DNA of 64,000 nt from the UHGV virus genome UHGV-0286546. One strand, written 5' to 3'. The stretch is from a virus. Below the pieces are notes generated by a model. That model saw nothing but the letters and a program-made list of their open reading frames with translations, ran no database searches and was not told where the DNA came from. Made by a program: the position numbers and the translations under genes. Positions 1 through 64,000 of the stretch are shown piece after piece; positions within the stretch are counted from its first letter, which is position 1; the number at the start of each line of letters is the position of its first letter.

Positions 1-749
1 TTACGTATAATGAAGAAACTTCTGCATACGATGAATATAAATTACCAAATTCTAGTATAAGCAATGTTTCTAACGCTTCACTCAACTATCTTGTACAAAG
101 ACGATATTATGAAACGTTCTTTAGCACTGTAAATGGTAAAGATTATGTACATATTATTTATAAAGGCGTATATGAATATGTACCAGAAAGAGGAATTTAT
201 ACCTTCGAAGTAAATGAAGATAAAACACAAGCAGTGTTTGTATCATATTATCCTGCTTTAGGTGGTACATTATACGAATTCTTACCAGTTAAAGAAGATA
301 ACAATAGAATTGTTCTTGCAACAAATTCTTCTTATCACGTTTTGAATTTTGATGGTATTGCTAAAAAATGGGTTTCTTCATTTGATTCTCTTAATAAAAT
401 GCAGTCTTGTATTTATACTGACGAAAATAAATTATATGTAATTTTAGCCGATAATTCTATTGTTTGTCATGATTTAGAAGGTGCTGTTATTTTAGATTTT
501 GATTTTGAAAAAACTTCCTATAATTATAACAATGCAGATATTGATAGTTATATTAGCATTTGGGCTAAAAATGCGGATAGTGATTATGTAGCAACAAATA
601 TTAAATTGACTATTGTTGGTGATGCAGTGTGGAAACAGAACGGAGAGAAAACGTTAAATACTACAACGGCTGCGTCTGGTCCAAGTAACATTCCTTTCAC
701 TATTAAAGGCCAAACAGCAATTAATGTAAGTGTTGATGCAGTAATTTAA
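1..749 (+). CDS. tail fiber-like structural protein, 5'-truncated at window edge (open frame from nt 3, in frame with track ORF 234..749)
   Basis: No stop in frame 3 from window start to 749; lies at head of a block of fiber-like genes; beta-rich composition. Confidence 0.5.
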   Translation, partial: TYNEETSAYDEYKLPNSSISNVSNASLNYLVQRRYYETFFSTVNGKDYVHIIYKGVYEYVPERGIYTFEVNEDKTQAVFVSYYPALGGTLYEFLPVKEDNNRIVLATNSSYHVLNFDGIAKKWVSSFDSLNKMQSCIYTDENKLYVILADNSIVCHDLEGAVILDFDFEKTSYNYNNADIDSYISIWAKNADSDYVATNIKLTIVGDAVWKQNGEKTLNTTTAASGPSNIPFTIKGQTAINVSVDAVI

Positions 750-758
750 AAATAAACA

Positions 759-1928
759 ATGTCAGAAGCATATGGATATTATACGTACGGCGATGAAAAA
801 GCAAGGCATGTTGTTGGAACATCGTCGTACGGAATTAAAAAATTAAATACCGATATAAATTTAATATCTAAAGAAGCAAATTGTTACATAAAGACTTTAG
901 ATAAGGATTTAACATATACTTTAAAAAATACTGTTTCAAAAAATAGTGTTTGTTATTATCACAATCTTAATAAATCTGCAAATATACATCTATATTATAA
1001 AGAAACGGATTTAACGTCTTCGACTCCTGAATATATAAAAATTGATGAAGATACTTTTTCTTTTTCTTCTGATGTTAATGGATATTATGAAATCGGATTA
1101 GAAGGACAAATTGCTACACATAATGTTATAATAAATGTTCAGCCTGAAACAGCAATAACAAAAATAAATAATACAGAGCAAAATACTTATGTTGCAGTTG
1201 ACACAGAAGATCTCAATTGGGAAGTTTCGGCAGAAGGATATGTACCTCAAAGCGGTGAAATTTTAAATATACGTGAAAATAAAGTTTTAGACATTACATT
1301 ATTAGAAGCTGTTTTATTAACAATTACATGTAATATAGAGAATGCAACTATTCTTATTAACGGAATAGAAGGTGCTAGTCAAAAAGTCGTTAAGGGTGAA
1401 GAAATAACATATGTTGTATCTGCTCCTGCTTATAAAACAAAAACAGAAACTTTAATATTAAATGCAGACACTGTAATTGAAGTTGAATTAGAAAAAAATA
1501 TTGTAAATATAGTATATCCAGGTACTACATTACCAAGTACAGTAACAACAGAAGGAATAGGTCCGAGTAGTAGTTATGCATTTTATAATACTGGGTCACA
1601 ATTATATAGTTATAAAGGATCTTATCACATTAACAGTGGTTCTTCCATAGCATATATTAGATTTAGAAGCCCAGATGAAGCAAGTCAATTATCATTAAGA
1701 GCATATGTTAGTTCCGAAGCAAAGCATGATTTTGGAAGAATTTATTTGAATGGATCACGAATTTTTTCACAATCAGGTACATCAAATTCTTGGGTAACAG
1801 TAACGTGTGATTTAACACCAAATACTGACTATGAATTAAAACTACGATATACAAAAGATGGTTCCGGAAATAAAGGTAGTGACCGTCTATATGTTTCAAA
1901 TATCACCTTTAGTACATTTGGAGATTAG
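759..1928 (+). CDS. putative tail fiber / receptor-binding structural protein (389 aa)
   Basis: Tightly packed in same operon as fiber genes (10-nt spacing); S/T/N-rich beta-type composition; no recognisable catalytic motif. Confidence 0.45.
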   Translation: MSEAYGYYTYGDEKARHVVGTSSYGIKKLNTDINLISKEANCYIKTLDKDLTYTLKNTVSKNSVCYYHNLNKSANIHLYYKETDLTSSTPEYIKIDEDTFSFSSDVNGYYEIGLEGQIATHNVIINVQPETAITKINNTEQNTYVAVDTEDLNWEVSAEGYVPQSGEILNIRENKVLDITLLEAVLLTITCNIENATILINGIEGASQKVVKGEEITYVVSAPAYKTKTETLILNADTVIEVELEKNIVNIVYPGTTLPSTVTTEGIGPSSSYAFYNTGSQLYSYKGSYHINSGSSIAYIRFRSPDEASQLSLRAYVSSEAKHDFGRIYLNGSRIFSQSGTSNSWVTVTCDLTPNTDYELKLRYTKDGSGNKGSDRLYVSNITFSTFGD

Positions 1929-1930
1929 AT

Positions 1931-2614
1931 GTGGATGACGAAATAATCAAAGAAAGTGCTGATAATAATTGTTGGTATAAAATATATAAATCGGGAAGAG
2001 TAGTAAGTGGAATAAAAACAAGATACATAGGTAATCCTTTAACTTTTAACTTACCTTTTAAATTTACTAATACAGAATATACAATAAATAGTATAAACAT
2101 TCCACAATATAATCCAATGCAGCATTATTCTGATAAATCTGCAGTTTGTTATAATTCACATTGGGTTATAAATGAAACTGAAGGATTAGTACCAGAAAGA
2201 AAAGTAAATAAAAAAGTATATTCTCAAAGTGTTGTTGTAGGCTTTAATGAAAGTAATGTATGTCCTATAAATAAAACAGCATATACATTTGGTACACCTA
2301 TTCCTAAAGTTACATCATTTAAAGGGCCTACGAAAACTGCAAATGTAGAAAATATTTCAAGTGATCCAACAGTTGGTGTAAGTACAGGAACATTAAATGA
2401 AATTCGGTTATCTTTAGCAACAAATCAGTTTATTACATTAAAGGTTGATATTTCTGGTGCTAAAATTAATAATTTACCTACTGGATTTACATTTGCTAAT
2501 AGTGAAATAACAGGTGCAGCTAAAAATCCTGGAGAATATCGGTTTAATATAGTATCGGAAGCAATAACTGTCCCAGTAATAATGAAAGTTAGTAATATTA
2601 TTAGAATATCTTGA
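1931..2614 (+). CDS. hypothetical structural protein (227 aa)
   Basis: ORF 3 nt after previous gene; S/T/N/V-rich like fiber proteins. Confidence 0.45.
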   Translation: MDDEIIKESADNNCWYKIYKSGRVVSGIKTRYIGNPLTFNLPFKFTNTEYTINSINIPQYNPMQHYSDKSAVCYNSHWVINETEGLVPERKVNKKVYSQSVVVGFNESNVCPINKTAYTFGTPIPKVTSFKGPTKTANVENISSDPTVGVSTGTLNEIRLSLATNQFITLKVDISGAKINNLPTGFTFANSEITGAAKNPGEYRFNIVSEAITVPVIMKVSNIIRIS

Positions 2615-2632
2615 GTGTTTATAGAGGTTTAA

Positions 2633-4426
2633 ATGAAAAAAGTAGTAGAAAATATTATTCAAATTAAGAATCCAGATGGTTATCACTTATTTCCTAAAAC
2701 CAAGGCGTCTGCGGTATATATGGGTGATGGTAAAACATTAGGAAACATAGATCCAAATGCTCAAGAAAACAAAATTGAATCTATCTTAGTAAATGGAAAA
2801 GAATTACCAGTAGAAGGTAAAGCTGTTAATATTAATATTTCAGAAACGACTGGTGGTGTAAGTGATTATGTTTTACTTGAAAATAAACCTAAAATTAATA
2901 ATATTGAATTAGCAGGTAACAAAACTACAATTGATTTGGGTTTGGCTTCATCTTCTGAAGTTAAGAGATTAAATACAAAAATTGAAAACTCAGAAGTAGA
3001 AATTAATACAATAAACACTCAAATCACTATGTTAAATGACCAATTGACGACTACGACTGAAAATGCAAATAAAGCGTTGGAAGAAATAGAACAAACTTCT
3101 GCGTTAATTGAAAATGTTAATAATGATTTAAACACTGAAATAACAAGAGCATTAAAAACTGAACAATCCTTAGATGAAACCAAACAGAATAAATTGGTTG
3201 CGGAAAATGGCATTGTTATTAGAGAAGATTCGAATTCAGATAATACAGTAATTGCACTTGATAATGAATATGTAACGGTACCTTTCTTTAATACTCAGTT
3301 AGAAAGCCTATCTTCAGCGATTATTCAAGACTTAGATGGTTTACAGGAAAATAAACAAAATAATCTTACAGCTGGTTTTGGTATTAAACTTGAGAACGAT
3401 ATAATTTCTTTAGATGTCGAAAGTCCTGAAGAAGAATCTGGAAGTGGTAGTGGTGGAGGTAGTGCTTTTCCTACTCTTCAACTTAAAACAGATGACTTAA
3501 AAACAACCAATTCTTTGTATTTCGACGGTGATAAAGTTGATAGAGTTAAAGTTAATTCAAAAGATATGGTTTTGACTGGTGATAATTTAAAATACTTTAT
3601 TAAATCAGACGGTGAATATACAGAAATTAAAAAAATCGAATATGATATGTGTCAATTCAGTGCTCCAGACTTAGATATTGGTTATATATCGTTGAATCCT
3701 GGATTTACACAGACTTTAAATTTCAATACATACGTTATAGATGAAAATACTGTAATTGAAGATAATTTCTTTGTTGAAGTACCGCGTGATTTTGATAATA
3801 AGTTAACTCCTTTATACAATTATCGTACCGGTTCAGAAATGTATTCATTCGAAGTCTGGACTGATGAATTTGTTGAAGACATGACAGGATTAGGTTCAAC
3901 TGCTATGCCTAGAAAGGCTTTATTACAAGCTTACAGTATGGATGAAATGTCTTTAGCCCGTGTTGCTTTGATTGACTGTTCATATCTTTTCGGTAAACCT
4001 ACTCGTCCATATTTAGCAGTATTTATTAGAGGTTTAAATGGATATTGGCGTACGATAGTTGCTTATAACTTTTACAACTCTATTCCAGATAGCGTTGTTG
4101 GAAATGGAATAGGTAGATATACAATCGGTTTACAGCATTGGGTATGGGAACAAATTCAGCGTAATACTTTAAAAGGTATGGATTTAGACAAACTTAGTAA
4201 ATCGAATAAAAATAGCATCGATTCGATAAAAACTACACTTGACGCTCTGGATACAAAAACTTCTAATAACACGAAAGATATTACTGCGTTACAAACACGA
4301 GTTGATCAGCTTAATTCAGAGTTAAGTACGAGTTTAGCAAATATTGAACAAAGATTACTGACTATAGAAAATAATGTAAGTTCGATGTTAGTAAGATTAG
4401 AAGCACTAGAAGCTAGAAATAGTTAA
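2633..4426 (+). CDS. tail fiber protein (597 aa): conserved N-terminal fiber motif, G/S linker, C-terminal coiled coil
   Basis: N-terminus ...VLLENKPKINNIELAGNKTTIDLGL shares motif NKPxINNxEhxGxxSLxxLG with ORFs 6987..7859 and 8736..9236; GSGSGGGS linker; heptad-like Q/L/N-rich N- and C-terminal segments. Confidence 0.7.
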   Translation: MKKVVENIIQIKNPDGYHLFPKTKASAVYMGDGKTLGNIDPNAQENKIESILVNGKELPVEGKAVNINISETTGGVSDYVLLENKPKINNIELAGNKTTIDLGLASSSEVKRLNTKIENSEVEINTINTQITMLNDQLTTTTENANKALEEIEQTSALIENVNNDLNTEITRALKTEQSLDETKQNKLVAENGIVIREDSNSDNTVIALDNEYVTVPFFNTQLESLSSAIIQDLDGLQENKQNNLTAGFGIKLENDIISLDVESPEEESGSGSGGGSAFPTLQLKTDDLKTTNSLYFDGDKVDRVKVNSKDMVLTGDNLKYFIKSDGEYTEIKKIEYDMCQFSAPDLDIGYISLNPGFTQTLNFNTYVIDENTVIEDNFFVEVPRDFDNKLTPLYNYRTGSEMYSFEVWTDEFVEDMTGLGSTAMPRKALLQAYSMDEMSLARVALIDCSYLFGKPTRPYLAVFIRGLNGYWRTIVAYNFYNSIPDSVVGNGIGRYTIGLQHWVWEQIQRNTLKGMDLDKLSKSNKNSIDSIKTTLDALDTKTSNNTKDITALQTRVDQLNSELSTSLANIEQRLLTIENNVSSMLVRLEALEARNS

Positions 4427-4518
4427 TAAAATTTTATAAATTATATCTTTTACATAGTAATTCCCTGAATAAAGTTCTAATAAATAATGATTGGACTAAT
4501 TTAGGGAATTATTTTATT

Positions 4519-5139
4519 ATGCTCAAATTTCTTAAATCCATTGTGGAATATTTAAAACATGCTGTTTGGTTAATACCTGTTACTTTATCTGCTATTTTAT
4601 GTATGTACTTTATGAATCTTTTTCAGCGTATAGATGAAGCACAGTTACGCAGACAAATTGATGAAAGAGATAGTATTATAGAAATTACCAAGTTCATTAA
4701 AACGAAAGATACTTTATACGCATATTTAGATATTATAGATAGATTCGAAGATAATAATTTATATCTATTGGATAATAAGTTAGAATTATTACCAGATAAG
4801 AGACATACCAGACATTGTTATTATTCGATGTATAGTGTAACTCCTCCGTTTGAAATAGAAAAATTTAGACAGGAGATGTTAAAAAACAAGGTTGGTACAT
4901 TTGATCATAAAATAGTCCCAGGTATAAAAATTAATTTTCAATATCGTCATATACGTGCAGACAATAAAGAATATATTTTATTAGCCGGCGTTCATAATTA
5001 CGTTAAATTACCAGAAGAAGAAGAATTATATTTTGCGATTGGTTTACTTTTACTTTTTACAGCCGTTTGCAATCTTATTATTGTTATTTATGCAAAGCAC
5101 ATGAGATATTTGTGTCATCTGGAAAATGATAAAGAATAA
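4519..5139 (+). CDS. membrane protein (N- and C-terminal TM helices)
   Basis: Two hydrophobic segments (LIPVTLSAILCMYFMNLF; IGLLLLFTAVCNLIIVIYA); precedes lysis-like genes. Confidence 0.5.
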   Translation: MLKFLKSIVEYLKHAVWLIPVTLSAILCMYFMNLFQRIDEAQLRRQIDERDSIIEITKFIKTKDTLYAYLDIIDRFEDNNLYLLDNKLELLPDKRHTRHCYYSMYSVTPPFEIEKFRQEMLKNKVGTFDHKIVPGIKINFQYRHIRADNKEYILLAGVHNYVKLPEEEELYFAIGLLLLFTAVCNLIIVIYAKHMRYLCHLENDKE

Positions 5140-5474
5140 TGGAGAAAATAGAAATGCAAGAACAAGGTGCCAAGTATCCAGAGGTGCTGACAGTCTTTTT
5201 ATGTTTTATCTTGGCATTATTAGGTGGAACAGCAAAAGAATTATCTAAATCTGAAGAAGCTTTTACATGGAGAAATTTCTTAAAAAATATCTTTGTATCT
5301 GGATTTTGTGGTATAATTGTAGGTTTATTTGCTCCGGATTTTGACCATAAAAATTGGATTATGGTATGTGCTGGTATTTCTGGTGTTGCTGGAATTCAAT
5401 TTTTAGATTTTTGTACTGAGATTTTAAAAACAGTAATTAAAAAGACAATTGACGCCGAAACAAAAAAGGAATAA
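5139..5474 (+). CDS. putative holin-like small membrane protein (3 predicted TM, 111 aa)
   Basis: Three hydrophobic helices, charged C-terminus; ATGA overlap with upstream gene; adjacent to spanin-like pair. Confidence 0.45.
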   Translation: MEKIEMQEQGAKYPEVLTVFLCFILALLGGTAKELSKSEEAFTWRNFLKNIFVSGFCGIIVGLFAPDFDHKNWIMVCAGISGVAGIQFLDFCTEILKTVIKKTIDAETKKE

Positions 5475-5477
5475 TCA

Positions 5478-5792
5478 ATGATAGCGAATAAAGCGAGTCT
5501 TATTACTATTGCCGTTTCTATTTTGGCTGCAGTTATATTTTTTATGCTTTGGCAAATTTCACAAGATAATTTAAAGAATACAAGAGAAAAATTGTGTGAT
5601 GCAAATAATACTATTCAGACATTAAAAAATGATAACGATAAATTACTTGTATATATTCAAACAAAAGATCAAGAAATTAAAAAAATCGAAAAAGAATATA
5701 TAAATAAATTAAATAATATTCCAAAAGATAATTGTGGTGATACTAAACCTTCAAAAGAATTACTTGATTATTTAAAACAGAATGCACAATGA
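5478..5792 (+). CDS. i-spanin-like protein (N-terminal TM anchor + coiled coil)
   Basis: Single N-terminal TM (SLITIAVSILAAVIFFMLW) followed by K/E/L-rich helical region; overlaps downstream lipoprotein gene by 4 nt. Confidence 0.5.
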   Translation: MIANKASLITIAVSILAAVIFFMLWQISQDNLKNTREKLCDANNTIQTLKNDNDKLLVYIQTKDQEIKKIEKEYINKLNNIPKDNCGDTKPSKELLDYLKQNAQ

Positions 5793-6034
5793 AAATATTA
5801 TGTAGAATTTTAGGATTGTTGATATTTTTCTTATTTTTGTTCAGTATGCTTTTTGGGTGTACTTCTACAACGCAGGTAAATGTATCTACAAACAATTTAG
5901 TACAAACAGATTATGATTATCAATGTTTAGATAGTACTAAAACTTTTACACAAATTATAGTTTGTTATCAAGCTCAAGATAAAGCAGAAAAAGTCCAAAA
6001 CAAGATAACAAACGAATTACTTAAAAATAAATAA
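5789..6034 (+). CDS. o-spanin-like outer-membrane lipoprotein
   Basis: Signal peptide with lipobox LFGC (MKILCRILGLLIFFLFLFSMLFGC); ATGA overlap with i-spanin-like gene. Confidence 0.5.
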   Translation: MKILCRILGLLIFFLFLFSMLFGCTSTTQVNVSTNNLVQTDYDYQCLDSTKTFTQIIVCYQAQDKAEKVQNKITNELLKNK

Positions 6035-6035
6035 A

Positions 6036-6070
6036 AATAAAGGCTCGTTTTTTGACCGTACACGAGCCTT
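6036..6070. terminator. bidirectional intrinsic terminator between convergent + and - gene blocks
   Basis: Hairpin AAAGGCTCGT-tttttgaccgtac-ACGAGCCTTTT flanked by A/T runs on both sides. Confidence 0.7.
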
Positions 6071-6093
6071 TTAATTTAATCTTAAGAGTTTCT

Positions 6094-6972
6094 CTAGAAA
6101 GTTAATTTAGCTACACACATGACCAATTTTTCGGCATCTGTGTCATTGTCTTCTAATGCGATAGCAACTACTTTTCTAAAATCATACCATTTTTTAACAC
6201 AACCGACTCCGGCAATCTTACTGAGTACAATTTTATCAAACTTTTTAACTTTACCAACAACTCTTACTTTTACTTTGCCGACGAGAGCAATACTTTGACC
6301 TTTGCTTTTCGAATTTAAAATAAAACCTGGTTTTTCAGAAATTACACCATTCACTTCTTTATCAGCTATAGTTATTTCTTTTTCACCACCGAATTTAATC
6401 AATGTACCAACTGGATATTTTTCATCACTAAGATATTTTTCGGCTAAGTCTGCATATCGAGCTTGAGTTGCAACACCATTAAAGATGGGTGCGGTAATAG
6501 TACCTGGAAATTGACTATCACCAGCTTCATTCATCAATGTAATTTGTTTATCTAAGCTGTTTGTACCCGCATTTATAGTAGTATTTGAAGTATAACCAAG
6601 TAATAATTTATCTTGATAGGTGTTTAATGTGAATTTACCATTTGTACTATTCGTTTTAATAGCTGTAACATAAGCGCCGTTTGCAGCTTTTGAGTTTAAT
6701 ATAGCGGTGCCTTGGTTACCATTCAAATACGTATTTGTTAAAATATCAGTATTCAAACGATCAACTTCAATAGTATCTGGTAAAGGTTGCCAAATAAGCT
6801 TACTACCATCTGTATATAAGTAACTTCCAGCTTTTCCTGCAATCTCAGAAATTACACCGCCGATCGTTAAAGTACCTTCGGCTGTAACGTCTAAATCTTC
6901 TCCGATGATAACACCGCCTTTTTTAGTAGTGGTTGCAGGAGGTAAAACACTGTCTATAATTCTAATTGCCAT
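6094..6972 (-). CDS. tail fiber protein (292 aa) with N-terminal TTTKKGGVIIG fiber motif
   Basis: N-terminal ATTTKKGGVIIGEDL resembles A(S/T)xTxxG(I/V)VxL motif of phage fiber proteins; T/N/G-rich beta composition. Confidence 0.55.
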   Translation of the reverse strand: MAIRIIDSVLPPATTTKKGGVIIGEDLDVTAEGTLTIGGVISEIAGKAGSYLYTDGSKLIWQPLPDTIEVDRLNTDILTNTYLNGNQGTAILNSKAANGAYVTAIKTNSTNGKFTLNTYQDKLLLGYTSNTTINAGTNSLDKQITLMNEAGDSQFPGTITAPIFNGVATQARYADLAEKYLSDEKYPVGTLIKFGGEKEITIADKEVNGVISEKPGFILNSKSKGQSIALVGKVKVRVVGKVKKFDKIVLSKIAGVGCVKKWYDFRKVVAIALEDNDTDAEKLVMCVAKLTF

Positions 6973-6986
6973 TTTATATCCTCAAA

Positions 6987-7859
6987 CTATAAAGCAGTTA
7001 AATATTCTTCAAATTTTAATATTTCGATATCAGGAAAATTTTTATTCTGTGGAATATCACGTAAGTATTGAGCATACTGTAATAATTTAAAATAAATGTT
7101 TTCCGAATCTTCTGTTTTAATACCTAATTTAGTTTGTTGTTCAAAGCGTGTGATTCGCCATAATACATTTTCTAAATTTTGGTTGCGTTCTTCTCTTTTT
7201 AATTCTTCTTTTGATTTTTCTCTTTCGATAATATAAGGCTCTGCAACGTTACTTTCAAACGAAGATAATTCATCTGCCACTTTTAAAGATAACTCGGCAT
7301 TAGAAACATACTTACGTAATACTTTCGAAAGATCAGCTTTTGTAATATATTCTGCTTTTTTTAATGTGTTAATTAATTCATCTATTTCTTCTTTTGAATA
7401 TACATCTTCGTTACAAGCTTTTTCTGATATTAATTTTTTTACTTCGTCGGCAGTAACGTAATTTGTATCTTTAAGTAAATCAGATTCTGTTAGTACTACA
7501 TTGTTTGCTAAAACTTTTCCATTAATTGTTGGCTTATTTGAAAGAGTATTATAATCTAAATCAGTATCTTTAAGTTTATTTAAAACCGTATCGTGGGTAA
7601 ATTTAATTTTAGCGTTTATTTCACTTAATCTTGTATCGATATTCTTGTGTAATTCTTCAAAATCTTTAACAGTTGTAGTTACAAATTCAGCAAAATTATC
7701 TGTTTCAACATAACTTCCTTTCGGTTGAATACCCAAATCTGATAAAGATAAATTACCATTTAATTCGATATGATTAATAGAAGGTCTATTTTCTAAAGTG
7801 AGATAATCTTTAGAAGGAGTATATCCAGCAACTATTTTATCACCTTGTCTAATAGTCAT
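6987..7859 (-). CDS. tail fiber protein (290 aa) with shared N-terminal fiber motif and coiled-coil C-terminus
   Basis: N-terminus LTLENRPSINHIELNGNLSLSDLG matches motif of 2633..4426 and 8736..9236. Confidence 0.6.
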   Translation of the reverse strand: MTIRQGDKIVAGYTPSKDYLTLENRPSINHIELNGNLSLSDLGIQPKGSYVETDNFAEFVTTTVKDFEELHKNIDTRLSEINAKIKFTHDTVLNKLKDTDLDYNTLSNKPTINGKVLANNVVLTESDLLKDTNYVTADEVKKLISEKACNEDVYSKEEIDELINTLKKAEYITKADLSKVLRKYVSNAELSLKVADELSSFESNVAEPYIIEREKSKEELKREERNQNLENVLWRITRFEQQTKLGIKTEDSENIYFKLLQYAQYLRDIPQNKNFPDIEILKFEEYLTAL

Positions 7860-7862
7860 TTG

Positions 7863-8168
7863 TTATTCCTTTGGATATTTCTTTTTTATTTGATTAATAG
7901 TGTTAAACCAGACATTTGTACCTTTAACTTTATCCCAATACAACATGTCTAATTGATCTTCTAAACTTGGGTATTCTGCCAATCTCGCTGCAATAGCTTT
8001 TTCTGCTTTTACTTTTGATTCTAAAACATACTGATTGTTTACAAATACATAGTTTTCATTCGTTTTAATTATTTCGTCAAAGATAATAAATGGAATATTT
8101 TCTAATTCTTCTTTTGTTTTAGCTACTGCGATTATCTTATTGTCTTTATATGCTAAGTACTGACTCAT
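7863..8168 (-). CDS. hypothetical protein (101 aa), possible fiber assembly factor
   Basis: Small ORF overlapping neighbours by 4 nt inside fiber gene block. Confidence 0.45.
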   Translation of the reverse strand: MSQYLAYKDNKIIAVAKTKEELENIPFIIFDEIIKTNENYVFVNNQYVLESKVKAEKAIAARLAEYPSLEDQLDMLYWDKVKGTNVWFNTINQIKKKYPKE

Positions 8169-8731
8169 TCAAATTTATCTCCTTTAACGTATAAGAAATT
8201 TACAGTCTCACCAGCAAAAGTATATTCAATCTTTAATTCATCGTCTTTTAATACGGGAATAAACAGCGAATACATTGAATGAGCACGCGTAGATACACAA
8301 TGCTGATAAATAGTATTCATTATTTTACTGTGTACTGAAATGTATTGACCGAGTGAAGTACAATATTTATTCAGTAAGATATATCCATTTTCAGGAATTT
8401 TATAAGTAGAACCAGATGCAAATAATTGTAAAGAGACTGTACTTATTCCATTTTTTGTGGATTCTGCTTCGATTTCATTCCATTTTAGTATTCCGTCAGA
8501 GGCTTCTAATAAATGGCATCCAGACTGTGGCACTCTTGGAAGAAGACCTTGTAAAGTTTCATATATTTTAGATGACGACCAAGTTTTATCTTTATATAAA
8601 CCAGAATCTTCAAGTAAATCTATAACTTCACAATCGTCTGTGATAATATATGTAATGTCGTCATCGTGTTTTGACAATGCATTATATTCAGCTAATGTAC
8701 CCTTCCACAACTTTTCTTTTTTCGTTGTCAT
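8165..8731 (-). CDS. hypothetical structural protein (188 aa)
   Basis: ORF in fiber block, 4-nt overlaps both sides. Confidence 0.45.
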   Translation of the reverse strand: MTTKKEKLWKGTLAEYNALSKHDDDITYIITDDCEVIDLLEDSGLYKDKTWSSSKIYETLQGLLPRVPQSGCHLLEASDGILKWNEIEAESTKNGISTVSLQLFASGSTYKIPENGYILLNKYCTSLGQYISVHSKIMNTIYQHCVSTRAHSMYSLFIPVLKDDELKIEYTFAGETVNFLYVKGDKFE

Positions 8732-8735
8732 TTAA

Positions 8736-9236
8736 TTAGCTCCAATAAGACTGTAAGTTACCAATCCAATTAACACCTTGATCAAAACTTCTAAATGCTA
8801 ATAAATAATTATTATTTGCTTCTATTAAAGGCACTTCTCCACTTAACCATTTTACACTACCTGGCCAAGTAATTGTTCCAACTGTCGCAGACGCTGGTAT
8901 ATATAATTCAAAAGTTATAATCTTTCCAGGTACATTTCCAGTCAAAGAAGAAGTATCGAATGTAAATGTAACATCACCTGTAATAGTATAACTATAAATA
9001 CTAGTCGACGCAGTTAATGCTATATTGTTAGTAGTAGAAATTAAATCTTGATAAATTGTACAAGCATGAGTAGCAAAAGCATTGTCAACTTCTGCTTTTG
9101 TATAACAGCCTAACGAATCTAAACTAATTTCCCCTTTTATTTCTACATTATTAATTTTGGGTTTGTTAGTTAAAACATTGTAATCTGTAGTCCCAGAAGG
9201 ACCCGCAATTAATGTATCTCCAATATAAACTGACAT
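8736..9236 (-). CDS. fiber-like protein (166 aa) with shared N-terminal fiber motif
   Basis: N-terminus TDYNVLTNKPKINNVEIKGEISLDSLG nearly identical in pattern to N-termini of 2633..4426 and 6987..7859. Confidence 0.55.
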   Translation of the reverse strand: MSVYIGDTLIAGPSGTTDYNVLTNKPKINNVEIKGEISLDSLGCYTKAEVDNAFATHACTIYQDLISTTNNIALTASTSIYSYTITGDVTFTFDTSSLTGNVPGKIITFELYIPASATVGTITWPGSVKWLSGEVPLIEANNNYLLAFRSFDQGVNWIGNLQSYWS

Positions 9237-9382
9237 TCTTTGTTTTCCTTACTTTATATATAGTATATAGAACTTTAATAATAAAAGCCCAATTTCTAAT
9301 ACGAAATATAACCAAATAAACAAAAAGTCTCAGAAAATCAATCTGAGACTTTATGCAACGCTATTTCAAATTATAACGTTTA

Positions 9383-11344
9383 TTATCTAGCAGTAACAGT
9401 AACGTTTGCATCACTACCTTGAATAACACTATTCAAAATAATGACTTCAGCTGTATAAACTGGCCATAAGTAAACGTCAATTACCATTTGATTGTTTGCA
9501 ATTACTAACGGTGTATTGTTTTCTTCGTTACAAACAACACTATATTTAGTAATACCTTCAGCAGACAAGATTGAATTTAAGAAGCTGTTGAACTGTAATG
9601 TGATTTGCATACGTTCATAAGCTGTGTTGTTTTCAAACAAGTGCCATTTAGCTGCATCACGTAATACAGTCTCAATGTAGATAACTGTTCTTGCAACGTT
9701 AATACGATCTAATGCAGAAGGTTTAGCTTGTAACGTTCTTTGACCCCAGTTAACATAACCAGCACTCGGATCTTTAATAATGCAGTTAATCTGGTTGTCT
9801 GTATAGATGTTACCGCCTTTAGTCTGATCGTAGTATTGAGTCAAACCAGTCGGAGAAACAACAGCAGAAGTTAAGACACCTCTATTTAAACCTGCAGGAG
9901 CCATCCAAGGCTGACCATTACCCATAATTTTAGCAACATACGCAGATGGGCACATTACAAAATTTGCACGACCTTGAACTGAATCATATGTTTTAACCCA
10001 AGGAGCAGAAACAGCACCACGATAAGAGTTAAAGCCTTGAATATTCTTACGCCAATCAACTAAGTTTTCGTAATCAGTCTCAGTCATCGGGCAGTCAAAC
10101 AAGCAGAAGCAGTCACGACGATGTTCGGCGATTTCTAACATTTTAGCCTGATAAGAAACATTGCCTTTGTTGACATAACCACTGTTCATCAAGAGCGAAA
10201 CACCAACTTGTGATCTGTCTTTGAAATTATCCCAAGCAGCATTCAAATCAGTATATTTAGCATTCGCATCTTTCCATGTACCAGATTTACCACCAGTCAA
10301 TGCAACGTTTTCAACAAATTCAGGAATAACAATAGCATCTGGATTTGCTTGAACAAAATTCTGGTTTACAAATACTTGAATGTAATTAGAAGTACCGTTT
10401 ACAACGTCTTCAACATACATTGAGTTACCGTAGCTATCTTGGCTCGGATACAATGTACAATATTCAAACGTTTCAAGAGTTTGCATAACGCGACCAACTT
10501 TCTCAATAACTGACAAAGTGAAAGTTGTTTGATCATCATCTGGATAACGACCTACACGTGCATTTGAATCATTTGTCTGTGTTTCAATACTATTAACGAA
10601 GAATGAAACTGTACTAGATTGTCCGTTAACTGTCCAATCATATACTTTAAATGTACCATTCAACGCTTCATTAGACATTCTAGAAACAACAATAGATGCA
10701 CCTAATTCTAATCCATCAACAACACTCGCCGGAACAGTAATCGTAACTAATGTTCTACCTGTATCTCCAGATTCTTCTTCGAATTTAGTAGGAGCAGTTA
10801 CAGCATATGCACGATTTTCATTAATCGTACTATCTGATAAGGAGATATAGAATTTTCTGTTGTTCGGGTCGGTTGCAGTAACAATGAAAGCAGAATCTAA
10901 ATCGTCGCTAGCAAATAAACCAGATTCAGCACCGGAGTCACGAGATGTCTGAGCTGCTGTAATTTCTTCATAAAAATACCCATTTGAAACAGGCATTTCT
11001 TTAACACTGCCTTGAACAGGAATTGTAGCTGCAGCCCAATGAGCATCATTTACACGGTCTTCTGCAGGTAATTCTGGATCACCAGTCGGAACTACACGTA
11101 CAAAGTAATGTTCACCAATTGTATCTGACGCAACTGCTAAAGAATAACCAGCATAACCGTATTTGGAACTTAATGAACCAAAACGACCAGTATAATCTTG
11201 CAGCGTAGATAACAGAGTTGGAGTATTAATCGGTCCATATTCAGCTTCACCGACATAAGCACATGCTGTCGTAGTATTTGTAGCGACAACTCCACTTAAA
11301 TCTTTAATAGAAGCATAAATTCCCGGAAATTTATAGTTGGCCAT
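9383..11344 (-). CDS. contractile tail sheath protein (653 aa)
   Basis: N-terminus MANYKFPGIYASIKDLSGVV...YVGEAEYGPINTPTLLSTLQDYTGRFG matches the hallmark sheath N-terminal motif (xPGVYxxExDxS ... GPxxxPxLhTSxxxFxxxFG); size typical of sheath. Confidence 0.8.
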   Translation of the reverse strand: MANYKFPGIYASIKDLSGVVATNTTTACAYVGEAEYGPINTPTLLSTLQDYTGRFGSLSSKYGYAGYSLAVASDTIGEHYFVRVVPTGDPELPAEDRVNDAHWAAATIPVQGSVKEMPVSNGYFYEEITAAQTSRDSGAESGLFASDDLDSAFIVTATDPNNRKFYISLSDSTINENRAYAVTAPTKFEEESGDTGRTLVTITVPASVVDGLELGASIVVSRMSNEALNGTFKVYDWTVNGQSSTVSFFVNSIETQTNDSNARVGRYPDDDQTTFTLSVIEKVGRVMQTLETFEYCTLYPSQDSYGNSMYVEDVVNGTSNYIQVFVNQNFVQANPDAIVIPEFVENVALTGGKSGTWKDANAKYTDLNAAWDNFKDRSQVGVSLLMNSGYVNKGNVSYQAKMLEIAEHRRDCFCLFDCPMTETDYENLVDWRKNIQGFNSYRGAVSAPWVKTYDSVQGRANFVMCPSAYVAKIMGNGQPWMAPAGLNRGVLTSAVVSPTGLTQYYDQTKGGNIYTDNQINCIIKDPSAGYVNWGQRTLQAKPSALDRINVARTVIYIETVLRDAAKWHLFENNTAYERMQITLQFNSFLNSILSAEGITKYSVVCNEENNTPLVIANNQMVIDVYLWPVYTAEVIILNSVIQGSDANVTVTAR

Positions 11345-11527
11345 TTCTTTATTATCCTTATCTTAAACTTAACTAAAACAGTTAATATTTAGAACTTTTG
11401 AAAGGATATAAAGAGATATTAATCTAACTTATTATATCATTCCATAAATTCTTTTATATGTATAGAACCGGAATAAAGTTAGATTATTTTTCAATACGTT
11501 ATTATTTTAAAATCTGAATGAATGTAA

Positions 11528-12436
11528 TTAAACTTCGAATTTACATTTATCAGGAAACATACTATTTAAGAATTGGTTAAGTCTAGGATATTGTCTATTA
11601 TTACCAACTGTATCATCAAAAACACTCAACCAATCTTCTTGTAACCAAGCGTCAGTTAGATCCTGATTTAATGTTATTTTTACATCGTTAATTTTTCTAG
11701 GTTTTCCTAATCCTTCGTCTGGGTATAAGTTTTTGTAGACACTACGTTTGTGTAATACTTTTGGAGTTTGACAAAATTCTTTAATACAAGATAATTTCAT
11801 CATTTGATTAAAATTAGCTTTATTTATAATAATAGGAAGATGTGATTCGTAATTATAATGACTACGACAATCTAATTTATTTAACAATTCGACTGCATAA
11901 TCAAAGCCATACTTCCAACGAGATTTTTTTATATTGTTTGCGTTTCTTTTTACTTCGGCATCTAATGTACCAAGACAAACATTTAATGCTTCATACCAGT
12001 TTCTAATTGGCTTTAATGCGAAGAAATCATCATTCATTAATACAAAATTATCAGATATTTCCTGGCAATTACAAGCAGCTAAATAATTTGTAATGCTATT
12101 TTTCCACTTGTCTTGATTCTGGATAGTCGGAATATAACGAACATTTTTAATCCAACTAGGCTTATATCCAATAATCCAAATACGTTTAAAATTACAGAAT
12201 TTAGCAATAGAACGTAAAGACATCCGTATATCTGGATTATTTTCACTTGCTTTTAAAATATATACTAAATCTAATTCTAAATCTGGTTTGTATATTTCAG
12301 TCGTTAAACATGGATTTAAGAAAGATCTTGCCTTTTCTGATAAAACATTGTGTGGGTAACTTATTTTCTGTTTATCAGCCCACTCTTTTGTATGTAACCA
12401 CGGCTGAGTAACAATCTTCCTTTTTGATTCTACCAT
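11528..12436 (-). CDS. hypothetical protein (302 aa), possible glycosyltransferase-like (NDD motif)
   Basis: ORF with strong coding signal; W/K/N-rich; LMNDDFF DxD-like motif; no confident family assignment. Confidence 0.5.
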   Translation of the reverse strand: MVESKRKIVTQPWLHTKEWADKQKISYPHNVLSEKARSFLNPCLTTEIYKPDLELDLVYILKASENNPDIRMSLRSIAKFCNFKRIWIIGYKPSWIKNVRYIPTIQNQDKWKNSITNYLAACNCQEISDNFVLMNDDFFALKPIRNWYEALNVCLGTLDAEVKRNANNIKKSRWKYGFDYAVELLNKLDCRSHYNYESHLPIIINKANFNQMMKLSCIKEFCQTPKVLHKRSVYKNLYPDEGLGKPRKINDVKITLNQDLTDAWLQEDWLSVFDDTVGNNRQYPRLNQFLNSMFPDKCKFEV

Positions 12437-12446
12437 GTTTATACAC

Positions 12447-12830
12447 TTATTTCTGCTTTATTGCGTTTGCTAATTTTTTTGCTGATATTTCAAGAGGATA
12501 CATAATACCACCGTTAGATTTAAGAAAATTATAAATCTTGGCTTCTAATTCTTCTGTACTAACCTCTTCTTCGATTGGTTTTTGACCTAATACATTATGA
12601 ATAGTATTCCAAACTTTATGTAATACAATATCTTGCTGTTCTTCGTTTAACTCATCAAAAGCATTAGAATGGTATACGGAGGTTTTTTGTAAAAGATCTT
12701 GAACTTCTTCATAGCTTTTCGCTTTAAGAATAACACTACTTTCAATATAATTCAATTTTTTAATTATACTGTTTGCAATTCTATTGAGCGGATTTAATGC
12801 TTCTATGAATAATTCTTTCGTTTTAGACAT
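12447..12830 (-). CDS. hypothetical protein (start revised to second Met; TAATG stop-start overlap with upstream gene)
   Basis: Internal ATG at minus-strand 12830 overlaps stop of 12830..13720 (TAATG), typical phage translational coupling. Confidence 0.5.
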   Translation of the reverse strand: MSKTKELFIEALNPLNRIANSIIKKLNYIESSVILKAKSYEEVQDLLQKTSVYHSNAFDELNEEQQDIVLHKVWNTIHNVLGQKPIEEEVSTEELEAKIYNFLKSNGGIMYPLEISAKKLANAIKQK

Positions 12831-13720
12831 TATGCGATTATTCTCTTCTTTGGATTGTTTCCACCAAAAGCAGAATGACGAACAGACCAACCAATTTCTT
12901 TTTCGCCATTGTATTCTAACTTCTTAAGATACTGAATTACATCAAATAATTTTTCTTTTGCAGCAATCGAATAAACATTTTCCATGACATTCTCAATACT
13001 AGAGATGTCAGAATCGATGTCGCCTTTGAAATCATTTTTTCTATCAGTAATCGGATCATTGGAAGCAATAATAGCATTTTCAATTTGATCTATTTTTGAA
13101 TCAGATATATTAAAATAATTTCGTAATTCAATCAAAGCTCTATCGACTTCATCAGCAAGCATTTCATCTTCATAAAAACCAAATACTTTTTCTAAGATTT
13201 CGTACTGTTTATCGTTTAAACCTAAAGTATCTGCTATAATTTGACATACAGTATAATTATCATATGTACGATTTTGCTGTACTGCTTCTGTTAATACTTG
13301 CACTGATTCTTTTACTTCTTCTTTGTCTTTGGTCTCAACTTCGTCTTTATCTTGATCTTCTTTATTTTCTGTATTATCAAGAGACTGTTCTTCGCCAGAG
13401 TCTGCTTCTTTAACACCTGCTTCATAAGCTTTTTTCATTTCTGGAACTTCGCTTATTTTAGATGTTAATTGAGCCAGATGTTTCATTTCTTCATCACGTA
13501 CATCTACTAATACGTCATGAAAAAGATCAACTAATTCTTTTCTGGTAACATTATCTTCTAACGATAAAATTTGATCGTATTCGCTGTATGCTTTAGATTC
13601 AGAAGCAATCGCACCTAAAATCGCCTGGCAATAAGCTTCATCGTTTGACAAATCAACATCATTTGTTTCTAATGGATTTGCTTCTGCTTCAACCAATCTC
13701 TTTTTTGGAATAATACGCAT
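12830..13720 (-). CDS. acidic hypothetical protein (296 aa)
   Basis: D/E-rich helical composition. Confidence 0.5.
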   Translation of the reverse strand: MRIIPKKRLVEAEANPLETNDVDLSNDEAYCQAILGAIASESKAYSEYDQILSLEDNVTRKELVDLFHDVLVDVRDEEMKHLAQLTSKISEVPEMKKAYEAGVKEADSGEEQSLDNTENKEDQDKDEVETKDKEEVKESVQVLTEAVQQNRTYDNYTVCQIIADTLGLNDKQYEILEKVFGFYEDEMLADEVDRALIELRNYFNISDSKIDQIENAIIASNDPITDRKNDFKGDIDSDISSIENVMENVYSIAAKEKLFDVIQYLKKLEYNGEKEIGWSVRHSAFGGNNPKKRIIA

Positions 13721-13731
13721 TTTTTCCTCTA

Positions 13732-15018
13732 TTATCTAGCAAGCGGAAAAGCATCACTAGTTTTATTTACTTTATATGTGTCGCCGTCTAATTCAAGTAA
13801 TACGTTTTCGACATGTAATTTTTTAGGTAATAAATTTTTGTCGATCTGAGATACTTTATATGCATTATCTTTACGTTCATCATATTCCTGATCGACATGT
13901 ACAGCTTCTGAACCTTCGCCGATTTTATTCTTCAAAGCAGCAACAACATCTGCAACGGAAATACGAACATCAGGAACAAAATTTAACGGACCAGCATAGT
14001 TAGACTCTTTTACCGCTTCTCTTTGTAATTGATTTTTACTTGCCATGTGCCAATATAATTCAGATGGAGTAATGTTATAATCTAATAACTCATCAATTTC
14101 ACCGTACTTCGTTAAAATTAAATATGGATCTGCTTCAGGATCTCCGTTCATTTCTTTTTCTGCTTCTACAACGAAGGCGTGTTTATCCTCTTCAGACATA
14201 GAAGCAAGAAAGTTATCCATAACACGAGCTTCAAAATTCGCAAGACCAAGAGCTGGATTAATCGGTTTTAAATTATACTTTGTTTTTTCTGCTACCGCTT
14301 CTCTTTGTAATTGATTTTTACTTGCCATGTGCCAATATAATTCAGACGGAGTAATATTATAAGCTAACATATCATCAATTTTACCATAATTGGCCAAAAT
14401 TAAATATGGATCGGCTTCTGGGTCTCCGTTCATCTCTTTTTCACATTCTATAACAAAGTCTTGCTTATCTTCTTCGGACATTGAAGCGAGTAATTCATCC
14501 ATTACATATGCTTCAAAATTTGCCTGACTAAGAGCCGGATTGATCGGTTTAAAATTATAATTTGTTTTTTCTGCTAAATACTGTTCACAAGTTTTACCAT
14601 TCAAAATACTTTCAACGAATTTAGCCAAATGAGATTCACCAAAAGAATGTTTATTTTCTTCGCAATCACAGCAATCGTCTGTAGTTTTAACGATTTTCAA
14701 TGAAGTAACATCAGAATCTTCGTTATCACCGGCGGAAATATCAACCAGATCATTGGCCATATCTTCAACAGCTTTTTCGAAAGAATTTCCAGTATCAGAA
14801 GATTTACCAAAATCATTGTCGTTTGACATATTAGCTTTGTTAACTAAATTTTCTTGATCGGTAATTTCACCTTGCGCAAATTCACCCGGCTCAACGTTAG
14901 CCATTCCCATTTCTTCGAAGGAAGGCACAATATTGTTACTCATGATTTCTTTTGAACTTTCAACACCTTCGTTCAAATTTTTAGAAATAGCTTCTAACAT
15001 ACGTTCTCTAAGATTCAT
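13732..15018 (-). CDS. hypothetical protein (428 aa) with internal ~95-aa tandem duplication
   Basis: Two near-identical segments (KTNYNFKPINPAL...ELYWHMASKNQLQREAV) from a ~285-bp tandem DNA duplication around 14005..14575. Confidence 0.6.
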   Translation of the reverse strand: MNLRERMLEAISKNLNEGVESSKEIMSNNIVPSFEEMGMANVEPGEFAQGEITDQENLVNKANMSNDNDFGKSSDTGNSFEKAVEDMANDLVDISAGDNEDSDVTSLKIVKTTDDCCDCEENKHSFGESHLAKFVESILNGKTCEQYLAEKTNYNFKPINPALSQANFEAYVMDELLASMSEEDKQDFVIECEKEMNGDPEADPYLILANYGKIDDMLAYNITPSELYWHMASKNQLQREAVAEKTKYNLKPINPALGLANFEARVMDNFLASMSEEDKHAFVVEAEKEMNGDPEADPYLILTKYGEIDELLDYNITPSELYWHMASKNQLQREAVKESNYAGPLNFVPDVRISVADVVAALKNKIGEGSEAVHVDQEYDERKDNAYKVSQIDKNLLPKKLHVENVLLELDGDTYKVNKTSDAFPLAR

Positions 15019-15102
15019 ATTTTTATCCTTATTGAAAACTCTTATATTTTGTGAAATTAATACTTTTATAATTAGAACTTTACTTACTAAAAAATAAATA
15101 TT

Positions 15103-15381
15103 CTATTTAACTTTAACAAAACCCGGACAAAGTGTTACTATTTTTCCTTTTTTAGATTTTGCATACATGGCACATTGAGGCTTACCTGCTTTTATCCAAT
15201 GCTGACATAAATTAATATGAAAATGATTATAGGGATTTTTAGATTCTGCAAAATATCTACAAGAACAAGTTTTTAAATCAGCTGTTACAAAATGCGATTC
15301 AATTAAATTTCCATTAATTTTTTCATCAACCCAATAACCTATTGTTTGATTGTCTAAAGTATCTTCACGTATTAAGTACAT
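15103..15381 (-). CDS. SWIM-type zinc-finger protein (92 aa)
   Basis: CSCRYF...N-x-LCQH fits CxCxnCxH SWIM signature. Confidence 0.5.
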   Translation of the reverse strand: MYLIREDTLDNQTIGYWVDEKINGNLIESHFVTADLKTCSCRYFAESKNPYNHFHINLCQHWIKAGKPQCAMYAKSKKGKIVTLCPGFVKVK

Positions 15382-15420
15382 TGAATATCCATTCCATAGT
15401 ATTAATATATTAAACTAGAA

Positions 15421-15455
15421 CATAAAAAAAGGTCCCTCAATTAAGGAACCTTTTT
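15421..15455. terminator. intrinsic terminator-like hairpin downstream of minus-strand gene 15479..16567
   Basis: AAAAAAAGGTCCCT-caattaa-GGAACCTTTTT, A/T runs on both sides. Confidence 0.5.
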
Positions 15456-15478
15456 CATTTAGTATTTTATTAACTAGA

Positions 15479-16567
15479 TTAACCGAAAAAACGTTTTGTA
15501 AAACGTGATTCTTCAGCTGTTTCTGCAATGAAGTTATTTGCGTCAACAGATTCATTGAAAGCTGCAACGTATTTACCATATTTAGAGTCATAAACACGAA
15601 CACATTCTTTCAAAGAGCGATTGTCAAAAGTAGAAACGATTTTAGCAATAGCTTCTTCTTTCAAACCAGTTTTTTCTGTAGACAGAGCTTCAACCAATGC
15701 CATATAATCTTTACCAGATTTAGCAGATTCTTCGTAAGCACACAAAGCAGATTCGAGAACTTCAGTTTCAGCACCCATGTCATCGTCTTGCATCATCGGA
15801 GCAGGAGCAGCATCGAAAGAATCCATTTCGTCAGCAGATTCAAATGTTTTTTCAGGATAGATTTCACCAGAATTAGCTTCTGTATCAAAAGCACCCATAA
15901 CTTCGCCAGCTTCAGACAAAGCAATTTCACGTTTACCAGGCTGTAAAGAACCTTTCAATTCAGAAACTCTTTCAGCGAATTTCTTATAATCTGAGAAACT
16001 TTCTTTCTTAACAGAATCGGTTTTTAAGAGTCTCATATTAATCGGAGAATTATCAGCTTCGTCGATCAAGATAGATTCACAAACAACGAATTTAGTCGGA
16101 TTAATACGATTTTCACTGAATTTAGCGAATTTAGATTCAACAGATTCTTTTTCTTCAACATCTAATTCAGCAACTTCGATATTGTCACCAGCATCTTCGC
16201 CTTCAGGAGCATCAGCCAAACTATCGATAACGTCATCAACTTCTTCACCGTCCATAACAGCATCCAAAGCAGGTTTTTCAACAAATTTAACGTCAGACAA
16301 TTCATCAGAAGAAACAACGATGTCAGCGATTTTAGAAGCTAAATCTGCGTCAGAAATAACAACAACTGCAGCAGAACCGTCTAAAGCCATATCACCATCT
16401 GGAGTAGCACCGATTTCTACAGTTTCGCCTTTATCAAATTCAATATCGGCATCTTCTGTTTCGAGAATTAATTTTTTAGTTACAATCCAGCTTTTGCCTT
16501 CTTTAGCACTTTCACGCAAAGCTTCTCTGCAAAGTCTTGCTGAAAGTCTTTTCAAAAATTTTGCCAT
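15479..16567 (-). CDS. highly acidic protein (362 aa), possibly head scaffolding/prohead core protein
   Basis: D/E/A-rich (about 25% acidic), helical, noticeably higher GC than flanks; function inferred only from composition. Confidence 0.4.
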   Translation of the reverse strand: MAKFLKRLSARLCREALRESAKEGKSWIVTKKLILETEDADIEFDKGETVEIGATPDGDMALDGSAAVVVISDADLASKIADIVVSSDELSDVKFVEKPALDAVMDGEEVDDVIDSLADAPEGEDAGDNIEVAELDVEEKESVESKFAKFSENRINPTKFVVCESILIDEADNSPINMRLLKTDSVKKESFSDYKKFAERVSELKGSLQPGKREIALSEAGEVMGAFDTEANSGEIYPEKTFESADEMDSFDAAPAPMMQDDDMGAETEVLESALCAYEESAKSGKDYMALVEALSTEKTGLKEEAIAKIVSTFDNRSLKECVRVYDSKYGKYVAAFNESVDANNFIAETAEESRFTKRFFG

Positions 16568-16689
16568 TTTAAATCACTTTCCTTATGTGTTTTACTTAAT
16601 TAAATTTTTAAACTTATCAAAAACTAGAACTGTACAAATAAAAAATCAAAAACTAGAGATATATGCTTTTTAGAACTATATTTTTTGTA

Positions 16690-17661
16690 TTAACTAATTA
16701 CTATTCTATTTGTTCTTCCATCACCTTCTACATGGATATTCATTCTGATAGTCTCAATTAAAGATTGTGGCAATGGAGTATCTGTTAAGCAACCCCAGTA
16801 ATTAATCTTAAACGCTGAACCATAAATATATCCTTGACCTTTTAATTTATCTGTAGAAGAAGAATAACGGTCAATATTAGGAATTTCAAATACAGTAAAT
16901 AATTGATTTTCATTATTACCAATGGATGGAGATGCGTACTTATGCCAGATTTGAGCATCAGCACATCTTAAAATAAATTTATCACGAATGTATTGAATCT
17001 CGTCTCGATTATCACATAAAATAACTGCGCTATAAGTACCGGTTATTGATTTTGCTTTATATCTATTTGGTAATTTATCCCCAGTCGCACGTAAATCTTC
17101 AGTATTAAACCAAACATCTTCTTTCTTTAAATTCGGTAGAGATTTAGTAATGACTACTCCATTTATTGATAACTTACAAAAAACTTTATTTTCTTCGGTT
17201 TTAATTTCAACGATTTCACCCTGTAAACCTCTATATCTATCCATAGAAGCAATAAATACAGTATCACCTACTTCCCACGATTCTGGAGGACTAGGTAAAT
17301 CAAAATACCACTGACGAAAACGATTACCGCTTTTCCAAAAGACTGTTTCAATATCATTCTGCATAAAAGCTAAAATAGGATAAGAAACATCTACTCCTTT
17401 TTCTTTATTTATATTTTTTCGGAGTAAGTACGTATTAAAAATTTCTTCAGTATTTAATTCATCTACTTGAAAAACGCGTGAATAATCCCACAGCCAGTCA
17501 TTTTTTATTGGATCTGCATTTATATCTTGTATTCCAAGTTTATTTCTCGGGTCAGCAATTCTCATTTGATTTAATAGTACTTCTCTCATTGCTAAATCAA
17601 CTTCATTTAAACTAGAGTGAAATACACTATTTGTAGGTATATGTAATGTAATATCAGGCAT
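16690..17661 (-). CDS. hypothetical protein (323 aa)
   Basis: Long ORF; no recognisable motif. Confidence 0.5.
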   Translation of the reverse strand: MPDITLHIPTNSVFHSSLNEVDLAMREVLLNQMRIADPRNKLGIQDINADPIKNDWLWDYSRVFQVDELNTEEIFNTYLLRKNINKEKGVDVSYPILAFMQNDIETVFWKSGNRFRQWYFDLPSPPESWEVGDTVFIASMDRYRGLQGEIVEIKTEENKVFCKLSINGVVITKSLPNLKKEDVWFNTEDLRATGDKLPNRYKAKSITGTYSAVILCDNRDEIQYIRDKFILRCADAQIWHKYASPSIGNNENQLFTVFEIPNIDRYSSSTDKLKGQGYIYGSAFKINYWGCLTDTPLPQSLIETIRMNIHVEGDGRTNRIVIS

Positions 17662-17664
17662 ATC

Positions 17665-18522
17665 TTAATTATTTATCCATTCTATAAATTGGTCCATATT
17701 AAAAAACTCAATCCAATTTAATTTATTTTCTTTGACTATTTCTCTCTTTTTTGGATCTCTTATTGTCCATACGTCTATCGCACTCAAATAAGCAGGTTTA
17801 GTATTAGACTTTTCCTTCCATTTATTTAGAACTTTAATGTCATCTTCTGTACCTTTGAAAGCTTTTCCACCGTGTGTCCAATGGCCTTGATACTCAATAT
17901 ATAAATCTAAAGTTGGTATATAAAAATCACAATTGAATGGATACTCTTTTGATCTATATTGATACTTCACATCTTCAAACGTCTTCTCTAATGCTTCTTT
18001 TATAAATTTTTCTGGTTTTGAACTATTAACTGTGTGACGTTTTTTCTTTGTTTCATAACTTTTTTTACGAATTTTTGAGTTTTGAATAGGATTTTTACAA
18101 CCGTATCTTTTTATACAAGTAGATTCGCGTTTTTCTATAAATTCTTTTACTTTAGCAGTGCAAGTTACCCCATACTTTTTTAAATTTGTATTGATAACCT
18201 TTCTATATATCTCTTTGTTTTGTAAGGAATATTCATGACCATATTTTTTTATACATGTATTTCTAGCTTTTTTGTTTACTTCTTTTAATTGCAAAGTACA
18301 AGATACACCGTATTTTTTTAAATTATTTGTTATAGTTGTTTGTGTTACAGCTTTTCTATCTTTTTTTATATGTTCACGCTTTAATAAATAAGTTATTGTT
18401 CTTATACTTAAATTTAATTTAAATGCAATTTCAGATATTGTTAGATTATCAATAATATATAATTGATAAAGTTGATTTCTATTAATAAAATAGCGTTTTT
18501 TATACTGTCCTGAATTAATCAT
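17665..18522 (-). CDS. homing-endonuclease-like protein: N-terminal HTH, NUMOD-like KKYG repeats, C-terminal Vsr/DUF559-like PD-(D/E)xK domain
   Basis: HTH LTISEIAFKLNLSIRTITYLL; repeated K(K/R)YGxxCTxxxKE motifs; C-terminus DFYIPTLDLYIEYQGHWTHGG resembles Vsr/DUF559 core (DFxLP...IEvDGxxWH). Confidence 0.55.
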   Translation of the reverse strand: MINSGQYKKRYFINRNQLYQLYIIDNLTISEIAFKLNLSIRTITYLLKREHIKKDRKAVTQTTITNNLKKYGVSCTLQLKEVNKKARNTCIKKYGHEYSLQNKEIYRKVINTNLKKYGVTCTAKVKEFIEKRESTCIKRYGCKNPIQNSKIRKKSYETKKKRHTVNSSKPEKFIKEALEKTFEDVKYQYRSKEYPFNCDFYIPTLDLYIEYQGHWTHGGKAFKGTEDDIKVLNKWKEKSNTKPAYLSAIDVWTIRDPKKREIVKENKLNWIEFFNMDQFIEWINN

Positions 18523-18526
18523 TTGA

Positions 18527-19228
18527 TTATTTATCCAGTAATTCTAAATGTTTGTTAAATATTTTTTCAAGTAAACGCTGGCGGTTTTGTCTTGACATTG
18601 ATTTACAAAGGTTTGTTTCATGAGAACGATAATAATATAAAATTTCATGAATACTTAAAATAGGCATTCTTTTTAAAATCTGTAAATGAAAATCAAAATC
18701 TTCACACATTTTTAAAGATTCATCAATAGAACAATAATCAAGAACTTCTTTTTTAAACATCATTCCACCAGCATACCCTGTCCCAGCAGTCTGTTTATTC
18801 TTAATTATTTTTTCATAATTCCACTCTTTAGGCCTCGTTATATGTTGATCATAATCTCCAAAACGTTTTAATTCACAACAAACAGCACCAACCGATGGAT
18901 TTTCTTCTAATAATTCAACTTCTTTTTTAATTAAATCTTTATCAAAAATATCATCACTGCCTAATCTAACTAAATATTTACCGGTTGTTAATGAAAAAGC
19001 TTTATTTACAGACTTATTCATACCTAAATTTTTTTCATTTATATATAATTTTATTTTAGGTGATAATTTAGTTATTTCATCATAATTTACATTCGGAGAT
19101 GCGTCATTTATACAAACTATTTCTAAATTTTGATATGTTTGATTTAAGATACTATTTAAACATTCATATAAATATTGTAATTTGGTATCATATACTGTTA
19201 AAATTATTGAAACTAAAGACTGTGTCAT
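18527..19228 (-). CDS. glycosyltransferase family 2 (233 aa)
   Basis: N-terminal GT-A signature VSIILTVYDTKLQYLYECLNSILNQTYQNLEIVCINDAS. Confidence 0.7.
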   Translation of the reverse strand: MTQSLVSIILTVYDTKLQYLYECLNSILNQTYQNLEIVCINDASPNVNYDEITKLSPKIKLYINEKNLGMNKSVNKAFSLTTGKYLVRLGSDDIFDKDLIKKEVELLEENPSVGAVCCELKRFGDYDQHITRPKEWNYEKIIKNKQTAGTGYAGGMMFKKEVLDYCSIDESLKMCEDFDFHLQILKRMPILSIHEILYYYRSHETNLCKSMSRQNRQRLLEKIFNKHLELLDK

Positions 19229-19232
19229 AGCA

Positions 19233-19862
19233 TTACTCTTTGTTTAATTTATAGTTTGATAATGAGCCTTCTCTTTTTAAATAATGATAATATATACCGT
19301 TATCTGGACATTCAAAAATTTTATCTGTTAATTTATATAACCAAAATTTAAATCTACTGTCCTCTCCTTTCTTTAAAGCTGTAGGAAAACGACAATTAGG
19401 ATTATCATCTAATAATTTTTTACGGATAATAGAAGGAACTATACAACCATATTCATTTTTACCATGCTTGCCGTCTATTACTCGTATACCTCGTACAATA
19501 TCATAATCTTTGGAATGTTTATACAATTCTTCAAAATAGCCAAGATCTACTTTATCATCACTGTCAACAAAGCCAATAAATTCTCCGGTTGCATTTTTGA
19601 TAGCATGATTTCTTGCAATAGATACTCCGCTATTTGTTTTAAAATAGGTTACATGAATTCTACTATCTTTTTCGGCATATTGTTCTATTATGAATTTAGA
19701 ATCATCTGTAGAACCATCATCTACTATTAATATTTCAATATCACTCAGCGTTTGATTTACAATGGAATCTAAACATCTATTTAAATATGGAGCAGAGTTA
19801 TAAACAGGAACGATTATAGATATTTTAGGCATATATGAATCCTTGTCTTTGTAAATATTCAA
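19233..19862 (-). CDS. glycosyltransferase family 2 (209 aa)
   Basis: Classic GT2 N-terminus ISIIVPVYNSAPYLNRCLDSIVNQTLSDIEILIVDDGSTDDS. Confidence 0.8.
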   Translation of the reverse strand: MNIYKDKDSYMPKISIIVPVYNSAPYLNRCLDSIVNQTLSDIEILIVDDGSTDDSKFIIEQYAEKDSRIHVTYFKTNSGVSIARNHAIKNATGEFIGFVDSDDKVDLGYFEELYKHSKDYDIVRGIRVIDGKHGKNEYGCIVPSIIRKKLLDDNPNCRFPTALKKGEDSRFKFWLYKLTDKIFECPDNGIYYHYLKREGSLSNYKLNKE

Positions 19863-20304
19863 TAAATTCTAAAGCATGCTTACAAAAGCCCGGCAAGTTG
19901 TGTGGATTGTTTGGTTTACGCGCAGTTAATCTATGATAAGCTGGAAAACGCGCCCCTGTACCTGCTCTATTCATTCTATTTGCTTTATCGAATCTAAAAC
20001 GATAACTAGGACAACTACAGCGAATTAAGACTTCATGCCTACTTAAACTAGGTTTTGGCTGATACCCTTGTAAAATTTCTTCATCTGATAATCCGTCGTT
20101 TTCAAGTACACCTTTAAAACTAATCATAACAGAATAACTAGAAGGCTTATGGGAAGAACTAACCTCGCCATAGAAAGTAATTGTTCGTACGCCTTTATCG
20201 TATCTCAAATCTAAATTTCGTATTCTAGCAGATTGATCGGCGTTGTTTATTGAACCCGGCGATACTTTTGGTGTATTTCTGGCTAATTTTCCCCATACAG
20301 GCAT
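19825..20304 (-). CDS. SWIM zinc-finger domain protein (159 aa)
   Basis: CSCPSYRFRF...FCKHA fits CxCxnCxH; higher GC than neighbours. Confidence 0.5.
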   Translation of the reverse strand: MPVWGKLARNTPKVSPGSINNADQSARIRNLDLRYDKGVRTITFYGEVSSSHKPSSYSVMISFKGVLENDGLSDEEILQGYQPKPSLSRHEVLIRCSCPSYRFRFDKANRMNRAGTGARFPAYHRLTARKPNNPHNLPGFCKHALEFIEYLQRQGFIYA

Positions 20305-20766
20305 TTATTCTTCTTCTACTGTTTTATTTAAGTCAATCGTTTGTAAAATCCATTGAGTACATTCTTCTAAAGTACGCCATTCTAACACTTCATAACCCAT
20401 AGATTCTAGTCGATTACAAAAAGCTTCTTGATCTGCTGATTTTTTTCCCTTTCCAAATTTAAATTCTACAAAGGTACATTTTCCATTATGTAAAACAATC
20501 AAATCGGGTTGACCTTTTTTAGCTCCCATTTTTTCCATGTGTCCTTTATAGATGGCTTTGAATCTAACATCCTTAATAAAAGACATACCATTAAAAACAT
20601 CTGTACAAAAACACAGCATATTATGAGCTTGTAATTTTGCTACACAGGCTTTTTGTAATTCGTGCTCAGAGGTTATTTGATTTACTTTTTTTTCATCGAC
20701 TTTAACTTTTAGTTTAGATACCGTCGATGAACGTTTATAATAAGTCATATTAGCTGTACCATACAT
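20305..20766 (-). CDS. VRR-NUC domain nuclease (PD-(D/E)xK superfamily)
   Basis: GAKKGQPDLIVL...CTFVEFKFGKGKKSADQEAF matches VRR-NUC core (KKGxPDLxhh...hhExKxxxGKLSxxQ). Confidence 0.7.
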   Translation of the reverse strand: MYGTANMTYYKRSSTVSKLKVKVDEKKVNQITSEHELQKACVAKLQAHNMLCFCTDVFNGMSFIKDVRFKAIYKGHMEKMGAKKGQPDLIVLHNGKCTFVEFKFGKGKKSADQEAFCNRLESMGYEVLEWRTLEECTQWILQTIDLNKTVEEE

Positions 20767-20776
20767 AGCACTATTC

Positions 20777-21139
20777 CTAATTTAAACTATCTTTAAAATC
20801 AAGAATATTACAAGCAAGCATAGCAATAGCAATTTTAGCCTGGTTCCAAAGCTGCATAGCGCTTGATAACTGTAATTTCTCGGCATTTTCTTTATTAATA
20901 GATAGTTTTTCCATGTATTTTTGTAATTCAATGAGGGCACTTTCAATTGCTGGTTTTCCTTCATATAATTTTTTCTCAACTAAATATTTGTGTAATGAAA
21001 AACCTTCTTCGATAATTACATTTAAATCTGCAATAGATTCTTTTGTAGTAATACTTTTACCATCTTCAGAAGTATACTTTTCACTATAAGTATTAACGTC
21101 TTTTAAAATTTTTTCAGATAAGGTATATGCTTTTTCCAT
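20777..21139 (-). CDS. hypothetical protein (120 aa)
   Basis: ORF, coding-like composition. Confidence 0.5.
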   Translation of the reverse strand: MEKAYTLSEKILKDVNTYSEKYTSEDGKSITTKESIADLNVIIEEGFSLHKYLVEKKLYEGKPAIESALIELQKYMEKLSINKENAEKLQLSSAMQLWNQAKIAIAMLACNILDFKDSLN

Positions 21140-21426
21140 TAATTTTCCTCACTTTTCAATAATTTAATTACTTTGTTAATGTTTCCTTTTATCGCGTATT
21201 CCTGTAAAATATTTGATATAACAAAACACAATTCTTGATCTAATGCAATTTCAGTACCTGACTTTTTTTCAGTTAATATTAAAACTGTATCATTTCCTGC
21301 TGGTTTAAGATTAATTTCAATATTTTGTAATTTACTATCTTGGAACGTCAATGACATTTCTTGTATAGGTTGTTCATTATATTGAGCTTCTTTTTTAGAA
21401 AAAAATGATTTTAATTTAGAAAACAT
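21139..21426 (-). CDS. hypothetical protein (95 aa)
   Basis: ORF with 1-nt overlap to downstream gene; head of minus-strand operon facing divergent promoter region 21427..21518. Confidence 0.5.
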   Translation of the reverse strand: MFSKLKSFFSKKEAQYNEQPIQEMSLTFQDSKLQNIEINLKPAGNDTVLILTEKKSGTEIALDQELCFVISNILQEYAIKGNINKVIKLLKSEEN

Positions 21427-21518
21427 TTGAGATTAACCTCCTTCATTTTTATTATTAGAACTCAAAAGACATTAATATTCTATATAAAAAGCGAATCACG
21501 GGAAAGAGAACCTTTAAT

Positions 21519-23075
21519 ATGCCAATTTATCAAACACATTCTTTTTGGAATTATATAGCGAACGAATCAGAAACGATTATTAATAAAGTTAAAGATTTAC
21601 TGTATATTGAAAAATATAATTATGAAACAAAAGATTATGAAATCGCTCACTATTTTCAAGAAGTTGCCAAATTAAAAATAGAAGATTCGGTGTATATTAC
21701 TCTTCGCGTTCCGGCTGGTTTAACTCAATATCTTTTAGATAAAACAACTTTATTATTAGAAAAGAAAGAATATCCAGAAAAAAGATATAGTGAAAACGAA
21801 ATATTAAGAGTCGCTGAAGAAATTAAACAAATAAATCCCCAATTTGAAATAAGAGAGTATCAAACTGAAGCTGCTCTTACTTCTCTGAATCAATTTCAAA
21901 GTTTAATTGAAGCTAGTGTCGGAAGTGGTAAAACTAGCATTATGTCTTTTGTTTGTAAGATTTTAGAAAATGAAAAAATATTAATCTTAAATGATAATAA
22001 CTTTATTTTAGATCAAATATATAAAAGATTGCTTTCATTTGGTTTAACTAGTATAAGTTGGAATCTCAGTAAAGATCCAGATTATACAAAAAATATCGTT
22101 ATTCTTAATACTAGTGGCTCAGATGCAAAATTAAACAAACAAGATCCAGATTATATAAAGTATCTACAAAACGTGCATACAATTATATACGATGAAGCAC
22201 AACATGTTCAAAGTTTAACATTTTTTGAGCCAATTCTTTATACAGATCCCGAAAAATTGAAACATATCATAGGTTATTCAGGTAGTCCTTTTCGTTGCTA
22301 CAAACATCCCTACGATGATTTCGATGATTTTAGAACAATAGCAATTCTAGGTGAACCAGCTTTTAAATATACAATGTCAGATGCGATAAAAGACGGTAAT
22401 ATCGCACAACCTTACGGATACTTTATTAGATATAATAATAAACCTGGATATGTACCCGAACAATTTAAAGATAACTATTTCATGCAATACCGAGCAAATA
22501 TCATATATAATAAAAATAGAAACAAAGCCGGTTTGGAAATGCTAAAATTCTTAAATAAACATAATATTAAAACACTCGCTTCTTTTAATAATATAAAACC
22601 AGGGCAAAATATGATGAAGATGTTAAAAGAAGAAGGAATATCAGCAATTTTTAGTTGTGGTAATGAAACTCTTTATGAATGGCTACCCAACAAAAGAGGA
22701 ACTTTAAAATTAGATGTACGGAAAGGAAACACTGATGATATTAAAATTGCATTACAAAGTGGATACAATATAATCTTCGGTAGTCAAGTATTAGACGAAG
22801 GCGTTGATATATCAGAATTTCAAGCTGCTGTTTTATTTAGTGCTGGGAAAACACCTATTGCTGGTATTCAAAGGATTGGTCGAGCAAGTAGAAAAAGAAA
22901 AAACGAATTGAATGTTTCTTTAGTTATTGATTTCCAAGACATTAATGGTTATTATAAATTTCAAGAGCATTATATATTACGAAAACAAATGATGGTTGAT
23001 TCTGGCGTTAAAATATTTGCAAATGTACAAGATTTTATAAGTATGGTTGAACAAATTAGTAGCCAGAATAAATAA
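21519..23075 (+). CDS. superfamily-2 DNA/RNA helicase (DEAQ-box, 518 aa)
   Basis: Motif I ASVGSGKTS, motif II IIYDEAQHV, motif VI IQRIGRASRKRK. Confidence 0.8.
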   Translation: MPIYQTHSFWNYIANESETIINKVKDLLYIEKYNYETKDYEIAHYFQEVAKLKIEDSVYITLRVPAGLTQYLLDKTTLLLEKKEYPEKRYSENEILRVAEEIKQINPQFEIREYQTEAALTSLNQFQSLIEASVGSGKTSIMSFVCKILENEKILILNDNNFILDQIYKRLLSFGLTSISWNLSKDPDYTKNIVILNTSGSDAKLNKQDPDYIKYLQNVHTIIYDEAQHVQSLTFFEPILYTDPEKLKHIIGYSGSPFRCYKHPYDDFDDFRTIAILGEPAFKYTMSDAIKDGNIAQPYGYFIRYNNKPGYVPEQFKDNYFMQYRANIIYNKNRNKAGLEMLKFLNKHNIKTLASFNNIKPGQNMMKMLKEEGISAIFSCGNETLYEWLPNKRGTLKLDVRKGNTDDIKIALQSGYNIIFGSQVLDEGVDISEFQAAVLFSAGKTPIAGIQRIGRASRKRKNELNVSLVIDFQDINGYYKFQEHYILRKQMMVDSGVKIFANVQDFISMVEQISSQNK

Positions 23076-23162
23076 ACTATTTGGAAAATTTAATAGTGTA
23101 GAGAACAATCGGAAATACATTCTATATGGTAAGAAAATTAAATAAAAAAGGTATGGATAAAA

Positions 23163-24581
23163 ATGGTTGATATTGCATATAGCTTTGAAGATGAATATAG
23201 TATAGATGTTCAATTAAAATTCTTAAGTTTATTGCTGTTTGACGAAGCTTGGGCAGAACTCAGTGGATTAGAAGTAGTAAAACCTGAATTTTATGAAAAT
23301 CGTCATTTACATAGAATATGTGAATGGATCCATAAGTATTATAAAAAATATAAGAAAATGCCTACTTCTGCTGTTTTACGTGAATTGGCAAAAGATTATA
23401 TAAATGATAACAATTTAGCTCAAAAAGAATATTTTATCTATGAAGACTACATCAATCGTATTTCAGATTTAAAAGAAGAAGACGATTTAGAATATTTTAA
23501 AGATAAAGCTATTATTTTTGCTAGACAAGTAATGTGGAGAACTGCTTTAGCAAAAGGCGGAAAAGCATTTGAATTAGAAAATTATAAAGATGCAATGGAA
23601 GCTTTCGAAAAGGTATTACATATTGGCGAAGAAGCTGATATGGGCTTAGATTTTCAAAAGTTAGACATGCGTCAGTTCTTGGATTCTTTGGAAAACGAAT
23701 ATAGTACAGATAATATGCTTCAAACACATATTCCTGACTGGGACGAAGCATTAGGTGGAGGTTTTATTAAAGCAAACGTTCATATTATCGCTGCAGAACC
23801 TGGTGGTGGTAAAACTAAAACTATGTCATATTTAGCGAAAGAAGCTTTACTTTCATATAAACGAGTTGTTTTCATTACACTTGAATTAACAGAAAATCAA
23901 ATTATGCAAGGTATTGCTAACTGTGTAACAGGTTTGAGTATTTCAGAAATGCGTAATAAAGCAATACAAGAAGACTTTATACGTAAAATAACTAAGTTTA
24001 AAAATGATTATTCTGATAATTTGGTTATTAAGTTTTATAGACCAGATACAATTACCTGTAATACAATTAATAACTATATTAAAACTCTTTGTAGAAAAAA
24101 ATCCGAAGAATTAGGAAAAGATTGGAGACCGGATGTAATCTTTCTTGACTACATGGATAAAATATTACCGACAACAAGAATAAAGGGAAATGTATACGAA
24201 GATAACGGTAATGTCGCGACAGACTGTAAGAATTTAGCCATTACTTTCGATTGTCCTGTTATTACTGGCTCTCAGTTAGGACGTGGTGGTTGGAATTTAA
24301 CAGGTAATCAGGTAATCAGTATGGCTTCGATTGCGGAATCTGCACGTAAAGTTCATATTGCTCACTCCATGACAACCATCAATGCTAATAATGCCGAAAA
24401 ACAATTAAATAGATGTAGATTTTATATAGCTAAATCACGAACAGGTACACCAGGAAAAGTAATTTACATCGAAAGACATATGGGCAGAGGTACAATAAAA
24501 CAAGTTGAGCCTTACGACGCTGGAGCATTACAAGATCTGTCAGGATGCACCATTAGAAATACGAATAATACAGATAAATAA
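23163..24581 (+). CDS. DnaB-family replicative DNA helicase (472 aa)
   Basis: Walker A AAEPGGGKTKT; H4-like VITGSQLGRGGWN; overall DnaB/gp41-like architecture. Confidence 0.75.
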   Translation: MVDIAYSFEDEYSIDVQLKFLSLLLFDEAWAELSGLEVVKPEFYENRHLHRICEWIHKYYKKYKKMPTSAVLRELAKDYINDNNLAQKEYFIYEDYINRISDLKEEDDLEYFKDKAIIFARQVMWRTALAKGGKAFELENYKDAMEAFEKVLHIGEEADMGLDFQKLDMRQFLDSLENEYSTDNMLQTHIPDWDEALGGGFIKANVHIIAAEPGGGKTKTMSYLAKEALLSYKRVVFITLELTENQIMQGIANCVTGLSISEMRNKAIQEDFIRKITKFKNDYSDNLVIKFYRPDTITCNTINNYIKTLCRKKSEELGKDWRPDVIFLDYMDKILPTTRIKGNVYEDNGNVATDCKNLAITFDCPVITGSQLGRGGWNLTGNQVISMASIAESARKVHIAHSMTTINANNAEKQLNRCRFYIAKSRTGTPGKVIYIERHMGRGTIKQVEPYDAGALQDLSGCTIRNTNNTDK

Positions 24582-24688
24582 AAAGAGAGGCTTAAAAACC
24601 TCTCTAACTTTTTCAATGTACAAATCGCTGGATACTCTAAAACTTTTCCAATGATTTCATTACTCTCTGTACATAGGTAAAGTCAAAC

Positions 24689-24976
24689 CTATTTATTTTT
24701 CGGTAAAAATAACTTTTTCAATTCAGTGAACAAGAAAATGACTGAATCGTAGATAGCTTCAAATAAGGCAGAAAGAACACCAACTACCAAACTCATACAA
24801 ACAACTTCGATAGATTTAATTGTATTACCAACAAAATCCATAACTAAATCAATGGTTTGAACAACAAGTGCTTTTGCTTCATTAACAAAGTCATTAAAAA
24901 TAGCTTTAATTGAATCTTTAGTTTTATTCCAAGCTTCTTTACACTTTGTACTAAACTTTTTCCAAATTTCTTTCAT
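24689..24976 (-). CDS. small membrane protein (95 aa)
   Basis: ORF with central hydrophobic helix (VVCMSLVVGVLSALFEAI). Confidence 0.45.
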   Translation of the reverse strand: MKEIWKKFSTKCKEAWNKTKDSIKAIFNDFVNEAKALVVQTIDLVMDFVGNTIKSIEVVCMSLVVGVLSALFEAIYDSVIFLFTELKKLFLPKNK

Positions 24977-25007
24977 TTAGATATACCTCTTTAGTTTTAT
25001 ATTTACT

Positions 25008-25187
25008 TTATTTAGAACACTCTTCTTTCTCTGGTGGTCTAAAATCAATTTCAATTTCTTCTTGCTTCTCATTAAATCTAAATGTAAAGATTTCACTGGT
25101 TGGTCTGTCTAGTGGTTGAACGTCTACTAATTCGTTGGTAACTAGACTAGGATAATATCTTTTAACAATCTCATCTAACGTTTTCAT
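25008..25187 (-). CDS. small hypothetical protein (59 aa, below track cutoff)
   Basis: ATG with upstream GGAG; clean ORF MKTLDEIVKRYYPSLV...EKEECSK abutting 24689..24976. Confidence 0.4.
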   Translation of the reverse strand: MKTLDEIVKRYYPSLVTNELVDVQPLDRPTSEIFTFRFNEKQEEIEIDFRPPEKEECSK

Positions 25188-25228
25188 TTTTTGCTTTACA
25201 TCTCCATATAATTTATTATTATAGAACC

Positions 25229-25624
25229 ATGATGAAAAGAATTACTACAGCAAAAGAAACCGTTTTAGATTTATTAGAAAAAGGAAAGCTAATAAATCTT
25301 GTTGAATTACGCACCGGTAAAAACAATTCGGGATCTGGAATAAACAAGATTAACCAGTTACGAACAATCTGTAAATACTTTGATATACCTTTAGAAAATT
25401 ATGTACGTTATTGTAATACAAGTAAATTACGTAATCGTCGTAATTTTTTTATTTTTTTAAACTATCTAAAACGAAATAACATTCAATATATCTATGCAGA
25501 AAAAGTTTTATATTTTCCTGTAGAATCAGAAATTGCAGACATTCTAAGAGTATATAATAACAATTGGAATGCAGTATATGATTCTATCGTAGATTGTCAT
25601 TTGGCCGAGAAAGAAAGTAAATAG
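25229..25624 (+). CDS. hypothetical protein (131 aa)
   Basis: ORF; downstream gene starts 1 nt after stop. Confidence 0.5.
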   Translation: MMKRITTAKETVLDLLEKGKLINLVELRTGKNNSGSGINKINQLRTICKYFDIPLENYVRYCNTSKLRNRRNFFIFLNYLKRNNIQYIYAEKVLYFPVESEIADILRVYNNNWNAVYDSIVDCHLAEKESK

Positions 25625-26053
25625 ATGCTATACTATTCAGACTACCTTAATAAAGATTCTAGATTTGAAGCTGCAGTTTTATATTATCTATTAAATGCGA
25701 TTTCAAAAAACAACGAAGAAGTTAGTGTGGAAGATGTATTCTGGATAATCAATCGTGCAAATTTTAGAGCATGTGAAAAATATTGGACTCCTGTTATTGA
25801 TTATAATTTTTTAAATTGGTTAGGAGATATTGAATATAAATTAGAAGTATTTAATGTAGATTGGAATGAAGGTACATTTAAAAATACATATACTCATTTG
25901 GATTTTCTTTCACAGTCACAAATTGAATGTTTAGATAAAGCAATTTTTAGATATAAGTTATATGGTAAATATATTATAAAGAATAGAGAATGGGTATGGA
26001 AATTAAAAGATTATTTAAAAAAGGTAAAGAAAAAATGGTTAGAAAAATGTTAA
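25625..26053 (+). CDS. hypothetical protein (142 aa)
   Basis: ORF. Confidence 0.5.
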   Translation: MLYYSDYLNKDSRFEAAVLYYLLNAISKNNEEVSVEDVFWIINRANFRACEKYWTPVIDYNFLNWLGDIEYKLEVFNVDWNEGTFKNTYTHLDFLSQSQIECLDKAIFRYKLYGKYIIKNREWVWKLKDYLKKVKKKWLEKC

Positions 26054-26343
26054 AATTCATAGGTTTAGCGTTAGAAAAAGATTATGCAAAGGCAGATACT
26101 TGTTGGATCGTCGCATTGAATCATATCGCAAAACACCTATTTAATCCTAAGACCCCTATGCCGGTAATTAAAAATCTCGTAGAATTACTTTGTGTTATTG
26201 ATTATGATGGCAATGAACTTATAAACGATTGGATGACAGACTTAAAAAGTAGAAACGGCAATAAAGAATACTTGGCACGATTAAATGTGATTTGTCCAAT
26301 TATTATCAAAGAACAAAAGAAACTCGAAAAAGGAAACAAATAA
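26035..26343 (+). CDS. hypothetical protein (start ambiguous: 25990/26035/26047)
   Basis: ORF overlapping previous gene; internal ATGs give shorter overlap. Confidence 0.45.
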   Translation: MVRKMLKFIGLALEKDYAKADTCWIVALNHIAKHLFNPKTPMPVIKNLVELLCVIDYDGNELINDWMTDLKSRNGNKEYLARLNVICPIIIKEQKKLEKGNK

Positions 26344-26344
26344 T

Positions 26345-27460
26345 ATGTATATACTAAATGACATCCAATTAGATTATAATGATGTTTTAATTGCACCACA
26401 AACAACTACTATTAATCATAGGGGCGAAGTAGAGATTATTAGAAATTTTAAAACACTTCGAAAAGATGTCGGTGGCCATCATGAAGAATTTAATTGTTGC
26501 CCGGTTATGAATGCTAATATGACACAAACTGGTACTTTTGAATTAGTTGCTGAATTATTAAAAAATGATATGATCGGTTGTATTCATAAATTTTACACCG
26601 TAGAAAAAATTCGTGAATTCTGTGAGCAAAACACAACAGATAATAGATTTTTTATTACGATCGGTTTGCGCAATTGGCAATCTGAAATTCAAAAGTTAAA
26701 AGATTGTAACAAATATAAATGGTCTATTCTTATCGATGTACCGAATGCATATATTCCAGAAGTAGAAAATTTAGTTAAAGAAGTACGTAAAGAATTTCCA
26801 GATAGAATAATTGCTGTAGGTAATGTTTGTACTGGTGACCGTACTCAAGAACTAATTAAAGCTGGTGCAAATATTGTAAAGGTTGGCATTGGACCTTCTG
26901 CAGTATGTCGAACTCGTCATACAACTGGCTGTGGTCGTCCACAATTATCAGCAGTCATCGATTGTGCTAATGCTGCGCATCAAGTTGGTGGATTAATCAT
27001 TGCTGATGGTGGTTTTACAATGTCCGGTGATCTATGTAAAGCTTTTGTTGCTGGCGCAGATATTTGTATGTCTGGATCAATGTTTGCTGGTTGTGATGAA
27101 GCTGCAGGTCAAGTAATCAATAAATGTTTTCGTACATCTGTTTATTCTATGACAGAAAAAGAAAACGAATTCGGTGATATTATTTGTGAACACGATAAAC
27201 CACAATTTGAAATTAAACAATTTAAAGAATATTATGGTATGTCTAGTTTTAGAGCGCAATACGAAAATTATGGTCAAAAAACTAAAACTGGAACTTCTGA
27301 AGGAGTAGAAAGTAAACTTATTCCTTATACTGGACCAGTTATAGATACAATTAACAATATTAAAGGTAGTTTAAGAAGCTGTGGTAGTTATATTGGTGCA
27401 AAAAATATTAAGTATTTTTCTAGACAAGGTACTTTTTATAGAGTGAATAGGATTCAATAA
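26345..27460 (+). CDS. GMP reductase / IMP dehydrogenase-family enzyme lacking CBS subdomain (371 aa)
   Basis: Catalytic loop KVGIGPSAVCRTRHTTGCGRPQLSAV and IADGGFTMSGDLCKAFVAGAD...MSGSMFAG match IMPDH/GMPR TIM-barrel signatures; no CBS insert, so GMPR-like. Confidence 0.75.
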   Translation: MYILNDIQLDYNDVLIAPQTTTINHRGEVEIIRNFKTLRKDVGGHHEEFNCCPVMNANMTQTGTFELVAELLKNDMIGCIHKFYTVEKIREFCEQNTTDNRFFITIGLRNWQSEIQKLKDCNKYKWSILIDVPNAYIPEVENLVKEVRKEFPDRIIAVGNVCTGDRTQELIKAGANIVKVGIGPSAVCRTRHTTGCGRPQLSAVIDCANAAHQVGGLIIADGGFTMSGDLCKAFVAGADICMSGSMFAGCDEAAGQVINKCFRTSVYSMTEKENEFGDIICEHDKPQFEIKQFKEYYGMSSFRAQYENYGQKTKTGTSEGVESKLIPYTGPVIDTINNIKGSLRSCGSYIGAKNIKYFSRQGTFYRVNRIQ

Positions 27461-27625
27461 ATATAAAATGAAACAATTAAATATATCATGGATTGGATTG
27501 GTATATACTGTATTATTACATGCTTAGCTCAGTATACAGTTTCAACAAAACTTAAAAAAGGTTTTACAAATAAATTTTTTTGGTGTATATATACATTCAA
27601 TAAATGACGAAAGGAAATGTTAAAA

Positions 27626-27991
27626 ATGACACCTAACCAAAACAGAACGATTCATAGAGTTATTTCTGTATTCGGTGAAAAAAATCAACAGATGCAAGCA
27701 ATAGAAGAATTAATGGAACTTCAACGTGCGGTATTTGAAAATGTACACCGAGGAACAGACAACAGAGACAATATCGTAGAAGAAATTGCAGACGTAGAAA
27801 TCATGTTGACACAGCTTAAAAGAATTCATAATATTGATCAAAATGAAATCGAAGCAATTCAAGAGCATAAATTGAACCGTCTCGATCATACAATAGAAAA
27901 ATATTTGGCAAAACAACAGTCGAAAAACAATTCTATTGAAAGTAAACAGGTTGACATTCAAATCGATAGAAATACCTCTAACGGTAGATAA
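27626..27991 (+). CDS. MazG-like nucleotide pyrophosphohydrolase (start moved to ATG with better RBS spacing)
   Basis: EELMELQRAVFEN ... VEEIADVEIMLTQL matches the two EExx(E/D) helices of the MazG/NTP-PPase family. Confidence 0.65.
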   Translation: MTPNQNRTIHRVISVFGEKNQQMQAIEELMELQRAVFENVHRGTDNRDNIVEEIADVEIMLTQLKRIHNIDQNEIEAIQEHKLNRLDHTIEKYLAKQQSKNNSIESKQVDIQIDRNTSNGR

Positions 27992-28005
27992 AGGGAGAAA
28001 TATAA

Positions 28006-28200
28006 ATGTTTTTAATTAAGAATACAAAAAGATCTTATAACTGTTATCTTTCTGACGAAGGTAAATGGGCAGGATTGTTAATTGCCAAAGTTTTCGAAAA
28101 TAAAGAAGACGCAGAAAAAGTTTGTTCAGAAGACGGAAAAGTTATTTCTTGGAATGAAGCGACTGGTTTATATTTAAAAGATTCAAACGAACAAAATTAA
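28006..28200 (+). CDS. small hypothetical protein (64 aa)
   Basis: ORF with RBS AGGGAG. Confidence 0.45.
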   Translation: MFLIKNTKRSYNCYLSDEGKWAGLLIAKVFENKEDAEKVCSEDGKVISWNEATGLYLKDSNEQN

Positions 28201-28356
28201 TTAAAAAAAAATAATTATTATAAAAACTTTTCTAAAAATACTGTTCTAATGACTATGATTATACGTACTGAAAATAATAATAGTTTAGCGACAGATTTAG
28301 AAAAGCCTACAATCTGGCGACGTATTGTAATATAAAAACTGAATTTAAATATATGA

Positions 28357-28400
28357 AGTACGCCCCAGAAAAAAAAAATAAAAAAAATTCTGGGGTTTAT
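28357..28400 (+). terminator. terminator-like hairpin (CCCCAGAA-A-rich loop-TTCTGGGG + T run)
   Basis: Inverted repeat followed by TTTATTTTTTTC. Confidence 0.5.
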
Positions 28401-28535
28401 TTTTTTCGGTTTTACAAATAATAAATTTTCAGATATAAAATAATCATTCAAGAGTCAATAAAATGATTCTTTAGTTATAAGACATTGTGAATAGGAAATA
28501 ATATTAAACGAATTAGCCTTGGCAGCTAAACTGTT

Positions 28536-28574
28536 ATGTATTTGCCAAATAAAACAGAATATAAATATACATAA
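28536..28574 (+). CDS. candidate 12-codon leader mini-ORF (MYLPNKTEYKYT) upstream of tRNA cluster A
   Basis: ATG TAT TTG CCA AAT AAA ACA GAA TAT AAA TAT ACA TAA; codons largely match downstream tRNAs (Met, Leu, Pro, Asn, Thr-TGT, Glu); weaker case than 37719 and 43174 (see findings). Confidence 0.3.
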   Translation: MYLPNKTEYKYT

Positions 28575-28662
28575 CACCGGTAGTCTTAACGTTTATCTTA
28601 ACCGGCCTAGAGGGTAAAAGTAGATGTTTTTACTTAAAAATCTACGAAAGAAGCGTATCTAT

Positions 28663-28737
28663 CGCGGGGTAGAGCATTGGTAGATCACTAGGCTCATAAC
28701 CTAGAGGTAGGTGGTTCGATTCCATCCCCCGCAACCA
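28663..28737 (+). tRNA. tRNA-Met (anticodon CAT), possibly initiator-type (C1-A72 mismatch)
   Basis: Cloverleaf by eye: anticodon stem CTAGG/CCTAG, loop CTCATAA, T-loop TTCGATT, 3' ACCA encoded. Confidence 0.7.
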
Positions 28738-28800
28738 TTTTAGGTAGGAACAGCAATACATAACAAACTCAAACTTGAACTTTGACAGAATACTACCTAG
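28738..28800 (+). repeat. tRNA-trailer hairpin element, copy 1 (TTTTAGGTAGG...ACAGCAAT...ACTACCTAG); contains perfect TTGACA
   Basis: Second copy at 29098..29166, also immediately 3' of a tRNA; TAGGTAG/CTACCTA stem enclosing ~50 nt. Confidence 0.5.
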
Positions 28801-28816
28801 TTTTTATTTTAATTAC

Positions 28817-28903
28817 GCGCTCGTGGGGGAACAGGTAGACCCGTAAGACTTAAAATCTTATGTCCGTAGGGACGTGTCAGTTCGATTCTGACCGAGCGCA
28901 CCA
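28817..28903 (+). tRNA. tRNA-Leu (anticodon TAA), class II
   Basis: Acceptor GCGCTCG/CGAGCGC, anticodon loop CTTAAAA, long variable arm, T-loop TTCGATT, CCA encoded. Confidence 0.8.
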
Positions 28904-28915
28904 AAGTTTTTTTAT

Positions 28916-28989
28916 CGAGAACGTGGTGTAAGGGTAACACTCCTCGTTTGGGGCGAGGGATTGCCGTTCGAGTCGGACGTTCTCGACCA
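28916..28989 (+). tRNA. tRNA-Pro (anticodon TGG); T-arm folds poorly by eye
   Basis: Acceptor CGAGAAC/GTTCTCG, anticodon stem CCTCG/CGAGG with loop TTTGGGG, TTCGAGT T-loop, CCA encoded. Confidence 0.6.
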
Positions 28990-29011
28990 TTTGATTATTA
29001 TATTTTATTGT

Positions 29012-29087
29012 GCCGGCATCGACAAGCGGTTTAAGTCGTCTCCCTTTCACGGAGGAGTCACGGGTTCGAATCCCGTTGCTGGTACCA
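29012..29087 (+). tRNA. tRNA-Glu (anticodon TTC)
   Basis: Acceptor GCCGGCA/TGCTGGT (two G-U), D-stem CGAC/GTCG, anticodon loop CTTTCAC, T-arm ACGGG-TTCGAAT-CCCGT, CCA encoded. Confidence 0.7.
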
Positions 29088-29097
29088 TTTTATGATT

Positions 29098-29166
29098 TTT
29101 AGGTAGGTACAGCAATCAATTTCGCTTTGTAGCACCAGACTTTTAATCTGTTATAAAACTACCTAG
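29098..29166 (+). repeat. tRNA-trailer hairpin element, copy 2
   Basis: Shares TTTTAGGTAGGTACAGCAAT ... AACTACCTAG with copy 1. Confidence 0.5.
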
Positions 29167-29176
29167 TTAAAATCGT

Positions 29177-29252
29177 GGGGAATTAGCTCATCTGGGAGAG
29201 CGTCTGATTTGCATTCAGAAGGTGAGGAGTTCGAGTCTCCTATTCTCCACCA
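29177..29252 (+). tRNA. tRNA-Ala (anticodon TGC)
   Basis: GGGGAAT acceptor, D-arm AGCTCATCTGGGAGAGC, anticodon loop TTTGCAT, T-loop TTCGAGT, CCA encoded. Confidence 0.8.
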
Positions 29253-29397
29253 AATTTATGGAGGTTCTGTTAAGTATAGAGTAGTTAGAATATAAATTAG
29301 CTGATCCTAGGTATGTAAAAGCACTAATTAATTCAATGATACAAAATATACGATTAAATAACTTATATATGACACAGATATAGTTACCTCCGCCAAC

Positions 29398-29485
29398 GCC
29401 GACTTGCCAGAATTGGTTGAATGGAACGGATTTGTAATCCGTCGGAGTAATCCCATTGCAGGTTCGAATCCTGTGGTCGGCACCA
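29398..29485 (+). tRNA. aberrant class-II-length tRNA (88 nt), anticodon TGT (Thr) in a perfect 5-bp stem/7-nt loop but with a 15-nt extra arm; Tyr (GTA) register does not fold
   Basis: Acceptor GCCGACT/GGTCGGC, anticodon arm ACGGA-TTTGTAA-TCCGT, T-arm GCAGG-TTCGAAT-CCTGT, CCA encoded. Confidence 0.5.
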
Positions 29486-29574
29486 TTTTTCAAATGCTTT
29501 TTATTTCAGTTTATATAAAAGGTACTTATAAAAACAAGAGTATCATAGAATAAAACTTTTAGTTGTATTTTTAT

Positions 29575-29649
29575 TCTGACGTAGCCTAAAGGTTAGGCAG
29601 CAGACTGTTAATCTGCCCTATGCTGGTTCGAGTCCAGCCGTCAGAGCCA
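29575..29649 (+). tRNA. tRNA-Asn (anticodon GTT)
   Basis: Acceptor TCTGACG/CGTCAGA, D-stem GCCT/AGGC, anticodon arm GCAGA-CTGTTAA-TCTGC, T-arm CTGG-TTCGAGT-CCAG, CCA. Confidence 0.8.
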
Positions 29650-29789
29650 TTTTTTTTTTGTGGTAGTGTCGGTAAAATCTATCTTTATGAATGTTAATTG
29701 TTATATAGATGGATATTCCCGGTATATATGACACCGATATAGGGAGACTACCTCCTTTATTGAATTTACGTTTTTATTCTTAGCGATTT

Positions 29790-29867
29790 GGTCGTTTCGT
29801 TCAGTTGGTCTAGGACATCGCCCTGTCACGGCGAAGATCACGGGTTCGAGCCCCGTAACGACCGCCA
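29790..29867 (+). tRNA. tRNA-Asp (anticodon GTC)
   Basis: Acceptor GGTCGTT/AACGACC, anticodon arm TCGCC-CTGTCAC-GGCGA, T-arm CACGGG-TTCGAGC-CCCGT, CCA. Confidence 0.8.
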
Positions 29868-29944
29868 TTTTTTATCGGAATTTGTATTAGAGTGTTTGGA
29901 AATATTTGTTAATTATGCTCTAATACAATAGAGGTTAAGTGAAT

Positions 29945-29998
29945 CCGGTCTAGCTTAACACTGCAAACCCCTCTAGACCGGACAGTTTTTATATATTT
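29945..29998 (+). terminator. strong intrinsic terminator ending tRNA cluster A (9-bp stem CCGGTCTAG/CTAGACCGG + T run)
   Basis: Inverted repeat with 20-nt loop followed by ACAGTTTTTATAT; second hairpin GTATTAGAG...CTCTAATAC just upstream (29884..29925). Confidence 0.65.
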
Positions 29999-30062
29999 GT
30001 AGAAATAGTTAGTACTTGTTCTAAAAAGTATGTGTTAGTATTTTTTAGCGAGGGTTAACTAT

Positions 30063-30548
30063 ATGAAAATATACACAGACGCCAGTACAAGAAGTAATCT
30101 TTCAGGTTTAGCGTTTATAGTTACTGATGCGAAGAACAAAGTGCAATGTAGAAGAGCGTCTGTTGTAGAAGAAAAAGATAATAACACTGCAGAATTGAGA
30201 GCAATATGTTATGCATTGGCGTATACTAAGTCTGTTGATGAGCCTGTTGTATTAATGACAGATTCAACATATGCGATACAGGCGATAAGAGGTGGATATC
30301 ATAGACCTAATGAAGAAAAATTAATAAACTATATTCATGCTCATATGAAAAATAGAAAGTGTAATATATTTTGGGTGAAAGGACATAACAAAGATGGTAC
30401 TGTCCTTTCTTATTTTAATAAAGAAGCAGATAAGTTAGCAAAACACGTTAGAAAAGAATATGAATATAGTGTAGCTAAACAAAAGAAAATAGATAAACAA
30501 AAAAGATTAGAAGCTGCATTGGTATCTAAGAAAGGAAAAAATAGATGA
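30063..30548 (+). CDS. ribonuclease H (RNase HI-like, 161 aa)
   Basis: Catalytic DEDD pattern: IYTDAST, TAELRAICYAL, LMTDSTYAIQ, WVKGHNKDGTVLSYFNKEADKLAKH. Confidence 0.75.
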   Translation: MKIYTDASTRSNLSGLAFIVTDAKNKVQCRRASVVEEKDNNTAELRAICYALAYTKSVDEPVVLMTDSTYAIQAIRGGYHRPNEEKLINYIHAHMKNRKCNIFWVKGHNKDGTVLSYFNKEADKLAKHVRKEYEYSVAKQKKIDKQKRLEAALVSKKGKNR

Positions 30549-31123
30549 GGACCATAGACTTTTATACAGTTAAAGAAAGTGGTGCAAATATAAATAGAGT
30601 TATATATCATGTTGAAAATTCTGATATTGCTCTTATTAGTGCTTTTCGTTCTGATTCTTCGAAAAAACAAAATTTAGAAAATAATAAAAGATTAGCATTA
30701 GATATACATAATATTGGATTATCGTATATAAAAGTTACTGGTAATTATAAAGAAGAAAATAATTCAGAATTTACAACCGAAGATAGTTTTATAGTAATTC
30801 ATCGTCCAGAATCAAATAAAGCACAAGATGAATTTTTTGAAGAAATGCTTGGATTATGTAGAAAATATAATCAAGATGCAGTATTAATTAGTTTAAAAAA
30901 TCGAAAAGATGTCCCTATTGCTTCGTATGATAGTAATGGAAAAATTGTATATGGTCCATTTACTAAACTTACACTGAGTAATATAGAAGATTTTTATACT
31001 AGAATCCATAATCATAGGTTTAAATTTGAAAGCATTGTAGAATCAGAAGAAGGTATAAAACCGAGCGGATATTCAAATGCCATGCGATATTATGGAACAA
31101 AAGCTTTATTAAAATTAAAATAG
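30545..31123 (+). CDS. hypothetical protein (192 aa); leaderless paralog of 31592..32329
   Basis: Shares FFEEMLGLCRKYNQDAVLISL block with 31592..32329 (FKEEMLALGRKYNQETILLKL). Confidence 0.55.
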   Translation: MRTIDFYTVKESGANINRVIYHVENSDIALISAFRSDSSKKQNLENNKRLALDIHNIGLSYIKVTGNYKEENNSEFTTEDSFIVIHRPESNKAQDEFFEEMLGLCRKYNQDAVLISLKNRKDVPIASYDSNGKIVYGPFTKLTLSNIEDFYTRIHNHRFKFESIVESEEGIKPSGYSNAMRYYGTKALLKLK

Positions 31124-31224
31124 AAGTTTGAGACGTTGAGATTGCGGCTCTGGAGATAATCCTAAATTTATTATATACAATCTCTCAATTAAAACGTTAA
31201 CTTATAGAAAAGGAATAAATAGTC

Positions 31225-31587
31225 ATGTTGAATGGCAGCAATCAAGCACATAAAAGTAGTGCATACGAATCTTTGAGCAAATTAGAACAAGCTGAATTAG
31301 ACACTTTTATTAGAGGTCTTATTCAAGGGGCTTGTGCTTTTACAGACGAGTTTACAGTTTCAGATATTGTAGGTGGTAAGTTTACGCATTGGAAAAATAC
31401 TCCTTTGCATAAAATATATCTTTACCATAAGCATAGAAAAGATTGTGATAATCCGGTGGCCGAATCTGGTAAAGATATGGGAAGAATCTTTAAATATGTC
31501 ATGGCTAAAGATAAATTTAGAAATTATACTCTAGTCGGTACAGAACAAAGACAATTTCCAATTAACCGTTATAGAATAGAGTACTAA
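31225..31587 (+). CDS. hypothetical protein (120 aa)
   Basis: ORF with RBS AAAGGAA. Confidence 0.5.
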   Translation: MLNGSNQAHKSSAYESLSKLEQAELDTFIRGLIQGACAFTDEFTVSDIVGGKFTHWKNTPLHKIYLYHKHRKDCDNPVAESGKDMGRIFKYVMAKDKFRNYTLVGTEQRQFPINRYRIEY

Positions 31588-31591
31588 TAAA

Positions 31592-32329
31592 ATGTCAAAA
31601 TTTAAAGAAGTAGTAGAAAATGCTTTAAAAGAAAGAGGATTTTCTTTACAAAAACTAACAAATAATCTTGAGATAGATAGTCCGATATGTACGTGTTTTA
31701 TAACTGCATATTTAGAAACAAATGACAAGGAAACAAATATTGCTAATAACAACAAATTAGAATTAAATATTGTATCTCTCGGTTATGAATACGGTTATAA
31801 AAAAATCCTTGGTGGATATGTTTATTCAAATGGAACTTTTGCTAAAGAGCCTGGATTTTTAGTATCTTGTAAAAGAACTAATGTATTACCTGAAGATTTT
31901 AAAGAAGAAATGTTAGCTCTTGGCAGGAAATACAATCAAGAAACTATTTTACTAAAGTTACCAGGAGAAAAACCAGCTTACTATAATACCAGAGGTAATA
32001 AAATAGATGAAAAGGATATTGAATTCGCCTTTACAAAGCAGGTAGATCCAACAAAACCGAAAACACTTTATCCAAATGAAATTACAGCTTGGAGTAAAGG
32101 ATATACTCAATTACAAAAAGATGCAAACAAAGGTAAAAATCAAGCTATTGAATTGACCAATGAAAACTCTTCTGTTTTTGAATCGTTGATATTGACTGAT
32201 GAAGAAATCAATGAATTAAAAGAAGATACCAGAGAAAAATGTTTTTGTAGTGGCTCTGGGATATTAAGAATGGCTGCCTGTAGAGAACATTTGGGTTTAG
32301 AACCTTATCCTTGTCTCAAAAAGCGGTAA
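31592..32329 (+). CDS. member of MS(K/R)F(K/R)TIVEN-leader paralog family (245 aa)
   Basis: N-terminus MSKFKEVVENAL; body homologous to 30545..31123. Confidence 0.6.
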   Translation: MSKFKEVVENALKERGFSLQKLTNNLEIDSPICTCFITAYLETNDKETNIANNNKLELNIVSLGYEYGYKKILGGYVYSNGTFAKEPGFLVSCKRTNVLPEDFKEEMLALGRKYNQETILLKLPGEKPAYYNTRGNKIDEKDIEFAFTKQVDPTKPKTLYPNEITAWSKGYTQLQKDANKGKNQAIELTNENSSVFESLILTDEEINELKEDTREKCFCSGSGILRMAACREHLGLEPYPCLKKR

Positions 32330-32345
32330 TTTGAAAGTGTTTAAA

Positions 32346-32954
32346 ATGTCAAGCTTTAGAGAAATAGTAAATACTATTTTGAAGTCAGCTTTACTTGGTA
32401 AAAATCCTAATGTTGAATCATTAGCTATTATTACAGCTGAAGATTCCTTTGGTAAAAAAATTAACAGAAGAGACAATGCTACTCGATTGAAAGTTTTTAA
32501 GATACAATTGAAGCTAGGAGGTCATCCTTATGAAAACATTGTTGATAAATATGGAAATAAAGAGCATTCTTTTGTAATTTTTAATTTATCAAGATCTGCT
32601 GCTAAAAATTATGCAAAAGTATATGAGCAAGAATCGTTTATTTTTGGCATAAAGAATAAAGATGACATGTTATATGAATATTGGGAAACTGTAGATAATG
32701 GTAAAACTTATAATTTATCTAAAACTACAGATTTTATAAGAAATGAGCCAGAATTAGAAGATTATTTTTCTAGATTACATGATTATAAATTTAATATAGG
32801 CTTTGATTTTAATGAATCTATCGACGAAGAAACTGTAAGAAAATTAGAATCTATTACGACTCCAGAAGATAAGAAATGGATTAAAGAATATATTAATGAA
32901 GAACGTGTAGGTATGGCTTCTTATTTACATTATAAAAAGTTGTATAAAAATTAA
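32346..32954 (+). CDS. member of MSxFxxIVxN-leader paralog family (start at second ATG: MSSFREIVNTIL)
   Basis: Internal Met gives family-consensus N-terminus. Confidence 0.5.
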   Translation: MSSFREIVNTILKSALLGKNPNVESLAIITAEDSFGKKINRRDNATRLKVFKIQLKLGGHPYENIVDKYGNKEHSFVIFNLSRSAAKNYAKVYEQESFIFGIKNKDDMLYEYWETVDNGKTYNLSKTTDFIRNEPELEDYFSRLHDYKFNIGFDFNESIDEETVRKLESITTPEDKKWIKEYINEERVGMASYLHYKKLYKN

Positions 32955-32977
32955 TGTCTTAAAAGGAGAGAATCAGT

Positions 32978-33163
32978 ATGACACAAGAAGAAAAACAGAA
33001 ACGCTTAGAAGAACAGCAGTTTAAGAAAAAATGGGCCAAACGTTTGAAACTTAGCCCTATGCCAAATAAGATATCTGCAAATGTTGGTAGAGCACCTCGT
33101 TGTAATAGTAATACCGCTAAAAAAGAAGTATCTTTGGCAGTAGCTTCGAAGAAAAAGAAATAA
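32978..33163 (+). CDS. small basic (K-rich) protein (61 aa)
   Basis: Strong RBS AAGGAGAG 8 nt upstream; preferred over overlapping antisense ORF 32959..33204. Confidence 0.5.
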   Translation: MTQEEKQKRLEEQQFKKKWAKRLKLSPMPNKISANVGRAPRCNSNTAKKEVSLAVASKKKK

Positions 33164-33322
33164 TTTAATCCAATTGACTCCCTAAGCCTCTTAACAATGC
33201 GCAACTAGTCTCTGAATTAACAGTAGATGTATATATAAGCTGCAGTAATTATATATATAGGAGTCGTTTTCTGTTTTACAATACAATTAAAATACTGCAT
33301 ATAATGTATATATTAAATAAAT

Positions 33323-33595
33323 TTGAAAGATAATTTTATGAATTTACTTAATCAATGTCAAATCCGTTTATACGGTGAAAATGAGTGGAGTGAAATTAAA
33401 GAATTTTATCCGGTAGCTAAAAGTGTTTTGATTGAAACCTGGTTAGAAGATCATCCAGAATTTTATGAAAGATCGGTGTTAAGTGATGGATATAAAGAAT
33501 TGATTATTGAAACAAGACATAATGATTCTGAAGATTCTACAATACAAATTCATAAAGTAGATATTTCATATAAGTTTGATATAAAAGATTTATAA
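33323..33595 (+). CDS. hypothetical protein (90 aa)
   Basis: ORF ending 8 nt before tRNA-like element. Confidence 0.5.
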   Translation: MKDNFMNLLNQCQIRLYGENEWSEIKEFYPVAKSVLIETWLEDHPEFYERSVLSDGYKELIIETRHNDSEDSTIQIHKVDISYKFDIKDL

Positions 33596-33603
33596 ATTTT
33601 TAT

Positions 33604-33723
33604 GAGAGGGTAGCTCAGTCTGGTAGAGCAACGTAAAAAAGTATTTAGTATTTAAGTACGTTCAGCAACATATATTTTTGGTTGGTAACCCGTGTGTCGT
33701 AGGTTCAAATCCTACCCCTCTCA
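33604..33723 (+). tRNA. tRNA-like element with ~46-nt insertion replacing a canonical anticodon arm (intron-containing, disrupted or repurposed tRNA)
   Basis: Perfect acceptor GAGAGGG/CCCTCTC, canonical D-arm GCTCAGTCTGGTAGAGC and T-arm GTAGG-TTCAAAT-CCTAC, but 68 nt (33631..33698) between them with no foldable 17-nt anticodon arm; no encoded CCA. Confidence 0.45.
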
Positions 33724-34355
33724 ACAAGTTTTGGTTTGTTAGTTTAGATAGGCTATAATTAAAGTAAGTAAGTTTGGAAGTTACGACACAGACCAAATAA
33801 CCTATCGTTTCCAAATTATCTTTATCGTTGTCGTGAAGGATAAAGAGTGAAAAACTAACGTTAAAGTGACAAAAAGTATACTTAATTATCCAAAGTATTG
33901 CCAATATCACTTGAATTTATGGGTGTCGTGTTTTCGAAAGAGCATGAAGGTCAGGGTCAATCCCAAAAGAGTCACGAACGTGGATTTCATATTTTACCTC
34001 CACCTGCCCATAATTTTTTATGCTCCGTCGTAGTCTTGGTGACCACTAGTTGAATGTCTATAGCTCCAGTCAATTAGTATGGGAATACTGTTCGAATCAG
34101 TTACGGGGTACCAATTTTTATGAGTAGTTTATTAGTTCTTCTCGCCTTGGAAAATTGAACTAGTGAATAGTCATCTTGTAATGGTAAACATTCTTGACTG
34201 AAACTAAAGAAAAGTTTATATGTTTATTAGAGTAATATGGTAAGCCGCGGCTGAGACTTATAAGGGTAAGTAGATATATAGATGTAATGAAAGTTTTACC
34301 ACAGTATAAAGATTAGTAATATGAAGAAAGAATTAAATGACGCGAGGATAAAATA

Positions 34356-34541
34356 ATGAAAGCAAAGAAAATGACAATATCGATTAAAATACCTAAACCT
34401 AGAGATTTTAATCATTATACCTTACAATTAAAAGGATTGATGAGAACGAAAGTAATTAAAAATAAAAAGAAAGAAATCAAGAAATTCAATTGGAAAAAAG
34501 ATAGTACAGATTATTCAAACATTATATTAGCTAGTGCTTAA
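34356..34541 (+). CDS. small K-rich hypothetical protein (61 aa), doubtful
   Basis: ORF in AT-rich spacer; low-complexity lysine-rich. Confidence 0.3.
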   Translation: MKAKKMTISIKIPKPRDFNHYTLQLKGLMRTKVIKNKKKEIKKFNWKKDSTDYSNIILASA

Positions 34542-34562
34542 ATAATTTGTATTGTCTTCATT

Positions 34563-34650
34563 GGAGGAATGGCAGAGTGGCTTAATGCAGCGGTTTACTA
34601 AACCGTCGTACCGAAAGGTGCCGTGGGTTCAAATCCTACTTCCTCCGCCA
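34563..34650 (+). tRNA. class II tRNA (88 nt, Ser-like architecture) with non-canonical anticodon loop TTACTAA (ACT by standard register)
   Basis: Acceptor GGAGGAA/TTCCTCC, anticodon arm (G)CGGT-TTACTAA-ACCG(T), variable-arm hairpin GTACC-GAAA-GGTGC, T-arm GTGGG-TTCAAAT-CCTAC, CCA encoded. Confidence 0.5.
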
Positions 34651-34657
34651 ATTTATT

Positions 34658-34751
34658 AGGTCTGTCGTTCAATGGTTAGGACACTAGGCTTATACCCTAG
34701 CGAGCGTCTGATTAACGCGAAATCCCAGTTCGAGTCTGGGCGGACCTACCA
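34658..34751 (+). tRNA. 94-nt tRNA-like gene: anticodon arm CTAGG-CTTATAC-CCTAG (TAT) followed by a 23-nt extra arm that itself looks like an anticodon stem-loop (GCGT-CTGATTA-ACGC)
   Basis: Acceptor AGGTCTG/CGGACCT, D-arm GTTC-AATGGTTA-GGAC, T-arm CCCAG-TTCGAGT-CTGGG, CCA encoded. Confidence 0.45.
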
Positions 34752-34776
34752 GTTTTAAATAAGAAAGGAAGTATAA

Positions 34777-34971
34777 ATGAGCACACGTCAAGAATATAAT
34801 AAAAAAATTTTAGCACATATTTCTGAAAAAATAGACCAGTGTTCAGATATGCGTTTTGTACAAATTCTGTGGGCATTGAGAATTGATGATGGACAAGATA
34901 ATTTCTACGAAGAATCGAAAGAAACGTTAGAAAAAGTAGAAAACAATCTAAAGAAAATTAATAACGAATAA
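34777..34971 (+). CDS. small hypothetical protein (64 aa)
   Basis: ORF with RBS AAGGAAG. Confidence 0.5.
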   Translation: MSTRQEYNKKILAHISEKIDQCSDMRFVQILWALRIDDGQDNFYEESKETLEKVENNLKKINNE

Positions 34972-35046
34972 TATTATTTCCGGTTTTACAATATTTTTAA
35001 CAAGACATATATTTGTTTATAGATTAACAGAAAAAAGGAAGTGGAT

Positions 35047-36531
35047 ATGTCTGATAATAAAACAATGACTGAAAAAGGTGCTATTACTAATCAATCTACA
35101 TTAGACAAAGTTGTAGATTGGTTTTATCATGGAGCCGCATTACGTAGAGAAAAAAACAAAGACCGTATTATAGCTTTGTTTGATGATGCTTTTAAACAGG
35201 ATAAAACCAAAGCATTGCGTATTTTATTTTATATTCGTGATATTCGTGGTGGTCAAGGTGAAAGACGCATTTTTAGAATTTGCTTAAATCATTTGGCAAA
35301 AATAGAATCTGCTTGGTTAAAAGACAATTTGGCATTAATTGCTGAATACGGCAGATATGATGATTATTTGTGCTTGCTTGATACAGAAATTAAAAGTGCT
35401 GTAATTGATTTCGTTAAAGCACAATTAGATAAAGATATTGCTGCAATAGATAGCAATACACCTATTTCATTGCTTGCCAAATGGATGCCTTCCGTTACAA
35501 CCAAGAATAAAGAAAAAAGAAGATATTTAAATGCTCTTTTGAATTCTGGTAAATTTGGCACAGTAAAAAATTATAGACAAACGTTATCTAAACTTCGTGA
35601 TAAATTAAATATTGTTGAAAAGAATCTTTGCAATAAAGCCTTTGCTGAAATTGAATATTCTAAAGTTTCTTCTAATGCAATGTCTAAGTATTCAAAAACT
35701 AGAATTTCATCTGGATTAGCTGGTACTTTTTGGCGCAATGACTTAGATAGATTTAAAATGTATTTAGACGCTGTTAAAAACGGTAAAACAATCGACGGCA
35801 AAGAAGTAAAAATAAATGCAAAAACCTTATATCCATATGATGTTATTACAAAATATATGAGTGGTTATAGTATAAGTCATCAAGAAGATCCTGCAGCGGA
35901 AGCTCAATGGAATGCTTTACCTGATTATGTACCAGAGATTAACGGCATTGTAATTTATGATACTTCGGGTTCAATGTATGGATTACCTATGGCTGTATCT
36001 TTGTCGTTGGCTATTTATATTGCTGAAAGAAATAAATCAGAAGTTTGGCGTAATTATGTTATTCCATTCTCATCTAATGCGACTTGGAAAAAAGTAAAGG
36101 GTAACAATTTAGTAGAAAAAATTGAATCTATTTATACTGGAGATTGTTCAAATACTAATTTACAAGCAGCCTTTGATCTTATTTTAGGTAAAGCTATATA
36201 TGCGCAAGTACCTAAAGAAGATATGCCAAAACAGCTGATTATTATTAGTGATATGGAATTTGATTCGGTTTCTTCTAATAACCAAACTAATTATGAAGCT
36301 ATAAAAAGCAAATATAAGAAAGCTGGTTATGACTTACCACAATTAATCTGGTGGAACGTTGAATCAAGAAGCAATCAAACACCGATTACAGTAAATGATA
36401 AAAATTGTTTATTGCTTTCTGGCTGTTCACCGGTAGTTATGCAAGTAGCTTTGGGTGGTTCATACGATTTTATGGAAGCAATCGATAAAATTATTAACCA
36501 AGAACGTTATAGTTGCATCAATTATAATTAG
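35047..36531 (+). CDS. von Willebrand factor A (vWA) domain protein with DUF2828/TROVE-like N-terminal region
   Basis: MIDAS motif IVIYDTSGSMYG; N-terminal ALRILFYIRDIRGGQGERRIF block reminiscent of DUF2828-type proteins (uncertain); ATG at 35047 preferred over GTG at 35041. Confidence 0.6.
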   Translation: MSDNKTMTEKGAITNQSTLDKVVDWFYHGAALRREKNKDRIIALFDDAFKQDKTKALRILFYIRDIRGGQGERRIFRICLNHLAKIESAWLKDNLALIAEYGRYDDYLCLLDTEIKSAVIDFVKAQLDKDIAAIDSNTPISLLAKWMPSVTTKNKEKRRYLNALLNSGKFGTVKNYRQTLSKLRDKLNIVEKNLCNKAFAEIEYSKVSSNAMSKYSKTRISSGLAGTFWRNDLDRFKMYLDAVKNGKTIDGKEVKINAKTLYPYDVITKYMSGYSISHQEDPAAEAQWNALPDYVPEINGIVIYDTSGSMYGLPMAVSLSLAIYIAERNKSEVWRNYVIPFSSNATWKKVKGNNLVEKIESIYTGDCSNTNLQAAFDLILGKAIYAQVPKEDMPKQLIIISDMEFDSVSSNNQTNYEAIKSKYKKAGYDLPQLIWWNVESRSNQTPITVNDKNCLLLSGCSPVVMQVALGGSYDFMEAIDKIINQERYSCINYN

Positions 36532-36650
36532 TTCTTAATAACTATTAAAGACTGTGAAAAACGTACAGCAATCTATAAAATATTTTATATTGAAGACTTG
36601 CTGTGTTTTAACAGCATGATAAGGTATTAATTTCGGTTAATACCTGTTTA

Positions 36651-36715
36651 TAAGGAAGGGCCGAAACAAAAGTTTTTCGTTAAAAGACAGTCTTTACGGT
36701 CCTTCCTTTTTTTTA
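36651..36715 (+). terminator. long hairpin + T8 terminator after vWA gene
   Basis: AAGGAAGGGCCG...CGGTCCTTCCTTTTTTTT. Confidence 0.6.
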
Positions 36716-36728
36716 TCAAAGGATAGGA

Positions 36729-36977
36729 ATGTTTACAATGTTAGATTTGCATAAAAAGTCAATATATAATAAAGAAGAATTGGATAAAGCAGATTTATGT
36801 GGATGTTTCTATTGCTGCGAAGTATTTGATCCGAGTGAAATAAAAGAATACACTGATAACGGAAACACTGCACTTTGCCCATATTGTAAAGTTGATTCTG
36901 TAATACCTCTTAATAAAAACGATGAAGAGTCTAAAGAAATTTTACAAAAAATGTATGGATATTTCTTTAAAGATTAA
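36729..36977 (+). CDS. zinc-ribbon protein (82 aa)
   Basis: CGCFYCC...CPYC four-Cys pattern. Confidence 0.5.
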   Translation: MFTMLDLHKKSIYNKEELDKADLCGCFYCCEVFDPSEIKEYTDNGNTALCPYCKVDSVIPLNKNDEESKEILQKMYGYFFKD

Positions 36978-37057
36978 AATTTTATTTATTTTTTGTTTTA
37001 CATTTATATTCTATATTATATAAATATATTGTTTTTAAGTCAATATAAAAATTTTAT

Positions 37058-37130
37058 TCGGGGGTCGTCTAGTGGCAGGACATGAGATTTTGGCTCTCAT
37101 AACGTTGGTTCGAATCCAGCCCCCCGAACC
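37058..37130 (+). tRNA. tRNA-Gln (anticodon TTG)
   Basis: Acceptor TCGGGGG/CCCCCGA, anticodon arm TGAGA-TTTTGGC-TCTCA, T-loop TTCGAAT, CCA encoded. Confidence 0.75.
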
Positions 37131-37152
37131 AAAAATTGAAAGGAAAAGAAAA

Positions 37153-37380
37153 ATGAAGTTATATGATAGTGGAATTATTTTAGGTAGTGTAATTGCATTT
37201 ATGATATATGGAATAGGGTATATTATAAATGGAAAAATTAATGAACAGCCTAAAGTAGACTATCAAGAACAAAGAATTCTAAACGAAGGTTATGTAAAAA
37301 CTAATTATACAGAAGATCAAATTTTCTACAGTGATTACCAAGAATGTGTAGAATATAAAGATCATTTTTATTGTTATTAA
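37153..37380 (+). CDS. small membrane protein (start corrected to ATG after tRNA-Gln; track ORF 37072 begins inside the tRNA)
   Basis: RBS AAAGGAAAAG then ATG; hydrophobic N-terminus IILGSVIAFMIYGIGYII. Confidence 0.5.
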   Translation: MKLYDSGIILGSVIAFMIYGIGYIINGKINEQPKVDYQEQRILNEGYVKTNYTEDQIFYSDYQECVEYKDHFYCY

Positions 37381-37394
37381 TTTAGGAAGTAAAG

Positions 37395-37643
37395 ATGAAA
37401 AAAGTATTGTTAGGCATTTTTATTGTTTTATTGTTAACTGCTTGTGCTCAAGAAAGAGTACCGTACGTTAAAACAGATTGTAGAAATTGTAATTCTCAAT
37501 ATACCGTAAGAAAACCTGTAGAAATTGTATACGAAGAGATTACTTATACTACTGTTTATGAACCAAGAACATATGCTAAGACAAAAAGAGTAACGGTTCC
37601 ATATAAAAATTGTGAAAAAACTTATAAAAAATACTGTCGTTAA
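37395..37643 (+). CDS. small lipoprotein (82 aa)
   Basis: Signal peptide with lipobox LLTAC. Confidence 0.5.
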   Translation: MKKVLLGIFIVLLLTACAQERVPYVKTDCRNCNSQYTVRKPVEIVYEEITYTTVYEPRTYAKTKRVTVPYKNCEKTYKKYCR

Positions 37644-37650
37644 TAAAAAA

Positions 37651-37680
37651 TTGCTTTACAAATAAAAATTTTATGATAAT
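37651..37680 (+). promoter_or_regulatory. sigma70-like promoter TTGCTT-N17-TGATAAT (module copy 1)
   Basis: Near-consensus -35/-10 spacing; homologous copy at 43106..43136; related TTGTTTTAC motifs at 36999 and 39397. Confidence 0.55.
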
Positions 37681-37718
37681 ATAAATATATAAATTAAAAA
37701 AGAAGGGTTCTATAAACT

Positions 37719-37778
37719 ATGATGAAAATGATGTTTAAATATATTAGATTTTATAAACAGCTCAATCGAGGTGTATAA
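37719..37778 (+). CDS. 19-codon leader peptide MMKMMFKYIRFYKQLNRGV (candidate attenuator leader for downstream tRNA cluster)
   Basis: RBS AGAAGGG; first 13 codons are only ATG, AAA, TTT, TAT, ATT, AGA = codons of the downstream phage tRNAs Met/Lys/Phe/Tyr/Ile/Arg(TCT). Confidence 0.5.
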   Translation: MMKMMFKYIRFYKQLNRGV

Positions 37779-37811
37779 TTTTCTATTACGTTTTTATCAG
37801 ATAGAATTTAA

Positions 37812-37850
37812 AAGCCTCGAGAATAAGAATCGAGGCTTTATTATTATAAG
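37812..37850 (+). terminator. intrinsic terminator (AAGCCTCGA-N9-TCGAGGCTT + T-rich) between leader ORF and tRNA-Tyr
   Basis: 9-bp perfect stem; leader 3' end contains identical TCGAGG able to compete for the 5' arm. Confidence 0.6.
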
Positions 37851-37855
37851 TTTTT

Positions 37856-37940
37856 GGTTGGGTCGCATAGCGGCAATTGCTGGAGACTGTAAATCTCTTC
37901 TCTTCGGAGTTCGTAGGTTCGAGTCCTACCCCAACCACCA
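37856..37940 (+). tRNA. tRNA-Tyr (anticodon GTA), class II
   Basis: Acceptor GGTTGGG/CCCAACC, anticodon arm GGAGA-CTGTAAA-TCTCT, long variable arm, T-arm GTAGG-TTCGAGT-CCTAC, CCA. Confidence 0.8.
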
Positions 37941-37945
37941 TTTAT

Positions 37946-38023
37946 AGAGAGGTAACTCAGTTGGTCTAGAGTATTCGCCTGATATGCGAAGAGTCGTGAG
38001 TTCGAGTCTCACCCTCTCTACCA
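37946..38023 (+). tRNA. tRNA-Ile (anticodon GAT)
   Basis: Acceptor AGAGAGG/CCTCTCT, anticodon arm TTCGC-CTGATAT-GCGAA, T-arm GTGAG-TTCGAGT-CTCAC, CCA. Confidence 0.8.
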
Positions 38024-38042
38024 AATTATTTAGGGAGCATTT

Positions 38043-38600
38043 TTGTTGAGTTATAACAGATTAAAAAATTTTAGAAAATTACGAAAACTAGCTATATTAC
38101 AAGGATTTGGCGGAAAATGTCAATGTTGTGGTTATAACAAATGCGTTCAAGCTTTAGAATTTCATCATTTAAATTGTAATGATAAAGAATTTTCTATTAG
38201 TACCATTATGAATAAAAACTGGAACGAAATAAAAAATGAATTAAAAAAATGTATTTGTGTGTGTGCCAATTGTCATAGAGAAATACACAATAATTTATTA
38301 GAAATTGATGTTAATAAACAATATTTTGACGAAAACGCCGTACAAGATTATGAATGTGCTATAAATAAGGTAACAAAATATAGCAAATGTCCAATTTGCG
38401 GAGCATTAAAACCAGAATATAACAAATTTTGTTCTCGAAAATGTGCCGCGAAATCAAGAGATAGAGTAAATTGGGAACAATACGAAAGTTTAGTTTATAT
38501 TATTGATAATAAAATTGAATCTATTAATAGTATTGCTTCTAAATTAAATATTTCTTGGCAAGCTGTAAAGAAAAGATATAAAAAATTAAAATCGCAATAA
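38043..38600 (+). CDS. HNH homing endonuclease (185 aa, TTG start with AGGGAG RBS) inserted inside tRNA operon
   Basis: CQCCGYNKCVQALEFHHLNCN ... CANCHREIHNN = HNH/zinc-binding signature. Confidence 0.7.
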   Translation: MLSYNRLKNFRKLRKLAILQGFGGKCQCCGYNKCVQALEFHHLNCNDKEFSISTIMNKNWNEIKNELKKCICVCANCHREIHNNLLEIDVNKQYFDENAVQDYECAINKVTKYSKCPICGALKPEYNKFCSRKCAAKSRDRVNWEQYESLVYIIDNKIESINSIASKLNISWQAVKKRYKKLKSQ

Positions 38601-38617
38601 AGATTTGAATTATTTAT

Positions 38618-38693
38618 GGTCATGTAGCTCAGTTAGTAGAGCACCAGACTGAAAATCTGGGTGTCGTTGGGGCGGAACCAACCGTGACCACCA
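38618..38693 (+). tRNA. tRNA-Phe (anticodon GAA) with atypical T-loop GGCGGAA instead of TTCGAAT
   Basis: Acceptor GGTCATG/CGTGACC, anticodon arm CCAGA-CTGAAAA-TCTGG, T-stem GTTGG/CCAAC, CCA encoded. Confidence 0.65.
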
Positions 38694-38699
38694 TTTATT

Positions 38700-38775
38700 G
38701 GAAGTATAGCTCAGCCGGTAGAGCAACGAGCTTTTAACTCGTGGGTCATGGGTTCGAATCCCTTTGCTTCCACCA
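38700..38775 (+). tRNA. tRNA-Lys (anticodon TTT)
   Basis: Acceptor GGAAGTA/TGCTTCC, anticodon arm ACGAG-CTTTTAA-CTCGT, T-loop TTCGAAT, CCA. Confidence 0.8.
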
Positions 38776-38783
38776 ATTTTTAT

Positions 38784-38860
38784 GGCGATGTAGTTCAGCC
38801 GGTTAGAACGTATCCCTCATAAGGATAAGGTCACTTGTTCGAGTCAAGTCATCGCTACCA
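38784..38860 (+). tRNA. tRNA-Met or Ile2 (anticodon CAT), second CAT tRNA
   Basis: Acceptor GGCGATG/CATCGCT, anticodon arm TATCC-CTCATAA-GGATA, T-loop TTCGAGT, CCA. Confidence 0.75.
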
Positions 38861-38913
38861 TCTTTTTAAATTTTAAGTTCTAAACATAAAATGATTATTA
38901 CGGAGAAATTTTT

Positions 38914-39390
38914 ATGCCTAGAATTATAAAACATACAGATAAAGTTTTAGTAGAACGCTGTGAAAGTTATTGGTTAAGTCTACGACATGTAAATAGTTAT
39001 TTACCAGGGATAGAAATTTTTAAAAATCCGTCAAAGTCTGATCTTTTAAAAATGTTAAGACAAACATCTACAATACGAGGATTTGCTGATCACGAAGATG
39101 TAATTGTATGGAATGGAGAAGAAGAAATTCATGGTACAATCGAAAAGGCAATACGACAAAAGTATGGTGATGATACTTTTTCAGACGGTAAGCATAGGAT
39201 AGCAAGATTTCAAGTATTTAGAGATAAAAATAACCTTTTAGGATTTGAAGACAATGAGGGTCCCGATACAGATGAGGTAACGAATGAGTTAAAACAAACA
39301 CTTTTGGGTAACCCAAATTTCACTAAACTCTTTTCGAAAGAAGAAATACTAAATGCACAATCTCATCACATTATAGACGATGAAGAATAA
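38914..39390 (+). CDS. hypothetical protein (158 aa); leaderless paralog of 42557..43102
   Basis: Shares blocks LKERCES, TIRG(F/L)AD(H/N)EDVI(V/I)W(N/D)G, NPNFT(K/R)LFS(K/E)EEILNA(Q/D)SH with 42557..43102. Confidence 0.6.
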   Translation: MPRIIKHTDKVLVERCESYWLSLRHVNSYLPGIEIFKNPSKSDLLKMLRQTSTIRGFADHEDVIVWNGEEEIHGTIEKAIRQKYGDDTFSDGKHRIARFQVFRDKNNLLGFEDNEGPDTDEVTNELKQTLLGNPNFTKLFSKEEILNAQSHHIIDDEE

Positions 39391-39452
39391 ATAAAATTGT
39401 TTTACTTTTATTAAAAATAATATATATTTATTTTAAATAGCTTTGCATTAGA

Positions 39453-39529
39453 GGATTCTTAGCTCAATTGGATAGAGCAATAGCCTTCTAAGCTATGGGT
39501 TGCAAGTTCGAATCTTGCAGAATCCGCCA
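39453..39529 (+). tRNA. tRNA-Arg (anticodon TCT)
   Basis: Acceptor GGATTCT/AGAATCC, anticodon arm ATAGC-CTTCTAA-GCTAT, T-arm TTGCAAG-TTCGAAT-CTTGCAG, CCA. Confidence 0.8.
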
Positions 39530-39577
39530 TTTTTTTATTATTTTCTGTTTTACATTTTTTAATTATGGTGTATTTTA

Positions 39578-39855
39578 TTAATATCTGTTATGGCGGAAGT
39601 ATAGACGCTAGATGGAGTGTGGAGAGAGGAAGTGAATCCGGAATAGCTTACCTCGCAGATGAAAAGAATACGGCCGAAAGCGGTGAATAATCGCAATCGG
39701 AGAAACCGTAGAACGGAGGCTCAGACGGGATGCAAACTAACCAATTAAGTCACAATTCGCGAAGTGATGTCATCGAGCCCAAAACAAAGACCACACGTTC
39801 TAAAGGGTTGGTATTTTCTTAATAGTATATCATGGCTTTAGATAACAGATATTAA
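39578..39855 (+). ncRNA. candidate structured non-coding RNA / IR-bounded element: GC-enriched 250-nt ORF-free core flanked by perfect 14-bp inverted repeats TTAATATCTGTTAT / ATAACAGATATTAA
   Basis: No ORF >=60 aa on either strand; GC much higher than flanks; sits in tRNA island directly 3' of tRNA-Arg (T4 encodes stable RNAs C/D in its tRNA region, a precedent). Confidence 0.4.
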
Positions 39856-39887
39856 CAAAGTATATAGTGAAAGGAATGAATAAATAG

Positions 39888-40295
39888 ATGTTGGAAAAAA
39901 TAAAAGAAAAAATTAAAGATTGGTGGTTTTCTAGAGATAGTATTTTTAATTTTTATTTCTCAATATCTTCATCTGGTATTTTTATAAATTTTACTATATT
40001 AGATTACGGTATAGATTTAGATATCACTATTCCGTGTATTCTTCCTAGCTTCTATATTAAAACCTTTTATGAAAAAGAACAAGAAATCTTTACAAATAAA
40101 TTTTGGGGTGAACAGTTTACATTTGTTTCTGATTTGCGTACAGAATTTGGTACAGGTTGGTTTGTTAATCAAGATCATGCTGGTTTTAGTGCTCAAGCGT
40201 CAATTTTAGGTTTTAATTATAGTTATGAATTGAGAGATACAAGGCATTGGGATTACTTTAAAAATTGCTGGAAGAGCTGTTCAGAAGATAAATAA
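39888..40295 (+). CDS. hypothetical protein (135 aa), F/W/Y-rich
   Basis: ORF. Confidence 0.5.
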   Translation: MLEKIKEKIKDWWFSRDSIFNFYFSISSSGIFINFTILDYGIDLDITIPCILPSFYIKTFYEKEQEIFTNKFWGEQFTFVSDLRTEFGTGWFVNQDHAGFSAQASILGFNYSYELRDTRHWDYFKNCWKSCSEDK

Positions 40296-40350
40296 ATAAG
40301 ACATTCTAAAGTTCTAAGTATATATTTGGTATATTTAGGACTTTTTATTT

Positions 40351-41106
40351 ATGAGTAGATTCAGAACAATTGTAGAAAATATCATAAAAACTTTTACAGA
40401 AGACGCGTTCTCAGACAGAGATAGATATAAAGAGGCAATTGATGTATATCTTAATGTATTAGATAAAATGGAACCGTCTCTAAATACAGATAAAATTATT
40501 ACAGATAGCGCAGAATGTGTCAGTTTACAAGTAGATACACCTCATGGTCCTCTAATTGTTAGTGTTTCTCTAGATAAAGATGTACATAATGCCGGTGTAT
40601 ATTATCCAGAATACAACGCTATTGAACTTAACATACACGGTATAATGGATTTGAGTGATGAAACTATAAACATGACAGATCCGATTACCGGTGAAGAAAA
40701 TGTTACAGGTATAAATGCTAAATACTTATATAAAATTTTATCTTCTCGTGCCGTTCAAGATACATTTATTCACGAATATACCCATTTTATAGATGATAAA
40801 ACAAAGTACTCCATGAAAAAGCAAGCAGATACATATAAAAATATAGATTATTTCAATAAACCTTACGAAAGAAATGCGTTTTATATTGCTTGGTTAAATA
40901 AAATCGTTTCATATACCTATAAAAAATATGGTAAAATAATGAAAGAGTTGACACCAGATGAACGATTAAATTTTTTAAGAAATGCTTGGAAAGAAGACGA
41001 AGAATTTGTAGAATATTATAATAAACTTGAACCTGCTGCAAAGAAAAGATTTATGTCAAGATTATATAATTATTTTAGTACTGATTTCTGGTCGGATGCT
41101 GCATAA
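40351..41106 (+). CDS. leader-family member (MSRFRTIVENIIK) with HExxH zinc-metallopeptidase motif (251 aa)
   Basis: DTFIHEYTHFIDD = HEXXH; conserved N-terminal decapeptide. Confidence 0.55.
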   Translation: MSRFRTIVENIIKTFTEDAFSDRDRYKEAIDVYLNVLDKMEPSLNTDKIITDSAECVSLQVDTPHGPLIVSVSLDKDVHNAGVYYPEYNAIELNIHGIMDLSDETINMTDPITGEENVTGINAKYLYKILSSRAVQDTFIHEYTHFIDDKTKYSMKKQADTYKNIDYFNKPYERNAFYIAWLNKIVSYTYKKYGKIMKELTPDERLNFLRNAWKEDEEFVEYYNKLEPAAKKRFMSRLYNYFSTDFWSDAA

Positions 41107-41123
41107 CAAAAGGTAGATTTAAA

Positions 41124-41708
41124 ATGAGTAAAATAAGAACAATTATTGAAAATATCCTTTATGAAGGTGATAAAAAAATATTTGATAAAGAATCTGGATA
41201 CAATAGCTCTAAAGATGAGTTATATATTTATGATTTACTTAAAAAGAAATGGCCAGATGTTAAAATGAGCTATACCAGAGATGATTTTATTAATCCAGAA
41301 ACTCATCGTCATTTTCAATTAGATTTTTACGTACCTTCTGAAAATATGGGAATACAGGTAAATAAACATTGGAAACACGGTAGAAGAGTATATGATCCAT
41401 CTGATCCAAATTGTCAAAAAGATGTTCGTTGGTTAAAAAATAAAGGTGGAGATTTTTATAACAAAGTTTTGCATACCTGGACCGAATTAGATCCTATTAA
41501 ACGAGAAGTTGCAAAGCAAATAGGTATGAAATACGTAGAAATCTTTAATTTAGACGAATTTAATACTTGGTACAATAATCCAGAATTAACATACGAAGAA
41601 TATAAACAGGCTCCAGATTCTTTACAATACGACAGTGATGAATATTTTGCTGCAAAAGCTAATAATCGTGATATTTATGGTAATGATTCCGATCCGTTAG
41701 GTGCATAA
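41124..41708 (+). CDS. leader-family member (MSKIRTIIENILYE), possible nuclease-like fold (194 aa)
   Basis: Conserved N-terminus; FQLDFYVPSENMGIQVNKHWKH loosely PD-(D/E)xK-like. Confidence 0.5.
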   Translation: MSKIRTIIENILYEGDKKIFDKESGYNSSKDELYIYDLLKKKWPDVKMSYTRDDFINPETHRHFQLDFYVPSENMGIQVNKHWKHGRRVYDPSDPNCQKDVRWLKNKGGDFYNKVLHTWTELDPIKREVAKQIGMKYVEIFNLDEFNTWYNNPELTYEEYKQAPDSLQYDSDEYFAAKANNRDIYGNDSDPLGA

Positions 41709-41774
41709 TTACGGTTTTACTTTTATTTTAATATAAATTATTATATATAAAATTTAAAATAGATAGGTATAAGA

Positions 41775-42530
41775 ATGAGTAAGTTTAAAACCATCGTAGA
41801 AAATGCATTATATGAAGTTGGAGCATTGCCTTTTCCAAAAAATATTCAAGTATATGCTAAAAAAGAAAAAGTAAATTTATTTGAAATTAAATATTTACGA
41901 AAAGATGGTAAATTGGATGAACCAGGTGGAATTTGTTATGCTAAAACTGGAATTTGGAAAGATATCCGTGAAAATGAAAATGCTTTTATACGCACGCAAT
42001 TAGATGAAAAATTTAGACCAGATCAAGGCAATTTTAGTAAATATCGTGGTGGTATGATTGTATTTGCTCTGAGTGTCAATACTGTCATTGATAAATTGAA
42101 TTATAATCAATTAGTTGCAGAAATTAAAAAGATTTGGTATACCTTAATAAACAATACCTTTAAAAATAAAATGATTAAAGGTGTAGTTAATTCTATGAAA
42201 AATACTTATGCTAACATTGAAGATGCAGAGATCGGAGGTATTACAATAGGTAATAACTTTAAAGGCATGTATTTTGATGGTAATAAAGTATATAATGATA
42301 AATCAACGAGTTTAGAAATAAATGACATTTCTAGTGAGATGTTGTTATTACTAGCTATTGAAATTTGTAAAGCATTTCGTCAAGATAGCGTTTTAATCAA
42401 AGATTTCAATAAAAATAAATTCTTTTTGTGTGATTCTGAAGAAGTAGAAGGCGAAATTCCAGAAGAAAAAATAAAAAACGCTTCTAAAGACTTAGCAAAC
42501 TTAAAGAATGTAAATACAAAAACAAAATAA
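41775..42530 (+). CDS. leader-family member (MSKFKTIVENALYE), 251 aa hypothetical
   Basis: Conserved N-terminus. Confidence 0.55.
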   Translation: MSKFKTIVENALYEVGALPFPKNIQVYAKKEKVNLFEIKYLRKDGKLDEPGGICYAKTGIWKDIRENENAFIRTQLDEKFRPDQGNFSKYRGGMIVFALSVNTVIDKLNYNQLVAEIKKIWYTLINNTFKNKMIKGVVNSMKNTYANIEDAEIGGITIGNNFKGMYFDGNKVYNDKSTSLEINDISSEMLLLLAIEICKAFRQDSVLIKDFNKNKFFLCDSEEVEGEIPEEKIKNASKDLANLKNVNTKTK

Positions 42531-42556
42531 TGTATGATTTAGCAGAAAGTATAATT

Positions 42557-43102
42557 ATGAGTAGATTTAGAACAATTGTTGAAAATGCTATTGCCAAAGT
42601 AAATAAAAAACTTTTAAAAGAACGTTGTGAATCGCTTTTTATAGCACCAATGAGTCTACATAATGATGAGCGAGAAGTAGTAGAAGTACTTTATAATCCT
42701 TCGAAAGCAGAATTCAATAGAGCATTTAGAGAATGGGGTACTATACGAGGACTTGCTGACAATGAAGATGTAATTATTTGGGATGGATATAAAGCTGTTC
42801 ATGATTCAGTAAAAGAACAATTAGAAAAACAGTATGGTGCAACCTTTCCAACTAATTACGGGACATTATGCAGATTTGAAACAACACGCGAATATCCATT
42901 AATGCTCGAAGATGATACAAAACAGTATAGTCATGGTAAAGAATTAGATCCAGTAAAGCAAACCTTATTTAAAAATCCTAACTTTACACGATTATTTTCA
43001 GAAGAGGAAATACTAAATGCTGATTCTCATAATTTTGCTAATGGAGAATTCGGTGAGTTTCAAAATGATCCAGAAATATTAAAAAAGTTTGGATATGATT
43101 AA
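42557..43102 (+). CDS. leader-family member (start at MSRFRTIVENAIAK; track ORF starts 27 nt earlier), paralog of 38914..39390
   Basis: Family N-terminus at internal ATG; body homologous to 38914..39390. Confidence 0.55.
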   Translation: MSRFRTIVENAIAKVNKKLLKERCESLFIAPMSLHNDEREVVEVLYNPSKAEFNRAFREWGTIRGLADNEDVIIWDGYKAVHDSVKEQLEKQYGATFPTNYGTLCRFETTREYPLMLEDDTKQYSHGKELDPVKQTLFKNPNFTRLFSEEEILNADSHNFANGEFGEFQNDPEILKKFGYD

Positions 43103-43105
43103 AAA

Positions 43106-43136
43106 TTGCTTTACAGATATAAAATTTTATGATATT
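43106..43136 (+). promoter_or_regulatory. sigma70-like promoter TTGCTT-N18-TGATATT (module copy 2)
   Basis: ~90-bp region homologous to 37647..37735. Confidence 0.5.
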
Positions 43137-43173
43137 GTATAAATATAAAATAAAAAAGAGAGTTCTATAAATT

Positions 43174-43239
43174 ATGATTAATACGAATATTTTACATTGT
43201 TGGTGTCATCATTTACTTCACAGAGGTGTTGATGCTTAG
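43174..43239 (+). CDS. 21-codon leader peptide MINTNILHCWCHHLLHRGVDA (candidate attenuator leader for Cys-His-Trp tRNA cluster)
   Basis: RBS AAAAGAGAG; CAT TGT TGG TGT CAT CAT ... CAC = 7 of 21 codons are His/Cys/Trp, exactly the three tRNAs immediately downstream. Confidence 0.5.
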   Translation: MINTNILHCWCHHLLHRGVDA

Positions 43240-43272
43240 TTATACGTGTTAATTCATAAAATTATTAGTTTC

Positions 43273-43308
43273 AAGCCTCTAGGATAATTACTTTCTAGAG
43301 GTTTTTTT
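43273..43308 (+). terminator. intrinsic terminator (AAGCCTCTAG-loop-CTAGAGGTTT + T7) between leader ORF and tRNA-Cys
   Basis: 10-bp stem + TTTTTTT; leader 3' end AGAGGTG can pair with the CCTCT 5' arm. Confidence 0.65.
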
Positions 43309-43313
43309 ATTAT

Positions 43314-43387
43314 GGACTGTTGGTAGAGTGGTTATACGTTAGTCTGCAAAACTAATTACACAAGTTCGAATCTTGTACAGTCCTCCA
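43314..43387 (+). tRNA. tRNA-Cys (anticodon GCA), U73 discriminator
   Basis: Acceptor GGACTGT/ACAGTCC, anticodon arm TTAGT-CTGCAAA-ACTAA, T-arm CAAG-TTCGAAT-CTTG, TCCA end. Confidence 0.75.
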
Positions 43388-43430
43388 ATTTTACGCATAG
43401 AAGTATATATCAATAAAATGGTCTATTCTT

Positions 43431-43506
43431 GTGTGCGTAGCTTAATTGGTAAAGCGTCGGTTTGTGGTACCGAAGGATACGAGTTCGAATCTCGCTGCTC
43501 ACCCCA
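43431..43506 (+). tRNA. tRNA-His (anticodon GTG), C73 discriminator, no encoded G-1
   Basis: Anticodon arm TCGGT-TTGTGGT-ACCGA, D-arm GCTT-AATTGGTA-AAGC, T-arm ACGAG-TTCGAAT-CTCGC, one acceptor mismatch. Confidence 0.7.
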
Positions 43507-43512
43507 CTTTAT

Positions 43513-43586
43513 AGGGACTTAGTTTAATGGTAAAACACTAGTCTCCAAAACTAGATATAGGAGTTCGATTCTCTTAGTCCTTGCCA
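43513..43586 (+). tRNA. tRNA-Trp (anticodon CCA)
   Basis: Acceptor AGGGACT/AGTCCTT, anticodon arm CTAGT-CTCCAAA-ACTAG, T-arm AGGAG-TTCGATT-CTCTT, GCCA end. Confidence 0.75.
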
Positions 43587-43589
43587 ATT

Positions 43590-43940
43590 CTAACGATATT
43601 TAAAGTATAATGTATCTGCTTCATATCTTATTCTGTTATAACGTATTATATTTTTTACATCTTCTATATCAGAGTCTGGAACAGTAAACCATTCACCACG
43701 CATTTTATAATTTTTACGACGTAATTCTCTATGTATTAATCTTTCGATTTTAAGTAAATGATTTCTTTCACATTCAAATTCTTCAGTAAACAATAACACC
43801 AAATCATTCGGATGTCCGGTTTGTAATTCTTTTATTCTTTTATTAGGATCTTTAGATATACCTACTTTTATATGACCGTTATTATCTCCAATCATATACA
43901 TATAATCTAAAGGTTGTATTTCATCATTTATTATTTGCAT
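43590..43940 (-). CDS. T5orf172/GIY-YIG-like (MUG113-type) domain protein, putative homing endonuclease
   Basis: YMYMIGDNNGHIKVGISKDPNKRIKELQTGHPNDLVLL ... GEWF matches T5orf172 core. Confidence 0.65.
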   Translation of the reverse strand: MQIINDEIQPLDYMYMIGDNNGHIKVGISKDPNKRIKELQTGHPNDLVLLFTEEFECERNHLLKIERLIHRELRRKNYKMRGEWFTVPDSDIEDVKNIIRYNRIRYEADTLYFKYR

Positions 43941-44050
43941 ACTTATTAGAATACTTAATCTCTACAAAATAACAAAATAAATTTCAATTAACGGTTTTAC
44001 ATATATAGTCAACAATAGTAAAATGTAATTATAGATAAAAGGAAAATGTC

Positions 44051-44842
44051 ATGGTTAAAAACTATTACGAAATATTAGAAGTACATAAATTTGCTTCAGA
44101 TACTGAAATTAAGCGTGCTTTTTACAAGTTAGCTAAAAAGTATCATCCTGACATTAACCCTAAAACAGCAAACTTATTTAAAGAAATTAATGAAGCTTAT
44201 CATGTTTTAATTGATCCTAAACTAAGACGTGAATATAATAACAGCTTAAATACAGAAGTTCCGTTCACTTTAAACGAAGATATTTTTAAATCCTCTGAAA
44301 ACGATTCATTAGTAGATATTCTTAATAATGTAACCAAACAAACAGAAGACCTGAATAAAGAATTAGAAGAACTTATAAACTCTTTTGATTACTTTGAAGA
44401 TGGACAATACTACTATAATCCAGAAAAAGAAAGTATCTTTAGAATTATAGATGAATTTAAAACATTTAGATTTGAAAACGCTGTTGCTGCCATATGGAAT
44501 AGAAATGCAATTAGTATCTTCGGCGCGGCATTTGTTTTCCTGCTGAGTTTTATTTGTATTTTGTTTACTAAACCATTTAAACTCTATAAACATCTTACTT
44601 ATAAAAAACGTAACTTTGCTTGGTTAAATCATATTTCCAGATTAACTAAAGAAAATAAATTGTTTTTTACATTGTGCTGGACTATTATCTTAAATATTTT
44701 TAGCGTAAGTAGGCTAATTTATAATATTTTATATTCTACTGTATGGATTTTCAGTAAGATTTTAAAATACTTCTTGATTCCAGCCGCTATTATATTTGCT
44801 GCCACATTTAGAGTTGCTTTCTATAATCCAACAAGAAGATAG
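44051..44842 (+). CDS. J-domain (DnaJ-like) protein with C-terminal transmembrane segments (263 aa)
   Basis: [33 protein letters not shown] = J-domain with HPD; 3 hydrophobic helices in C-terminal half. Confidence 0.75.
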
Positions 44843-44856
44843 CAGAGAAGTTTAAA

Positions 44857-45189
44857 TTAATTTCTTTCCCAAATACCTAAAACAATCATTTGGCCAACTA
44901 AGACTTCAAAATCAACAGTTGGCTTTATTTTTATTTTCACTTTATATCCCAGATCAGAGGCTTCTATATGTGGTTTCAACATAGTCAGTTCCATTTCAAA
45001 TGAATCACACAAATCTGAATTAATTTGATTCATAATATCAACTAAAAGCTGTTGCTGACACATTATTTTAAAATTTAATGCTTCGTCTTCTAAATACGGT
45101 AATCGATCACAATAATACATATCGTGAAAGTAGGTATTCGTAATACATTTAAAAATCTTACTAATTAATAACTCTCTATTGAATTTCAT
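44857..45189 (-). CDS. hypothetical protein (110 aa)
   Basis: ORF in 3-gene minus-strand cassette with 4-nt and 10-nt overlaps. Confidence 0.5.
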   Translation of the reverse strand: MKFNRELLISKIFKCITNTYFHDMYYCDRLPYLEDEALNFKIMCQQQLLVDIMNQINSDLCDSFEMELTMLKPHIEASDLGYKVKIKIKPTVDFEVLVGQMIVLGIWERN

Positions 45190-45512
45190 AAAGCCATCTC
45201 ATATAGTCTATTGGTTATGCGTAATGTTGCAACTATTAATTCACTGTAGGTTTCGTCTAATACCTTTACATTTATACGAATATTAATTACTTTTGGACGT
45301 ACACGTACTAATGTATAATCAATTTGTAAGAACCCTTCGAATTCTTTTTTAATTTTCTTTATATTATCTAGAAAATCCGATTTATATGGACAAATAATAG
45401 TACATATACCTAATTCATTGTTAGAATTCATTGTCACTCGATAACCAGACATCTTAAAACACTTATGAACTAAGCTATAAAAAATTGCTCTATTATAATC
45501 TTCTATAACCAT
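45186..45512 (-). CDS. hypothetical protein (108 aa)
   Basis: ORF. Confidence 0.5.
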   Translation of the reverse strand: MVIEDYNRAIFYSLVHKCFKMSGYRVTMNSNNELGICTIICPYKSDFLDNIKKIKKEFEGFLQIDYTLVRVRPKVINIRINVKVLDETYSELIVATLRITNRLYEMAL

Positions 45513-45961
45513 GTCTTCATCTCTTGTTCAAATTTTAAGATGTGTGTATTCTTATGATACCCTTTGATCTTTAACAGCGTCATGAAATCTTCTATTTCAT
45601 CAGTATACTCATCGCTAACGCATATCCATAATTCATTCCTTAGCTTTCCGGGCCACGTTGTAATCATATCCTGAGCATATATATGATATGGTTCTGTTTT
45701 TTTAGTAAAATAAAGATATTCGTGTAACAACTTATATTCTCGACTAAATTTATGAATCATATCAATTTCCTCAGAATCTATATTCCCTTGTAAATTAAAT
45801 AAAACATTACAATAAGTTACTCCATCTGTTATTGAATACTCTTGATTGATTAAATATATAGGCAAACCAATATGATTTTTTGCCATTTCTTTTGTCAAAA
45901 TATCAAATATAAAACCTAACTTTTCATCTATAATATCTCTACTATTCATACTGGACTCCAA
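45503..45961 (-). CDS. hypothetical protein (152 aa)
   Basis: ORF. Confidence 0.5.
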   Translation of the reverse strand: MESSMNSRDIIDEKLGFIFDILTKEMAKNHIGLPIYLINQEYSITDGVTYCNVLFNLQGNIDSEEIDMIHKFSREYKLLHEYLYFTKKTEPYHIYAQDMITTWPGKLRNELWICVSDEYTDEIEDFMTLLKIKGYHKNTHILKFEQEMKTWL

Positions 45962-46067
45962 AGATTATTATAATTATAAAGAATTGTACCATAGTCTTAA
46001 TAGAAAAGTAAAACATTATTATTCTATTATGTGATATTAATTTAAATAAACAAGGATATAACTCACA

Positions 46068-46370
46068 ATGATTAAAACATTAAATGAAGAAACTTATGAG
46101 TATGAAGATATATCATTGGAAGAATTACATTGGCGCGTACATAATAGCATGGACCGTTCAGATAACTTTAATTACGGTGAATATGAAGATTTAGAAAAAC
46201 CAACTAATGATTATGATATAGAAGATTTTACTGAAAATCCTTATGACTATGGATCACAAGAATATCTGACTACTATGGAAAAACTAAAGGCACAGCGAGA
46301 CAAATACAGAGAAAGTAAAGAAAACTCTAAAAATTTATACCTGCAAAATTGTAAAAAATATTCCAGATAA
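46068..46370 (+). CDS. small acidic hypothetical protein (100 aa)
   Basis: ORF with RBS AAGGATA. Confidence 0.5.
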   Translation: MIKTLNEETYEYEDISLEELHWRVHNSMDRSDNFNYGEYEDLEKPTNDYDIEDFTENPYDYGSQEYLTTMEKLKAQRDKYRESKENSKNLYLQNCKKYSR

Positions 46371-46431
46371 AAAGGTTTTACATTATACCATATATTAAAT
46401 ATAATAAACTCATGATAACAAAGGATATAAC

Positions 46432-46761
46432 ATGTATAACCAACAAAAAGTAAATAATTTTAAAACACTATTGAGAATAAAATACCCAACGCCTCTTGCT
46501 GATGGAAACGAAGCACAAAAGTTGGCCTGGCGTATCTTTAATCATTTAACTACAACATATAATCCTAAAATAGAAGCATTAGATACGTATGACTCTCCAA
46601 AAACGCATTATATATTATTTATAGGTAACAAACGTATAGATGTTGAATTATCCTCATCTGCTTTTTATGTTAAAGATGTACCACTTTGGACAGTAGATGA
46701 AAAAGAAACTTATCTAAACAGTACATTTATAAATTACTTGCTAAATGAAAATTTAATATAA
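46432..46761 (+). CDS. hypothetical protein (109 aa)
   Basis: ORF with RBS AAGGATA. Confidence 0.5.
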   Translation: MYNQQKVNNFKTLLRIKYPTPLADGNEAQKLAWRIFNHLTTTYNPKIEALDTYDSPKTHYILFIGNKRIDVELSSSAFYVKDVPLWTVDEKETYLNSTFINYLLNENLI

Positions 46762-46775
46762 AAGGAAGATAAATC

Positions 46776-47075
46776 ATGGGAACTAATTACTACTTACACA
46801 CTGACTTCTGTCCTTGCTGTGGAAAACCTAAAAAAGAAATTCACCTGGGTAAGTCTTCCTTCGGTTGGAAATTCTTAATTCATAAAACAAAGAAAACTTC
46901 TAATTATAAAGATTTTTGTAATTTTTTAAAAACAGGAATAATTAAAGACGAATACGGTGAAGAATGGACAACAGAAGATTTTCTAGATTTAGTAAACGCA
47001 CATCAAAACGATAAAACTGATAAAGACTGCGAAATTATTGACGGATATGCTTTTTTAGATTGTGATTTTACTTAA
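46776..47075 (+). CDS. zinc-ribbon protein (99 aa)
   Basis: CPCCGKPKKEIHLGKSSFGWKF Cys pair + downstream Cys. Confidence 0.5.
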   Translation: MGTNYYLHTDFCPCCGKPKKEIHLGKSSFGWKFLIHKTKKTSNYKDFCNFLKTGIIKDEYGEEWTTEDFLDLVNAHQNDKTDKDCEIIDGYAFLDCDFT

Positions 47076-47087
47076 AGGAATAACGTA

Positions 47088-47540
47088 ATGAAAATATTTG
47101 GATACAACATTTTAAAAGATTCCGAACTTGAAAGAATTAAAAAAGACCATTGGGAAGATTTTAAAAAATATCTTAAAATAAAAAAGCTTTGGCATATTGA
47201 CTATCACTGGGAAAAGAAACCTAAGTGTTCTGCTTGTGATGAAAAAAGAAAACTAACCATACAAATGCCTGATGGTAGCACAACAAAAATTTCTTGCTCT
47301 TGTGATAAAACTATAACAATAATGGAAGTAGCCCCACTCGATAAGGAATTACCTATTATCGCTGTTAAAGGAGAAATCGTATATATGGCTGATGGGTTTA
47401 GTGAATGGAGTGTTAGTGGCAGAATTATATTCAAACAATCAGAATTATATACCACAGAAGAACATTTAGATAGATGTTTCTTTACTTCAAAGAAATTAGC
47501 TGAGCAGGCTTTAAAAATTATAAAGGAAAATGAAAAGTGA
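47088..47540 (+). CDS. Cys-containing hypothetical protein (150 aa)
   Basis: ORF; CSACDEKRK...CSCDK. Confidence 0.5.
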   Translation: MKIFGYNILKDSELERIKKDHWEDFKKYLKIKKLWHIDYHWEKKPKCSACDEKRKLTIQMPDGSTTKISCSCDKTITIMEVAPLDKELPIIAVKGEIVYMADGFSEWSVSGRIIFKQSELYTTEEHLDRCFFTSKKLAEQALKIIKENEK

Positions 47541-48223
47541 CTTTATTGATTGACAATACAGATAAACTAAAAGCTATAATGGAATTTAATCCATCATTAT
47601 CTTATTATAAATTTGTCTGTTTGATAAGAGAAAAAGATTATAAAGATAAAGAAATGCCTCTATCTAACAAAGAAAAACAAGAAATACTTGTAAAACAATG
47701 GCTTGTTGATTCCCAAGAATCATTAGATAAACAATTGCCTGATATGCTTAAAATGACAGATATGTTTAAATGTAGATTATATATGTGCTTAGATAGAAAA
47801 TCTACAATGAAAACATTAGTACAGATGAGAAATCAAATAAATAATTATCTTGATCCATTTTTGGGTAATGATAATCCTAGCTGTTCTATTAAAGCTATAA
47901 ACAAAGTCATTATATCAGCAAGTTCTGTTTCTGAATCTTCTGATAAAAAATTTAGAAGATGGTTATATGATTGTGATTCATTGTCTTCATCTTTGAAAGA
48001 ATATGTTAGAGATGATTGTGGACAATTTTATCTAGCAACATTTAAAACAAAAAACGGTTATCATGTTGTTGCTAAAAGAGAGTTTAATGGTACTAGTGTT
48101 ATATCTGAATTAGCTGATTATGCTTTTGAAAATGGGTTAACTAAAGAATTTTTAGATTCACAAAATAGACCACTAGTTGAACTAAAAGAAAATGCTATGG
48201 TATTGGTTGCTATGGGAGAGTAA
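47537..48223 (+). CDS. hypothetical protein (228 aa)
   Basis: ORF with 4-nt overlap. Confidence 0.5.
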   Translation: MTLLIDNTDKLKAIMEFNPSLSYYKFVCLIREKDYKDKEMPLSNKEKQEILVKQWLVDSQESLDKQLPDMLKMTDMFKCRLYMCLDRKSTMKTLVQMRNQINNYLDPFLGNDNPSCSIKAINKVIISASSVSESSDKKFRRWLYDCDSLSSSLKEYVRDDCGQFYLATFKTKNGYHVVAKREFNGTSVISELADYAFENGLTKEFLDSQNRPLVELKENAMVLVAMGE

Positions 48224-48225
48224 CA

Positions 48226-48528
48226 ATGGAAATTAAAGATAGCATACCAAAAATTCCAAGTAATAGATTTTTATTTGAAAATTGGAACTCAAGATTTTGT
48301 ATAAACTTTTATGATATGTATGAGAATAAGGAATTTATAAAAAGTAAAATCATAGGCTGGTGTGAATCATCAAAAGTTTTTGCGAGAAAAAGAAATGACG
48401 AGGAATCCATTGCTATTATGCTTGATGATAATACTTGGTGTCATTTTCCAACCTTTGCGATTGAGTGTTTAATAGGTAAAGATATGAGAAATTTTTGGAA
48501 TTTTGAAAAGTATGAGGTCAAAGAATGA
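48226..48528 (+). CDS. hypothetical protein (100 aa)
   Basis: ORF. Confidence 0.5.
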   Translation: MEIKDSIPKIPSNRFLFENWNSRFCINFYDMYENKEFIKSKIIGWCESSKVFARKRNDEESIAIMLDDNTWCHFPTFAIECLIGKDMRNFWNFEKYEVKE

Positions 48529-48680
48529 TTAAAGTGGCAATTTATAATAGCTATTATTCTTGGGTAAATGATGAACCAGAGGCTGTATTAACCTTGAAAG
48601 AGTTTGAAGATGAGTTTAACAGCAGATTAGATAATAATTTAGACTTTGACCCTAGTCGTATCAGATTTATTGTTGAATAG
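48525..48680 (+). CDS. small hypothetical protein (51 aa, below track cutoff), ATGA-coupled to upstream gene
   Basis: ATG overlapping upstream TGA; clean ORF MIKVAIYNSYYSWVNDEPEAV... Confidence 0.4.
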   Translation: MIKVAIYNSYYSWVNDEPEAVLTLKEFEDEFNSRLDNNLDFDPSRIRFIVE

Positions 48681-48688
48681 GAAATTAA

Positions 48689-48931
48689 GTGATGTTTGAA
48701 GTACCAGAAGAAATATTGATTTATGCTTTTAGATATGCATTAGGTAGATTATCTTCTTCCCCCTACGATGTTGCTATATTGTTGATTAAAAACAAAAATA
48801 AAATAAGTAAGCATTACAAAACTATGATTGTAAATGAAATAGACTTGTTTTTAAGTTTGAAAGAAGATCATCCTAAAGATTTGGTAGAATTATGGAAAAC
48901 TGTTAAAACCGAAATGGAAAGGACAAATTGA
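48689..48931 (+). CDS. hypothetical protein (80 aa)
   Basis: ORF. Confidence 0.5.
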   Translation: MMFEVPEEILIYAFRYALGRLSSSPYDVAILLIKNKNKISKHYKTMIVNEIDLFLSLKEDHPKDLVELWKTVKTEMERTN

Positions 48932-49203
48932 TGTCATATTATTCAGAAAAAGATGAAGTGATATTCTATAATAGTCCTACAAATGATGAAATTGAGCTTT
49001 ATCTTATGTTAAATTGGGAAGAACTGAAAAAGAACAATTATATTTGGGAAGATATTAATGGTAAGAGGTTTAAAGAAAATCAAATAGATAACAGATATCT
49101 AAAAAATATAATCCGTTATTGTAGACGAAATTTTAGACCGCAAGAACAAATAACAGCTTTAAACAATCTAGCTTTAAGAAGGGGTATCAAATGGCACGTT
49201 TAG
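48928..49203 (+). CDS. hypothetical protein (91 aa)
   Basis: ORF with 4-nt overlap. Confidence 0.5.
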   Translation: MMSYYSEKDEVIFYNSPTNDEIELYLMLNWEELKKNNYIWEDINGKRFKENQIDNRYLKNIIRYCRRNFRPQEQITALNNLALRRGIKWHV

Positions 49204-49595
49204 AAGAAGTTTTATCAGAGTTCAGAAAAGGAGCGAAAATTAGAGCTACTCATTGGGATAAAAACTCCTATATCGAAATCAAGAATGAAGAGATTGTTGA
49301 TTGTAAAGGAACTGATGTCGGTGATTTACCATTTTATAAAGTAATGAACAATGATTGGGAATTTTATCGAGAACTAGAACCAGACTGGGATTATATCATT
49401 AAGAATAAGTGTTTATGCTGGTTTTGGGATAAAAGAGAAGATCACAAAATAGCAGGAATTTTAGAAAAATATTGTAATTTAAACAATATAAGTAGATTTA
49501 TTGTGAATATTTATGGGGAAGAAGCAGGTTTTTTTCACTGTCGTCCTGTTTGTAAAAATGAGATAAACTTTTATGAGGATAGAAAAGATGAGTAG
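49191..49595 (+). CDS. hypothetical protein (134 aa)
   Basis: ORF. Confidence 0.5.
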   Translation: MARLEEVLSEFRKGAKIRATHWDKNSYIEIKNEEIVDCKGTDVGDLPFYKVMNNDWEFYRELEPDWDYIIKNKCLCWFWDKREDHKIAGILEKYCNLNNISRFIVNIYGEEAGFFHCRPVCKNEINFYEDRKDE

Positions 49596-49803
49596 ATACG
49601 ATTATATGGATAAAGAAATCCTAGCTAATTTGCTATATGAGAGAGATAAAGAAATTGAATCTCTAAAAGATGAATTACGCTCAGAACGTAGAAAAAAGGA
49701 AGATTTAATGTATGAAGTAACAAAATTAAAACCTTATGAACAACGAGCAAAAAACTCTTATGATAATTGGGTTACAAACGCTGAAAGAGAAATATATGAA
49801 TAA
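49588..49803 (+). CDS. small coiled-coil protein (start moved to ATG after GAGGATAGAAAAG RBS)
   Basis: RBS spacing; same RBS module repeated before 49892 and 51437. Confidence 0.5.
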   Translation: MSRYDYMDKEILANLLYERDKEIESLKDELRSERRKKEDLMYEVTKLKPYEQRAKNSYDNWVTNAEREIYE

Positions 49804-49891
49804 AGAAATATTTAAGGTTCAAATAAGCGTGAATAAAAAGTGGGCATCTTGTTTATAATGAAAACCGAAGATTTTACAGAGGATAGAAAAG

Positions 49892-50074
49892 ATGGGATTT
49901 GAAGAAGCATTAAATTATATGAAAGAAGGTAAAAAAGTCTATATCAACGGTGATGATTACGCAATCATTGACGATGAAATAAGAGTTTTCCCAAATAAGT
50001 GGGATGATGATTTTCCAGCTTCGTTGGATAGTGATTTAATTTTATCTGATAATTGGAGCTTATGCGATGAGTAA
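49892..50074 (+). CDS. small hypothetical protein (60 aa)
   Basis: ORF after GAGGATAGAAAAG RBS. Confidence 0.5.
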   Translation: MGFEEALNYMKEGKKVYINGDDYAIIDDEIRVFPNKWDDDFPASLDSDLILSDNWSLCDE

Positions 50075-50210
50075 AGAAAAGGTCTATATCTGTGTCGGTG
50101 AGGGCTACATAAACAACATCAGACAAGGCTTGTGCGGTGGCTATGGAACTGTTAGTAATATCATTCAATGGTTATTTAATCGTTCAAAAAAAGATTGTTT
50201 CCCTGAATAA
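50067..50210 (+). CDS. small Cys/Gly-rich protein (47 aa, below cutoff)
   Basis: ATG overlapping upstream stop; ORF MSKEKVYICVGEGYINNIRQGLCGGYG... Confidence 0.35.
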   Translation: MSKEKVYICVGEGYINNIRQGLCGGYGTVSNIIQWLFNRSKKDCFPE

Positions 50211-50235
50211 ACAGACAAGGAAATAATTAATTATT

Positions 50236-50508
50236 TTGCCAAGAATTACCGGAAAAGGTTTGAAGAAAAGAGCAACGAAAGCGGAGGTTGGAGTATTCAA
50301 AAGGAGAAATCAGATGTGGCAGAAGATTAAAAAAATTTTAAATTTATACAAAAATTGGTTTTTATCAATATTGAAAATTTTATTTTTGATTTGTTTATTA
50401 ATAATGAGTTTAACTGTAATAATATTATCAGCCCCTTTTATTATTTCAACAAAAGTTCAAACGGTTTTACAAAATATGTTTGATAAGATTATAAGGTTTA
50501 TGTGGTGA
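50236..50508 (+). CDS. small membrane protein (90 aa) containing internal MWQKIK module
   Basis: Hydrophobic C-terminal half; shares DNA repeat TGATGTGGCAGAAGATTAAA with next two MWQKIK genes. Confidence 0.45.
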   Translation: MPRITGKGLKKRATKAEVGVFKRRNQMWQKIKKILNLYKNWFLSILKILFLICLLIMSLTVIILSAPFIISTKVQTVLQNMFDKIIRFMW

Positions 50509-50699
50509 TGTGGCAGAAGATTAAATGCTGGCTAAAACAACTATTTTGCAAGCACGAATGGAAGTGTTTAAATTATGACTGCAAATATCGTAAACCGAAT
50601 TGGTGTGGTGACGAGGGTTTAATTCATGGATTACCGTTATGTTGGGCTTGTTATTCTCGTCATGTAGTTTGTAAACATTGTGGAAAGATAAAAAAATGA
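50502..50699 (+). CDS. Cys-rich MWQKIK-family small protein (65 aa)
   Basis: 9 Cys; ends CKHCGKIKK; GTG/ATG start. Confidence 0.5.
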   Translation: MVMWQKIKCWLKQLFCKHEWKCLNYDCKYRKPNWCGDEGLIHGLPLCWACYSRHVVCKHCGKIKK

Positions 50700-51112
50700 G
50701 TGTACAAGCTTGTAGAATAAGAGGATTTGGTTATAAATTTGATTATGAATATCCATTGTTCTCTTTTATAAAAGGTGAAGATGAAGAAGAAATATTAGAC
50801 AACGAATATGACTTCATTGATGTTTTGGGATTGAATTTTAGTTATTATGATATGCATAACACCCCATCTGATAAAAATAAACGCAAATTAATGATTATTA
50901 CAGATGGAATGAATGGAAACTATAAAGCCGTTATGTTTGTAACTCAAGTTATTGATATGTATGATACTCATGGATTTTATGAGCAGGGTTGGGTAAGAGA
51001 TTTTAGAAATGACGACTGGTTGCGAAAATGTGCGAAAAGAGATATTGAAACGTTATTACAGCGAAAATTTGATGAAGAACCTATTGAATTAGATTTAGAA
51101 TATTATAGTTAG
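50696..51112 (+). CDS. hypothetical protein (start at ATG overlapping upstream TGA)
   Basis: ATGA coupling; track TTG start less likely. Confidence 0.5.
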   Translation: MSVQACRIRGFGYKFDYEYPLFSFIKGEDEEEILDNEYDFIDVLGLNFSYYDMHNTPSDKNKRKLMIITDGMNGNYKAVMFVTQVIDMYDTHGFYEQGWVRDFRNDDWLRKCAKRDIETLLQRKFDEEPIELDLEYYS

Positions 51113-51121
51113 GAGATTGTG

Positions 51122-51394
51122 ATGTGGCAGAAGATTAAACGCTGGTTTACTAGACCGTTACTTAAACCTAGAACAGTGTTAGCTAGAGCTGATATAGGCG
51201 GAGAATGGTTTAGATTTAAAGTTCATAAAGGTAACCAAATTTACCTATATTGGTTTGGTTATATGTTTCCCCTCGAGTTGCAAGAAGATGGTTCAACTAT
51301 TTGTAAAAAAGAGGGGATAAGAGGATACAATAAACCATATTATTGGCATTGGATAGGAGATGACGGTAGAGATTGTCGTCAGGCAACGTTGTAA
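51122..51394 (+). CDS. MWQKIK-family small protein (paralog of 50502..50699 with replaced middle)
   Basis: Same 5' module; decayed copy of the CKHCGKIKK-encoding 3' module lies just past its stop (51380..51410). Confidence 0.5.
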   Translation: MWQKIKRWFTRPLLKPRTVLARADIGGEWFRFKVHKGNQIYLYWFGYMFPLELQEDGSTICKKEGIRGYNKPYYWHWIGDDGRDCRQATL

Positions 51395-51436
51395 ATATTG
51401 TGGAAAGATTAAGTAATTTTTATAAGGATAGAAATG

Positions 51437-51874
51437 ATGAGTAAATCAAAACCAGAAGTCGGTGATATATGGGAAATATCTGATCCAAACGCTGGAACTT
51501 ACCGAGCTCTTGTCATTAATACAACCAACTTTAAACATCCCTATTGTATTACAGATGACCTAGAAGGATGTTTTTTATGGGGCTATTCAACTGAAACATA
51601 TATTGGTAACTCTAAAGGTTCAATTTCGGCTTTATTTGAGGTAAAAAACGATAATATTATAAAAGTAGGACAGATTTACGAATTACCAGAAACAAAGGGT
51701 AGAGTTGTTGTTATTAGAGCTCCTGAAACAAAATCTCCATTAGATTGGGTGTATTTTATTTTTGATAATGGATATACCAAAAGATTATGGCAGAAAACAG
51801 TTAAAGAGCTTAAACTCATCACAGAATACCCCACTTGGCAGGAGGCCGTTAATTCAAAGGAGTTTAAAAAATAA
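51437..51874 (+). CDS. hypothetical protein (145 aa)
   Basis: ORF after AAGGATAGAAATG module. Confidence 0.5.
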   Translation: MSKSKPEVGDIWEISDPNAGTYRALVINTTNFKHPYCITDDLEGCFLWGYSTETYIGNSKGSISALFEVKNDNIIKVGQIYELPETKGRVVVIRAPETKSPLDWVYFIFDNGYTKRLWQKTVKELKLITEYPTWQEAVNSKEFKK

Positions 51875-51988
51875 TACAAATGGGGATGTGATAGTTTAGG
51901 CGTTTGAAATACTAGTTAGCCGATACGAAAGAGATTCCACCGGTGCGACTCTGGACATCCCCACTATTTTAACAAAGGAGTTTAAAAA

Positions 51989-52186
51989 ATGATTGATATT
52001 ATAAAAGCCTTCTGTGAAATGATAATAGATACTACTGTCATTACATTACTAGGTATCGTGTGTATTCTTCTATTTGTATGCGCCTTCTTATTTTTTCCAT
52101 TTAAAAGTATAAAAGCTTGGTTCGGTACACAAATATATAAAATCGCAGATACTATGGAATACTACTTAACAAAAACTGAATACTAA
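51989..52186 (+). CDS. small membrane protein (65 aa)
   Basis: Central hydrophobic helix; RBS AAAGGAG. Confidence 0.5.
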   Translation: MIDIIKAFCEMIIDTTVITLLGIVCILLFVCAFLFFPFKSIKAWFGTQIYKIADTMEYYLTKTEY

Positions 52187-52214
52187 AACATAACTACTAC
52201 TGAAAGATAAACAA

Positions 52215-52574
52215 ATGAACACTACTGATAAAACATACCTCAAATCAAGAACTAAAACTGAATATAAACTCCTATCCTATATAACAAAAACACTAAACCT
52301 TAACTCAAAAGACTTTAAAATTAAAAAAGCCAAACGTAAAGATAAACCCTCTATGCTAATGTCTTCCATGCCAATTATAACTAACGTCTACAAATTTCTA
52401 AAAAATAATTATAACCTACCAGAACTTACTATATCTACATCATATTATTCAGATACAAAAAAACTACTAAGAAGATCTCATACTGAATATAATGTCCTAC
52501 ACCTCAAAATAAACAATACAGTACAAGATCCTCAAGACATACTAACCCTACTCCGTATTAAAAACTCTATATAA
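52215..52574 (+). CDS. doubtful ORF (119 aa, K/T/L/N low complexity) inside G-depleted block
   Basis: Open frame may simply reflect absence of G (TAG/TGA impossible) over 52.19-52.92 kb. Confidence 0.25.
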   Translation: MNTTDKTYLKSRTKTEYKLLSYITKTLNLNSKDFKIKKAKRKDKPSMLMSSMPIITNVYKFLKNNYNLPELTISTSYYSDTKKLLRRSHTEYNVLHLKINNTVQDPQDILTLLRIKNSI

Positions 52575-52942
52575 CACACAATCTACCTATAGGGGCCATA
52601 CGTATATTACACAACCTACTACGTTAATAACTACGCTAATAGCTACACTAACTCCAACATGGCCCCTCTACATATCCCATAACCATACATACCACACAAC
52701 TTCACCTACAATACCTACAAGGGGCCTTACTTATACCTATACAACATAATACGGACCTACAACTATACTAGCCTATAAACTAACTTTACCTTTGGCCCCT
52801 CTACGAACTCTACGACTAATACTTCCCTTGCTACCTATGTACCCTGCCTTGCTACTTCTGCCTTTCTTTTATTTATCTTAACACTTCCAACGCTTCCCCT
52901 CCTACTGGATTTTATATTGAGCTTATTATTTATATACGTAAA

Positions 52943-52961
52943 GGCCCCATGGCGGGGGGCC
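52943..52961. repeat. GC-only palindromic hairpin GGCCCC-atggcgg-GGGGCC at junction of G-depleted block and AT-rich iterons
   Basis: 6-bp pure G/C stem in about 25% GC context. Confidence 0.6.
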
Positions 52962-53470
52962 CACCATGAGATAATTAAAATATTTTCAATGGTGAATTTT
53001 TTTTATTTCAATGGTGAAAAAAATTTATTATTATAAATATATAATAAATAATAAAAAAGCTTAATTAAAAAAATTTTAATATAAATATAAAAAATACAAG
53101 GTTAAAATTTTTATTTTCAAGGCTAAAATTATTTATTATAATAAATTATAATTTAAAATAAAATTTTACAAAAGCTTTTTATTTTATATAATATGCAAGT
53201 TTGTAAATTTATTTTAAGAAGTAAATTAAAAGCTAATTAAATATAAAGAGCTTCAAGGCTAACTTTTTTGTTTTCAAGGCTTAAAAAATATAATATAATA
53301 AAAAAATTTTAATTAAAATAATAAAAAGCTTCAAGGTTGAAATTTTTGTTTTCAAGGTTCAAATTATTTATTATTATAAAAATATAATAAATAAAAAATT
53401 ATAAAAGCTTTTTATTTTAATAATAATATGCAAGTTTATAAGTTTATTTATTAAATATAAAAAAAGAATC
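52962..53470. repeat. extreme AT-rich iteron region (direct repeats of ~45 bp AAAAGCTTTTTATTTTA..ATATGCAAGTTT(G/A)TAA(A/G)TTTATTT and TTTTCAAGG(C/T)T(A/T)AAA motifs x6)
   Basis: Repeats visible at 53165/53400 and 53113/53258/53283/53330/53347; >90% A+T. Confidence 0.6.
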
Positions 53471-53623
53471 TAATCGTAATTTGTAAATATATAATACAAT
53501 TACAATTAGCCCTAGGAGAACAGTTGTCTCAGAGCTGTTGTGATTATACTATATATTTCGTTTTGACAGAGATGATATATATAGATTTTGTAAATTAACC
53601 AACCACTATGAAAGGAAAAAGCT

Positions 53624-53959
53624 ATGACAAAGGCTAAAAAAACCATGACTGTTGAAGAAGTACGTAAAGCAAGAGAAGAAAACATCCCGGTAGTATTTAA
53701 TATGATAGCTGCACTGAAGGCCATAGAAGATACGCCTGCCAAGGTTGTTAAAAGCGGTGCTCTTGGTGATTTCAGTAAGGATATTATGGAATTGTTTAGG
53801 CAGGCCGGTACCCCCTTGGCATTAAATCAGGTAAGAGCGGCACTTATAGCAGGGGGTAAGGAAGTTACAGCGAAGCAGGTTGCTGATAGATGCTGGTTGC
53901 TTGCGAAGCGTGGTCAGTTGAAGAAGGGTACTGATAAAGGTGTATATGAGTTAGCTTAA
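53624..53959 (+). CDS. hypothetical basic helical protein (111 aa), first gene of higher-GC block
   Basis: ORF preceded by AACCAACC-N-GAAAGGAAA leader motif. Confidence 0.55.
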   Translation: MTKAKKTMTVEEVRKAREENIPVVFNMIAALKAIEDTPAKVVKSGALGDFSKDIMELFRQAGTPLALNQVRAALIAGGKEVTAKQVADRCWLLAKRGQLKKGTDKGVYELA

Positions 53960-54132
53960 GAGCGCCGCATGGTAATTGATATAAGGGGATGTCGTTAGTG
54001 ATGTCCCCTTTTGTTGTATATGAGTAGTATATATAAACGACGAAGATGAGTGAGCGTCGCTTATACATATTGCTTGATAGACAGAATTAAGTGATATGAA
54101 ACCCAACCGATATTAAATGAAAGGAAAATATT

Positions 54133-54327
54133 ATGAATAAAGTATTTAAGAACGTCGCTTATAATAGATCATTGAAGGTAGTGTCGTTAGGAAATGGCAA
54201 CTATGGTTTGTATGATCGTGAGTTTAAGTTTTGGGTAGCGCAAGGCAGCAAGACTGATATGTTAATGTTGTACAAAAAGATGACGGTTAATGCTTATTGT
54301 GATTCAAAGTTATTGATAGCACAGTGA
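54133..54327 (+). CDS. small hypothetical protein (64 aa)
   Basis: ORF preceded by ACCCAACC motif. Confidence 0.5.
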   Translation: MNKVFKNVAYNRSLKVVSLGNGNYGLYDREFKFWVAQGSKTDMLMLYKKMTVNAYCDSKLLIAQ

Positions 54328-54404
54328 CGTTGTAAGAGTAAGAGCGATGTTAGTAATTAGCGTCGCTCTTGTTTGTATTAACCTTTTATTAGGGAGTAAA
54401 CGAT

Positions 54405-54509
54405 ATGACAATATTAAAAAGTGTTGCTATCGCGTTGGTTGTAGTTAAACCAGGTAGTAAAAGTCAGCAAACGTTGTTAGTTGTTGATGAGAAAGTAAAA
54501 ACCTATTGA
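54405..54509 (+). CDS. very small hydrophobic peptide (34 aa)
   Basis: Strong RBS AGGGAG; MTILKSVAIALVVVKPG... Confidence 0.35.
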   Translation: MTILKSVAIALVVVKPGSKSQQTLLVVDEKVKTY

Positions 54510-54523
54510 TAAGGAACAAAGCA

Positions 54524-54661
54524 ATGAACGATATAAAGGTTGATAAAGATCCTATAGGTTATTTGTGGCGTGTATGGTTATGTAACGTTATCATATTTGT
54601 AACTGATACACAAGCTCGTGCTGAAGAATTTGCTAAACTTTATAGAGGAGCAACACAGTGA
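54524..54661 (+). CDS. small hypothetical protein (45 aa)
   Basis: RBS AAGGAAC; stop overlaps GTG start of next gene. Confidence 0.35.
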   Translation: MNDIKVDKDPIGYLWRVWLCNVIIFVTDTQARAEEFAKLYRGATQ

Positions 54662-54849
54662 GTAAAACCTTGAAAAACCTAGCGTATTTAATCCTAATGA
54701 TGAGTGCGCTTATTTTAATGACAATATGCTTGATGACGCCGGATAAAACGAACGATGGTTATTTTACGGATATTGTTCGTTATTGGACGGATAATCAGTA
54801 TTATTGTGATAATTTTAACCCTAACTACTGTAAAGGAATAAAACCATGA
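54658..54849 (+). CDS. small membrane protein (63 aa, GTG start)
   Basis: RBS AGAGGAG; hydrophobic N-terminus. Confidence 0.5.
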   Translation: MSKTLKNLAYLILMMSALILMTICLMTPDKTNDGYFTDIVRYWTDNQYYCDNFNPNYCKGIKP

Positions 54850-55085
54850 GTGAGTTTATTACAGTAAACACGCTGGAGTTAAAACCAATAGATCCTAATA
54901 CGTTGGGACTTACTTATAAACTCACTGCGTGTGTGGATGTCAATAAAAGGATGGTTGAGTCATTTCGAACAATCAAAGATCCTTTTAATAAGAAGGCATA
55001 CGTTTTATTAACAATGACTTCTGGTAAAGAGTATGTCATTACTGAAGAATCTGAAACCTTACTTAGAGAGGAGATTGAACAATGA
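54846..55085 (+). CDS. hypothetical protein (79 aa)
   Basis: ORF, 4-nt overlap. Confidence 0.5.
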   Translation: MSEFITVNTLELKPIDPNTLGLTYKLTACVDVNKRMVESFRTIKDPFNKKAYVLLTMTSGKEYVITEESETLLREEIEQ

Positions 55086-55294
55086 GTATCGTAAATAAAA
55101 CAGATAGAGATTGGAATTACACAATGCTTGTAAGTACAGTCGATACATTAAAATCTTCACAAGGATTTTATTCAAGATTAGCGGCAGAGCTTGCTGAAAT
55201 GTCTGAGGAAGAAAAAGAGCAGCTTAAAGAACAGTTAGCTAATCAACCTAAGTTTAACGACTCATTAGATGTTGTTATGTTTTTAGAAGGTTAA
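55082..55294 (+). CDS. hypothetical protein (70 aa)
   Basis: ORF, 4-nt overlap. Confidence 0.5.
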   Translation: MSIVNKTDRDWNYTMLVSTVDTLKSSQGFYSRLAAELAEMSEEEKEQLKEQLANQPKFNDSLDVVMFLEG

Positions 55295-55308
55295 CAAAGG
55301 AGGCTACC

Positions 55309-55722
55309 GTGACAATACCTTATGTAACAGGTGACCAACTTAAAAATGCTGCAGACTATCTTGCTTCTACTAAAGAACAAGGTGGATGTTATCATTGGAA
55401 AGTTTGCAGTAAAGACGACAAAGATATTTCTGTTGTCTTAGGTTGGACAGATGGTTTTGATAAAGATGATCCTGATAAAGATAAATATCAAGATGATACT
55501 TGGAGACTTGCTGTTAAAGTAGGTTATCAACCGTCAAATAGTATGATGCAATGTGATTATGATGTAGACTTTAATCTTCCATACTGGCCAGAAAATGGTG
55601 ATGTTTTGGATGAATGTGAACGCGTCATCTATGAAACCACTGACTTTGGAATACTTGCTAAGGATATAAATAGCAATGTAAATTGGGTAATCGAGCATTG
55701 GAAGGAGTTAGGACATGATTAA
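55309..55722 (+). CDS. hypothetical acidic protein (137 aa)
   Basis: ORF with RBS AAGGAGG. Confidence 0.55.
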   Translation: MTIPYVTGDQLKNAADYLASTKEQGGCYHWKVCSKDDKDISVVLGWTDGFDKDDPDKDKYQDDTWRLAVKVGYQPSNSMMQCDYDVDFNLPYWPENGDVLDECERVIYETTDFGILAKDINSNVNWVIEHWKELGHD

Positions 55723-56065
55723 AACACTGTGTGATGTGGAAATAATTATATCTGAAGACAATGAAGTCTCATATAATTATAAAGGAGTACTCTATACCAA
55801 AGAAAAATTTGAAGAGAGATTCCTTCCTAAGTCCAAAAAGTTTGCGTTAATCTATACAGACTATGGTGATACCTGTGATGGTTTAGCTAGAGTGTCTGGG
55901 GTATATGATACATTCAGAGAAGCGCAGATTGAAATGAACAAAGATGTTGAACACTTTAAAAAAGTAAACAGTCAATATCCTGACGAAGCTTCTGATGATA
56001 ACTACATTGTATTAGGTGATACATTTGATGGTTGTCAATGGCAAATCTTAGAAATGGAAGTATGA
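55715..56065 (+). CDS. hypothetical protein (116 aa)
   Basis: ORF. Confidence 0.5.
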   Translation: MIKTLCDVEIIISEDNEVSYNYKGVLYTKEKFEERFLPKSKKFALIYTDYGDTCDGLARVSGVYDTFREAQIEMNKDVEHFKKVNSQYPDEASDDNYIVLGDTFDGCQWQILEMEV

Positions 56066-56128
56066 AACAACTAAAAACTATGAATTATTATGTACTTTTA
56101 ACCTAACCACATTAAAGGAGAATAAATT

Positions 56129-56530
56129 ATGACTAATATGTGTAATGATGATGACCATGAATTTGTTGGCATGGACATGTGCATATATTGTGGTGAATGT
56201 AAACAATTGCTATTACAACCACATTTTTTCAAAGATGCAAATGGTGAAATGAAACCAAAAAGAGGTATTCGTAAATATCAATCAACGAGTCCTGAACCTT
56301 GTGACAAATGTAAAAAGAAGTTTGAAGAGGATGGAGTTGTACCTATGATTGAAGCAACTCGCGGTCATAAAGGTGAGCCTATCTTTGGTAAGAGATACAT
56401 CTTCATGAGAAGAGAAGCTATTCAGGGTCAAGAGTTTATTGACTTTATGAATAAACACGGATACTTAATCTGTGAACCTGAATTTATTGATACAGTGTTA
56501 GCTAAACATAAGGAACAAATGAATGTGTGA
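56129..56530 (+). CDS. Cys-rich zinc-finger-like protein (133 aa)
   Basis: CIYCGEC ... CDKCKKKF. Confidence 0.5.
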   Translation: MTNMCNDDDHEFVGMDMCIYCGECKQLLLQPHFFKDANGEMKPKRGIRKYQSTSPEPCDKCKKKFEEDGVVPMIEATRGHKGEPIFGKRYIFMRREAIQGQEFIDFMNKHGYLICEPEFIDTVLAKHKEQMNV

Positions 56531-56750
56531 TGACATTAAAAAGTTAGAGGAAGAACTCAAGCAAGCTGAATATGATGAAACAGATGCATATGGAACGTAT
56601 ATGTATTATGAATGTGCAGACCGAGGATATGATTATGCAGCTGCCTCAAAAGCGTGTGATGATTATCATAAAGCAAGTCAACGAGTGAAAGACCTCAAAG
56701 AAAAACTTGAAAGCCTACGTAAAAAGGTTAATGGTATTAAAAATGAATGA
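56523..56750 (+). CDS. hypothetical protein (75 aa)
   Basis: ORF. Confidence 0.5.
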   Translation: MCDDIKKLEEELKQAEYDETDAYGTYMYYECADRGYDYAAASKACDDYHKASQRVKDLKEKLESLRKKVNGIKNE

Positions 56751-56805
56751 TACCATGTAAAACATATTATTATGAATCTTCTACACTAACTGAAAGGAGT
56801 GTGAC

Positions 56806-57090
56806 ATGTCTAAGAAACTAAAAGAAGTCTTTACGGTTGATTTAAATACACAGGATGAAGATAATCAAGGTCGTCCTGTATATGTTGTATCGACCAGAAA
56901 AGAAGCTGAAAGGAGAGTGCGAATCCTTAATGAGCAAGAAGCTTGGGGAGTTGAACTTACTGAGGATAAGTTGGATATTAGTGATTGTGATGAGAATTAC
57001 AGAGTAATCAGTTGTGGTCGTCCTCATAGATTTTATAACGTAGGATCATTTGAAGTAGATGGTCCTTTTTATGAAGAAGAAAGTGAATGA
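56806..57090 (+). CDS. hypothetical protein (94 aa)
   Basis: ORF with RBS AAAGGAG. Confidence 0.5.
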   Translation: MSKKLKEVFTVDLNTQDEDNQGRPVYVVSTRKEAERRVRILNEQEAWGVELTEDKLDISDCDENYRVISCGRPHRFYNVGSFEVDGPFYEEESE

Positions 57091-57091
57091 T

Positions 57092-57331
57092 ATGAATAAA
57101 GATTCAAAGCAAACTTTATATATGGTTGCTTATTGGTTTTTCTGTGATGTAGAAAGTATGGTTATTGAAGCTTTCGAAACTCAAGAAGAAGCAGACAAAT
57201 TTGAAGAACTTGTCTGGGATAAATGCCAAGATGCACATATTGAATGTGATGTTGTTACTTATATTGGCACAACAAATCGATATAATGATGCTTTAAGTAA
57301 CCTCAATAAGTTACTAAATGAAGAAAAATGA
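57092..57331 (+). CDS. hypothetical protein (start ambiguous 57059/57074/57092)
   Basis: ORF. Confidence 0.45.
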   Translation: MNKDSKQTLYMVAYWFFCDVESMVIEAFETQEEADKFEELVWDKCQDAHIECDVVTYIGTTNRYNDALSNLNKLLNEEK

Positions 57332-57349
57332 TAATAAGGAGTAAAAAAC

Positions 57350-58009
57350 ATGGGAAATCGTGCAGTAATCACAGATGCTGAAAAGAAAATCGGTGTATAT
57401 CTTCATTGGAACGGTGGACGAGATACAATCGAACCGCTTTTGGCATACTGTAAATTAAAAGGATACAGGGATGTAGAGAATGATCCTAGTTATGCCTTTG
57501 CGAGATTAACACAGGTTATTGCTAACTTTTTTGGTGGTAGTAATTCCCTTGGTGTTGGACTTTTCAGTGAGCTTGATACTGATAACATGGACAATGGTAC
57601 ATATGTTATTGGTAAAGATTGGAAGATTGTTGACAGACTGTTCTTTAAAGGTTTCGAACAAGATCATTATAAATTCTTACCTATGCTGCGTGCACTTAAT
57701 GATAGTCAACCAAAAAAAGAACAACTTGATAATATAGAGTTAGTCAAGTATTGTTTACAGAACGGTATATCCTTAGAAGATGACTGTGATCGTGAACATG
57801 TTATTGATGCCAATGGATTTGATGAAACAGTTGGATACATTATTAAAGATCTTAATATAGAGATTGATGTCACTCGGATTAAAACAATGTATCAAACCGA
57901 GTCAGACAATTTCGAATTAGAATTAGTCAACGGTCTCAAATATCCTATTAGCTCTAATGACGCCAACCTAATCATGGCTAAAATTGCAACCCTTAACAAT
58001 CCGGAGTAA
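57350..58009 (+). CDS. hypothetical protein (219 aa)
   Basis: ORF with RBS AAGGAG. Confidence 0.55.
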   Translation: MGNRAVITDAEKKIGVYLHWNGGRDTIEPLLAYCKLKGYRDVENDPSYAFARLTQVIANFFGGSNSLGVGLFSELDTDNMDNGTYVIGKDWKIVDRLFFKGFEQDHYKFLPMLRALNDSQPKKEQLDNIELVKYCLQNGISLEDDCDREHVIDANGFDETVGYIIKDLNIEIDVTRIKTMYQTESDNFELELVNGLKYPISSNDANLIMAKIATLNNPE

Positions 58010-58013
58010 ATAA

Positions 58014-58211
58014 ATGGCAACACCTAAATCATTAAAACCTATTCCAGCAGATGAAGCACGAGCCTTGATTGAAAAACATCTTAAGGCAGGAACAGGTTTT
58101 TACGAATATCCTGATAATGTCGGTGATTTCGTATATCAAACAAAACGAGGAGTGTATCTAATCCGTGAAAACTTTGGAGGTAGATATGAAACCGGTAAAA
58201 TCAGCGACTAA
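58014..58211 (+). CDS. hypothetical protein (65 aa)
   Basis: ORF. Confidence 0.5.
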   Translation: MATPKSLKPIPADEARALIEKHLKAGTGFYEYPDNVGDFVYQTKRGVYLIRENFGGRYETGKISD

Positions 58212-58461
58212 TAATCTTTTGTTTGTAAACGTGAGAACCTATACACCAAATGTAAGGTTTGATACTGATGGTTTAAATGATGATGTGGAACTTGTAGAAG
58301 ATAACTGCATCAGATTAAACATTTTACAAATCTGTTATATCGAACCTTATAAACATCTAGGTTTCACATACTATAAATTGGTAATGACAAATGGACAATC
58401 CATAGTTACCGATAAGTTTTCATTTTCTTCTATTGATAAACTTATACAAGGAGGTGATTAA
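58186..58461 (+). CDS. hypothetical protein (start at ATG after GGAGG RBS)
   Basis: GGAGGTAGAT-ATG. Confidence 0.5.
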   Translation: MKPVKSATNNLLFVNVRTYTPNVRFDTDGLNDDVELVEDNCIRLNILQICYIEPYKHLGFTYYKLVMTNGQSIVTDKFSFSSIDKLIQGGD

Positions 58462-58462
58462 A

Positions 58463-58915
58463 ATGACAAATAGACAGTGGCAAACATGTGAAAAATGTGG
58501 AAAACAATATATCGATGAAGAATCTGATATATGTCCACAGTGTCAAGATGAATTGTATTGTGAGCTTAATAATCTTGAAGACGTAACACCAAAATCTGAA
58601 AATGTTACTTGGTCTGCATCGGGTGTTGTTATTGGTAAAGACTTCTATGGTAATGCGGGAAGTTATCCTGCTTTAAACTACGCGAGTTTTGATACTAAAG
58701 AACACCTGCTTGAAAAGATAAATACGGACTTTGCAGACAACTGTCTTGATGCAGGTTTTGGTTTTGACCGTCTACTTGCTGCTAGGATGCATGTATGTAT
58801 GAAGCATACCATAGTAATTGATGGTAAAGATTATACACATGAAGAATGGCAGAATGTGGATATTGGTGACACAAGTCTTATTGATAAACTAACCAAGGAG
58901 AACGGCAATGAATGA
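58463..58915 (+). CDS. zinc-ribbon protein (start at ATG after AAGGAGGTG RBS)
   Basis: CEKCGKQY...CPQCQ. Confidence 0.55.
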   Translation: MTNRQWQTCEKCGKQYIDEESDICPQCQDELYCELNNLEDVTPKSENVTWSASGVVIGKDFYGNAGSYPALNYASFDTKEHLLEKINTDFADNCLDAGFGFDRLLAARMHVCMKHTIVIDGKDYTHEEWQNVDIGDTSLIDKLTKENGNE

Positions 58916-59177
58916 AGATATAGAAGTCGGTGATATTATTTCAAAGATGTATGGTTACAATATGACCTTATATAAATTTTATCGTGTTGAACGTATAACT
59001 GGTCGGAGTATGTTCCTTCAAGAGATTGGTAAGACAATTGTAGATGGAGATTATATGACTCCGAAAGTTATACCTAATCCAAAAGAGTTAAAAGGAGGTG
59101 TAATTCGTAAGAGTTTAAATACTTATGTAGGTAATAAATGGGATGGTAAGCCTTTACAAGAAGATCGTTGGGATTAA
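58908..59177 (+). CDS. hypothetical protein (89 aa)
   Basis: ORF. Confidence 0.5.
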   Translation: MNEDIEVGDIISKMYGYNMTLYKFYRVERITGRSMFLQEIGKTIVDGDYMTPKVIPNPKELKGGVIRKSLNTYVGNKWDGKPLQEDRWD

Positions 59178-59264
59178 TTTTTGTAAAAATTTTTTCAATT
59201 TATTAACTATTTTTTAGTAATTTTATGATATGTATTAACCAACCACAACGAAAGGAAACAAAAA

Positions 59265-59627
59265 ATGTATGTACTTAATACTGTCACTACCGAAGAACAG
59301 TTTAAAGAATTGTATGATGCATCTGCTTATACGATAACTGGTGCTGGTGGTGATTTAAGTGAATGGATGAAAGGTATTAACGATGGATTGCAGCAACGTA
59401 AAATCGGCTCAGTCTCTCAGTTTTATACCTTTAAGGGTGCAGATATGAACAGAGTCTATAACTTAAAAGGTGATGTGATGTATCAAGATGATTTGACATT
59501 CCTCGCCTTTAAGTTAGATGGCTTGAATGTTGGTAAGTTGTCAATGCTCAAGTTAGAAATGGGTGACAGATGGTTTGACGATATTGTAGATAATAACCGT
59601 CACTTCAATAAACGTTTGTTGAACTAA
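59265..59627 (+). CDS. hypothetical protein (120 aa)
   Basis: Preceded by AACCAACC-N-GAAAGGAAA motif. Confidence 0.55.
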   Translation: MYVLNTVTTEEQFKELYDASAYTITGAGGDLSEWMKGINDGLQQRKIGSVSQFYTFKGADMNRVYNLKGDVMYQDDLTFLAFKLDGLNVGKLSMLKLEMGDRWFDDIVDNNRHFNKRLLN

Positions 59628-59637
59628 GGAGTGTGTG

Positions 59638-59832
59638 ATGACAGACAAACAACTGCGAAAACTGGCTAAAGAAGAATACCTTGATTGTCGTGAGTGTGGT
59701 CATTATCCTGAATTTATTACTGATTGCTGTGAGCTAAGTGATGAAGAAGAAAAAATGTATGCCTCTGAATATGATATGACTATCGAGGAATTCAGAAAGT
59801 ACAAAGCATATCTTGAAGAATTGTGTAACTAA
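59638..59832 (+). CDS. small Cys-containing protein
   Basis: RBS AAGGAGTG then ATG. Confidence 0.5.
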   Translation: MTDKQLRKLAKEEYLDCRECGHYPEFITDCCELSDEEEKMYASEYDMTIEEFRKYKAYLEELCN

Positions 59833-59893
59833 ATAAATAAGTATTATTATGTTTTTTTGTTTAAACCCAACCGTAGAATGAAAGGAAAGTACA

Positions 59894-60523
59894 ATGGGAA
59901 AATCAAGTCGTATACAAATTGAAGATGAAGTTTTTGATAGCTTAAAAGATGCTGCAGACTTCCTCGGTATTAATGATTATGATCTATCTGGTAAGCTGGA
60001 TGATTGTGAAGAAAAAGTCATTAAAGGTTTTAAAGTTAGAAGATTGGATCCAAGAGTATCTCGTTTGTGTGGTGCAATCTATTGTAATAAAACCGGTAAA
60101 TTGTACAAGAATGCAGTTATCCTCGGTAAGTGTTTGAAAGTAAATCCTACGTATATCTCTAATGAATTACGTAAGAACAACAAGTATGTTGACCGGTTTA
60201 ATAATACATATCGTCGGGTACAGAATCCTGAAAACTTCGATATGTCTAAAGCGATTGATACCATCGAGCCAGTTACTTTACATGCTGTATCATTGGTTGA
60301 AACGCAGAAACCGGTTGTACAGAATGAACCGTCTACATATATCGAACCTGCACCGGTAGCTAAGCCTGAGGTAAAAGAATCGGTTGTTGAAGATGATAGT
60401 GACATCCTAAATGATTTGGAAAAACTTACCGTAAGATTCTTGAATAAAAGAGATTACAGTACAGTTGAAGGTCTTCTGGATGTTATGAAAAAGATTACTT
60501 CTGAAAAAACAAATCTAGCTTGA
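59894..60523 (+). CDS. protein with two NUMOD1/IENR1-like HTH repeats (homing-endonuclease DNA-binding module without a nuclease domain)
   Basis: VFDSLKDAADFLGINDYDLSGKL and LYKNAVILGKCLKVNPTYISNEL resemble FxSxxEAAxxLGxxxSxI repeats; preceded by AACCCAACC motif. Confidence 0.45.
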   Translation: MGKSSRIQIEDEVFDSLKDAADFLGINDYDLSGKLDDCEEKVIKGFKVRRLDPRVSRLCGAIYCNKTGKLYKNAVILGKCLKVNPTYISNELRKNNKYVDRFNNTYRRVQNPENFDMSKAIDTIEPVTLHAVSLVETQKPVVQNEPSTYIEPAPVAKPEVKESVVEDDSDILNDLEKLTVRFLNKRDYSTVEGLLDVMKKITSEKTNLA

Positions 60524-60537
60524 GGGAGAATAGAAAC

Positions 60538-61026
60538 ATGACTGACCAAACTGTAAAGAAAATTAAACGGAAAGATGATTATACCTTAGAAGAATTGCGG
60601 GCATTAATCGCTGAAATGGATGAGAGTATAGGTCGTCAGCATGGAAAATCCGGTAAAATCTTTGAAGACGAAGAAAAAGAAAAGAACAGACTTTGGAATA
60701 ACTATTGTTCAAGAAAGTCTCGTGAGCGTAGAAGAAAAGTTGAGAAAGACCAGGAAAAATCATTCATGGAAGCTCATGGTTTAAGCGCTGACGAAGACGA
60801 GTACGGAATAAGACCTGTTGATGAAAGGAGATATATACGATGCTTCCACTCTGGTTACATTGATGCTCCAGTCTATCGTAAATACGTACAACGAATGACT
60901 GGCTTAAGTCTTAAACAAATCTGTATCCTACAAAAGCGTACAGGTTTAATTCCAGTTCCTGCTGTCGGTGATGCTGAAGCTGAGAAAGACTGGAAAGAAA
61001 GATATGAGCGTGGCGATATTTATTAA
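60538..61026 (+). CDS. hypothetical basic protein (start at ATG after AGGGAGA)
   Basis: ORF. Confidence 0.5.
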   Translation: MTDQTVKKIKRKDDYTLEELRALIAEMDESIGRQHGKSGKIFEDEEKEKNRLWNNYCSRKSRERRRKVEKDQEKSFMEAHGLSADEDEYGIRPVDERRYIRCFHSGYIDAPVYRKYVQRMTGLSLKQICILQKRTGLIPVPAVGDAEAEKDWKERYERGDIY

Positions 61027-61365
61027 TGGTAAAAAAATAATTTTCCACGGCAACTAAAATGTGATATATATAATATTGTTTTATGAGCTAAACAATATTT
61101 AAATAACAATCGGAATTGGTCCGGTTGTATAACTGAAAGGCACTAAAATATAAAACGTAATTAAGGTTCAAGGCGACTATGATAATTCTACAGAGTAATC
61201 CTTTTTATGATATTCACTAACAACTAGTACACGATTACTTTGTATATCACGCTCGGCTGGTAAAATGTAAGTTGCGTTAAGATTTACAAACCTACAGAGT
61301 TTTCCCTTTTTCCTTGTGGTTGGGGAAAGAATCCTGGACATGATTATAAACTGTCTTTCTGTCGC

Positions 61366-61420
61366 GAAGAGGTATTTAATTATTGAGTACATTGTAGTTA
61401 GATACCTCTTCTTTTTATTC
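61366..61420 (+). terminator. 10-bp perfect hairpin GAAGAGGTAT...ATACCTCTTC + TTTTTATTC, ending an ORF-poor 435-bp spacer
   Basis: Inverted repeat + T run. Confidence 0.5.
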
Positions 61421-61461
61421 AACCCTATACTGTAAATGTATAACATCTAAGGAGATCAATT

Positions 61462-61779
61462 ATGACAAAACAGATTAAAACGTTAACTGACAAACAGATT
61501 GAAGAGTTGGTTAAAGCTTACGTAGAATATAAAAACGCTGAACAGAAATTTAAAGACCTTAAAGAAAAATATACCAAAGACTTGGTCGAAGGTAAATTTT
61601 CAGCTGAAGGCATTGGTGAAGTTATTAAAACCAAGTTTGTAAGGTCTTCCCTCAATTCCACAAGATTATCAGAAGAACACCCTGAAATCAACCTTGATGA
61701 ATATAAAGATTCCACTGAATCAACAAGTGTAACCATTAAAAATAAAATGGTTAACAATAAAGTTCTTGGTATATTCTAA
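61462..61779 (+). CDS. hypothetical protein (105 aa)
   Basis: RBS AAGGAG. Confidence 0.55.
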   Translation: MTKQIKTLTDKQIEELVKAYVEYKNAEQKFKDLKEKYTKDLVEGKFSAEGIGEVIKTKFVRSSLNSTRLSEEHPEINLDEYKDSTESTSVTIKNKMVNNKVLGIF

Positions 61780-61790
61780 AGGAGAATGCC

Positions 61791-62810
61791 ATGAAGACAA
61801 TTGAAGAATGGTTTCAAGGTTTAACTGAGACCCAACAAGACTACATCAAAAGAACTGCTAACGGTTTTGATGTAAATGTTCCGGGTTATTTCGAATTCGA
61901 TAAAGACTTAGATGCAGATAAAATACTTAGTTTTATTGCGCGAGGTCGTTTAGATAGTGCAGGATCTACAAATACGGAACGTAAAGAAGCCAATTTGTTT
62001 CTAGTCTATAGTCTGAATAAATGTAACAAAGAGTTACTATCTGATGATATGTTCATAACTTACCTAGATAATACATATTATGATGCTTCTTACGTACGTA
62101 AATACCTATCTAAAGAAATTTATCTGAAATTTCTCGAAAGTAAATATAGCAGATATGGTGAAGGAATATATGACTTAGACCAATTGCTTATTAGTACTGA
62201 AGACTTTGATAATATCAATTGGAATAAACTCAAAAATTCTTCTGGTTTCTGTAACGAAGAACTGTTTGGTATCATGGGTAAAGAAAAAGCTAAGGAATGG
62301 TTAAAAGAACATCCTGCAGCTTTTGATATTTATCGTGATGAGGAACGTCCACTTATTGATGAACTCTTTGATGAGTTATTCTTTGGTGAAGATGGATGGT
62401 GTGAATCAGATAAAATGGTAGTAGTTAGAAGGTATGCTGCACATCAATATCGTTTTGATGATCTGTTAAAGCGAATTGTTTGTGTAGATAAAAAGTATTA
62501 CAAGTATATCTATCCATTCATTGAAAATCGCACAGCTATGGCAAATGAAATCTATACAGCAAAGAAATCGGAGGAAGAGCTAACCGGTAATGAAACGGTA
62601 GAACAAGTTTATAGATATTCGAAAGAAATACGTAAGCTTGCTCAAATCGCTGCATGCTGTGTCAGAGGAAATATCAGTAAAGCAATGACAGGTACACTTG
62701 CTGAAGTCGCAGGACTTATGAAGATATACCAATATGACTTCGATAAGATCTTTGCGTGTATGTATCCTGAAACAATTGAAGATGATGAGGAGGAATACCA
62801 GGAAGCTTAA
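61791..62810 (+). CDS. hypothetical protein (339 aa)
   Basis: RBS AAGGAG. Confidence 0.55.
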   Translation: MKTIEEWFQGLTETQQDYIKRTANGFDVNVPGYFEFDKDLDADKILSFIARGRLDSAGSTNTERKEANLFLVYSLNKCNKELLSDDMFITYLDNTYYDASYVRKYLSKEIYLKFLESKYSRYGEGIYDLDQLLISTEDFDNINWNKLKNSSGFCNEELFGIMGKEKAKEWLKEHPAAFDIYRDEERPLIDELFDELFFGEDGWCESDKMVVVRRYAAHQYRFDDLLKRIVCVDKKYYKYIYPFIENRTAMANEIYTAKKSEEELTGNETVEQVYRYSKEIRKLAQIAACCVRGNISKAMTGTLAEVAGLMKIYQYDFDKIFACMYPETIEDDEEEYQEA

Positions 62811-62975
62811 GTAACTGATTTGGTTTAATTTTCAGGTAGTGAAACATGTATTTATTGAAGTAACTACCTTTTTTAATTACCATGTTAAAAAAATATATTT
62901 TCATGGTGAATCAATTGTAGTATATAAACAAACGTATTTTATAATATAACCCAACCAAAATTAGGAGAAAATGTT

Positions 62976-64000
62976 ATGGTTAAGAATGTACAAGATAAAT
63001 TGCTGATGCCGGAATTCACGATTGATACAGTTGTTAATGATAGTGGTATCGAAATTCCTGGTATCAAAAGAATGTATGATATTGCATTGGCTATTGGTGA
63101 TTCATTGATGCAGTGGGGTGGTCCAGGATGTGGTAAGTCTCAGTCAGTACAGCAGTGGAATGCAGATAAAGTTGCTGAGTATGAAAAACGTATGGCTGAA
63201 GGTGAAAAAGTAAAACCTTGGAATCCGGTCGTTTGTGATGTTCGTTTGTCTATGAAAGAGCCAGTTGATATGGTTGGTGTTCCTATTCCGACTAAAGATG
63301 AAAAAGGTAACATGACAACTGTTTGGGCAACTCCTTCGATGTGGCCTAAGAATGATGGTGAATTCGCTGGTGGTGTTATTCACTTGGATGAAATGAATCA
63401 GGGTCAAGCTGCTATTCTGAATGCTGCCTTCCAGTTGATTCAAGACCGTGCTTTGGGAGAATACAAAGTACCTGAAGGTTATATCATTATTGGTTCATCT
63501 AACCCGTCTGCATATAACTCTACTGTTACTGAGTTTTCTGTACCATTGTCAAACAGATTTAGTCACTTCAATGTTAAACCTGACTTCGATTCTTGGTTGA
63601 ACTACAGAATGAATAACGGTGGTAACTTGGATGTTATGACCTTCTTAAAGACACAGGGTATGAATATGTTGTTTGATAAAGAAGGTATGGAAGCCAAAGT
63701 TGGTAGTCTTGCCGATGCTATGTATACAGATATTGTTATCACTCCTCGCTCTTGGGAAGTAATTGAAAAAGTATTAGCGCTTCCTGATGGTAATAAAGCA
63801 ACTGGTGGATTTACAATAGATGAAAAACAAAGATATGCAACCGGTCGTTTAGGTCTTGCTATTGCTTCCAGACTGTTTACTTGGTTGAAAGATAAAGCTA
63901 AATATCAAGACTGGAGAGAAATCCTTATCGATGGTAAAGACTTTAAAGATGAAAACAGTGAACAATTCTGGGCTGTTCAGATGGCATGTATGAATGCAAT
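62976..64000 (+). CDS. AAA+ ATPase, AAA_5/MoxR-CobS-like (3'-truncated at window end; not in supplied track)
   Basis: Walker A GGPGCGKS, Walker B VIHLDEMNQ, sensor ...SSNPSAY...NRFSHF; preceded by AACCCAACC motif and AGGAG RBS. Confidence 0.7.
   Translation, partial: MVKNVQDKLLMPEFTIDTVVNDSGIEIPGIKRMYDIALAIGDSLMQWGGPGCGKSQSVQQWNADKVAEYEKRMAEGEKVKPWNPVVCDVRLSMKEPVDMVGVPIPTKDEKGNMTTVWATPSMWPKNDGEFAGGVIHLDEMNQGQAAILNAAFQLIQDRALGEYKVPEGYIIIGSSNPSAYNSTVTEFSVPLSNRFSHFNVKPDFDSWLNYRMNNGGNLDVMTFLKTQGMNMLFDKEGMEAKVGSLADAMYTDIVITPRSWEVIEKVLALPDGNKATGGFTIDEKQRYATGRLGLAIASRLFTWLKDKAKYQDWREILIDGKDFKDENSEQFWAVQMACMNA

What the first reader, a model, noticed from the sequence alone, without database searches (positions are those of the whole stretch)
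29398..29485. Aberrant 88-nt class-II-like tRNA with Thr-type anticodon (TGT)
Acceptor, D-, anticodon- and T-arms fold well by eye and CCA is encoded. The 7-nt loop TTTGTAA in a perfect 5-bp stem gives TGT (Thr). Yet the gene carries a 15-nt extra arm typical only of Leu/Ser/Tyr. A Tyr (GTA) register does not pair. This may be a chimeric or specialised tRNA, possibly a decoy for host anticodon nucleases or an identity-switched tRNA.
Basis: seen in the sequence. Interest (0 to 1): 0.55.

Follow-up and report, generated by a model that had tools for sequence, protein, structure and literature searches.

The report
Long-armed phage threonine tRNA gene
This is a genuine phage tRNA gene that reads the threonine codon ACA but carries the extra arm normally found only in leucine, serine and tyrosine tRNAs, and it belongs to a widespread family that I could not find described, so it is not a one-off oddity.

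Summary
Window 29398-29485 (+) is an 88-nt tRNA with anticodon UGU, a 15-nt extra arm (3-bp stem plus GUAA tetraloop), a 3-bp D-stem, A73 and an encoded CCA (ARAGORN; Rfam 52.6 bits). It is not aberrant. Four strains of the same ~245-kb jumbo phage keep it 87/88 identical. About 100 cultured T5-like phages carry a roughly 85% identical gene annotated tRNA-Thr. Pattern scans found 79 distinct class II tRNA-Thr(UGU) sequences in viral contigs, about a quarter of the phage Thr(UGU) genes sampled. Further copies sit in ordinary chromosomal context in Spirosoma and Eremiobacterota, and in Kiritimatiellia MAG contigs whose context I did not examine. All five helices covary. The acceptor end (G1-C72, C2-G71, discriminator U/A) matches class I tRNA-Thr and not Ser, Leu or Tyr. 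ACA is the phage's top Thr codon and aligns with Thr in homologs. So it is most likely a threonine-accepting tRNA on a class II body, not identity-switched. A nuclease-evasion role is plausible but indirect: Bas33, whose only tRNA-Thr is the class II form, escapes PARIS once given tRNA-Lys alone. T5 itself carries an unrelated class I tRNA-Thr. I found no paper describing this class II form.

The parts
29398..29485 (+). Complete tRNA-Thr(UGU) gene, class II type, 88 nt including encoded CCA
   Evidence: ARAGORN; Rfam RF00005 52.6 bits; family model R1 86.8 bits; 87/88 identical in strains L340-L343
29398..29404 (+). Acceptor stem, 5' strand GCCGACT (G1, C2 are Thr identity positions); pairs with 29475-29481
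   Evidence: Sequence; G1-C72 in 79/80 and C2-G71 in 80/80 family members; identical to the E. coli thrU 5' strand
29407..29424 (+). D-arm: 3-bp stem CCA/TGG with unpaired G13 and A22, loop AATTGGTTGA containing G18-G19
   Evidence: Sequence; D-stem covaries in 3/3 pairs; D-arm closest to Ser-type in 59/80 members
29426..29442 (+). Anticodon arm: stem ACGGA/TCCGT, loop TTTGTAA; reads U36-A-A-U-C-C41, where E. coli thrU has A41
   Evidence: Sequence; stem covaries in 5/5 pairs; comparison with thrU; AriB site U36AAUC|A41 from PMC12409363
29433..29435 (+). Anticodon TGT (UGU), reads ACA
   Evidence: ARAGORN position 36; ACA is 196 of 442 Thr codons in 19 long ORFs
29443..29457 (+). Variable region of 15 nt: C, stem GGA (29444-29446), GNRA tetraloop GTAA (29447-29450), stem TCC (29451-29453), then CATT
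   Evidence: Sequence; MFE fold; the extra-arm helix covaries in 3/3 pairs across the family; sister strains have GCAA, also GNRA
29458..29474 (+). T-arm: stem GCAGG/CCTGT, loop TTCGAAT
   Evidence: Sequence
29475..29485 (+). Acceptor stem 3' strand GGTCGGC, discriminator A73 (29482), CCA (29483-29485)
   Evidence: Sequence; the discriminator is U in 66 and A in 12 of 80 family members, the same pattern as class I tRNA-Thr from the same loci

Best explanation
The gene encodes a functional elongator tRNA that host threonyl-tRNA synthetase charges with threonine and that decodes ACA, the most used Thr codon of this 31%-GC jumbo phage. Its anatomy is modular. The two regions that define Thr identity, the top of the acceptor stem (G1-C72, C2-G71) and the anticodon (G35, U36), are of tRNA-Thr type. 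The core is class II: a 3-bp D-stem, a Ser-like D-loop and a short extra arm closed by a GNRA tetraloop. It belongs to a large class II tRNA-Thr(UGU) family found in many unrelated phages and in some bacterial chromosomes. It gives the phage its own supply of ACA decoding, independent of host tRNA-Thr(UGU). By inference, the divergent body also makes it a poor substrate for host defences that cut or inactivate tRNA-Thr(UGU), such as PARIS/AriB-type nucleases. Shown here: gene, fold, conservation, covariation, Thr-type identity positions, ACA usage and ACA aligning with Thr. Inferred: charging by ThrRS, expression, and the anti-defence benefit of the extra arm.
For: The tRNA is real. It is conserved 87/88 in four strains, and the one change keeps a GNRA loop. 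Cultured-phage homologs at about 85% identity are annotated tRNA-Thr. The family has 79 unique sequences from about 120 viral loci. In the seed alignment 97.4% of cells are paired, 19 of 23 pairs change on both sides, all five helices covary, and slid controls give 32-43%. G1-C72 occurs in 79/80 and C2-G71 in 80/80, with discriminator U66/A12. Class I tRNA-Thr from the same loci shows the same signature, whereas Ser has G2-C71/G73, Leu has A73 in 36/36 and Tyr has G2-C71/G3-C70/A73. Review PMC9976931 states that Thr identity is acceptor-stem pairs plus anticodon, that N73 is weak, and that C2-G71 is an antideterminant for SerRS. ACA is the top Thr codon. ACA positions in the DnaB helicase align with T in 44% of homolog residues, against 34% for ACT, one site is T in 77/77, and Leu and Tyr are not enriched. 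For the anti-defence part: AriB depletes host tRNA-Thr(UGU), and T7 needs T5 tRNA-Lys plus tRNA-Thr for rescue. Bas33 is HildyBeyeler, its single tRNA-Thr is the 87-nt class II gene and it lacks tRNA-Lys(UUU), yet it is rescued by tRNA-Lys alone. Bas33's tRNA keeps the exact thrU cleavage-site sequence, so any resistance would have to come from the body. AriB is modelled to read the D-loop as well as positions 40-41.
Against: There are no expression, processing or aminoacylation data for this gene or any class II tRNA-Thr. The Bas33 argument is indirect, and the same paper shows that a genome-encoded tRNA-Thr was not sufficient for T5Mos. The T5 tRNA-Thr actually tested against PARIS is an unrelated class I molecule. 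Class II tRNA-Thr(UGU) also occurs in ordinary chromosomal context in bacteria, so the extra arm need not be an anti-defence adaptation. The GenBank note that the phage 5 class II tRNA becomes an effective amber suppressor once its anticodon is replaced, unlike the T5 class I tRNA, suggests the body can be charged without the Thr anticodon. Some non-Thr charging of the A73 subfamily therefore cannot be excluded. The ACA test rests on one protein with 16 codons, and its homologs were translated with the standard code.
Confidence: 0.75

Rival explanations
1. It is an ordinary codon-supply tRNA-Thr and the extra arm has no adaptive role. The arm would be an inherited feature of a tRNA lineage that also exists in bacteria and that phages picked up and passed around.
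For: The class II form sits in ordinary chromosomal context in Spirosoma and Eremiobacterota, in one case next to Tyr-Gly-Thr(GGU), the housekeeping tRNA gene set. ACA is the phage's top Thr codon in a 31%-GC genome. L165 shares only this tRNA with the window, 98% over 93 nt, which suggests horizontal spread.
Against: About a quarter of the sampled phage Thr(UGU) genes are class II. The same chassis recurs in phages with Trp, Cys, Asn and Lys identities, which suggests the body itself is favoured in phages. The Bas33/PARIS inference also argues against a neutral arm.
Confidence: 0.3
2. It is an identity-switched or ambiguously charged tRNA. A class II body with A73 would be charged by LeuRS, TyrRS or SerRS, so that ACA is partly read as another amino acid.
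For: The tRNA has a class II body and A73. The phage 5 homolog becomes an effective amber suppressor when its anticodon is replaced, whereas the T5 class I tRNA-Thr does not.
Against: C2-G71 is invariant, is a Thr determinant and is listed as a SerRS antideterminant. 66 of 80 family members have U73, which is incompatible with the A73 of Leu and Tyr and the G73 of Ser. The anticodon lacks the GUA of tRNA-Tyr. ACA positions align with Thr and not with Leu or Tyr.
Confidence: 0.07
3. It is a decoy or competitive inhibitor: a tRNA-shaped RNA that soaks up host anticodon nucleases and is not mainly used in translation.
For: The authors of PMC12409363 raise the possibility that overexpressed viral tRNAs inhibit AriB by competition. 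The anticodon arm closely mimics host thrU.
Against: The full set of translation-relevant features is conserved: Thr identity pairs, the 7-nt loop, the T-loop, D-loop GG and CCA. It is the only tRNA-Thr in the window's 20-tRNA set and the only one in Bas33. It matches the phage's most used Thr codon.
Confidence: 0.05
4. It is a pseudogene or a software false positive.
For: The architecture is non-canonical for its anticodon.
Against: Rfam, ARAGORN and an independent family model all detect it. It is 87/88 conserved across strains while the 3' flank diverges in L340. Compensatory changes occur in every helix across the family.
Confidence: 0.02

Closest known systems
87-nt tRNA-Thr(UGU) ('tRNAT') of T5-like phages other than T5 itself: Salmonella phage 5 (AJ604531), ende, IME178, HildyBeyeler/Bas33 and others
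   Same: It is about 85% identical, with the same 3-bp D-stem, the same TTTGTAA loop, the same GGAGTAATCCC extra arm, the same T-arm, A73 and CCA. Acceptor and anticodon stems differ by compensatory changes.
   Different: The host phage is unrelated: the window is a ~245-kb myovirus-type jumbo phage, not a 110-kb siphovirus. The window copy has C41 instead of A41 and one extra D-loop nucleotide.
Phage T5 tRNA-Thr(UGU), shown with T5 tRNA-Lys and tRNA-Asn to counter PARIS/AriB (PMC12409363)
   Same: It has the same anticodon and the same presumed job, replacing host tRNA-Thr(UGU). It lies at the syntenic site of the T5-like tRNA block.
   Different: The T5 gene is a 75-nt class I tRNA with an unrelated body. 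Its experimental results cannot be transferred directly to the class II form.
Canonical bacterial class II tRNAs (Leu, Ser, Tyr)
   Same: They share the long variable arm with a stem-loop and the 3-bp D-stem. The D-loop resembles Ser. The extra-arm layout of 1 nt, 3-4 bp, loop and 3-4 nt resembles Tyr or Leu (the comparison with E. coli tyrU is by eye).
   Different: The acceptor-end signature and anticodon are those of Thr. No co-resident Ser, Tyr or Leu gene is a close relative, with only 55-64% identity.
Nematode nev-tRNAs (PMC3333845) and bacterial allo-tRNAs (the latter from my own knowledge): class II tRNAs with anticodons of other amino acids
   Same: They are class II bodies carrying an anticodon outside Leu, Ser and Tyr.
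   Different: By their published descriptions, those keep Leu or Ser identity and therefore mistranslate. Here the acceptor identity matches the anticodon, so no recoding is predicted, and none is seen.
Streptomyces coelicolor type I and type II tRNA-Leu charged by one LeuRS (PMC6614811, abstract seen)
   Same: It is a precedent for one amino-acid identity existing on both tRNA architectures and being served by a single synthetase.
   Different: The direction is opposite: there a normally class II identity also occurs as class I. That case is cellular and not a phage.

Membership tests
tRNA (Rfam RF00005) | Cloverleaf scoring above the curated threshold | tested here: met
   52.6 bits against a gathering score of 29; ARAGORN
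tRNA (Rfam RF00005) | Helices supported by covariation in homologs | tested here: met
   19 of 23 pairs change on both sides, 97.4% of cells are paired, slid controls give 32-43%. Caveat: members were pre-selected by ARAGORN, which requires the four main arms to pair.
Class II (long-arm) tRNA | Variable region longer than 10 nt that forms its own stem-loop | tested here: met
   15 nt with GGA/TCC and a GTAA loop. The extra-arm helix covaries in 3/3 pairs with 86.7% of cells paired.
Class II (long-arm) tRNA | 3-bp D-stem with positions 13 and 22 not Watson-Crick paired | tested here: met
   CCA/TGG with G13 and A22; the same layout is seen across the family
Bacterial tRNA-Thr (ThrRS substrate) | G1-C72 and C2-G71 | tested here: met
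   Present in the window gene; 79/80 and 80/80 in the family; the same in class I tRNA-Thr controls; identity rule from PMC9976931
Bacterial tRNA-Thr (ThrRS substrate) | Anticodon G35 and U36 | tested here: met
   UGU at 29433-29435 in a 7-nt loop on a 5-bp stem
Bacterial tRNA-Thr (ThrRS substrate) | Charged with threonine and inserts Thr at ACA | tested here: inconclusive
   Only indirect evidence: ACA positions align with Thr in 77 homologs of one protein. Aminoacylation cannot be tested with these tools.
tRNA-Ser | G2-C71, usually A3-U70 and G73, with a long extra arm | tested here: not met
   C2-G71, C3-G70 and A73. Ser controls have G2-C71 in 62/65 and G73 in 46/65.
tRNA-Tyr (bacterial) | GUA anticodon with A73 and G2-C71/G3-C70 | tested here: not met
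   The anticodon register gives UGU, and a GUA register does not pair. The acceptor has C2-G71 and C3-G70, unlike the Tyr controls. Only A73 matches.
tRNA-Leu (bacterial) | A73 plus Leu-type D-loop and tertiary core; anticodon not required | tested here: inconclusive
   A73 is present in the window gene, but 66/80 family members have U73 whereas Leu controls have A73 in 36/36. Tertiary determinants cannot be tested here. The suppressor note keeps this possibility open at a low level.
T5-group 87-nt tRNA-Thr(UGU) | Sequence homology across the whole gene with the same extra arm | tested here: met
   81-87% identity over positions 7-88 in 97 records; alignments
Identity-mismatched class II tRNAs (nev-tRNA or allo-tRNA type) | Acceptor and body identity of Leu or Ser combined with a non-cognate anticodon | tested here: not met
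   The acceptor signature matches the anticodon's amino acid, and there is no recoding signal

The most novel reading that the evidence does not exclude
Phages, and a few bacterial lineages, use a shared class II tRNA chassis onto which class I identities are grafted through the acceptor stem and anticodon. Thr(UGU) is the commonest, and Trp, Cys, Asn and Lys versions also occur. The extra arm and remodelled D-arm would then be a general way to keep synthetase, EF-Tu and ribosome recognition while escaping host enzymes that recognise the shape of specific class I tRNAs, such as PARIS/AriB-type and other tRNA-targeting defences. The window gene would be one instance of this strategy.
Probability: 0.25. 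Interest if true: 0.8.

Novelty: new member of a known kind. Interest (0 to 1): 0.55.

Why it matters
Textbooks restrict long-arm (class II) tRNAs in bacteria to Leu, Ser and Tyr, plus Sec. This gene shows that rule is routinely broken for the UGU isoacceptor of threonine. That holds in roughly a quarter of the phage genes sampled and, apparently natively, in Spirosoma and Eremiobacterota chromosomes. Annotation and tRNA-seq pipelines that assume class I lengths for Thr could mishandle these genes. ThrRS must tolerate a long extra arm, which bears on tRNA identity rules and on engineering orthogonal tRNAs. Because host tRNA-Thr(UGU) is a prime target of the PARIS defence, this family offers a directly testable case of whether changing a tRNA's body, and not its anticodon loop, protects it from immune nucleases. 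Bas33 is a cultured E. coli phage in which that experiment can be done.

Tried and rejected
1. Tyr (GUA) register. Shifting the loop by one gives a CGGAT/CCGTC stem that does not pair. Rejected.

2. Direct use of the PARIS result for 'T5 tRNA-Thr(UGU)'. I first assumed T5 carried the class II gene. The T5 record shows an unrelated 75-nt class I tRNA at the syntenic site, so that evidence was withdrawn and replaced by the weaker Bas33 inference.

3. Origin by duplication of a co-resident class II tRNA, for example Ser(UGA) to Thr(UGU) by a single A36U change. Identities to Ser, Tyr and Leu in L165, Bas33 and the window are only 55-64%. The D-arm looks Ser-like but the extra arm looks Tyr- or Leu-like. 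Origin is unresolved.

4. Identifying the phage by DNA similarity. Megablast of 25 kb found nothing, and the tail sheath is only about 25% identical to T4-type phages. The DnaB search placed it with ~245-kb contigs binned as Succinivibrionaceae.

5. Promoter and terminator scan around the gene. Matches are at chance level, and no meaningful overlapping ORFs exist.

6. Eight literature searches and targeted reading found no description of class II tRNA-Thr. This library lacks most subscription journals, including the older T5/BF23 tRNA papers.

7. Search for tRNA-repair enzymes in the window's tRNA region. None were recognised.

Full report
OBSERVATION. The finding is real and correctly placed. 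ARAGORN calls a tRNA-Thr with anticodon tgt at 29398-29485 on the + strand, 88 nt. Rfam's tRNA model scores it 52.6 bits against a gathering score of 29. The sequence reads as follows: acceptor stem GCCGACT/GGTCGGC; U8 G9; a 3-bp D-stem CCA/TGG with unpaired G13 and A22; D-loop AATTGGTTGA; anticodon stem ACGGA/TCCGT; loop TTTGTAA, which puts TGT at positions 34-36; a 15-nt variable region C-GGA-GTAA-TCC-CATT; T-arm GCAGG-TTCGAAT-CCTGT; discriminator A; encoded CCA. A GUA (Tyr) register would need the stem CGGAT/CCGTC, which does not pair. The minimum-energy fold recovers the acceptor, anticodon, extra and T arms.

NOT A ONE-OFF. Four strains of the same phage, fetched through a 99%-identical DnaB helicase, keep the gene 87/88 identical. 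The single change turns the extra-arm tetraloop GUAA into GCAA, and both are GNRA. Those contigs reach about 245 kb and one source labels the protein as Succinivibrionaceae. The window therefore comes from a jumbo myovirus-type phage of a gut or rumen gammaproteobacterium, with no close cultured relative. Against cultured phages the tRNA alone matches 104 records, 97 of them over at least 80% of its length. These are almost all T5-like phages of Salmonella and Escherichia, at 81-87% identity, and the gene is annotated tRNA-Thr. The alignment shows identical D-loop, anticodon loop, extra arm and T-arm, with compensatory changes in the acceptor and anticodon stems.

A LARGE FAMILY. I scanned IMG/VR for a TTTGTAA loop followed, at class II spacing, by GGTTCGAATCC. 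ARAGORN found 107 long tRNA-Thr(tgt) genes in those loci, 79 of them distinct, on contigs from 4 kb to 412 kb. Roughly a quarter of phage Thr(UGU) genes with these motifs are therefore class II. On a gap-free 25-sequence alignment, 97.4% of cells are paired, against 32-43% when the 3' partners are slid. In that alignment 19 of 23 pairs change on both sides, and all five helices covary, including the extra arm at 3/3 pairs. A covariance model from this alignment scores the window gene at 86.8 bits, against 54 and 47 bits for the window's own Ser and Tyr tRNAs. Two caveats apply. The loop and T-loop were fixed by my search pattern, and ARAGORN pre-selects sequences whose four main arms pair.

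WHICH AMINO ACID. Across 80 distinct sequences, G1-C72 is present in 79 and C2-G71 in all 80. Pairs 3-70 to 7-66 vary freely, and the discriminator is U in 66 and A in 12. Class I tRNA-Thr genes from the same loci show the same signature. Ser tRNAs have G2-C71, A3-U70 and G73, Leu tRNAs have A73 in 36/36, and Tyr tRNAs have G2-C71, G3-C70 and A73 (class I replicate). The identity review PMC9976931 states that Thr identity lies in acceptor-stem pairs plus the anticodon and that position 73 contributes little. It lists C2-G71 as an antideterminant against SerRS. The window gene's acceptor 5' strand is identical to that of E. coli thrU, and its anticodon arm differs from thrU at one stem pair (29-41) and at position 32. 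ACA is the phage's most used Thr codon, 196 of 442 in 19 long ORFs. In the DnaB helicase, the 16 ACA positions align with Thr in 44% of residues from 77 homologs at 45-60% identity. ACT positions give 34%. One ACA site is Thr in 77/77, and Leu and Tyr are not enriched. Together these results argue for a threonine-accepting tRNA and against an identity switch. Aminoacylation itself remains untested.

THE BODY. The D-arm is closest to the Ser type in 59 of 80 members. The extra arm has 1 nt, a 3-4 bp stem, a loop that is usually GNRA-like, and 3-4 unpaired nt. By eye this resembles the short arm of E. coli tyrU. No Ser, Tyr or Leu gene in L165, Bas33 or the window is a close relative of the co-resident class II Thr gene, with identities of 55-64%. 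The origin of the body is unresolved.

A CORRECTION MADE DURING THE WORK. I first took the published result that T5 tRNA-Thr(UGU), together with T5 tRNA-Lys and tRNA-Asn, rescues PARIS/AriB toxicity (PMC12409363) as direct evidence for this family. The T5 record shows otherwise. T5 proper has an unrelated 75-nt class I tRNA-Thr(UGU) at the syntenic site. The 87-nt class II gene belongs to other T5-like phages such as phage 5, ende and HildyBeyeler. The GenBank notes also differ: the phage 5 class II tRNA 'converts into effective amber suppressor' when its anticodon is replaced, while the T5 class I tRNA does not.

INDIRECT FUNCTIONAL EVIDENCE. HildyBeyeler is BASEL phage Bas33. Its tRNA block has a single tRNA-Thr, the 87-nt class II gene, and no tRNA-Lys(UUU). 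PMC12409363 reports three relevant facts. [quoted passage not shown] T7, which has no tRNAs, needs both T5 tRNA-Lys and T5 tRNA-Thr for rescue. Bas33 is rescued by tRNA-Lys alone. This implies that Bas33's own class II tRNA-Thr supplies ACA decoding while AriB is active. That tRNA keeps the exact thrU sequence U36-A-A-U-C-A41 around the cleavage site, so any resistance would have to reside in the body. AriB is modelled to contact D-loop U16-U17 as well as positions 40-41, and the authors conclude that it reads features distal to the anticodon loop. This chain is my inference. The same paper notes that a genome-encoded tRNA-Thr did not suffice for T5Mos. The window copy additionally has C41, and the paper reports that the equivalent A41-to-C change in tRNA-Lys 'substantially inhibits' cleavage. 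The window phage's host and its defences are unknown.

BEYOND PHAGES. ARAGORN found 38 class II tRNA-Thr(tgt) genes. Identical copies occur in several Spirosoma isolates on contigs of up to 2.6 Mb. Others occur in Eremiobacterota chromosomes, Kiritimatiellia MAGs and Acetobacteraceae MAGs. The Spirosoma and Eremiobacterota loci I examined have ordinary chromosomal neighbours and no phage genes. In one Eremiobacterota chromosome the gene lies beside Tyr(gta)-Gly(tcc)-Thr(ggt). E. coli has the same gene set as thrU-tyrU-glyT-thrT upstream of tufB. Whether these are the sole tRNA-Thr(UGU) genes of their genomes could not be checked. This cellular occurrence is the main argument that the extra arm need not be an anti-defence device.

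A WIDER PATTERN. The same loci hold long-armed tRNAs with Asn, Cys, Lys, His, Trp, Met and Ile anticodons. Erwinia phage Hena1 has an 87-nt tRNA-Trp(CCA) whose core is about 84% identical to the window gene over positions 14-77, including the identical anticodon stem. Its acceptor stem is AGGGAGG/CCUCCCU with G73, which from my own knowledge is the bacterial Trp identity set. On the Thr-II model, this Trp tRNA (70.5 bits), long Cys tRNAs (62-69) and long Lys and Asn tRNAs (60-62) all score above canonical Ser and Tyr. This suggests a shared class II chassis with exchangeable identity modules.

KNOWN OR NEW. The gene is a new member of a known kind. Its T5-group homolog has been sequenced, annotated as tRNA-Thr and manipulated as a suppressor. 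However, in eight literature searches and the papers I read (10, 36, 43, 44, 87, 88) I found no description of class II tRNA-Thr, of its frequency in phages, or of its presence in bacterial chromosomes. The library lacks most subscription journals, so this absence is weak evidence.

VERDICT. The nuclease link is plausible as a replacement tRNA and not as a decoy. Confidence is 0.75 that this is a functional, threonine-accepting class II tRNA that supplies ACA decoding. It is about 0.25-0.35 that the class II body is itself an anti-defence adaptation.

Noticed in passing
L130, L145, L168 (Spirosoma); L131, L134, L135, L167, L175, L200 (Eremiobacterota); L150, L152, L159, L164 (Kiritimatiellia); L129, L136, L148 (Acetobacteraceae): Class II tRNA-Thr(UGU) genes occur in cellular genome records. 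Copies are identical across Spirosoma species and lie on contigs up to chromosome size. L130 and L134 have ordinary neighbours (DUF349, amidase-like, amylase; PQQ-repeat and GNAT proteins). In L134 the gene sits beside Tyr-Gly-Thr(GGU). They look native, which contradicts the textbook Leu/Ser/Tyr-only rule.
   Followed up: partly
L344:289-375 (Erwinia phage Hena1, MN732867); also pEa_SNUABM_56 and IT22: This is an 87-nt class II tRNA-Trp(CCA) whose D-arm, anticodon stem, extra arm and T-arm are about 84% identical to the window Thr gene. It has a Trp-type acceptor stem (A1-U72, G2-C71, G3-C70) and G73. The same chassis therefore carries different identity modules.
   Followed up: partly
Phage loci L003-L125, e.g. 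L003:97-179 (Asn), L032:1179-1262 (Cys), L069:1678-1763 (Lys), L063:1606-1693 (His); L338:14771-14856 (Bas33 Asn, 86 nt): Many phage tRNAs of 82-99 nt carry extra-arm hairpins together with anticodons of normally class I families: Asn, Cys, Lys, His, Trp, Gln, Gly, Glu, Met and Ile(UAU). Several score higher on the Thr-II model than canonical Ser or Tyr do.
   Followed up: partly
L337:8668-8742 (phage T5) versus L001:1495-1581 (phage 5) and L338:19995-20081 (Bas33): At the syntenic site of the T5-group tRNA block, T5 has a 75-nt class I tRNA-Thr(UGU), while phage 5, Bas33 and others have an unrelated 87-nt class II one. The two carry opposite GenBank notes on conversion to an amber suppressor.
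   Followed up: yes
window 34563-34650: This tRNA has a Ser-type body (GGAGGAA..., G73, long arm) and ARAGORN calls the anticodon as ACU. An unmodified-looking A34 is unusual in bacteria, and AGU is the phage's main AGY codon, 128 against 29.
   Followed up: no
window 34658-34751 and 35041-36531: A 94-nt tRNA-Ile(UAU) call carries a roughly 24-nt extra region. It lies immediately upstream of a 496-aa protein with DUF2828/DUF7788 domains that PHROGs names an 'RNA-binding protein'. Similar 90-97-nt Ile(tat) calls recur in other phage loci. No Rfam family other than tRNA matched there.
   Followed up: no
L165:7482-7569 (CASEYV010000001.1, 283,511 bp, binned as 'uncultured bacterium'): This locus carries a tRNA 86/88 identical to the window gene (98% over 93 nt including the flank) but shares nothing else with the window in 8 kb. 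That suggests horizontal transfer of the tRNA gene between large phage-like genomes. A tRNA-Ser(UGA) with an identical 20-nt T-arm segment lies next to it.
   Followed up: partly
L340-L343 (strains of the window phage), region equivalent to window ~26300-28600: The IMPDH-family dehydrogenase gene is intact in the window, L341 and L343. In L340 and L342 it is split around an ORF with a faint NUMOD3 hit, and HNH or LAGLIDADG ORFs come and go around the start of the tRNA block. This looks like homing-endonuclease traffic next to the tRNA genes.
   Followed up: no
window 31592-32329 (and 30545-31123 by homology to L341): Genes of the S-adenosylmethionine lyase family lie just downstream of the first tRNA cluster. 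Such enzymes are known from my own knowledge as anti-restriction functions, which hints that this region is counter-defence-rich.
   Followed up: no

Follow-up and report, generated by a model that had tools for sequence, protein, structure and literature searches.

Six proteins of the window share an N-terminal leader

Six proteins encoded in the window, a 64 kb stretch of DNA from an uncultivated gut jumbo phage of approximately 240 kb, open with a common leader, MS(K/R/S)(F/I)(K/R)(T/E)(I/V)(V/I)(E/N)(N/T)(A/I)(L/I), and we lean towards the reading that this 12-residue leader is a head-targeting propeptide, similar to the capsid-targeting sequence (CTS) of phage T4, placed on enzyme cargo that would be delivered together with the DNA. 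The six open reading frames (ORFs), for which a preliminary description of this DNA had reported near-identical N-termini, are all present and start as claimed (Table 1), with the conserved block extending over approximately 12 residues, not 10. A search combining a decapeptide regular expression and a six-frame PSSM scan of the 64 kb returned these six sites, each at the start of a + strand ORF, and no seventh match anywhere in the six-frame translation of the window. For 32346 and 42557, the starts adopted here are favoured over the upstream TTG at 32331 and ATG at 42530, respectively, by gene calls and by the representatives in relatives. The leader proteins are acidic to neutral, with a pI of 5–7.

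Table 1. Leader genes, leaderless paralogs and candidate regulatory sequences in the window. The arrow marks a candidate cleavage position.
Feature	Coordinates	Strand	Length	Description
Leader protein 1	31592..32329	+	245 aa	MSKFKEVVENAL, then S-AdoMet_lyase/DUF3293-like body
Leader protein 2	32346..32954	+	202 aa	MSSFREIVNTIL (Asn for Glu9), then DUF3293-like body
Leader protein 3	40351..41106	+	251 aa	MSRFRTIVENII, then putative zincin body with HExxH
Leader protein 4	41124..41708	+	194 aa	MSKIRTIIENILYE, then ↓G and body without assigned function
Leader protein 5	41775..42530	+	251 aa	MSKFKTIVENALYE, then linker of ~24 aa and body
Leader protein 6	42557..43102	+	181 aa	MSRFRTIVENAI, then body paralogous to leaderless 38914
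Leaderless paralog of 31592	30545..31123	+	192 aa	S-AdoMet_lyase family, Pfam PF23780 (E = 4e-17)
Leaderless paralog of 42557	38914..39390	+	158 aa	AGTTCTA motif upstream
Promoter-like motif	40310..40316	+		AAAGTTCTAAGTATA, 41 nt upstream of leader gene 40351
Promoter-like motif	38876..38882	+		As at 40310, 38 nt upstream of leaderless 38914
Promoter-like motif	11390..11396	-		AAAGTTCTAAATA, 52 nt upstream of tail sheath gene (9383-11344, -)
Sigma70-like promoter	41714..41720	+		-35 GGTTTTAC, ~17 nt, TATAAT-like; upstream of operon 41775-42557
Intrinsic-terminator-like hairpin	43273..43304	+		Closes the 41775-42557 unit

Recurrence of the leader in other uncultivated phages

At least three other lineages of uncultivated phages also have the leader, attached there to additional bodies that are unrelated. 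Orthologs of 40351 with the leader are present in L005, L011 and L040, the latter encoding one additional leader paralog, while L005 has two leader genes, including the 41124 ortholog L005_8001 (70% identity; leader MKNFREIVENILRE, then ↓G). The orthologs of 32346, P0029 and P0030, begin with MS(R/S)FREIVNTIL, and the two leader proteins of L011 with MSEFR(K/E)IV. In L024 (22% GC), three leader genes stand in tandem and the family of the 42557 body carries the leader there, whereas L056 has two leader genes and a remnant, one of the leaders being placed on a 519-aa DUF4116 repeat protein. A profile of the decapeptide across related phages, which the preliminary description had called for, located the motif at residue 1 in 8/8 true matches. 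Residues F4, I7, V8 and E9 are nearly invariant in lineages of 22% to 30% GC, the leader reaches up to approximately 21 aa in L024 and L011, and leader similarity within genomes is not above that between genomes (p = 0.2). In addition, a leader-like copy is found at the C-terminus of L001_13723. Leaders of this kind are absent from the cultured relative QdP_Psa3, and no cultured relative with the leader was found.

Chemistry of the leader and cleavage-like sites

The leaders form amphipathic helices, with helical hydrophobic moments of 0.5–0.7 as compared to 0.45 for the T4 CTS, and are basic at positions 3 and 5. In leader and CTS alike, position 4 is aromatic, positions 7–8 are hydrophobic and position 9/10 is acidic. 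This likeness is one of physico-chemical pattern only: no sequence homology to the CTS (MKTYQEFIAE) was found, a scan of T4 with the leader PSSM did not pick out the N-termini of the internal proteins (IPs), and the closest T4 counterpart of the leader core, TIVEN in gp68 (13.4 bits, E about 5), is within chance.

The T4 protease gp21 cleaves according to the rule L/I-X-E (PMC9026906), to which the leaders had been proposed to conform. This is borne out in part, as I/V-V/I-E occupies residues 7–9 in 5/6 window members, but 32346 has IVN and thus no Glu, and the P1' residue at the I-V-E site is atypical (Asn, Lys or Glu, usually Asn, rather than Ala, Ser or Gly). A second Phi-x-E is enriched behind the helix: any such site is present in 15/17 leader proteins vs. 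42/112 controls (p = 9e-5), and Phi-x-E-[AGS] in residues 10–27 in 9/17 vs. 6/112 (p = 4e-6), 41124 being its single carrier among the six window members.

Head genes and promoters around the leader genes

We then looked at the prohead protease and the neighbouring head genes. In the 64 kb window, no gp21-family (PF03420) prohead protease was found, and the scaffold and capsid genes also lie outside it. A protease is present in leader-bearing L011 and in L053, which are, as is L056, relatives, so that the window phage cannot be shown to have the same one. In L011, the leader cluster is immediately followed by the gene of a head maturation protease (PHROG 207, E = 8e-17); this protease matches annotated prohead proteases by tblastn, its homologs carry PF03420, and its catalytic His and Ser align with those of T4 gp21. 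In L056, the major capsid gene lies directly downstream of the leader genes; LLTE↓A of this capsid protein aligns exactly with FLTE65↓A of T4 gp23, and the leader protein L056_7350 contains ENILTE↓A. The head module of L053 is T4-type (Portal_T4, protease and Gp23), and three unrelated proteins of this phage have in common the N-terminal motif KFIENLLKE, which is related to that of the leader.

Moreover, the motif AAAGTTCTA precedes the tail sheath gene (T4 gp18-like), other virion and left-arm genes, the L011 protease gene and leader gene 40351. Nine of its 11 sites are intergenic and at most 120 nt upstream of a gene on the same strand (p = 2e-11), and the site upstream of 40351 is conserved in L001 and L040. 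Gene 41124, closely following 40351, probably shares its motif. As leaderless 38914 also has the AGTTCTA motif, this promoter is not specific to leader genes, and no such motif was found at 31592/32346. As regards gene order, the T4 ip genes likewise flank the tRNA cluster of T4.

It is conceivable that the leader is instead a docking or localisation helix for a non-prohead partner, be it the membrane, to which MreB, SepF and Noc are targeted by their N-termini, or a common phage or host factor, e.g., a chaperone, an unfoldase or a target complex. The strong amphipathicity and the basic residues of the helix would suit such a role, as would the copy at the C-terminus of L001_13723 (such terminal tags work at either end), the sigma70-like, probably early, promoters of some members, and the acidity of the proteins, unlike that of DNA-binding ones. 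Nevertheless, we regard it as unlikely: membrane helices are rarely kept residue for residue, whereas four leader positions are nearly invariant, and neither the Phi-x-E-[AGS] enrichment behind the helix nor the repeated protease and capsid adjacency and the virion-gene promoter motif would be explained.

Portability of the leader and nature of the protein bodies

Two leaderless paralog pairs had been described earlier, and alignment from residue ~12 onwards confirms both: 31592 matches 30545 with 33% identity (E = 1e-12; residues 12–135 vs. 9–132), and 42557 matches 38914 with 38% identity (E = 8e-31; residues 12–164 vs. 4–157). Furthermore, P0002 and P0003, homologs of 41775 with 50% identity, begin at its residue ~35–37 and are leaderless. 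Since leaderless paralogs exist in the window and homologs elsewhere start after the leader, the leader is a portable module. Bodies are also gained and lost between 96%-identical genomes; for instance, 30545 is in the window but missing from the 96%-identical relative L001.

The bodies had been considered unrelated or only pairwise related, which does not hold for 31592, 32346 and, weakly, 41775, all matching the S-AdoMet_lyase/DUF3293 families. Leaderless 30545 also matches these families. With a cutoff of 28 bits for Pfam PF23780, 30545 (62.8 bits) and 31592 (29.3 bits) pass, while 41775 stays below (21 bits), and 32346 matches DUF3293 alone (27.1 bits, cutoff 25). A profile built from five members of the S-AdoMet lyase-like family retrieved no PDB chain at E ≤ 1. 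The HExxH motif noticed earlier in 40351 is real: it reads HEYTH at residue 141, and HE(Y/F/V)(T/Q)H is invariant in 5/5 family members, with a conserved PxE approximately 27 residues downstream. No family-level Pfam or PDB match was found for this family, and the zincin fold is putative. The label 'nuclease-like' given to 41124 had a PHROG match (E = 0.0045) as its sole basis and is unsupported.

Given that three to four bodies match S-AdoMet_lyase/DUF3293, and that the C-terminal leader-like segment of L001_13723 aligns to the native C-terminal helix of its paralogs, the helix could be the best-conserved part of one divergent family (e.g., DUF3293/SAM-lyase-like) descended from a single ancestral gene, and no independent module. 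This is very unlikely, as the same bodies occur leaderless, among both paralogs and homologs, and as leaders stand on unrelated bodies (HExxH, the 41124 family, the 42557 family, DUF4116 repeats, an acidic 163-aa protein and a 344-aa protein); all-vs-all similarity among the six proteins ends at residue ~12–16, the two paralog pairs excepted.

A low probability is likewise given to the leader proteins being prohead-targeted accessories of the assembly core or scaffold, degraded or structural, rather than injected effectors. T4 core proteins gp67 and gp68 are gp21 substrates (PMC5694885, PMC9026906), gp68 contains the T4 segment that matches the leader core best, and a Phi-Phi-E-N segment is common to capsid propeptides. 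However, enzyme-like bodies (SAM-lyase-like, HExxH) with gain and loss between nearly identical genomes typically belong to accessory genes for counter-defence and not to assembly factors.

Conservation of the leader as a peptide

Judging from its codons, the leader is conserved at the protein level, as had been proposed: Ser2 is encoded by AGT in four leader genes and by TCA in two, codons 2–12 comprise 58 identical, 38 synonymous and 69 non-synonymous comparisons over 15 pairs, DNA identity averages 0.67 over the leader as compared to 0.33–0.34 in the 36 nt on either side, and no conserved RNA structure was detected. Even though the start codon is precisely where the block sets in and the genes have weak Shine-Dalgarno sequences, conservation of an mRNA-level element at the translation start (enhancer or repressor operator) rather than of the peptide is extremely improbable, with different codons at 40% of identical residues, an upstream similarity (0.34) not above random, and the same peptide written in other codons in lineages of 22–26% GC.

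Comparison with known systems

Encapsulin cargo-loading peptides are short portable tags that, from either terminus, bring diverse enzymes into an HK97-fold shell; they differ from the leader in belonging to another sequence class and to a non-viral system, with neither protease processing nor injection. [quoted passage not shown] The leader resembles the CTS in being a short N-terminal peptide on otherwise unrelated, non-essential, fast-turnover proteins of a T4-like myovirus, in its amphipathic pattern and L/I-x-E motif, and in the location of its genes around a tRNA cluster, with cargo that is plausibly anti-defence. It differs in its length of ~12 aa (up to ~21), in a P1' that is mostly Asn, in the lack of sequence homology, and in being known from sequence alone; moreover, T4 internal proteins are small, basic and DNA-bound, whereas the leader cargo is of 180–520 aa, acidic and enzyme-like. 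Functional kinship to the CTS, as a counterpart rather than a homolog, appears somewhat probable.

In the giant phages SPN3US and phiKZ, ejection proteins carry propeptides, e.g., gp53 and gp54 with identical 15-aa N-termini (PMC5694885, PMC10052503). These are also jumbo myoviruses in which diverged paralogs keep identical N-termini with x-E motifs for a gp21-homologous protease, but their propeptides are mostly longer than 100 aa, have an A/S-x-E motif and are found on paralogs only, as opposed to a short leader on unrelated bodies. In phage P1, an N-terminal signal, of which the first 30 residues are sufficient, loads the anti-restriction protein DarB into the head (PMC9024508). This is an N-terminal packaging signal on counter-defence cargo, as proposed here, although the P1 Dar proteins lack an N-terminal consensus and no cleavage is described for the DarB signal. 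Lastly, the bodies of 30545 and 31592, above the PF23780 cutoff, resemble the phage T3 SAM lyase/Svi3-3 family covered by that Pfam entry; with SAM lyases, phages overcome type I R-M and BREX (bioRxiv 10.1101/2023.02.27.530186). The T3 SAMase differs in being expressed early and unpackaged.

Proposed role of the leader

Overall, the idea of capsid targeting put forward in the preliminary description gains circumstantial support from portability, recurrence across lineages, the amphipathic helix with Phi-x-E, protease and capsid adjacency in relatives and the promoter motif, but not from homology to the T4 CTS. We propose that the helix, through its hydrophobic face F4-I7-V8-A/I11-L12, would dock the protein on the scaffolding core during prohead assembly, and that a gp21-family prohead protease would cut after Glu, at I-V-E9 and/or at the second Phi-x-E a few residues on. 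The mature enzyme would be retained in the head and enter the cell with the DNA. The cargo would be a changing set of enzymes, several of them S-AdoMet-lyase/DUF3293-like and one an HExxH zincin, and this composition makes a counter-defence role plausible, one that may act immediately, before phage gene expression, e.g., by depriving type I R-M and BREX of SAM.

A broader possibility, which we consider rather doubtful, is that Phi-Phi-E-N, the core of the leader, serves throughout the T4 superfamily as a general 'prohead entry code', copied by cargo to ride the scaffold. Phi-Phi-E-N is present in gp23-type capsid propeptides (KIFEN in T4, QLMEN in L056, KLLEN in L053) and also, as TIVEN and VLEN, in the T4 core protein gp68. 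Were this code to exist, the set of proteins injected by uncultivated T4-like and jumbo phages would be readable from sequence, and SAM-lyase-like enzymes would arrive with the DNA, already made, for a first-strike counter-defence.

Should the leader be a tag for head targeting, it would mark the proteins that a gut jumbo phage injects, otherwise invisible in metagenomic genomes, and the T4 principle of a single tag on many exchangeable anti-defence cargos would reach distant uncultivated T4-like phages and extend to enzyme cargo. Pre-packaged SAM-lyase-like enzymes would then offer a novel means of disabling SAM-dependent defences (type I/III R-M, BREX) before phage transcription, and a tag that is short, portable and cleaved by a known rule may be useful for engineered protein delivery by phages of gut bacteria.

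Conservation and Portability of the Leader Peptide

The preliminary description had reported six ORFs beginning with a near-identical peptide, which a regular-expression and PSSM scan of the six-frame translation of the window confirmed, returning these six sites only. Plus-strand ORFs 31592, 32346, 40351, 41124, 41775 and 42557 (proteins are named by ORF start) begin MS(K/R/S)(F/I)(K/R)(T/E)(I/V)(V/I)(E/N)(N/T)(A/I)(L/I), and over 13 leaders F4, I7 and V8 are each >90% conserved. The target of selection is the peptide, as had been proposed: Ser2 is encoded by TCA in two members and by AGT in four, different codons are used in 40% of residue-identical codon comparisons, DNA identity is 0.67 over the 36-nt leader and 0.33-0.34 directly before and after it, and no common RNA structure was found in the start regions of the six genes.

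The view of the leader as a portable module with leaderless paralogs also stands. In an all-versus-all BLASTP of the members, similarity ends at residues 12-16 with two exceptions, in which residues 12-135 of 31592 resemble 9-132 of leaderless 30545, and residues 12-164 of 42557 resemble 4-157 of leaderless 38914. Likewise, P0002 and P0003, homologs 50% identical to 41775, begin at its residue ~35-37. Where indels separate the window from its near-identical relative L001, the junctions showed no sign of recombination through the leader. A SAM-lyase-like protein of L001 that the window lacks (13723-14262) ends in ...KSMFRNIVENIMKK*, 9/12 identical to the 40351 leader; this C-terminal copy is ambiguous, because its paralogs have a native C-terminal helix at the aligned position.

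Cargo Bodies and Genomic Setting

The bodies behind the leader are diverse. Leaderless 30545 and leader protein 31592 score above the S-AdoMet_lyase Pfam cutoff and 41775 below it, and 32346 matches DUF3293; a search of the PDB with the SAM-lyase family profile matched no solved structure. The HExxH previously noted in 40351 is real and invariant, with a PxE downstream. No function could be assigned to 41124 or 42557, and the earlier "nuclease-like" label for 41124 is unsupported. AlphaFold2 models of 42557 (single sequence, pLDDT 49) and 41775 (4-sequence alignment, pLDDT 47) were too poor to use.

The window is AT-rich (about 30% GC) and represents a myovirus portion, with a tail sheath ~25% identical to T4 gp18, DnaB and helicase genes, and 20 tRNA genes within 28.6-43.6 kb. 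An exact match to one leader member lies on ~240 kb contigs, pig-gut metagenomes contain copies, and no close relative was found among 50,697 phage genomes; the source is therefore an uncultivated jumbo phage. In public collections, contigs of this phage group occur in bacterial MAGs of two phyla, labelled "Succinivibrionaceae" (L040/L046, JBJFGR01) and "Bacilli" (L039, JAZNQD010000009.1, 249 kb), and these labels are unreliable as host assignments.

The accessory island is fluid: L001, 96-98% identical to the window, lacks 30545 and carries a 285-aa gene, a 179-aa SAM-lyase-like gene and a GIY-YIG gene of its own. A 496-aa DUF2828/DUF7788 protein amid the tRNA genes is kept in L005-type relatives and matches PHROG 850, "RNA-binding protein" (E=1.6e-115). 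Two tRNAs called by ARAGORN exceed the usual length, and may contain introns or be wrong calls. Stop-codon reassignment as the cause of ORF-poor stretches in the window was rejected.

Features located in the window (nt)
Feature	Position	Strand	Remarks
Stealth-like protein (below Pfam cutoff) and two family-2 glycosyltransferases	11528-12436 and 18527-19862	-	within virion-gene arm
59-aa capsid N-arm-like ORF (MKTLDEIVKRYYPSLVTNELVDVQPLDRPTSEIFTFRF...)	25008-25187	-	between DnaB and IMPDH-like gene, alone
Cassette indel versus L001	30565-31100 and 43124-43132		whole-gene indels between 96-98% identical genomes
tRNA-Ser, anticodon ACT (88 nt), and tRNA-Ile, anticodon TAT (94 nt)	34563-34751	+	ARAGORN
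496-aa DUF2828/DUF7788 protein	35041-36531	+	amid tRNA genes
AAAGTTCTA(W) promoter-like motif	4473, 9268, 11390, 15073, 16625, 16671, 21456, 38876, 40310, 43161		
GGTTTTACA promoter-like class	27561, 28409, 33273, 34983, 36995, 39399, 39547, 41714, 43994, 46375, 50464	+	tRNA/accessory region spacers

Distribution of the Leader

Further leaders were sought by back-translated pattern scans and context look-ups, and were found in uncultivated lineages. In the 231-249 kb relatives L005 and L039, orthologs of 41124 and 40351 carry it, and L040, of the window's phage type, has an additional leader paralog. On the 5.3 kb contig L011, MSEFREIVKEAF starts an HExxH protein and MSEFRKIVEEVL an acidic 163-aa protein; on the 22% GC contig L024, three tandem genes all begin MSQFR(T/K)IVE(K/N)(V/I)L; and on the 26% GC contig L056, leader-bearing genes encode a DUF4116 repeat protein of 519 aa and another protein of 295 aa, alongside a truncated remnant. 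The profile search that had been suggested for the decapeptide, run over 1.84 billion representative proteins, gave 8 true matches, all from this clade and all with the motif at residue 1.

A leader-only word-index search returned fragments only, the back-translated leader gave 0 matches in IMG/VR and then 2 chance matches in a 58% GC contig, and none of the cultured phages carries the leader. Metagenome and genome scan matches were mostly unrelated (a Flavobacteriaceae mini-ORF, a 49-aa gut ORF) and were discarded. Flavobacteriaceae genomes (L038, L041-L044, L051) contain a recurrent mini-ORF or C-terminal tail, M(S/V/A)LFK(N/D)(I/V)VENII(N/Y/D)R..., leader-like in sequence and unrelated in context. 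Leaders within a genome were not significantly more alike than those between genomes (p=0.2), and we therefore dropped the claim of leader co-evolution.

Head-Assembly Genes Near Leaders

Head genes lie near leader genes in two of these loci. In L011, a head maturation protease lies downstream of the leader cluster with one gene between; it matches PHROG 207 (E=8e-17) and, by tblastn, annotated prohead proteases, its homologs carry PF03420, and its catalytic His and Ser align with those of T4 gp21. Used as a query, it retrieved no copy on the ~240 kb contigs, and exact look-ups of proteins from the left end of the window, made to reach its head module, found no record. In L056, the leader genes immediately precede the major capsid gene, which matches the phage QdP_Psa3 major head protein and, weakly, the Gp23 Pfam family; its LLTE|A aligns exactly to the T4 gp23 maturation site FLTE65|A, and the neighboring leader protein contains MSKFRSIVENILTE|A. 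L053 has a head module of T4 type (Portal_T4, protease, Gp23) in which three unrelated proteins share the N-terminal motif KFIENLLKE, a relative of (T)IVENALYE in the window.

Second candidate cleavage sites were enriched in leader proteins. Phi-x-E-[AGS] lies between residues 10 and 27 in 9/17 of them, versus 6/112 ORFs of the same loci used as controls (p=4e-6), and any second Phi-x-E is present in 15/17 versus 42/112 (p=9e-5), with the proviso that orthologs are not fully independent.

A search for hidden head genes within the 64-kb window gave neither a prohead protease nor a full capsid gene, and just one 59-aa mini-ORF. By phmmer it matches the conserved N-arm region of major capsid proteins of the gp23 type (E=8.5e-8 for QdP_Psa3, 1.7e-4 for T4 gp23), and it may be a remnant or a mini-gene resembling a decoy.

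Promoter-Like Motifs

Of 11 AGTTCTA sites in the window, nine are intergenic and have a gene on their own strand starting no more than 120 nt downstream (p=2e-11 against a null probability of 0.041). They precede 4519, 9236, the tail sheath gene 11344, 15018, 16567 (two sites), an ORF at ~21.4 kb, 38914 and 40351. The motif, written AAAGTTCTA(W), sits with few exceptions 36-110 nt ahead of genes on its own strand, and is probably a (late?) promoter of the phage itself. Its sheath-gene version, TCTAAATA, is one base off the T4 late promoter TATAAATA; TATAAATA late promoters themselves showed no association with leader genes. AGTTCTA is also found upstream of leader genes in L001, L040, L005 and L011, and of the L011 protease gene. 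The same motif accompanies the Stealth-like and glycosyltransferase genes, whose products might glycosylate virion proteins or DNA.

A second class, on plus-strand intergenic DNA at 27-51 kb, consists of GGTTTTACA, about 17 nt and a TATAAT-like hexamer, and as a predicted element resembles a sigma70-type early promoter. One such element precedes 41775-42557.

Comparison with T4 and Interpretation of the Leader

The T4 protease gp21 cleaves L/I-X-E sites behind their Glu, and Alt carries propeptides at both ends (PMC9026906); the capsid targeting sequence (CTS) MKTYQEFIAE is cleaved once and brings any fused protein to the head (PMC8442874). The leader falls in the same length class as this CTS, shares its helical amphipathicity and follows its residue pattern (position 4 aromatic, positions 7-8 hydrophobic, position 9/10 acidic), but has no sequence homology to it. 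T4 ip genes flank the T4 tRNA cluster, and the leader genes of the window are likewise placed. Among 335 T4 ORFs scanned with the PSSM in an unbiased way, prohead core protein gp68 scored best (NTIVENML, 13.4 bits), a match that we keep as a hint only because it is within chance for the search size; the Phi-Phi-E-N segment common to the capsid propeptides of T4, L056 and L053 would likewise be only a hint of a link to the leader.

Capsid targeting, as first suggested, is the best-supported explanation of the leader, one towards which we lean slightly on circumstantial support: the adjoining head genes and the enriched Phi-x-E sites argue for it, while the atypical P1' residue at I-V-E, the 32346 leader without Glu, the acidic cargo and the promoter classes mixed among leader members argue against it. 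The main rival, a helix that serves docking or membrane targeting and has nothing to do with the head, seems unlikely.

On a modest balance of probability, the leader would be a head-targeting propeptide of the T4 CTS type, novel in its sequence, phage clade and enzyme cargo. T-even internal proteins are diverse anti-defence proteins with the CTS alone in common (PMC3012670). Type I R-M and BREX are both defeated by SAM lyases of phages (bioRxiv 10.1101/2023.02.27.530186), from which we infer that a counter-defence role for the leader-protein cargo would be plausible.

Follow-up and report, generated by a model that had tools for sequence, protein, structure and literature searches.

The window, a stretch of 64,000 nucleotides of the virus genome UHGV-0286546, comes from an AT-rich tailed phage and carries a tail sheath gene at positions 9383–11344 and a gene for a DnaB-like helicase at 23163–24581. 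A DNA similarity search of the INPHARED phages returned no match to the window, and the promoter and terminator scans were uninformative. At 28.6–43.6 kb, 20 ordinary tRNA genes were called by ARAGORN, and all 20 encode CCA. Among them, on the plus strand at 33604–33723, lies a tRNA-Thr(GGU)-like gene (nt 1–73, without CCA) that carries an insert, as supported by its sequence, a cloverleaf test and the covariance model R1 described below. A gene for a Ro60-like protein (35041–36531), likewise on the plus strand, follows 1.3 kb further downstream.

The 5' tRNA part of the gene (33604–33633, plus strand) consists of the 5' strand of the 7-bp acceptor stem (GAGAGGG/CCCTCTC, 33604–33610 and 33716–33722), U8 and A9, the D arm GCTC-AGTCTGGTA-GAGC (33613–33629), A26 (33630) and nt 27–29 of the anticodon stem (ACG, 33631–33633). 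The 3' tRNA part (33680–33723, plus strand) starts with nt 30–31 of the anticodon stem (GG), followed by the anticodon loop TTGGTAA (33682–33688, with the anticodon GGT at 33684–33686), the 3' strand of the anticodon stem CCCGT (33689–33693), the variable loop GTGTC, the T arm GTAGG-TTCAAAT-CCTAC (33699–33715), the 3' strand of the acceptor stem and the discriminator A (33723), after which the bases read ACA, not CCA. Both parts were delimited from the sequence and the cloverleaf test, and the 5' part also from compensatory changes relative to the homologs at loci L004, L006 and L007. The acceptor, D and T arms, as well as the missing CCA, are thus present as the first-pass annotation of this DNA had described them.

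Between the two parts, within the 5' strand of the anticodon stem, lies a module of 46 nt (33634–33679, plus strand), which was defined by its architecture, its hairpin covariation and a shuffle control. It is composed of the linker TAAAAAA (33634–33640), an 8-bp hairpin, GTATTTAG-TAT-TTAAGTAC (33641–33659), the trinucleotide GTT (GUU in the RNA, 33660–33662), the hexanucleotide CAGCAA (33663–33668) and an 11-nt tail, CATATATTTTT (33669–33679). The GTATTTA tandem repeat and a hairpin that had been noticed in the centre of the gene are both there. The region from 33650 to 34250, which overlaps the one previously noted as GC-richer, is modestly so (0.34–0.37, compared with 0.25–0.30 in the flanks), and its ORFs do not exceed 82 aa.

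Although a 17-nt anticodon arm had been reported as absent, the arm is present in split form and is restored by deleting 33634–33679: ACG, together with GG-TTGGTAA-CCCGT, forms a stem of 5 bp that closes a 7-nt loop containing U33, the anticodon GGU and A37. Removal of these 46 nt, located between nt 29 and 30, yields a perfect tRNA-Thr(GGU) cloverleaf. In a single-deletion cloverleaf test the gene scored 14/14, with one solution only, and its tRNA parts keep U8, A14, the D-loop GG, U33, A37 and the T loop. The rest of the tRNA set of the window lacks Thr(GGU).

The gene does not form the contiguous cloverleaf that standard models find in a canonical tRNA. ARAGORN at default settings made no call on it. 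With its intron options, proposed earlier as a check, ARAGORN returned a tRNA-Lys(UUU) with a 39-nt intron in the loop; this model was rejected because its anticodon stem contains G.G and U.U mismatches. The covariance search that had also been proposed was run with Rfam over 33500–34560, and no family matched at the gathering threshold or even at E ≤ 10. Some homologs elsewhere are matched by the tRNA family RF00005, which aligns them as tRNAs that contain a large insertion (L024, 50.7 bits; L306, 48.9 bits).

A hairpin–CAGCAA module in split tRNAs, stem-loops and permuted tRNAs

Scans of IMG/VR with exact patterns (both tRNA halves, and a stricter D-arm pattern) returned nothing; a looser pattern succeeded, and two pattern scans yielded more than 170 loci from unrelated phages. 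In the relatives of the window, homologs of the element show compensatory changes in the acceptor, T and anticodon stems; at L004, where the neighbouring protein is 67% identical, these were seen in the acceptor and T stems. Four distinct homologs (window/L003, L004, L006 and L007) become a perfect tRNA-Thr, with the anticodon GGU or UGU, once 40–46 nt are removed, and the insert lies at nt 28/29 or 29/30 in all of them.

For 78 candidate long tRNAs, a brute-force search for a single deletion restored a perfect cloverleaf in 36, compared with 2.6% when the centres were shuffled, indicating that the split cloverleaf occurs more often than by chance. The 36 distinct insert-bearing tRNAs carry the insert after nt 27–29 and represent at least 12 isotypes (Thr, Gln, Phe, Pro, Asn, Ile-GAU, Ile-UAU, Val, Lys, Tyr, Asp and Glu). 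The order of the module is the same throughout: a linker of 6–14 nt, a hairpin of 5–9 bp with a loop of about 4 nt, 2–5 nt (usually 3, with A as the last), CAGCAA (33 of the 36), and a tail of 6–15 nt. The sequence of the hairpin differs in every tRNA of the set. A pairing between linker and tail that would close the module was considered as well; it was inconsistent among the homologs, as judged by eye, and is not claimed.

Hairpins of at least 7 bp were found in 67% of the inserts and in 11% of the shuffles. In a MAFFT alignment that had not been fitted to structure, 82% of the hairpin pairs were formed, compared with 53% in shuffles, and both sides varied in 12 of the 12 hairpin pairs. The hairpin covariation score was 0.70, compared with 0.24 for the shuffles, of which none out of 500 matched the observed value, and the slid controls gave 0.10–0.25. 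The covariance model R1, built from this unfitted module alignment, produced 39 matches in 885 kb of the pattern-fetched loci and none (E ≤ 0.01) in 813 kb of loci that an ordinary tRNA pattern had retrieved. Its sole match in the window spans 33630–33693, at 54.3 bits. These results show that the cloverleaf is split and that the module within it is conserved and covarying. Across the whole dataset, CCA is encoded by 144 of 230 normal tRNAs and by 7 of 36 insert-bearing tRNAs. Of 39 loci, 9 have a normal tRNA of the same anticodon within a few kb; L004 and L006, where it is Thr-UGU, are among them.

The same hairpin-and-CAGCAA signature was observed outside split tRNAs. The window contains three stand-alone stem-loops on the plus strand, two of which, S1 and S2, each follow a tRNA directly on its 3' side. 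S1 (28740–28800) has the form TTAGGTAG-GAA-CAGCAA-interior-CTACCTAG, and its interior contains an anticodon-loop mimic, TCAAA-CTTGAAC-TTTGA (28769–28785). S2 (29099–29166), which has a homolog in L004, shares the closing stem of S1, continues with GTA-CAGCAA and encloses a different interior, with a mimic of the Lys-UUU anticodon loop, CAGA-CTTTTAA-TCTG (29136–29150). S3 (36555–36679), of the form TGAAAAAC-GTA-CAGCAA-...-GTTTTTCG, begins 24 nt downstream of the Ro60-like gene; counterparts with covarying stems were found in L003, L004, L008 and L304, and L009 and L010 have one at +15/+25.

L009 and L010, from phages of 235–254 kb, possess the gene for the Ro60-like protein (a DUF2828 protein, see below) and no tRNAs nearby. 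Two elements lie just upstream of the gene and one just downstream, each made of a closing stem of 7–8 bp, 2–3 nt, ACAGCAA, an interior and the 3' strand of the stem, with compensatory changes in the stems. Such stem-loops, with a median length of 62–66 nt, occur in arrays flanking the DUF2828 genes of many phages, for example, as four elements between the tRNAs of Felixounavirus Alf5 (NC_031082.1, about 24.37–25.2 kb) and as three in mycobacteriophage Rumpelstiltskin (downstream of gp54). Among the short elements, 51 of 104 (49%) contain a hairpin with a 7-nt loop of the form Y-U-NNN-R-N, compared with 5% of shuffled interiors, and the anticodon-like loop is usually CU-NNN-AA. Since a scan for elements with 6-bp stems has a high background of about 13 per 100 kb, the claims made here for these elements rest on stems of at least 7–8 bp and on strand and control comparisons. 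At least one annotated ORF overlaps such small RNAs, which are themselves currently unannotated.

A further form was found at L371, L314, L321 and L322, namely, circularly permuted tRNAs in which the anticodon arm is followed by the T arm, then by an acceptor stem that a loop closes, and finally by the D arm. In these RNAs, the point at which the helix with CAGCAA enters the tRNA body lies after the D arm (nt 26) and before the anticodon arm. The insert of the window element sits where the permuted tRNAs join their helix and CAGCAA, and the window element is thus the same RNA with the break moved.

A Ro60-like protein gene beside the RNA

The product of 35041–36531 matches Pfam DUF2828 and DUF7788, contains a vWA domain with a MIDAS, and falls into PHROGs phrog_850, 'RNA-binding protein'. 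The DxSGS motif of the MIDAS is invariant across an alignment of 42 homologs. An AlphaFold model of the protein (pLDDT 87.5) gave Rsr of D. radiodurans and Ro60 as its top Foldseek matches, with E values of about 4–5e-8. These comparisons show a predicted fold that is Ro60-like. The global TM-scores between the model and Ro60 proteins were low (0.32–0.43), and the protein is therefore referred to as Ro60-like and not as a Ro60 ortholog. Searches with the protein found no match to Pfam TROVE even at E ≤ 10, nothing in NCBIfam, and chance matches only in a sequence-level search of the PDB.

Homologs of the DUF2828 protein are present in at least 711 deposited phages, and some SEA-PHAGES records label them 'Ro-like RNA binding protein'. 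The carriers include Felix O1-like coliphages, phages of Salmonella, Listeria, Staphylococcus, Enterococcus, Campylobacter and Vibrio, cluster L mycobacteriophages, and Lak megaphages.

When the 143 window ORFs of at least 60 aa were compared by tblastn with 171 loci that had been fetched by the RNA pattern alone, the 35041–36531 ORF recurred in 71 loci, whereas the runner-up recurred in 3. The DUF2828 gene was found in none of 120 control loci, which had been fetched with a normal-length tRNA pattern containing the same D-arm and T-loop words. The RNA and the gene were on one strand in all of 79 pairs, with the RNA upstream in 59 and downstream in 20; the spacing was mostly 100–1000 bp, and the proteins were 24–41% identical to that of the window. 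A test without ascertainment by the RNA was provided by 67 GTDB loci that had been fetched with the protein as the sole query. Up to 1 kb from the gene, 64 elements consisting of a stem and CAGCAA lay on the strand of the gene and 7 on the opposite strand, and about half of these loci had no CAGCAA element within that distance. In one of the GTDB loci (L306), two tRNAs of 111–112 nt lie just downstream of the DUF2828 gene. Overall, the RNA module is statistically linked to the DUF2828 gene.

A proposed chimeric RNA and its alternatives

The feature at 33604–33723 is real and not an artefact, and a pseudogene is very unlikely. With a probability of roughly 0.6, we read the gene as encoding a chimeric, Y-RNA-like small RNA, in which the body of a tRNA-Thr(GGU) is combined with a docking module for the Ro60-like protein. 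The docking module would be composed of the hairpin, the 3 nt after it, CAGCAA and a spacer of roughly 10 nt, and would be the signature of the RNAs that partner this protein. By analogy with Ro60, the DUF2828 protein probably binds the RNA physically, and it would contact the helix and the single-stranded CAGCAA, as Ro60 does with Y RNAs. The module presumably stays in the mature RNA, with the anticodon stem closing round it as a three-way junction, and the tRNA body with its anticodon loop would be left exposed as the 'effector' end, the protein ring thereby holding a tRNA mimic. This connectivity would be that of the YrlA-like permuted tRNAs beside other DUF2828 genes: the permuted forms would end in the protein-binding helix and have a closed acceptor stem, whereas in the window form the helix would be capped by a loop and the RNA would end at the acceptor stem. 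As to function, it might be speculated that enzymes which recognise tRNAs or anticodon loops, such as anticodon nucleases of the host, are tethered or decoyed by the RNA; equally speculative alternatives are tRNA quality control with a recruited exonuclease and the handling of introns.

The first-pass annotation had offered an intron, a disruption or a repurposed tRNA scaffold. The last of these fits best, because the module is conserved, covaries and also occurs outside tRNAs beside the Ro60-like gene, and because the gene lacks CCA and relatives also have a normal tRNA of the same anticodon. A disruption is made unlikely by the conservation and covariation, and an intron is neither demonstrated nor refuted. 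The form of disruption that we weighed is a tRNA pseudogene created by a small selfish insertion (MITE-like or a homing remnant), with the link to the Ro-like gene reflecting synteny only. The AT-richness of the insert with its GTATTTA tandem repeat, the lack of CCA and the many homing endonuclease genes of these phages (HNH, LAGLIDADG and T5orf172) speak for such an origin. However, the element is kept, with compensatory changes, where the neighbouring Ro-like proteins are only 57–67% identical; the same architecture recurs with different sequences and covarying hairpins in unrelated phages; and the DUF2828 linkage extends over proteins that are 24–41% identical, while the controls lack the gene. 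The covariation in the aligned sequences speaks strongly against this reading, which we consider very improbable.

A conventional tRNA intron, either a self-splicing group I intron or an archaeal bulge-helix-bulge intron cut by a splicing endonuclease, is effectively refuted by size and structure, and scarcely any weight is left to it. Archaeal tRNA introns do occur at non-canonical stem positions, 29/30 included, in agreement with the site observed here, and ARAGORN with the -i option forces an intron model on the gene; that model, however, is the mismatched Lys-UUU one. Group I introns lie in the anticodon loop, measure at least about 200 nt and have a P1–P9 core, whereas the insert lies in the stem at nt 29/30, matches no Rfam intron and, at 46 nt, is far too short, as the first-pass annotation had already remarked. 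A bulge-helix-bulge places a bulge of 3 nt at each splice site, with a helix of 4 bp between the two, and none spans both junctions here: the minimum-free-energy and centroid folds, which represent thermodynamic folding only, show a 3x3 internal loop inside a hairpin. In addition, the host appears to be bacterial, as suggested by a gene for an outer-membrane beta-barrel in relatives and by a 99% identical contig that was binned with a Succinivibrionaceae MAG.

There is a less conventional possibility, which we regard as unlikely but far from negligible, that the gene is a genuine intron-containing tRNA-Thr(GGU), with a 46-nt, protein-dependent mini-intron at nt 29/30. Here, the Ro-like protein would read the hairpin and CAGCAA and aid nucleases and a ligase of the host or the phage in excising the module, so that a functional tRNA results. 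The stand-alone elements would serve as related signals for the processing of polycistronic tRNA transcripts, in keeping with the positions of S1 and S2 directly 3' of tRNAs. The cloverleaf becomes perfect only upon precise deletion, and the tertiary positions and canonical anticodon loops are kept across the 12 or more isotypes; pairing across the insert is, however, equally expected of an unspliced three-way junction. A spliced product would be useful, since Thr(GGU) is otherwise missing from the window, and the occurrence of Lak phage tRNAs with and without inserts (PMC6784885) resembles intron polymorphism. On the other hand, the insert bears no signature of a group I intron, a bulge-helix-bulge or a known ribozyme. 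A Pfam scan of 17 ORFs of the window, from a genome of about 240 kb, found no RNA ligase or endonuclease domain, including those of the EndA or RtcB type; most of these ORFs belong to the tRNA cluster or adjoin it, and among their products are IMPDH, RNase H, SAM-lyase-like proteins and DnaJ. Ro60-type proteins are RNA binders and are not known to act as nucleases, ligases or splicing enzymes.

The evidence leans towards a module that is not spliced out: the motif is also found in RNAs that cannot be introns, namely, the stem-loops of the tRNA-free L009 and L010 loci and the permuted tRNAs; encoded CCA is depleted among the insert-bearing tRNAs, and normal copies of the same anticodon exist; and the absence of ligase and endonuclease domains from the 17 scanned ORFs goes together with the RNA-binding character of Ro60-type proteins. 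The chimeric RNA is best described as belonging to a large, apparently undescribed family of partner RNAs that mimic tRNAs and anticodon loops; the literature that was covered, which is incomplete so that a description elsewhere is possible, contained no account of the system and no link between DUF2828 and RNA.

Such a family would explain phage tRNA genes that are missed by standard tools or reported with 'enigmatic introns', and it would assign cognate RNAs to DUF2828/DUF7788, a protein family without an assigned function. It would also mean that the principle of Ro60 and Y RNAs holds for a second protein lineage, one that has diverged strongly and whose RNAs display real anticodon loops, hinting at a role in the contest between phage and host over tRNAs.

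Comparison with known systems

The bulge-helix-bulge tRNA introns of archaea and eukaryotes and the group I introns of bacterial tRNA genes resemble the insert of the window gene in that they interrupt a tRNA gene, whose cloverleaf is regained once they are removed. They differ from it in that it is located in a stem, has 46 nt, appears in what is apparently a bacterial virus, lacks a bulge-helix-bulge or group I core, and carries a motif that is also found outside tRNAs. In Lak megaphages, tRNAs with and without short 'enigmatic introns' were reported (Devoto et al. 2019, PMC6784885). By the published description, these are likewise short inserts in phage tRNAs that tRNA finders leave unexplained. 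Lak-B3 also has a gene for a DUF2828 homolog, a distant one (25% identity), with an element of a stem and CAGCAA about 200 nt upstream of it.

The stand-alone elements resemble the dictyostelid Class I RNAs (RF01414; Kjellin et al. 2021, PMC7919456), which are 42–65 nt long and have a short terminal stem, the 11-nt motif CCUUACAGCAA beside its 5' strand and a variable remainder. Class I RNAs are reported as unique to Dictyostelia, and one directly bound partner was shown, the RRM protein Rnp1A/CIBP (PMC7919456). In the stand-alone elements, of about 60 nt, a short stem likewise joins the ends, the motif follows its 5' strand and the rest varies. The phage and bacterial consensus, (C)(U)(U)A-CAGCAA, is near CCUUACAGCAA, with 7–10 of the 11 motif positions matched by the stand-alone elements, and the phage and bacterial stems start with GA or AGA. 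The RF01414 model gave full-length, sub-threshold matches to stand-alone elements at L328 (26.1 bits), L310 (22.9 bits) and L371 (18.9 bits), compared with a gathering score of 41.5, and no match to S1 or S2 of the window. No Rfam family reached its threshold on the stand-alone, permuted or window module RNAs. The window element itself differs from Class I RNAs in that its motif lies inside a tRNA and not in a terminal stem. We tentatively raise a broader proposal, somewhat doubtful as it stands, that RNAs with a helix and CAGCAA are universal partners of DUF2828 proteins in phages, bacteria and eukaryotes, that the Class I RNAs of Dictyostelium are among them and are bound by a putative Dictyostelium DUF2828 protein, and that the phage arrays, made of mimics of anticodon loops and of whole tRNAs, are protein-held decoys or tethers for tRNA-targeting enzymes. 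This would offer something concrete to test on the Class I RNAs, which have long gone unexplained.

The closest known system is that of Ro60/Rsr and Y RNAs, especially the tRNA-mimicking YrlA (RF02553; Chen et al. 2014, PMC4201824); phage Ro60 with Yrl RNAs is also close (PMC12135203). In both the known and the present system, a ring-type protein of the Ro60 fold with a vWA domain and MIDAS, predicted in our case, adjoins one or more small RNAs encoded on the same strand. YrlA is encoded within 4 kb of a Ro60-type gene on the same strand (PMC4201824), and the window RNA lies within that distance, 1.3 kb from its gene and on the same strand. The RNAs of both systems join a protein-binding helix, putative here, to a tRNA-like module of D arm, T arm and acceptor, and the permuted tRNAs beside DUF2828 genes share with YrlA the order T arm, closed acceptor, D arm. 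The YrlA covariance model gave sub-threshold scores at L321 (28.3 bits, over the full model) and L371 (21.4 bits), compared with a gathering score of 69, and no match in the region of the window searched with Rfam. In contrast to Ro60, the phage protein belongs to Pfam DUF2828/DUF7788 and not to TROVE, and its RNAs bear a helix with CAGCAA where Y RNAs have a bulged helix or a CGAA motif. The DUF2828-linked RNAs, unlike YrlA, display a true anticodon stem-loop. The window element, whose ends lie at the acceptor stem and whose putative protein-binding helix is internal, differs from YrlA as a circular permutation of it.

Conserved stem-loop 3' of the insert-bearing tRNA

Immediately 3' of the insert-bearing tRNA, a conserved stem-loop with an ATAGG...CCTAT stem was found at ~33750-33822 of the window. 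Homologs are present in two loci from related phages, L004 (~8010-8080) and L007 (~4065-4140), and the stem carries a compensatory change in L007. In both of these loci, ACAGCAC lies in the interior of the stem-loop, with a conserved AAAAACTAAC after it. The stem-loop may represent a further small RNA.

The ORF-free stretch also holds another tRNA-like sequence of unusual form, at 34022-34113. Its acceptor-like stem is 8 bp long, its T arm reads ACTG-TTCGAAT-CAGT and its "anticodon" loop spans 16 nt; the sequence ends in ACCA, and was called by ARAGORN only in the relaxed run, as Trp-CCA with an 11-nt intron. The folding energy of 34022-34113 was no better than that of its shuffles (z = -0.14), and the CAGCAA motif is absent from it.

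Unusual tRNAs and tRNA calls

A tRNA-Ser with the anticodon ACU is encoded at 34563-34650. A long variable arm is normally absent from the Ile and Thr tRNA isotypes; in the window, long, class-II-like variable arms were seen in tRNA-Ile(UAU) (94 nt, 34658-34751) and in tRNA-Thr(UGU) (88 nt, 29398-29485). The long tRNA-Ile(UAU) was also observed in the loci L005 and L006; the version in L007 is 75 nt.

About 170 bp of the window, at 34121-34291, are missing from L003, a related locus with a Ro-like protein 99% identical to that of the window. Under the long-intron settings, ARAGORN called tRNAs with ~220-nt introns just 3' of the Ro-like gene in L003 (6441-6734) and L005 (2397-2693). These calls, which overlap the region of the stand-alone CAGCAA stem-loop S3 and tRNA-Gln, are likely to be artefactual, given the permissive setting.

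In Escherichia phage Alf5, the minus-strand ORF044c (NC_031082.1, 24989-25312), annotated as "hypothetical protein", overlaps two plus-strand CAGCAA stem-loops within the tRNA cluster, and is probably a mis-annotation.

Host and neighboring protein genes

A 12-kb contig binned in a Succinivibrionaceae MAG (JBJFGR010000076.1) carries a Ro-like gene 99% identical to that of the window, and a gene for an outer-membrane beta-barrel protein is present in relatives. The two observations combined hint weakly at a gut or rumen gammaproteobacterium as the host.

Three paralogous S-adenosylmethionine-lyase-like genes (30545-31123, 31592-32329 and 41775-42530), one of them a weak match, are dispersed in the tRNA region. 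Just upstream of the tRNA cluster lies an IMPDH/GMP-reductase-family gene (26345-27460), which was also found in L004 and L007. IMPDH (GuaB) was among the four proteins recovered in the pull-down of the Dictyostelium Class I RNA, and its occurrence both there and near the phage tRNA cluster may be a coincidence.
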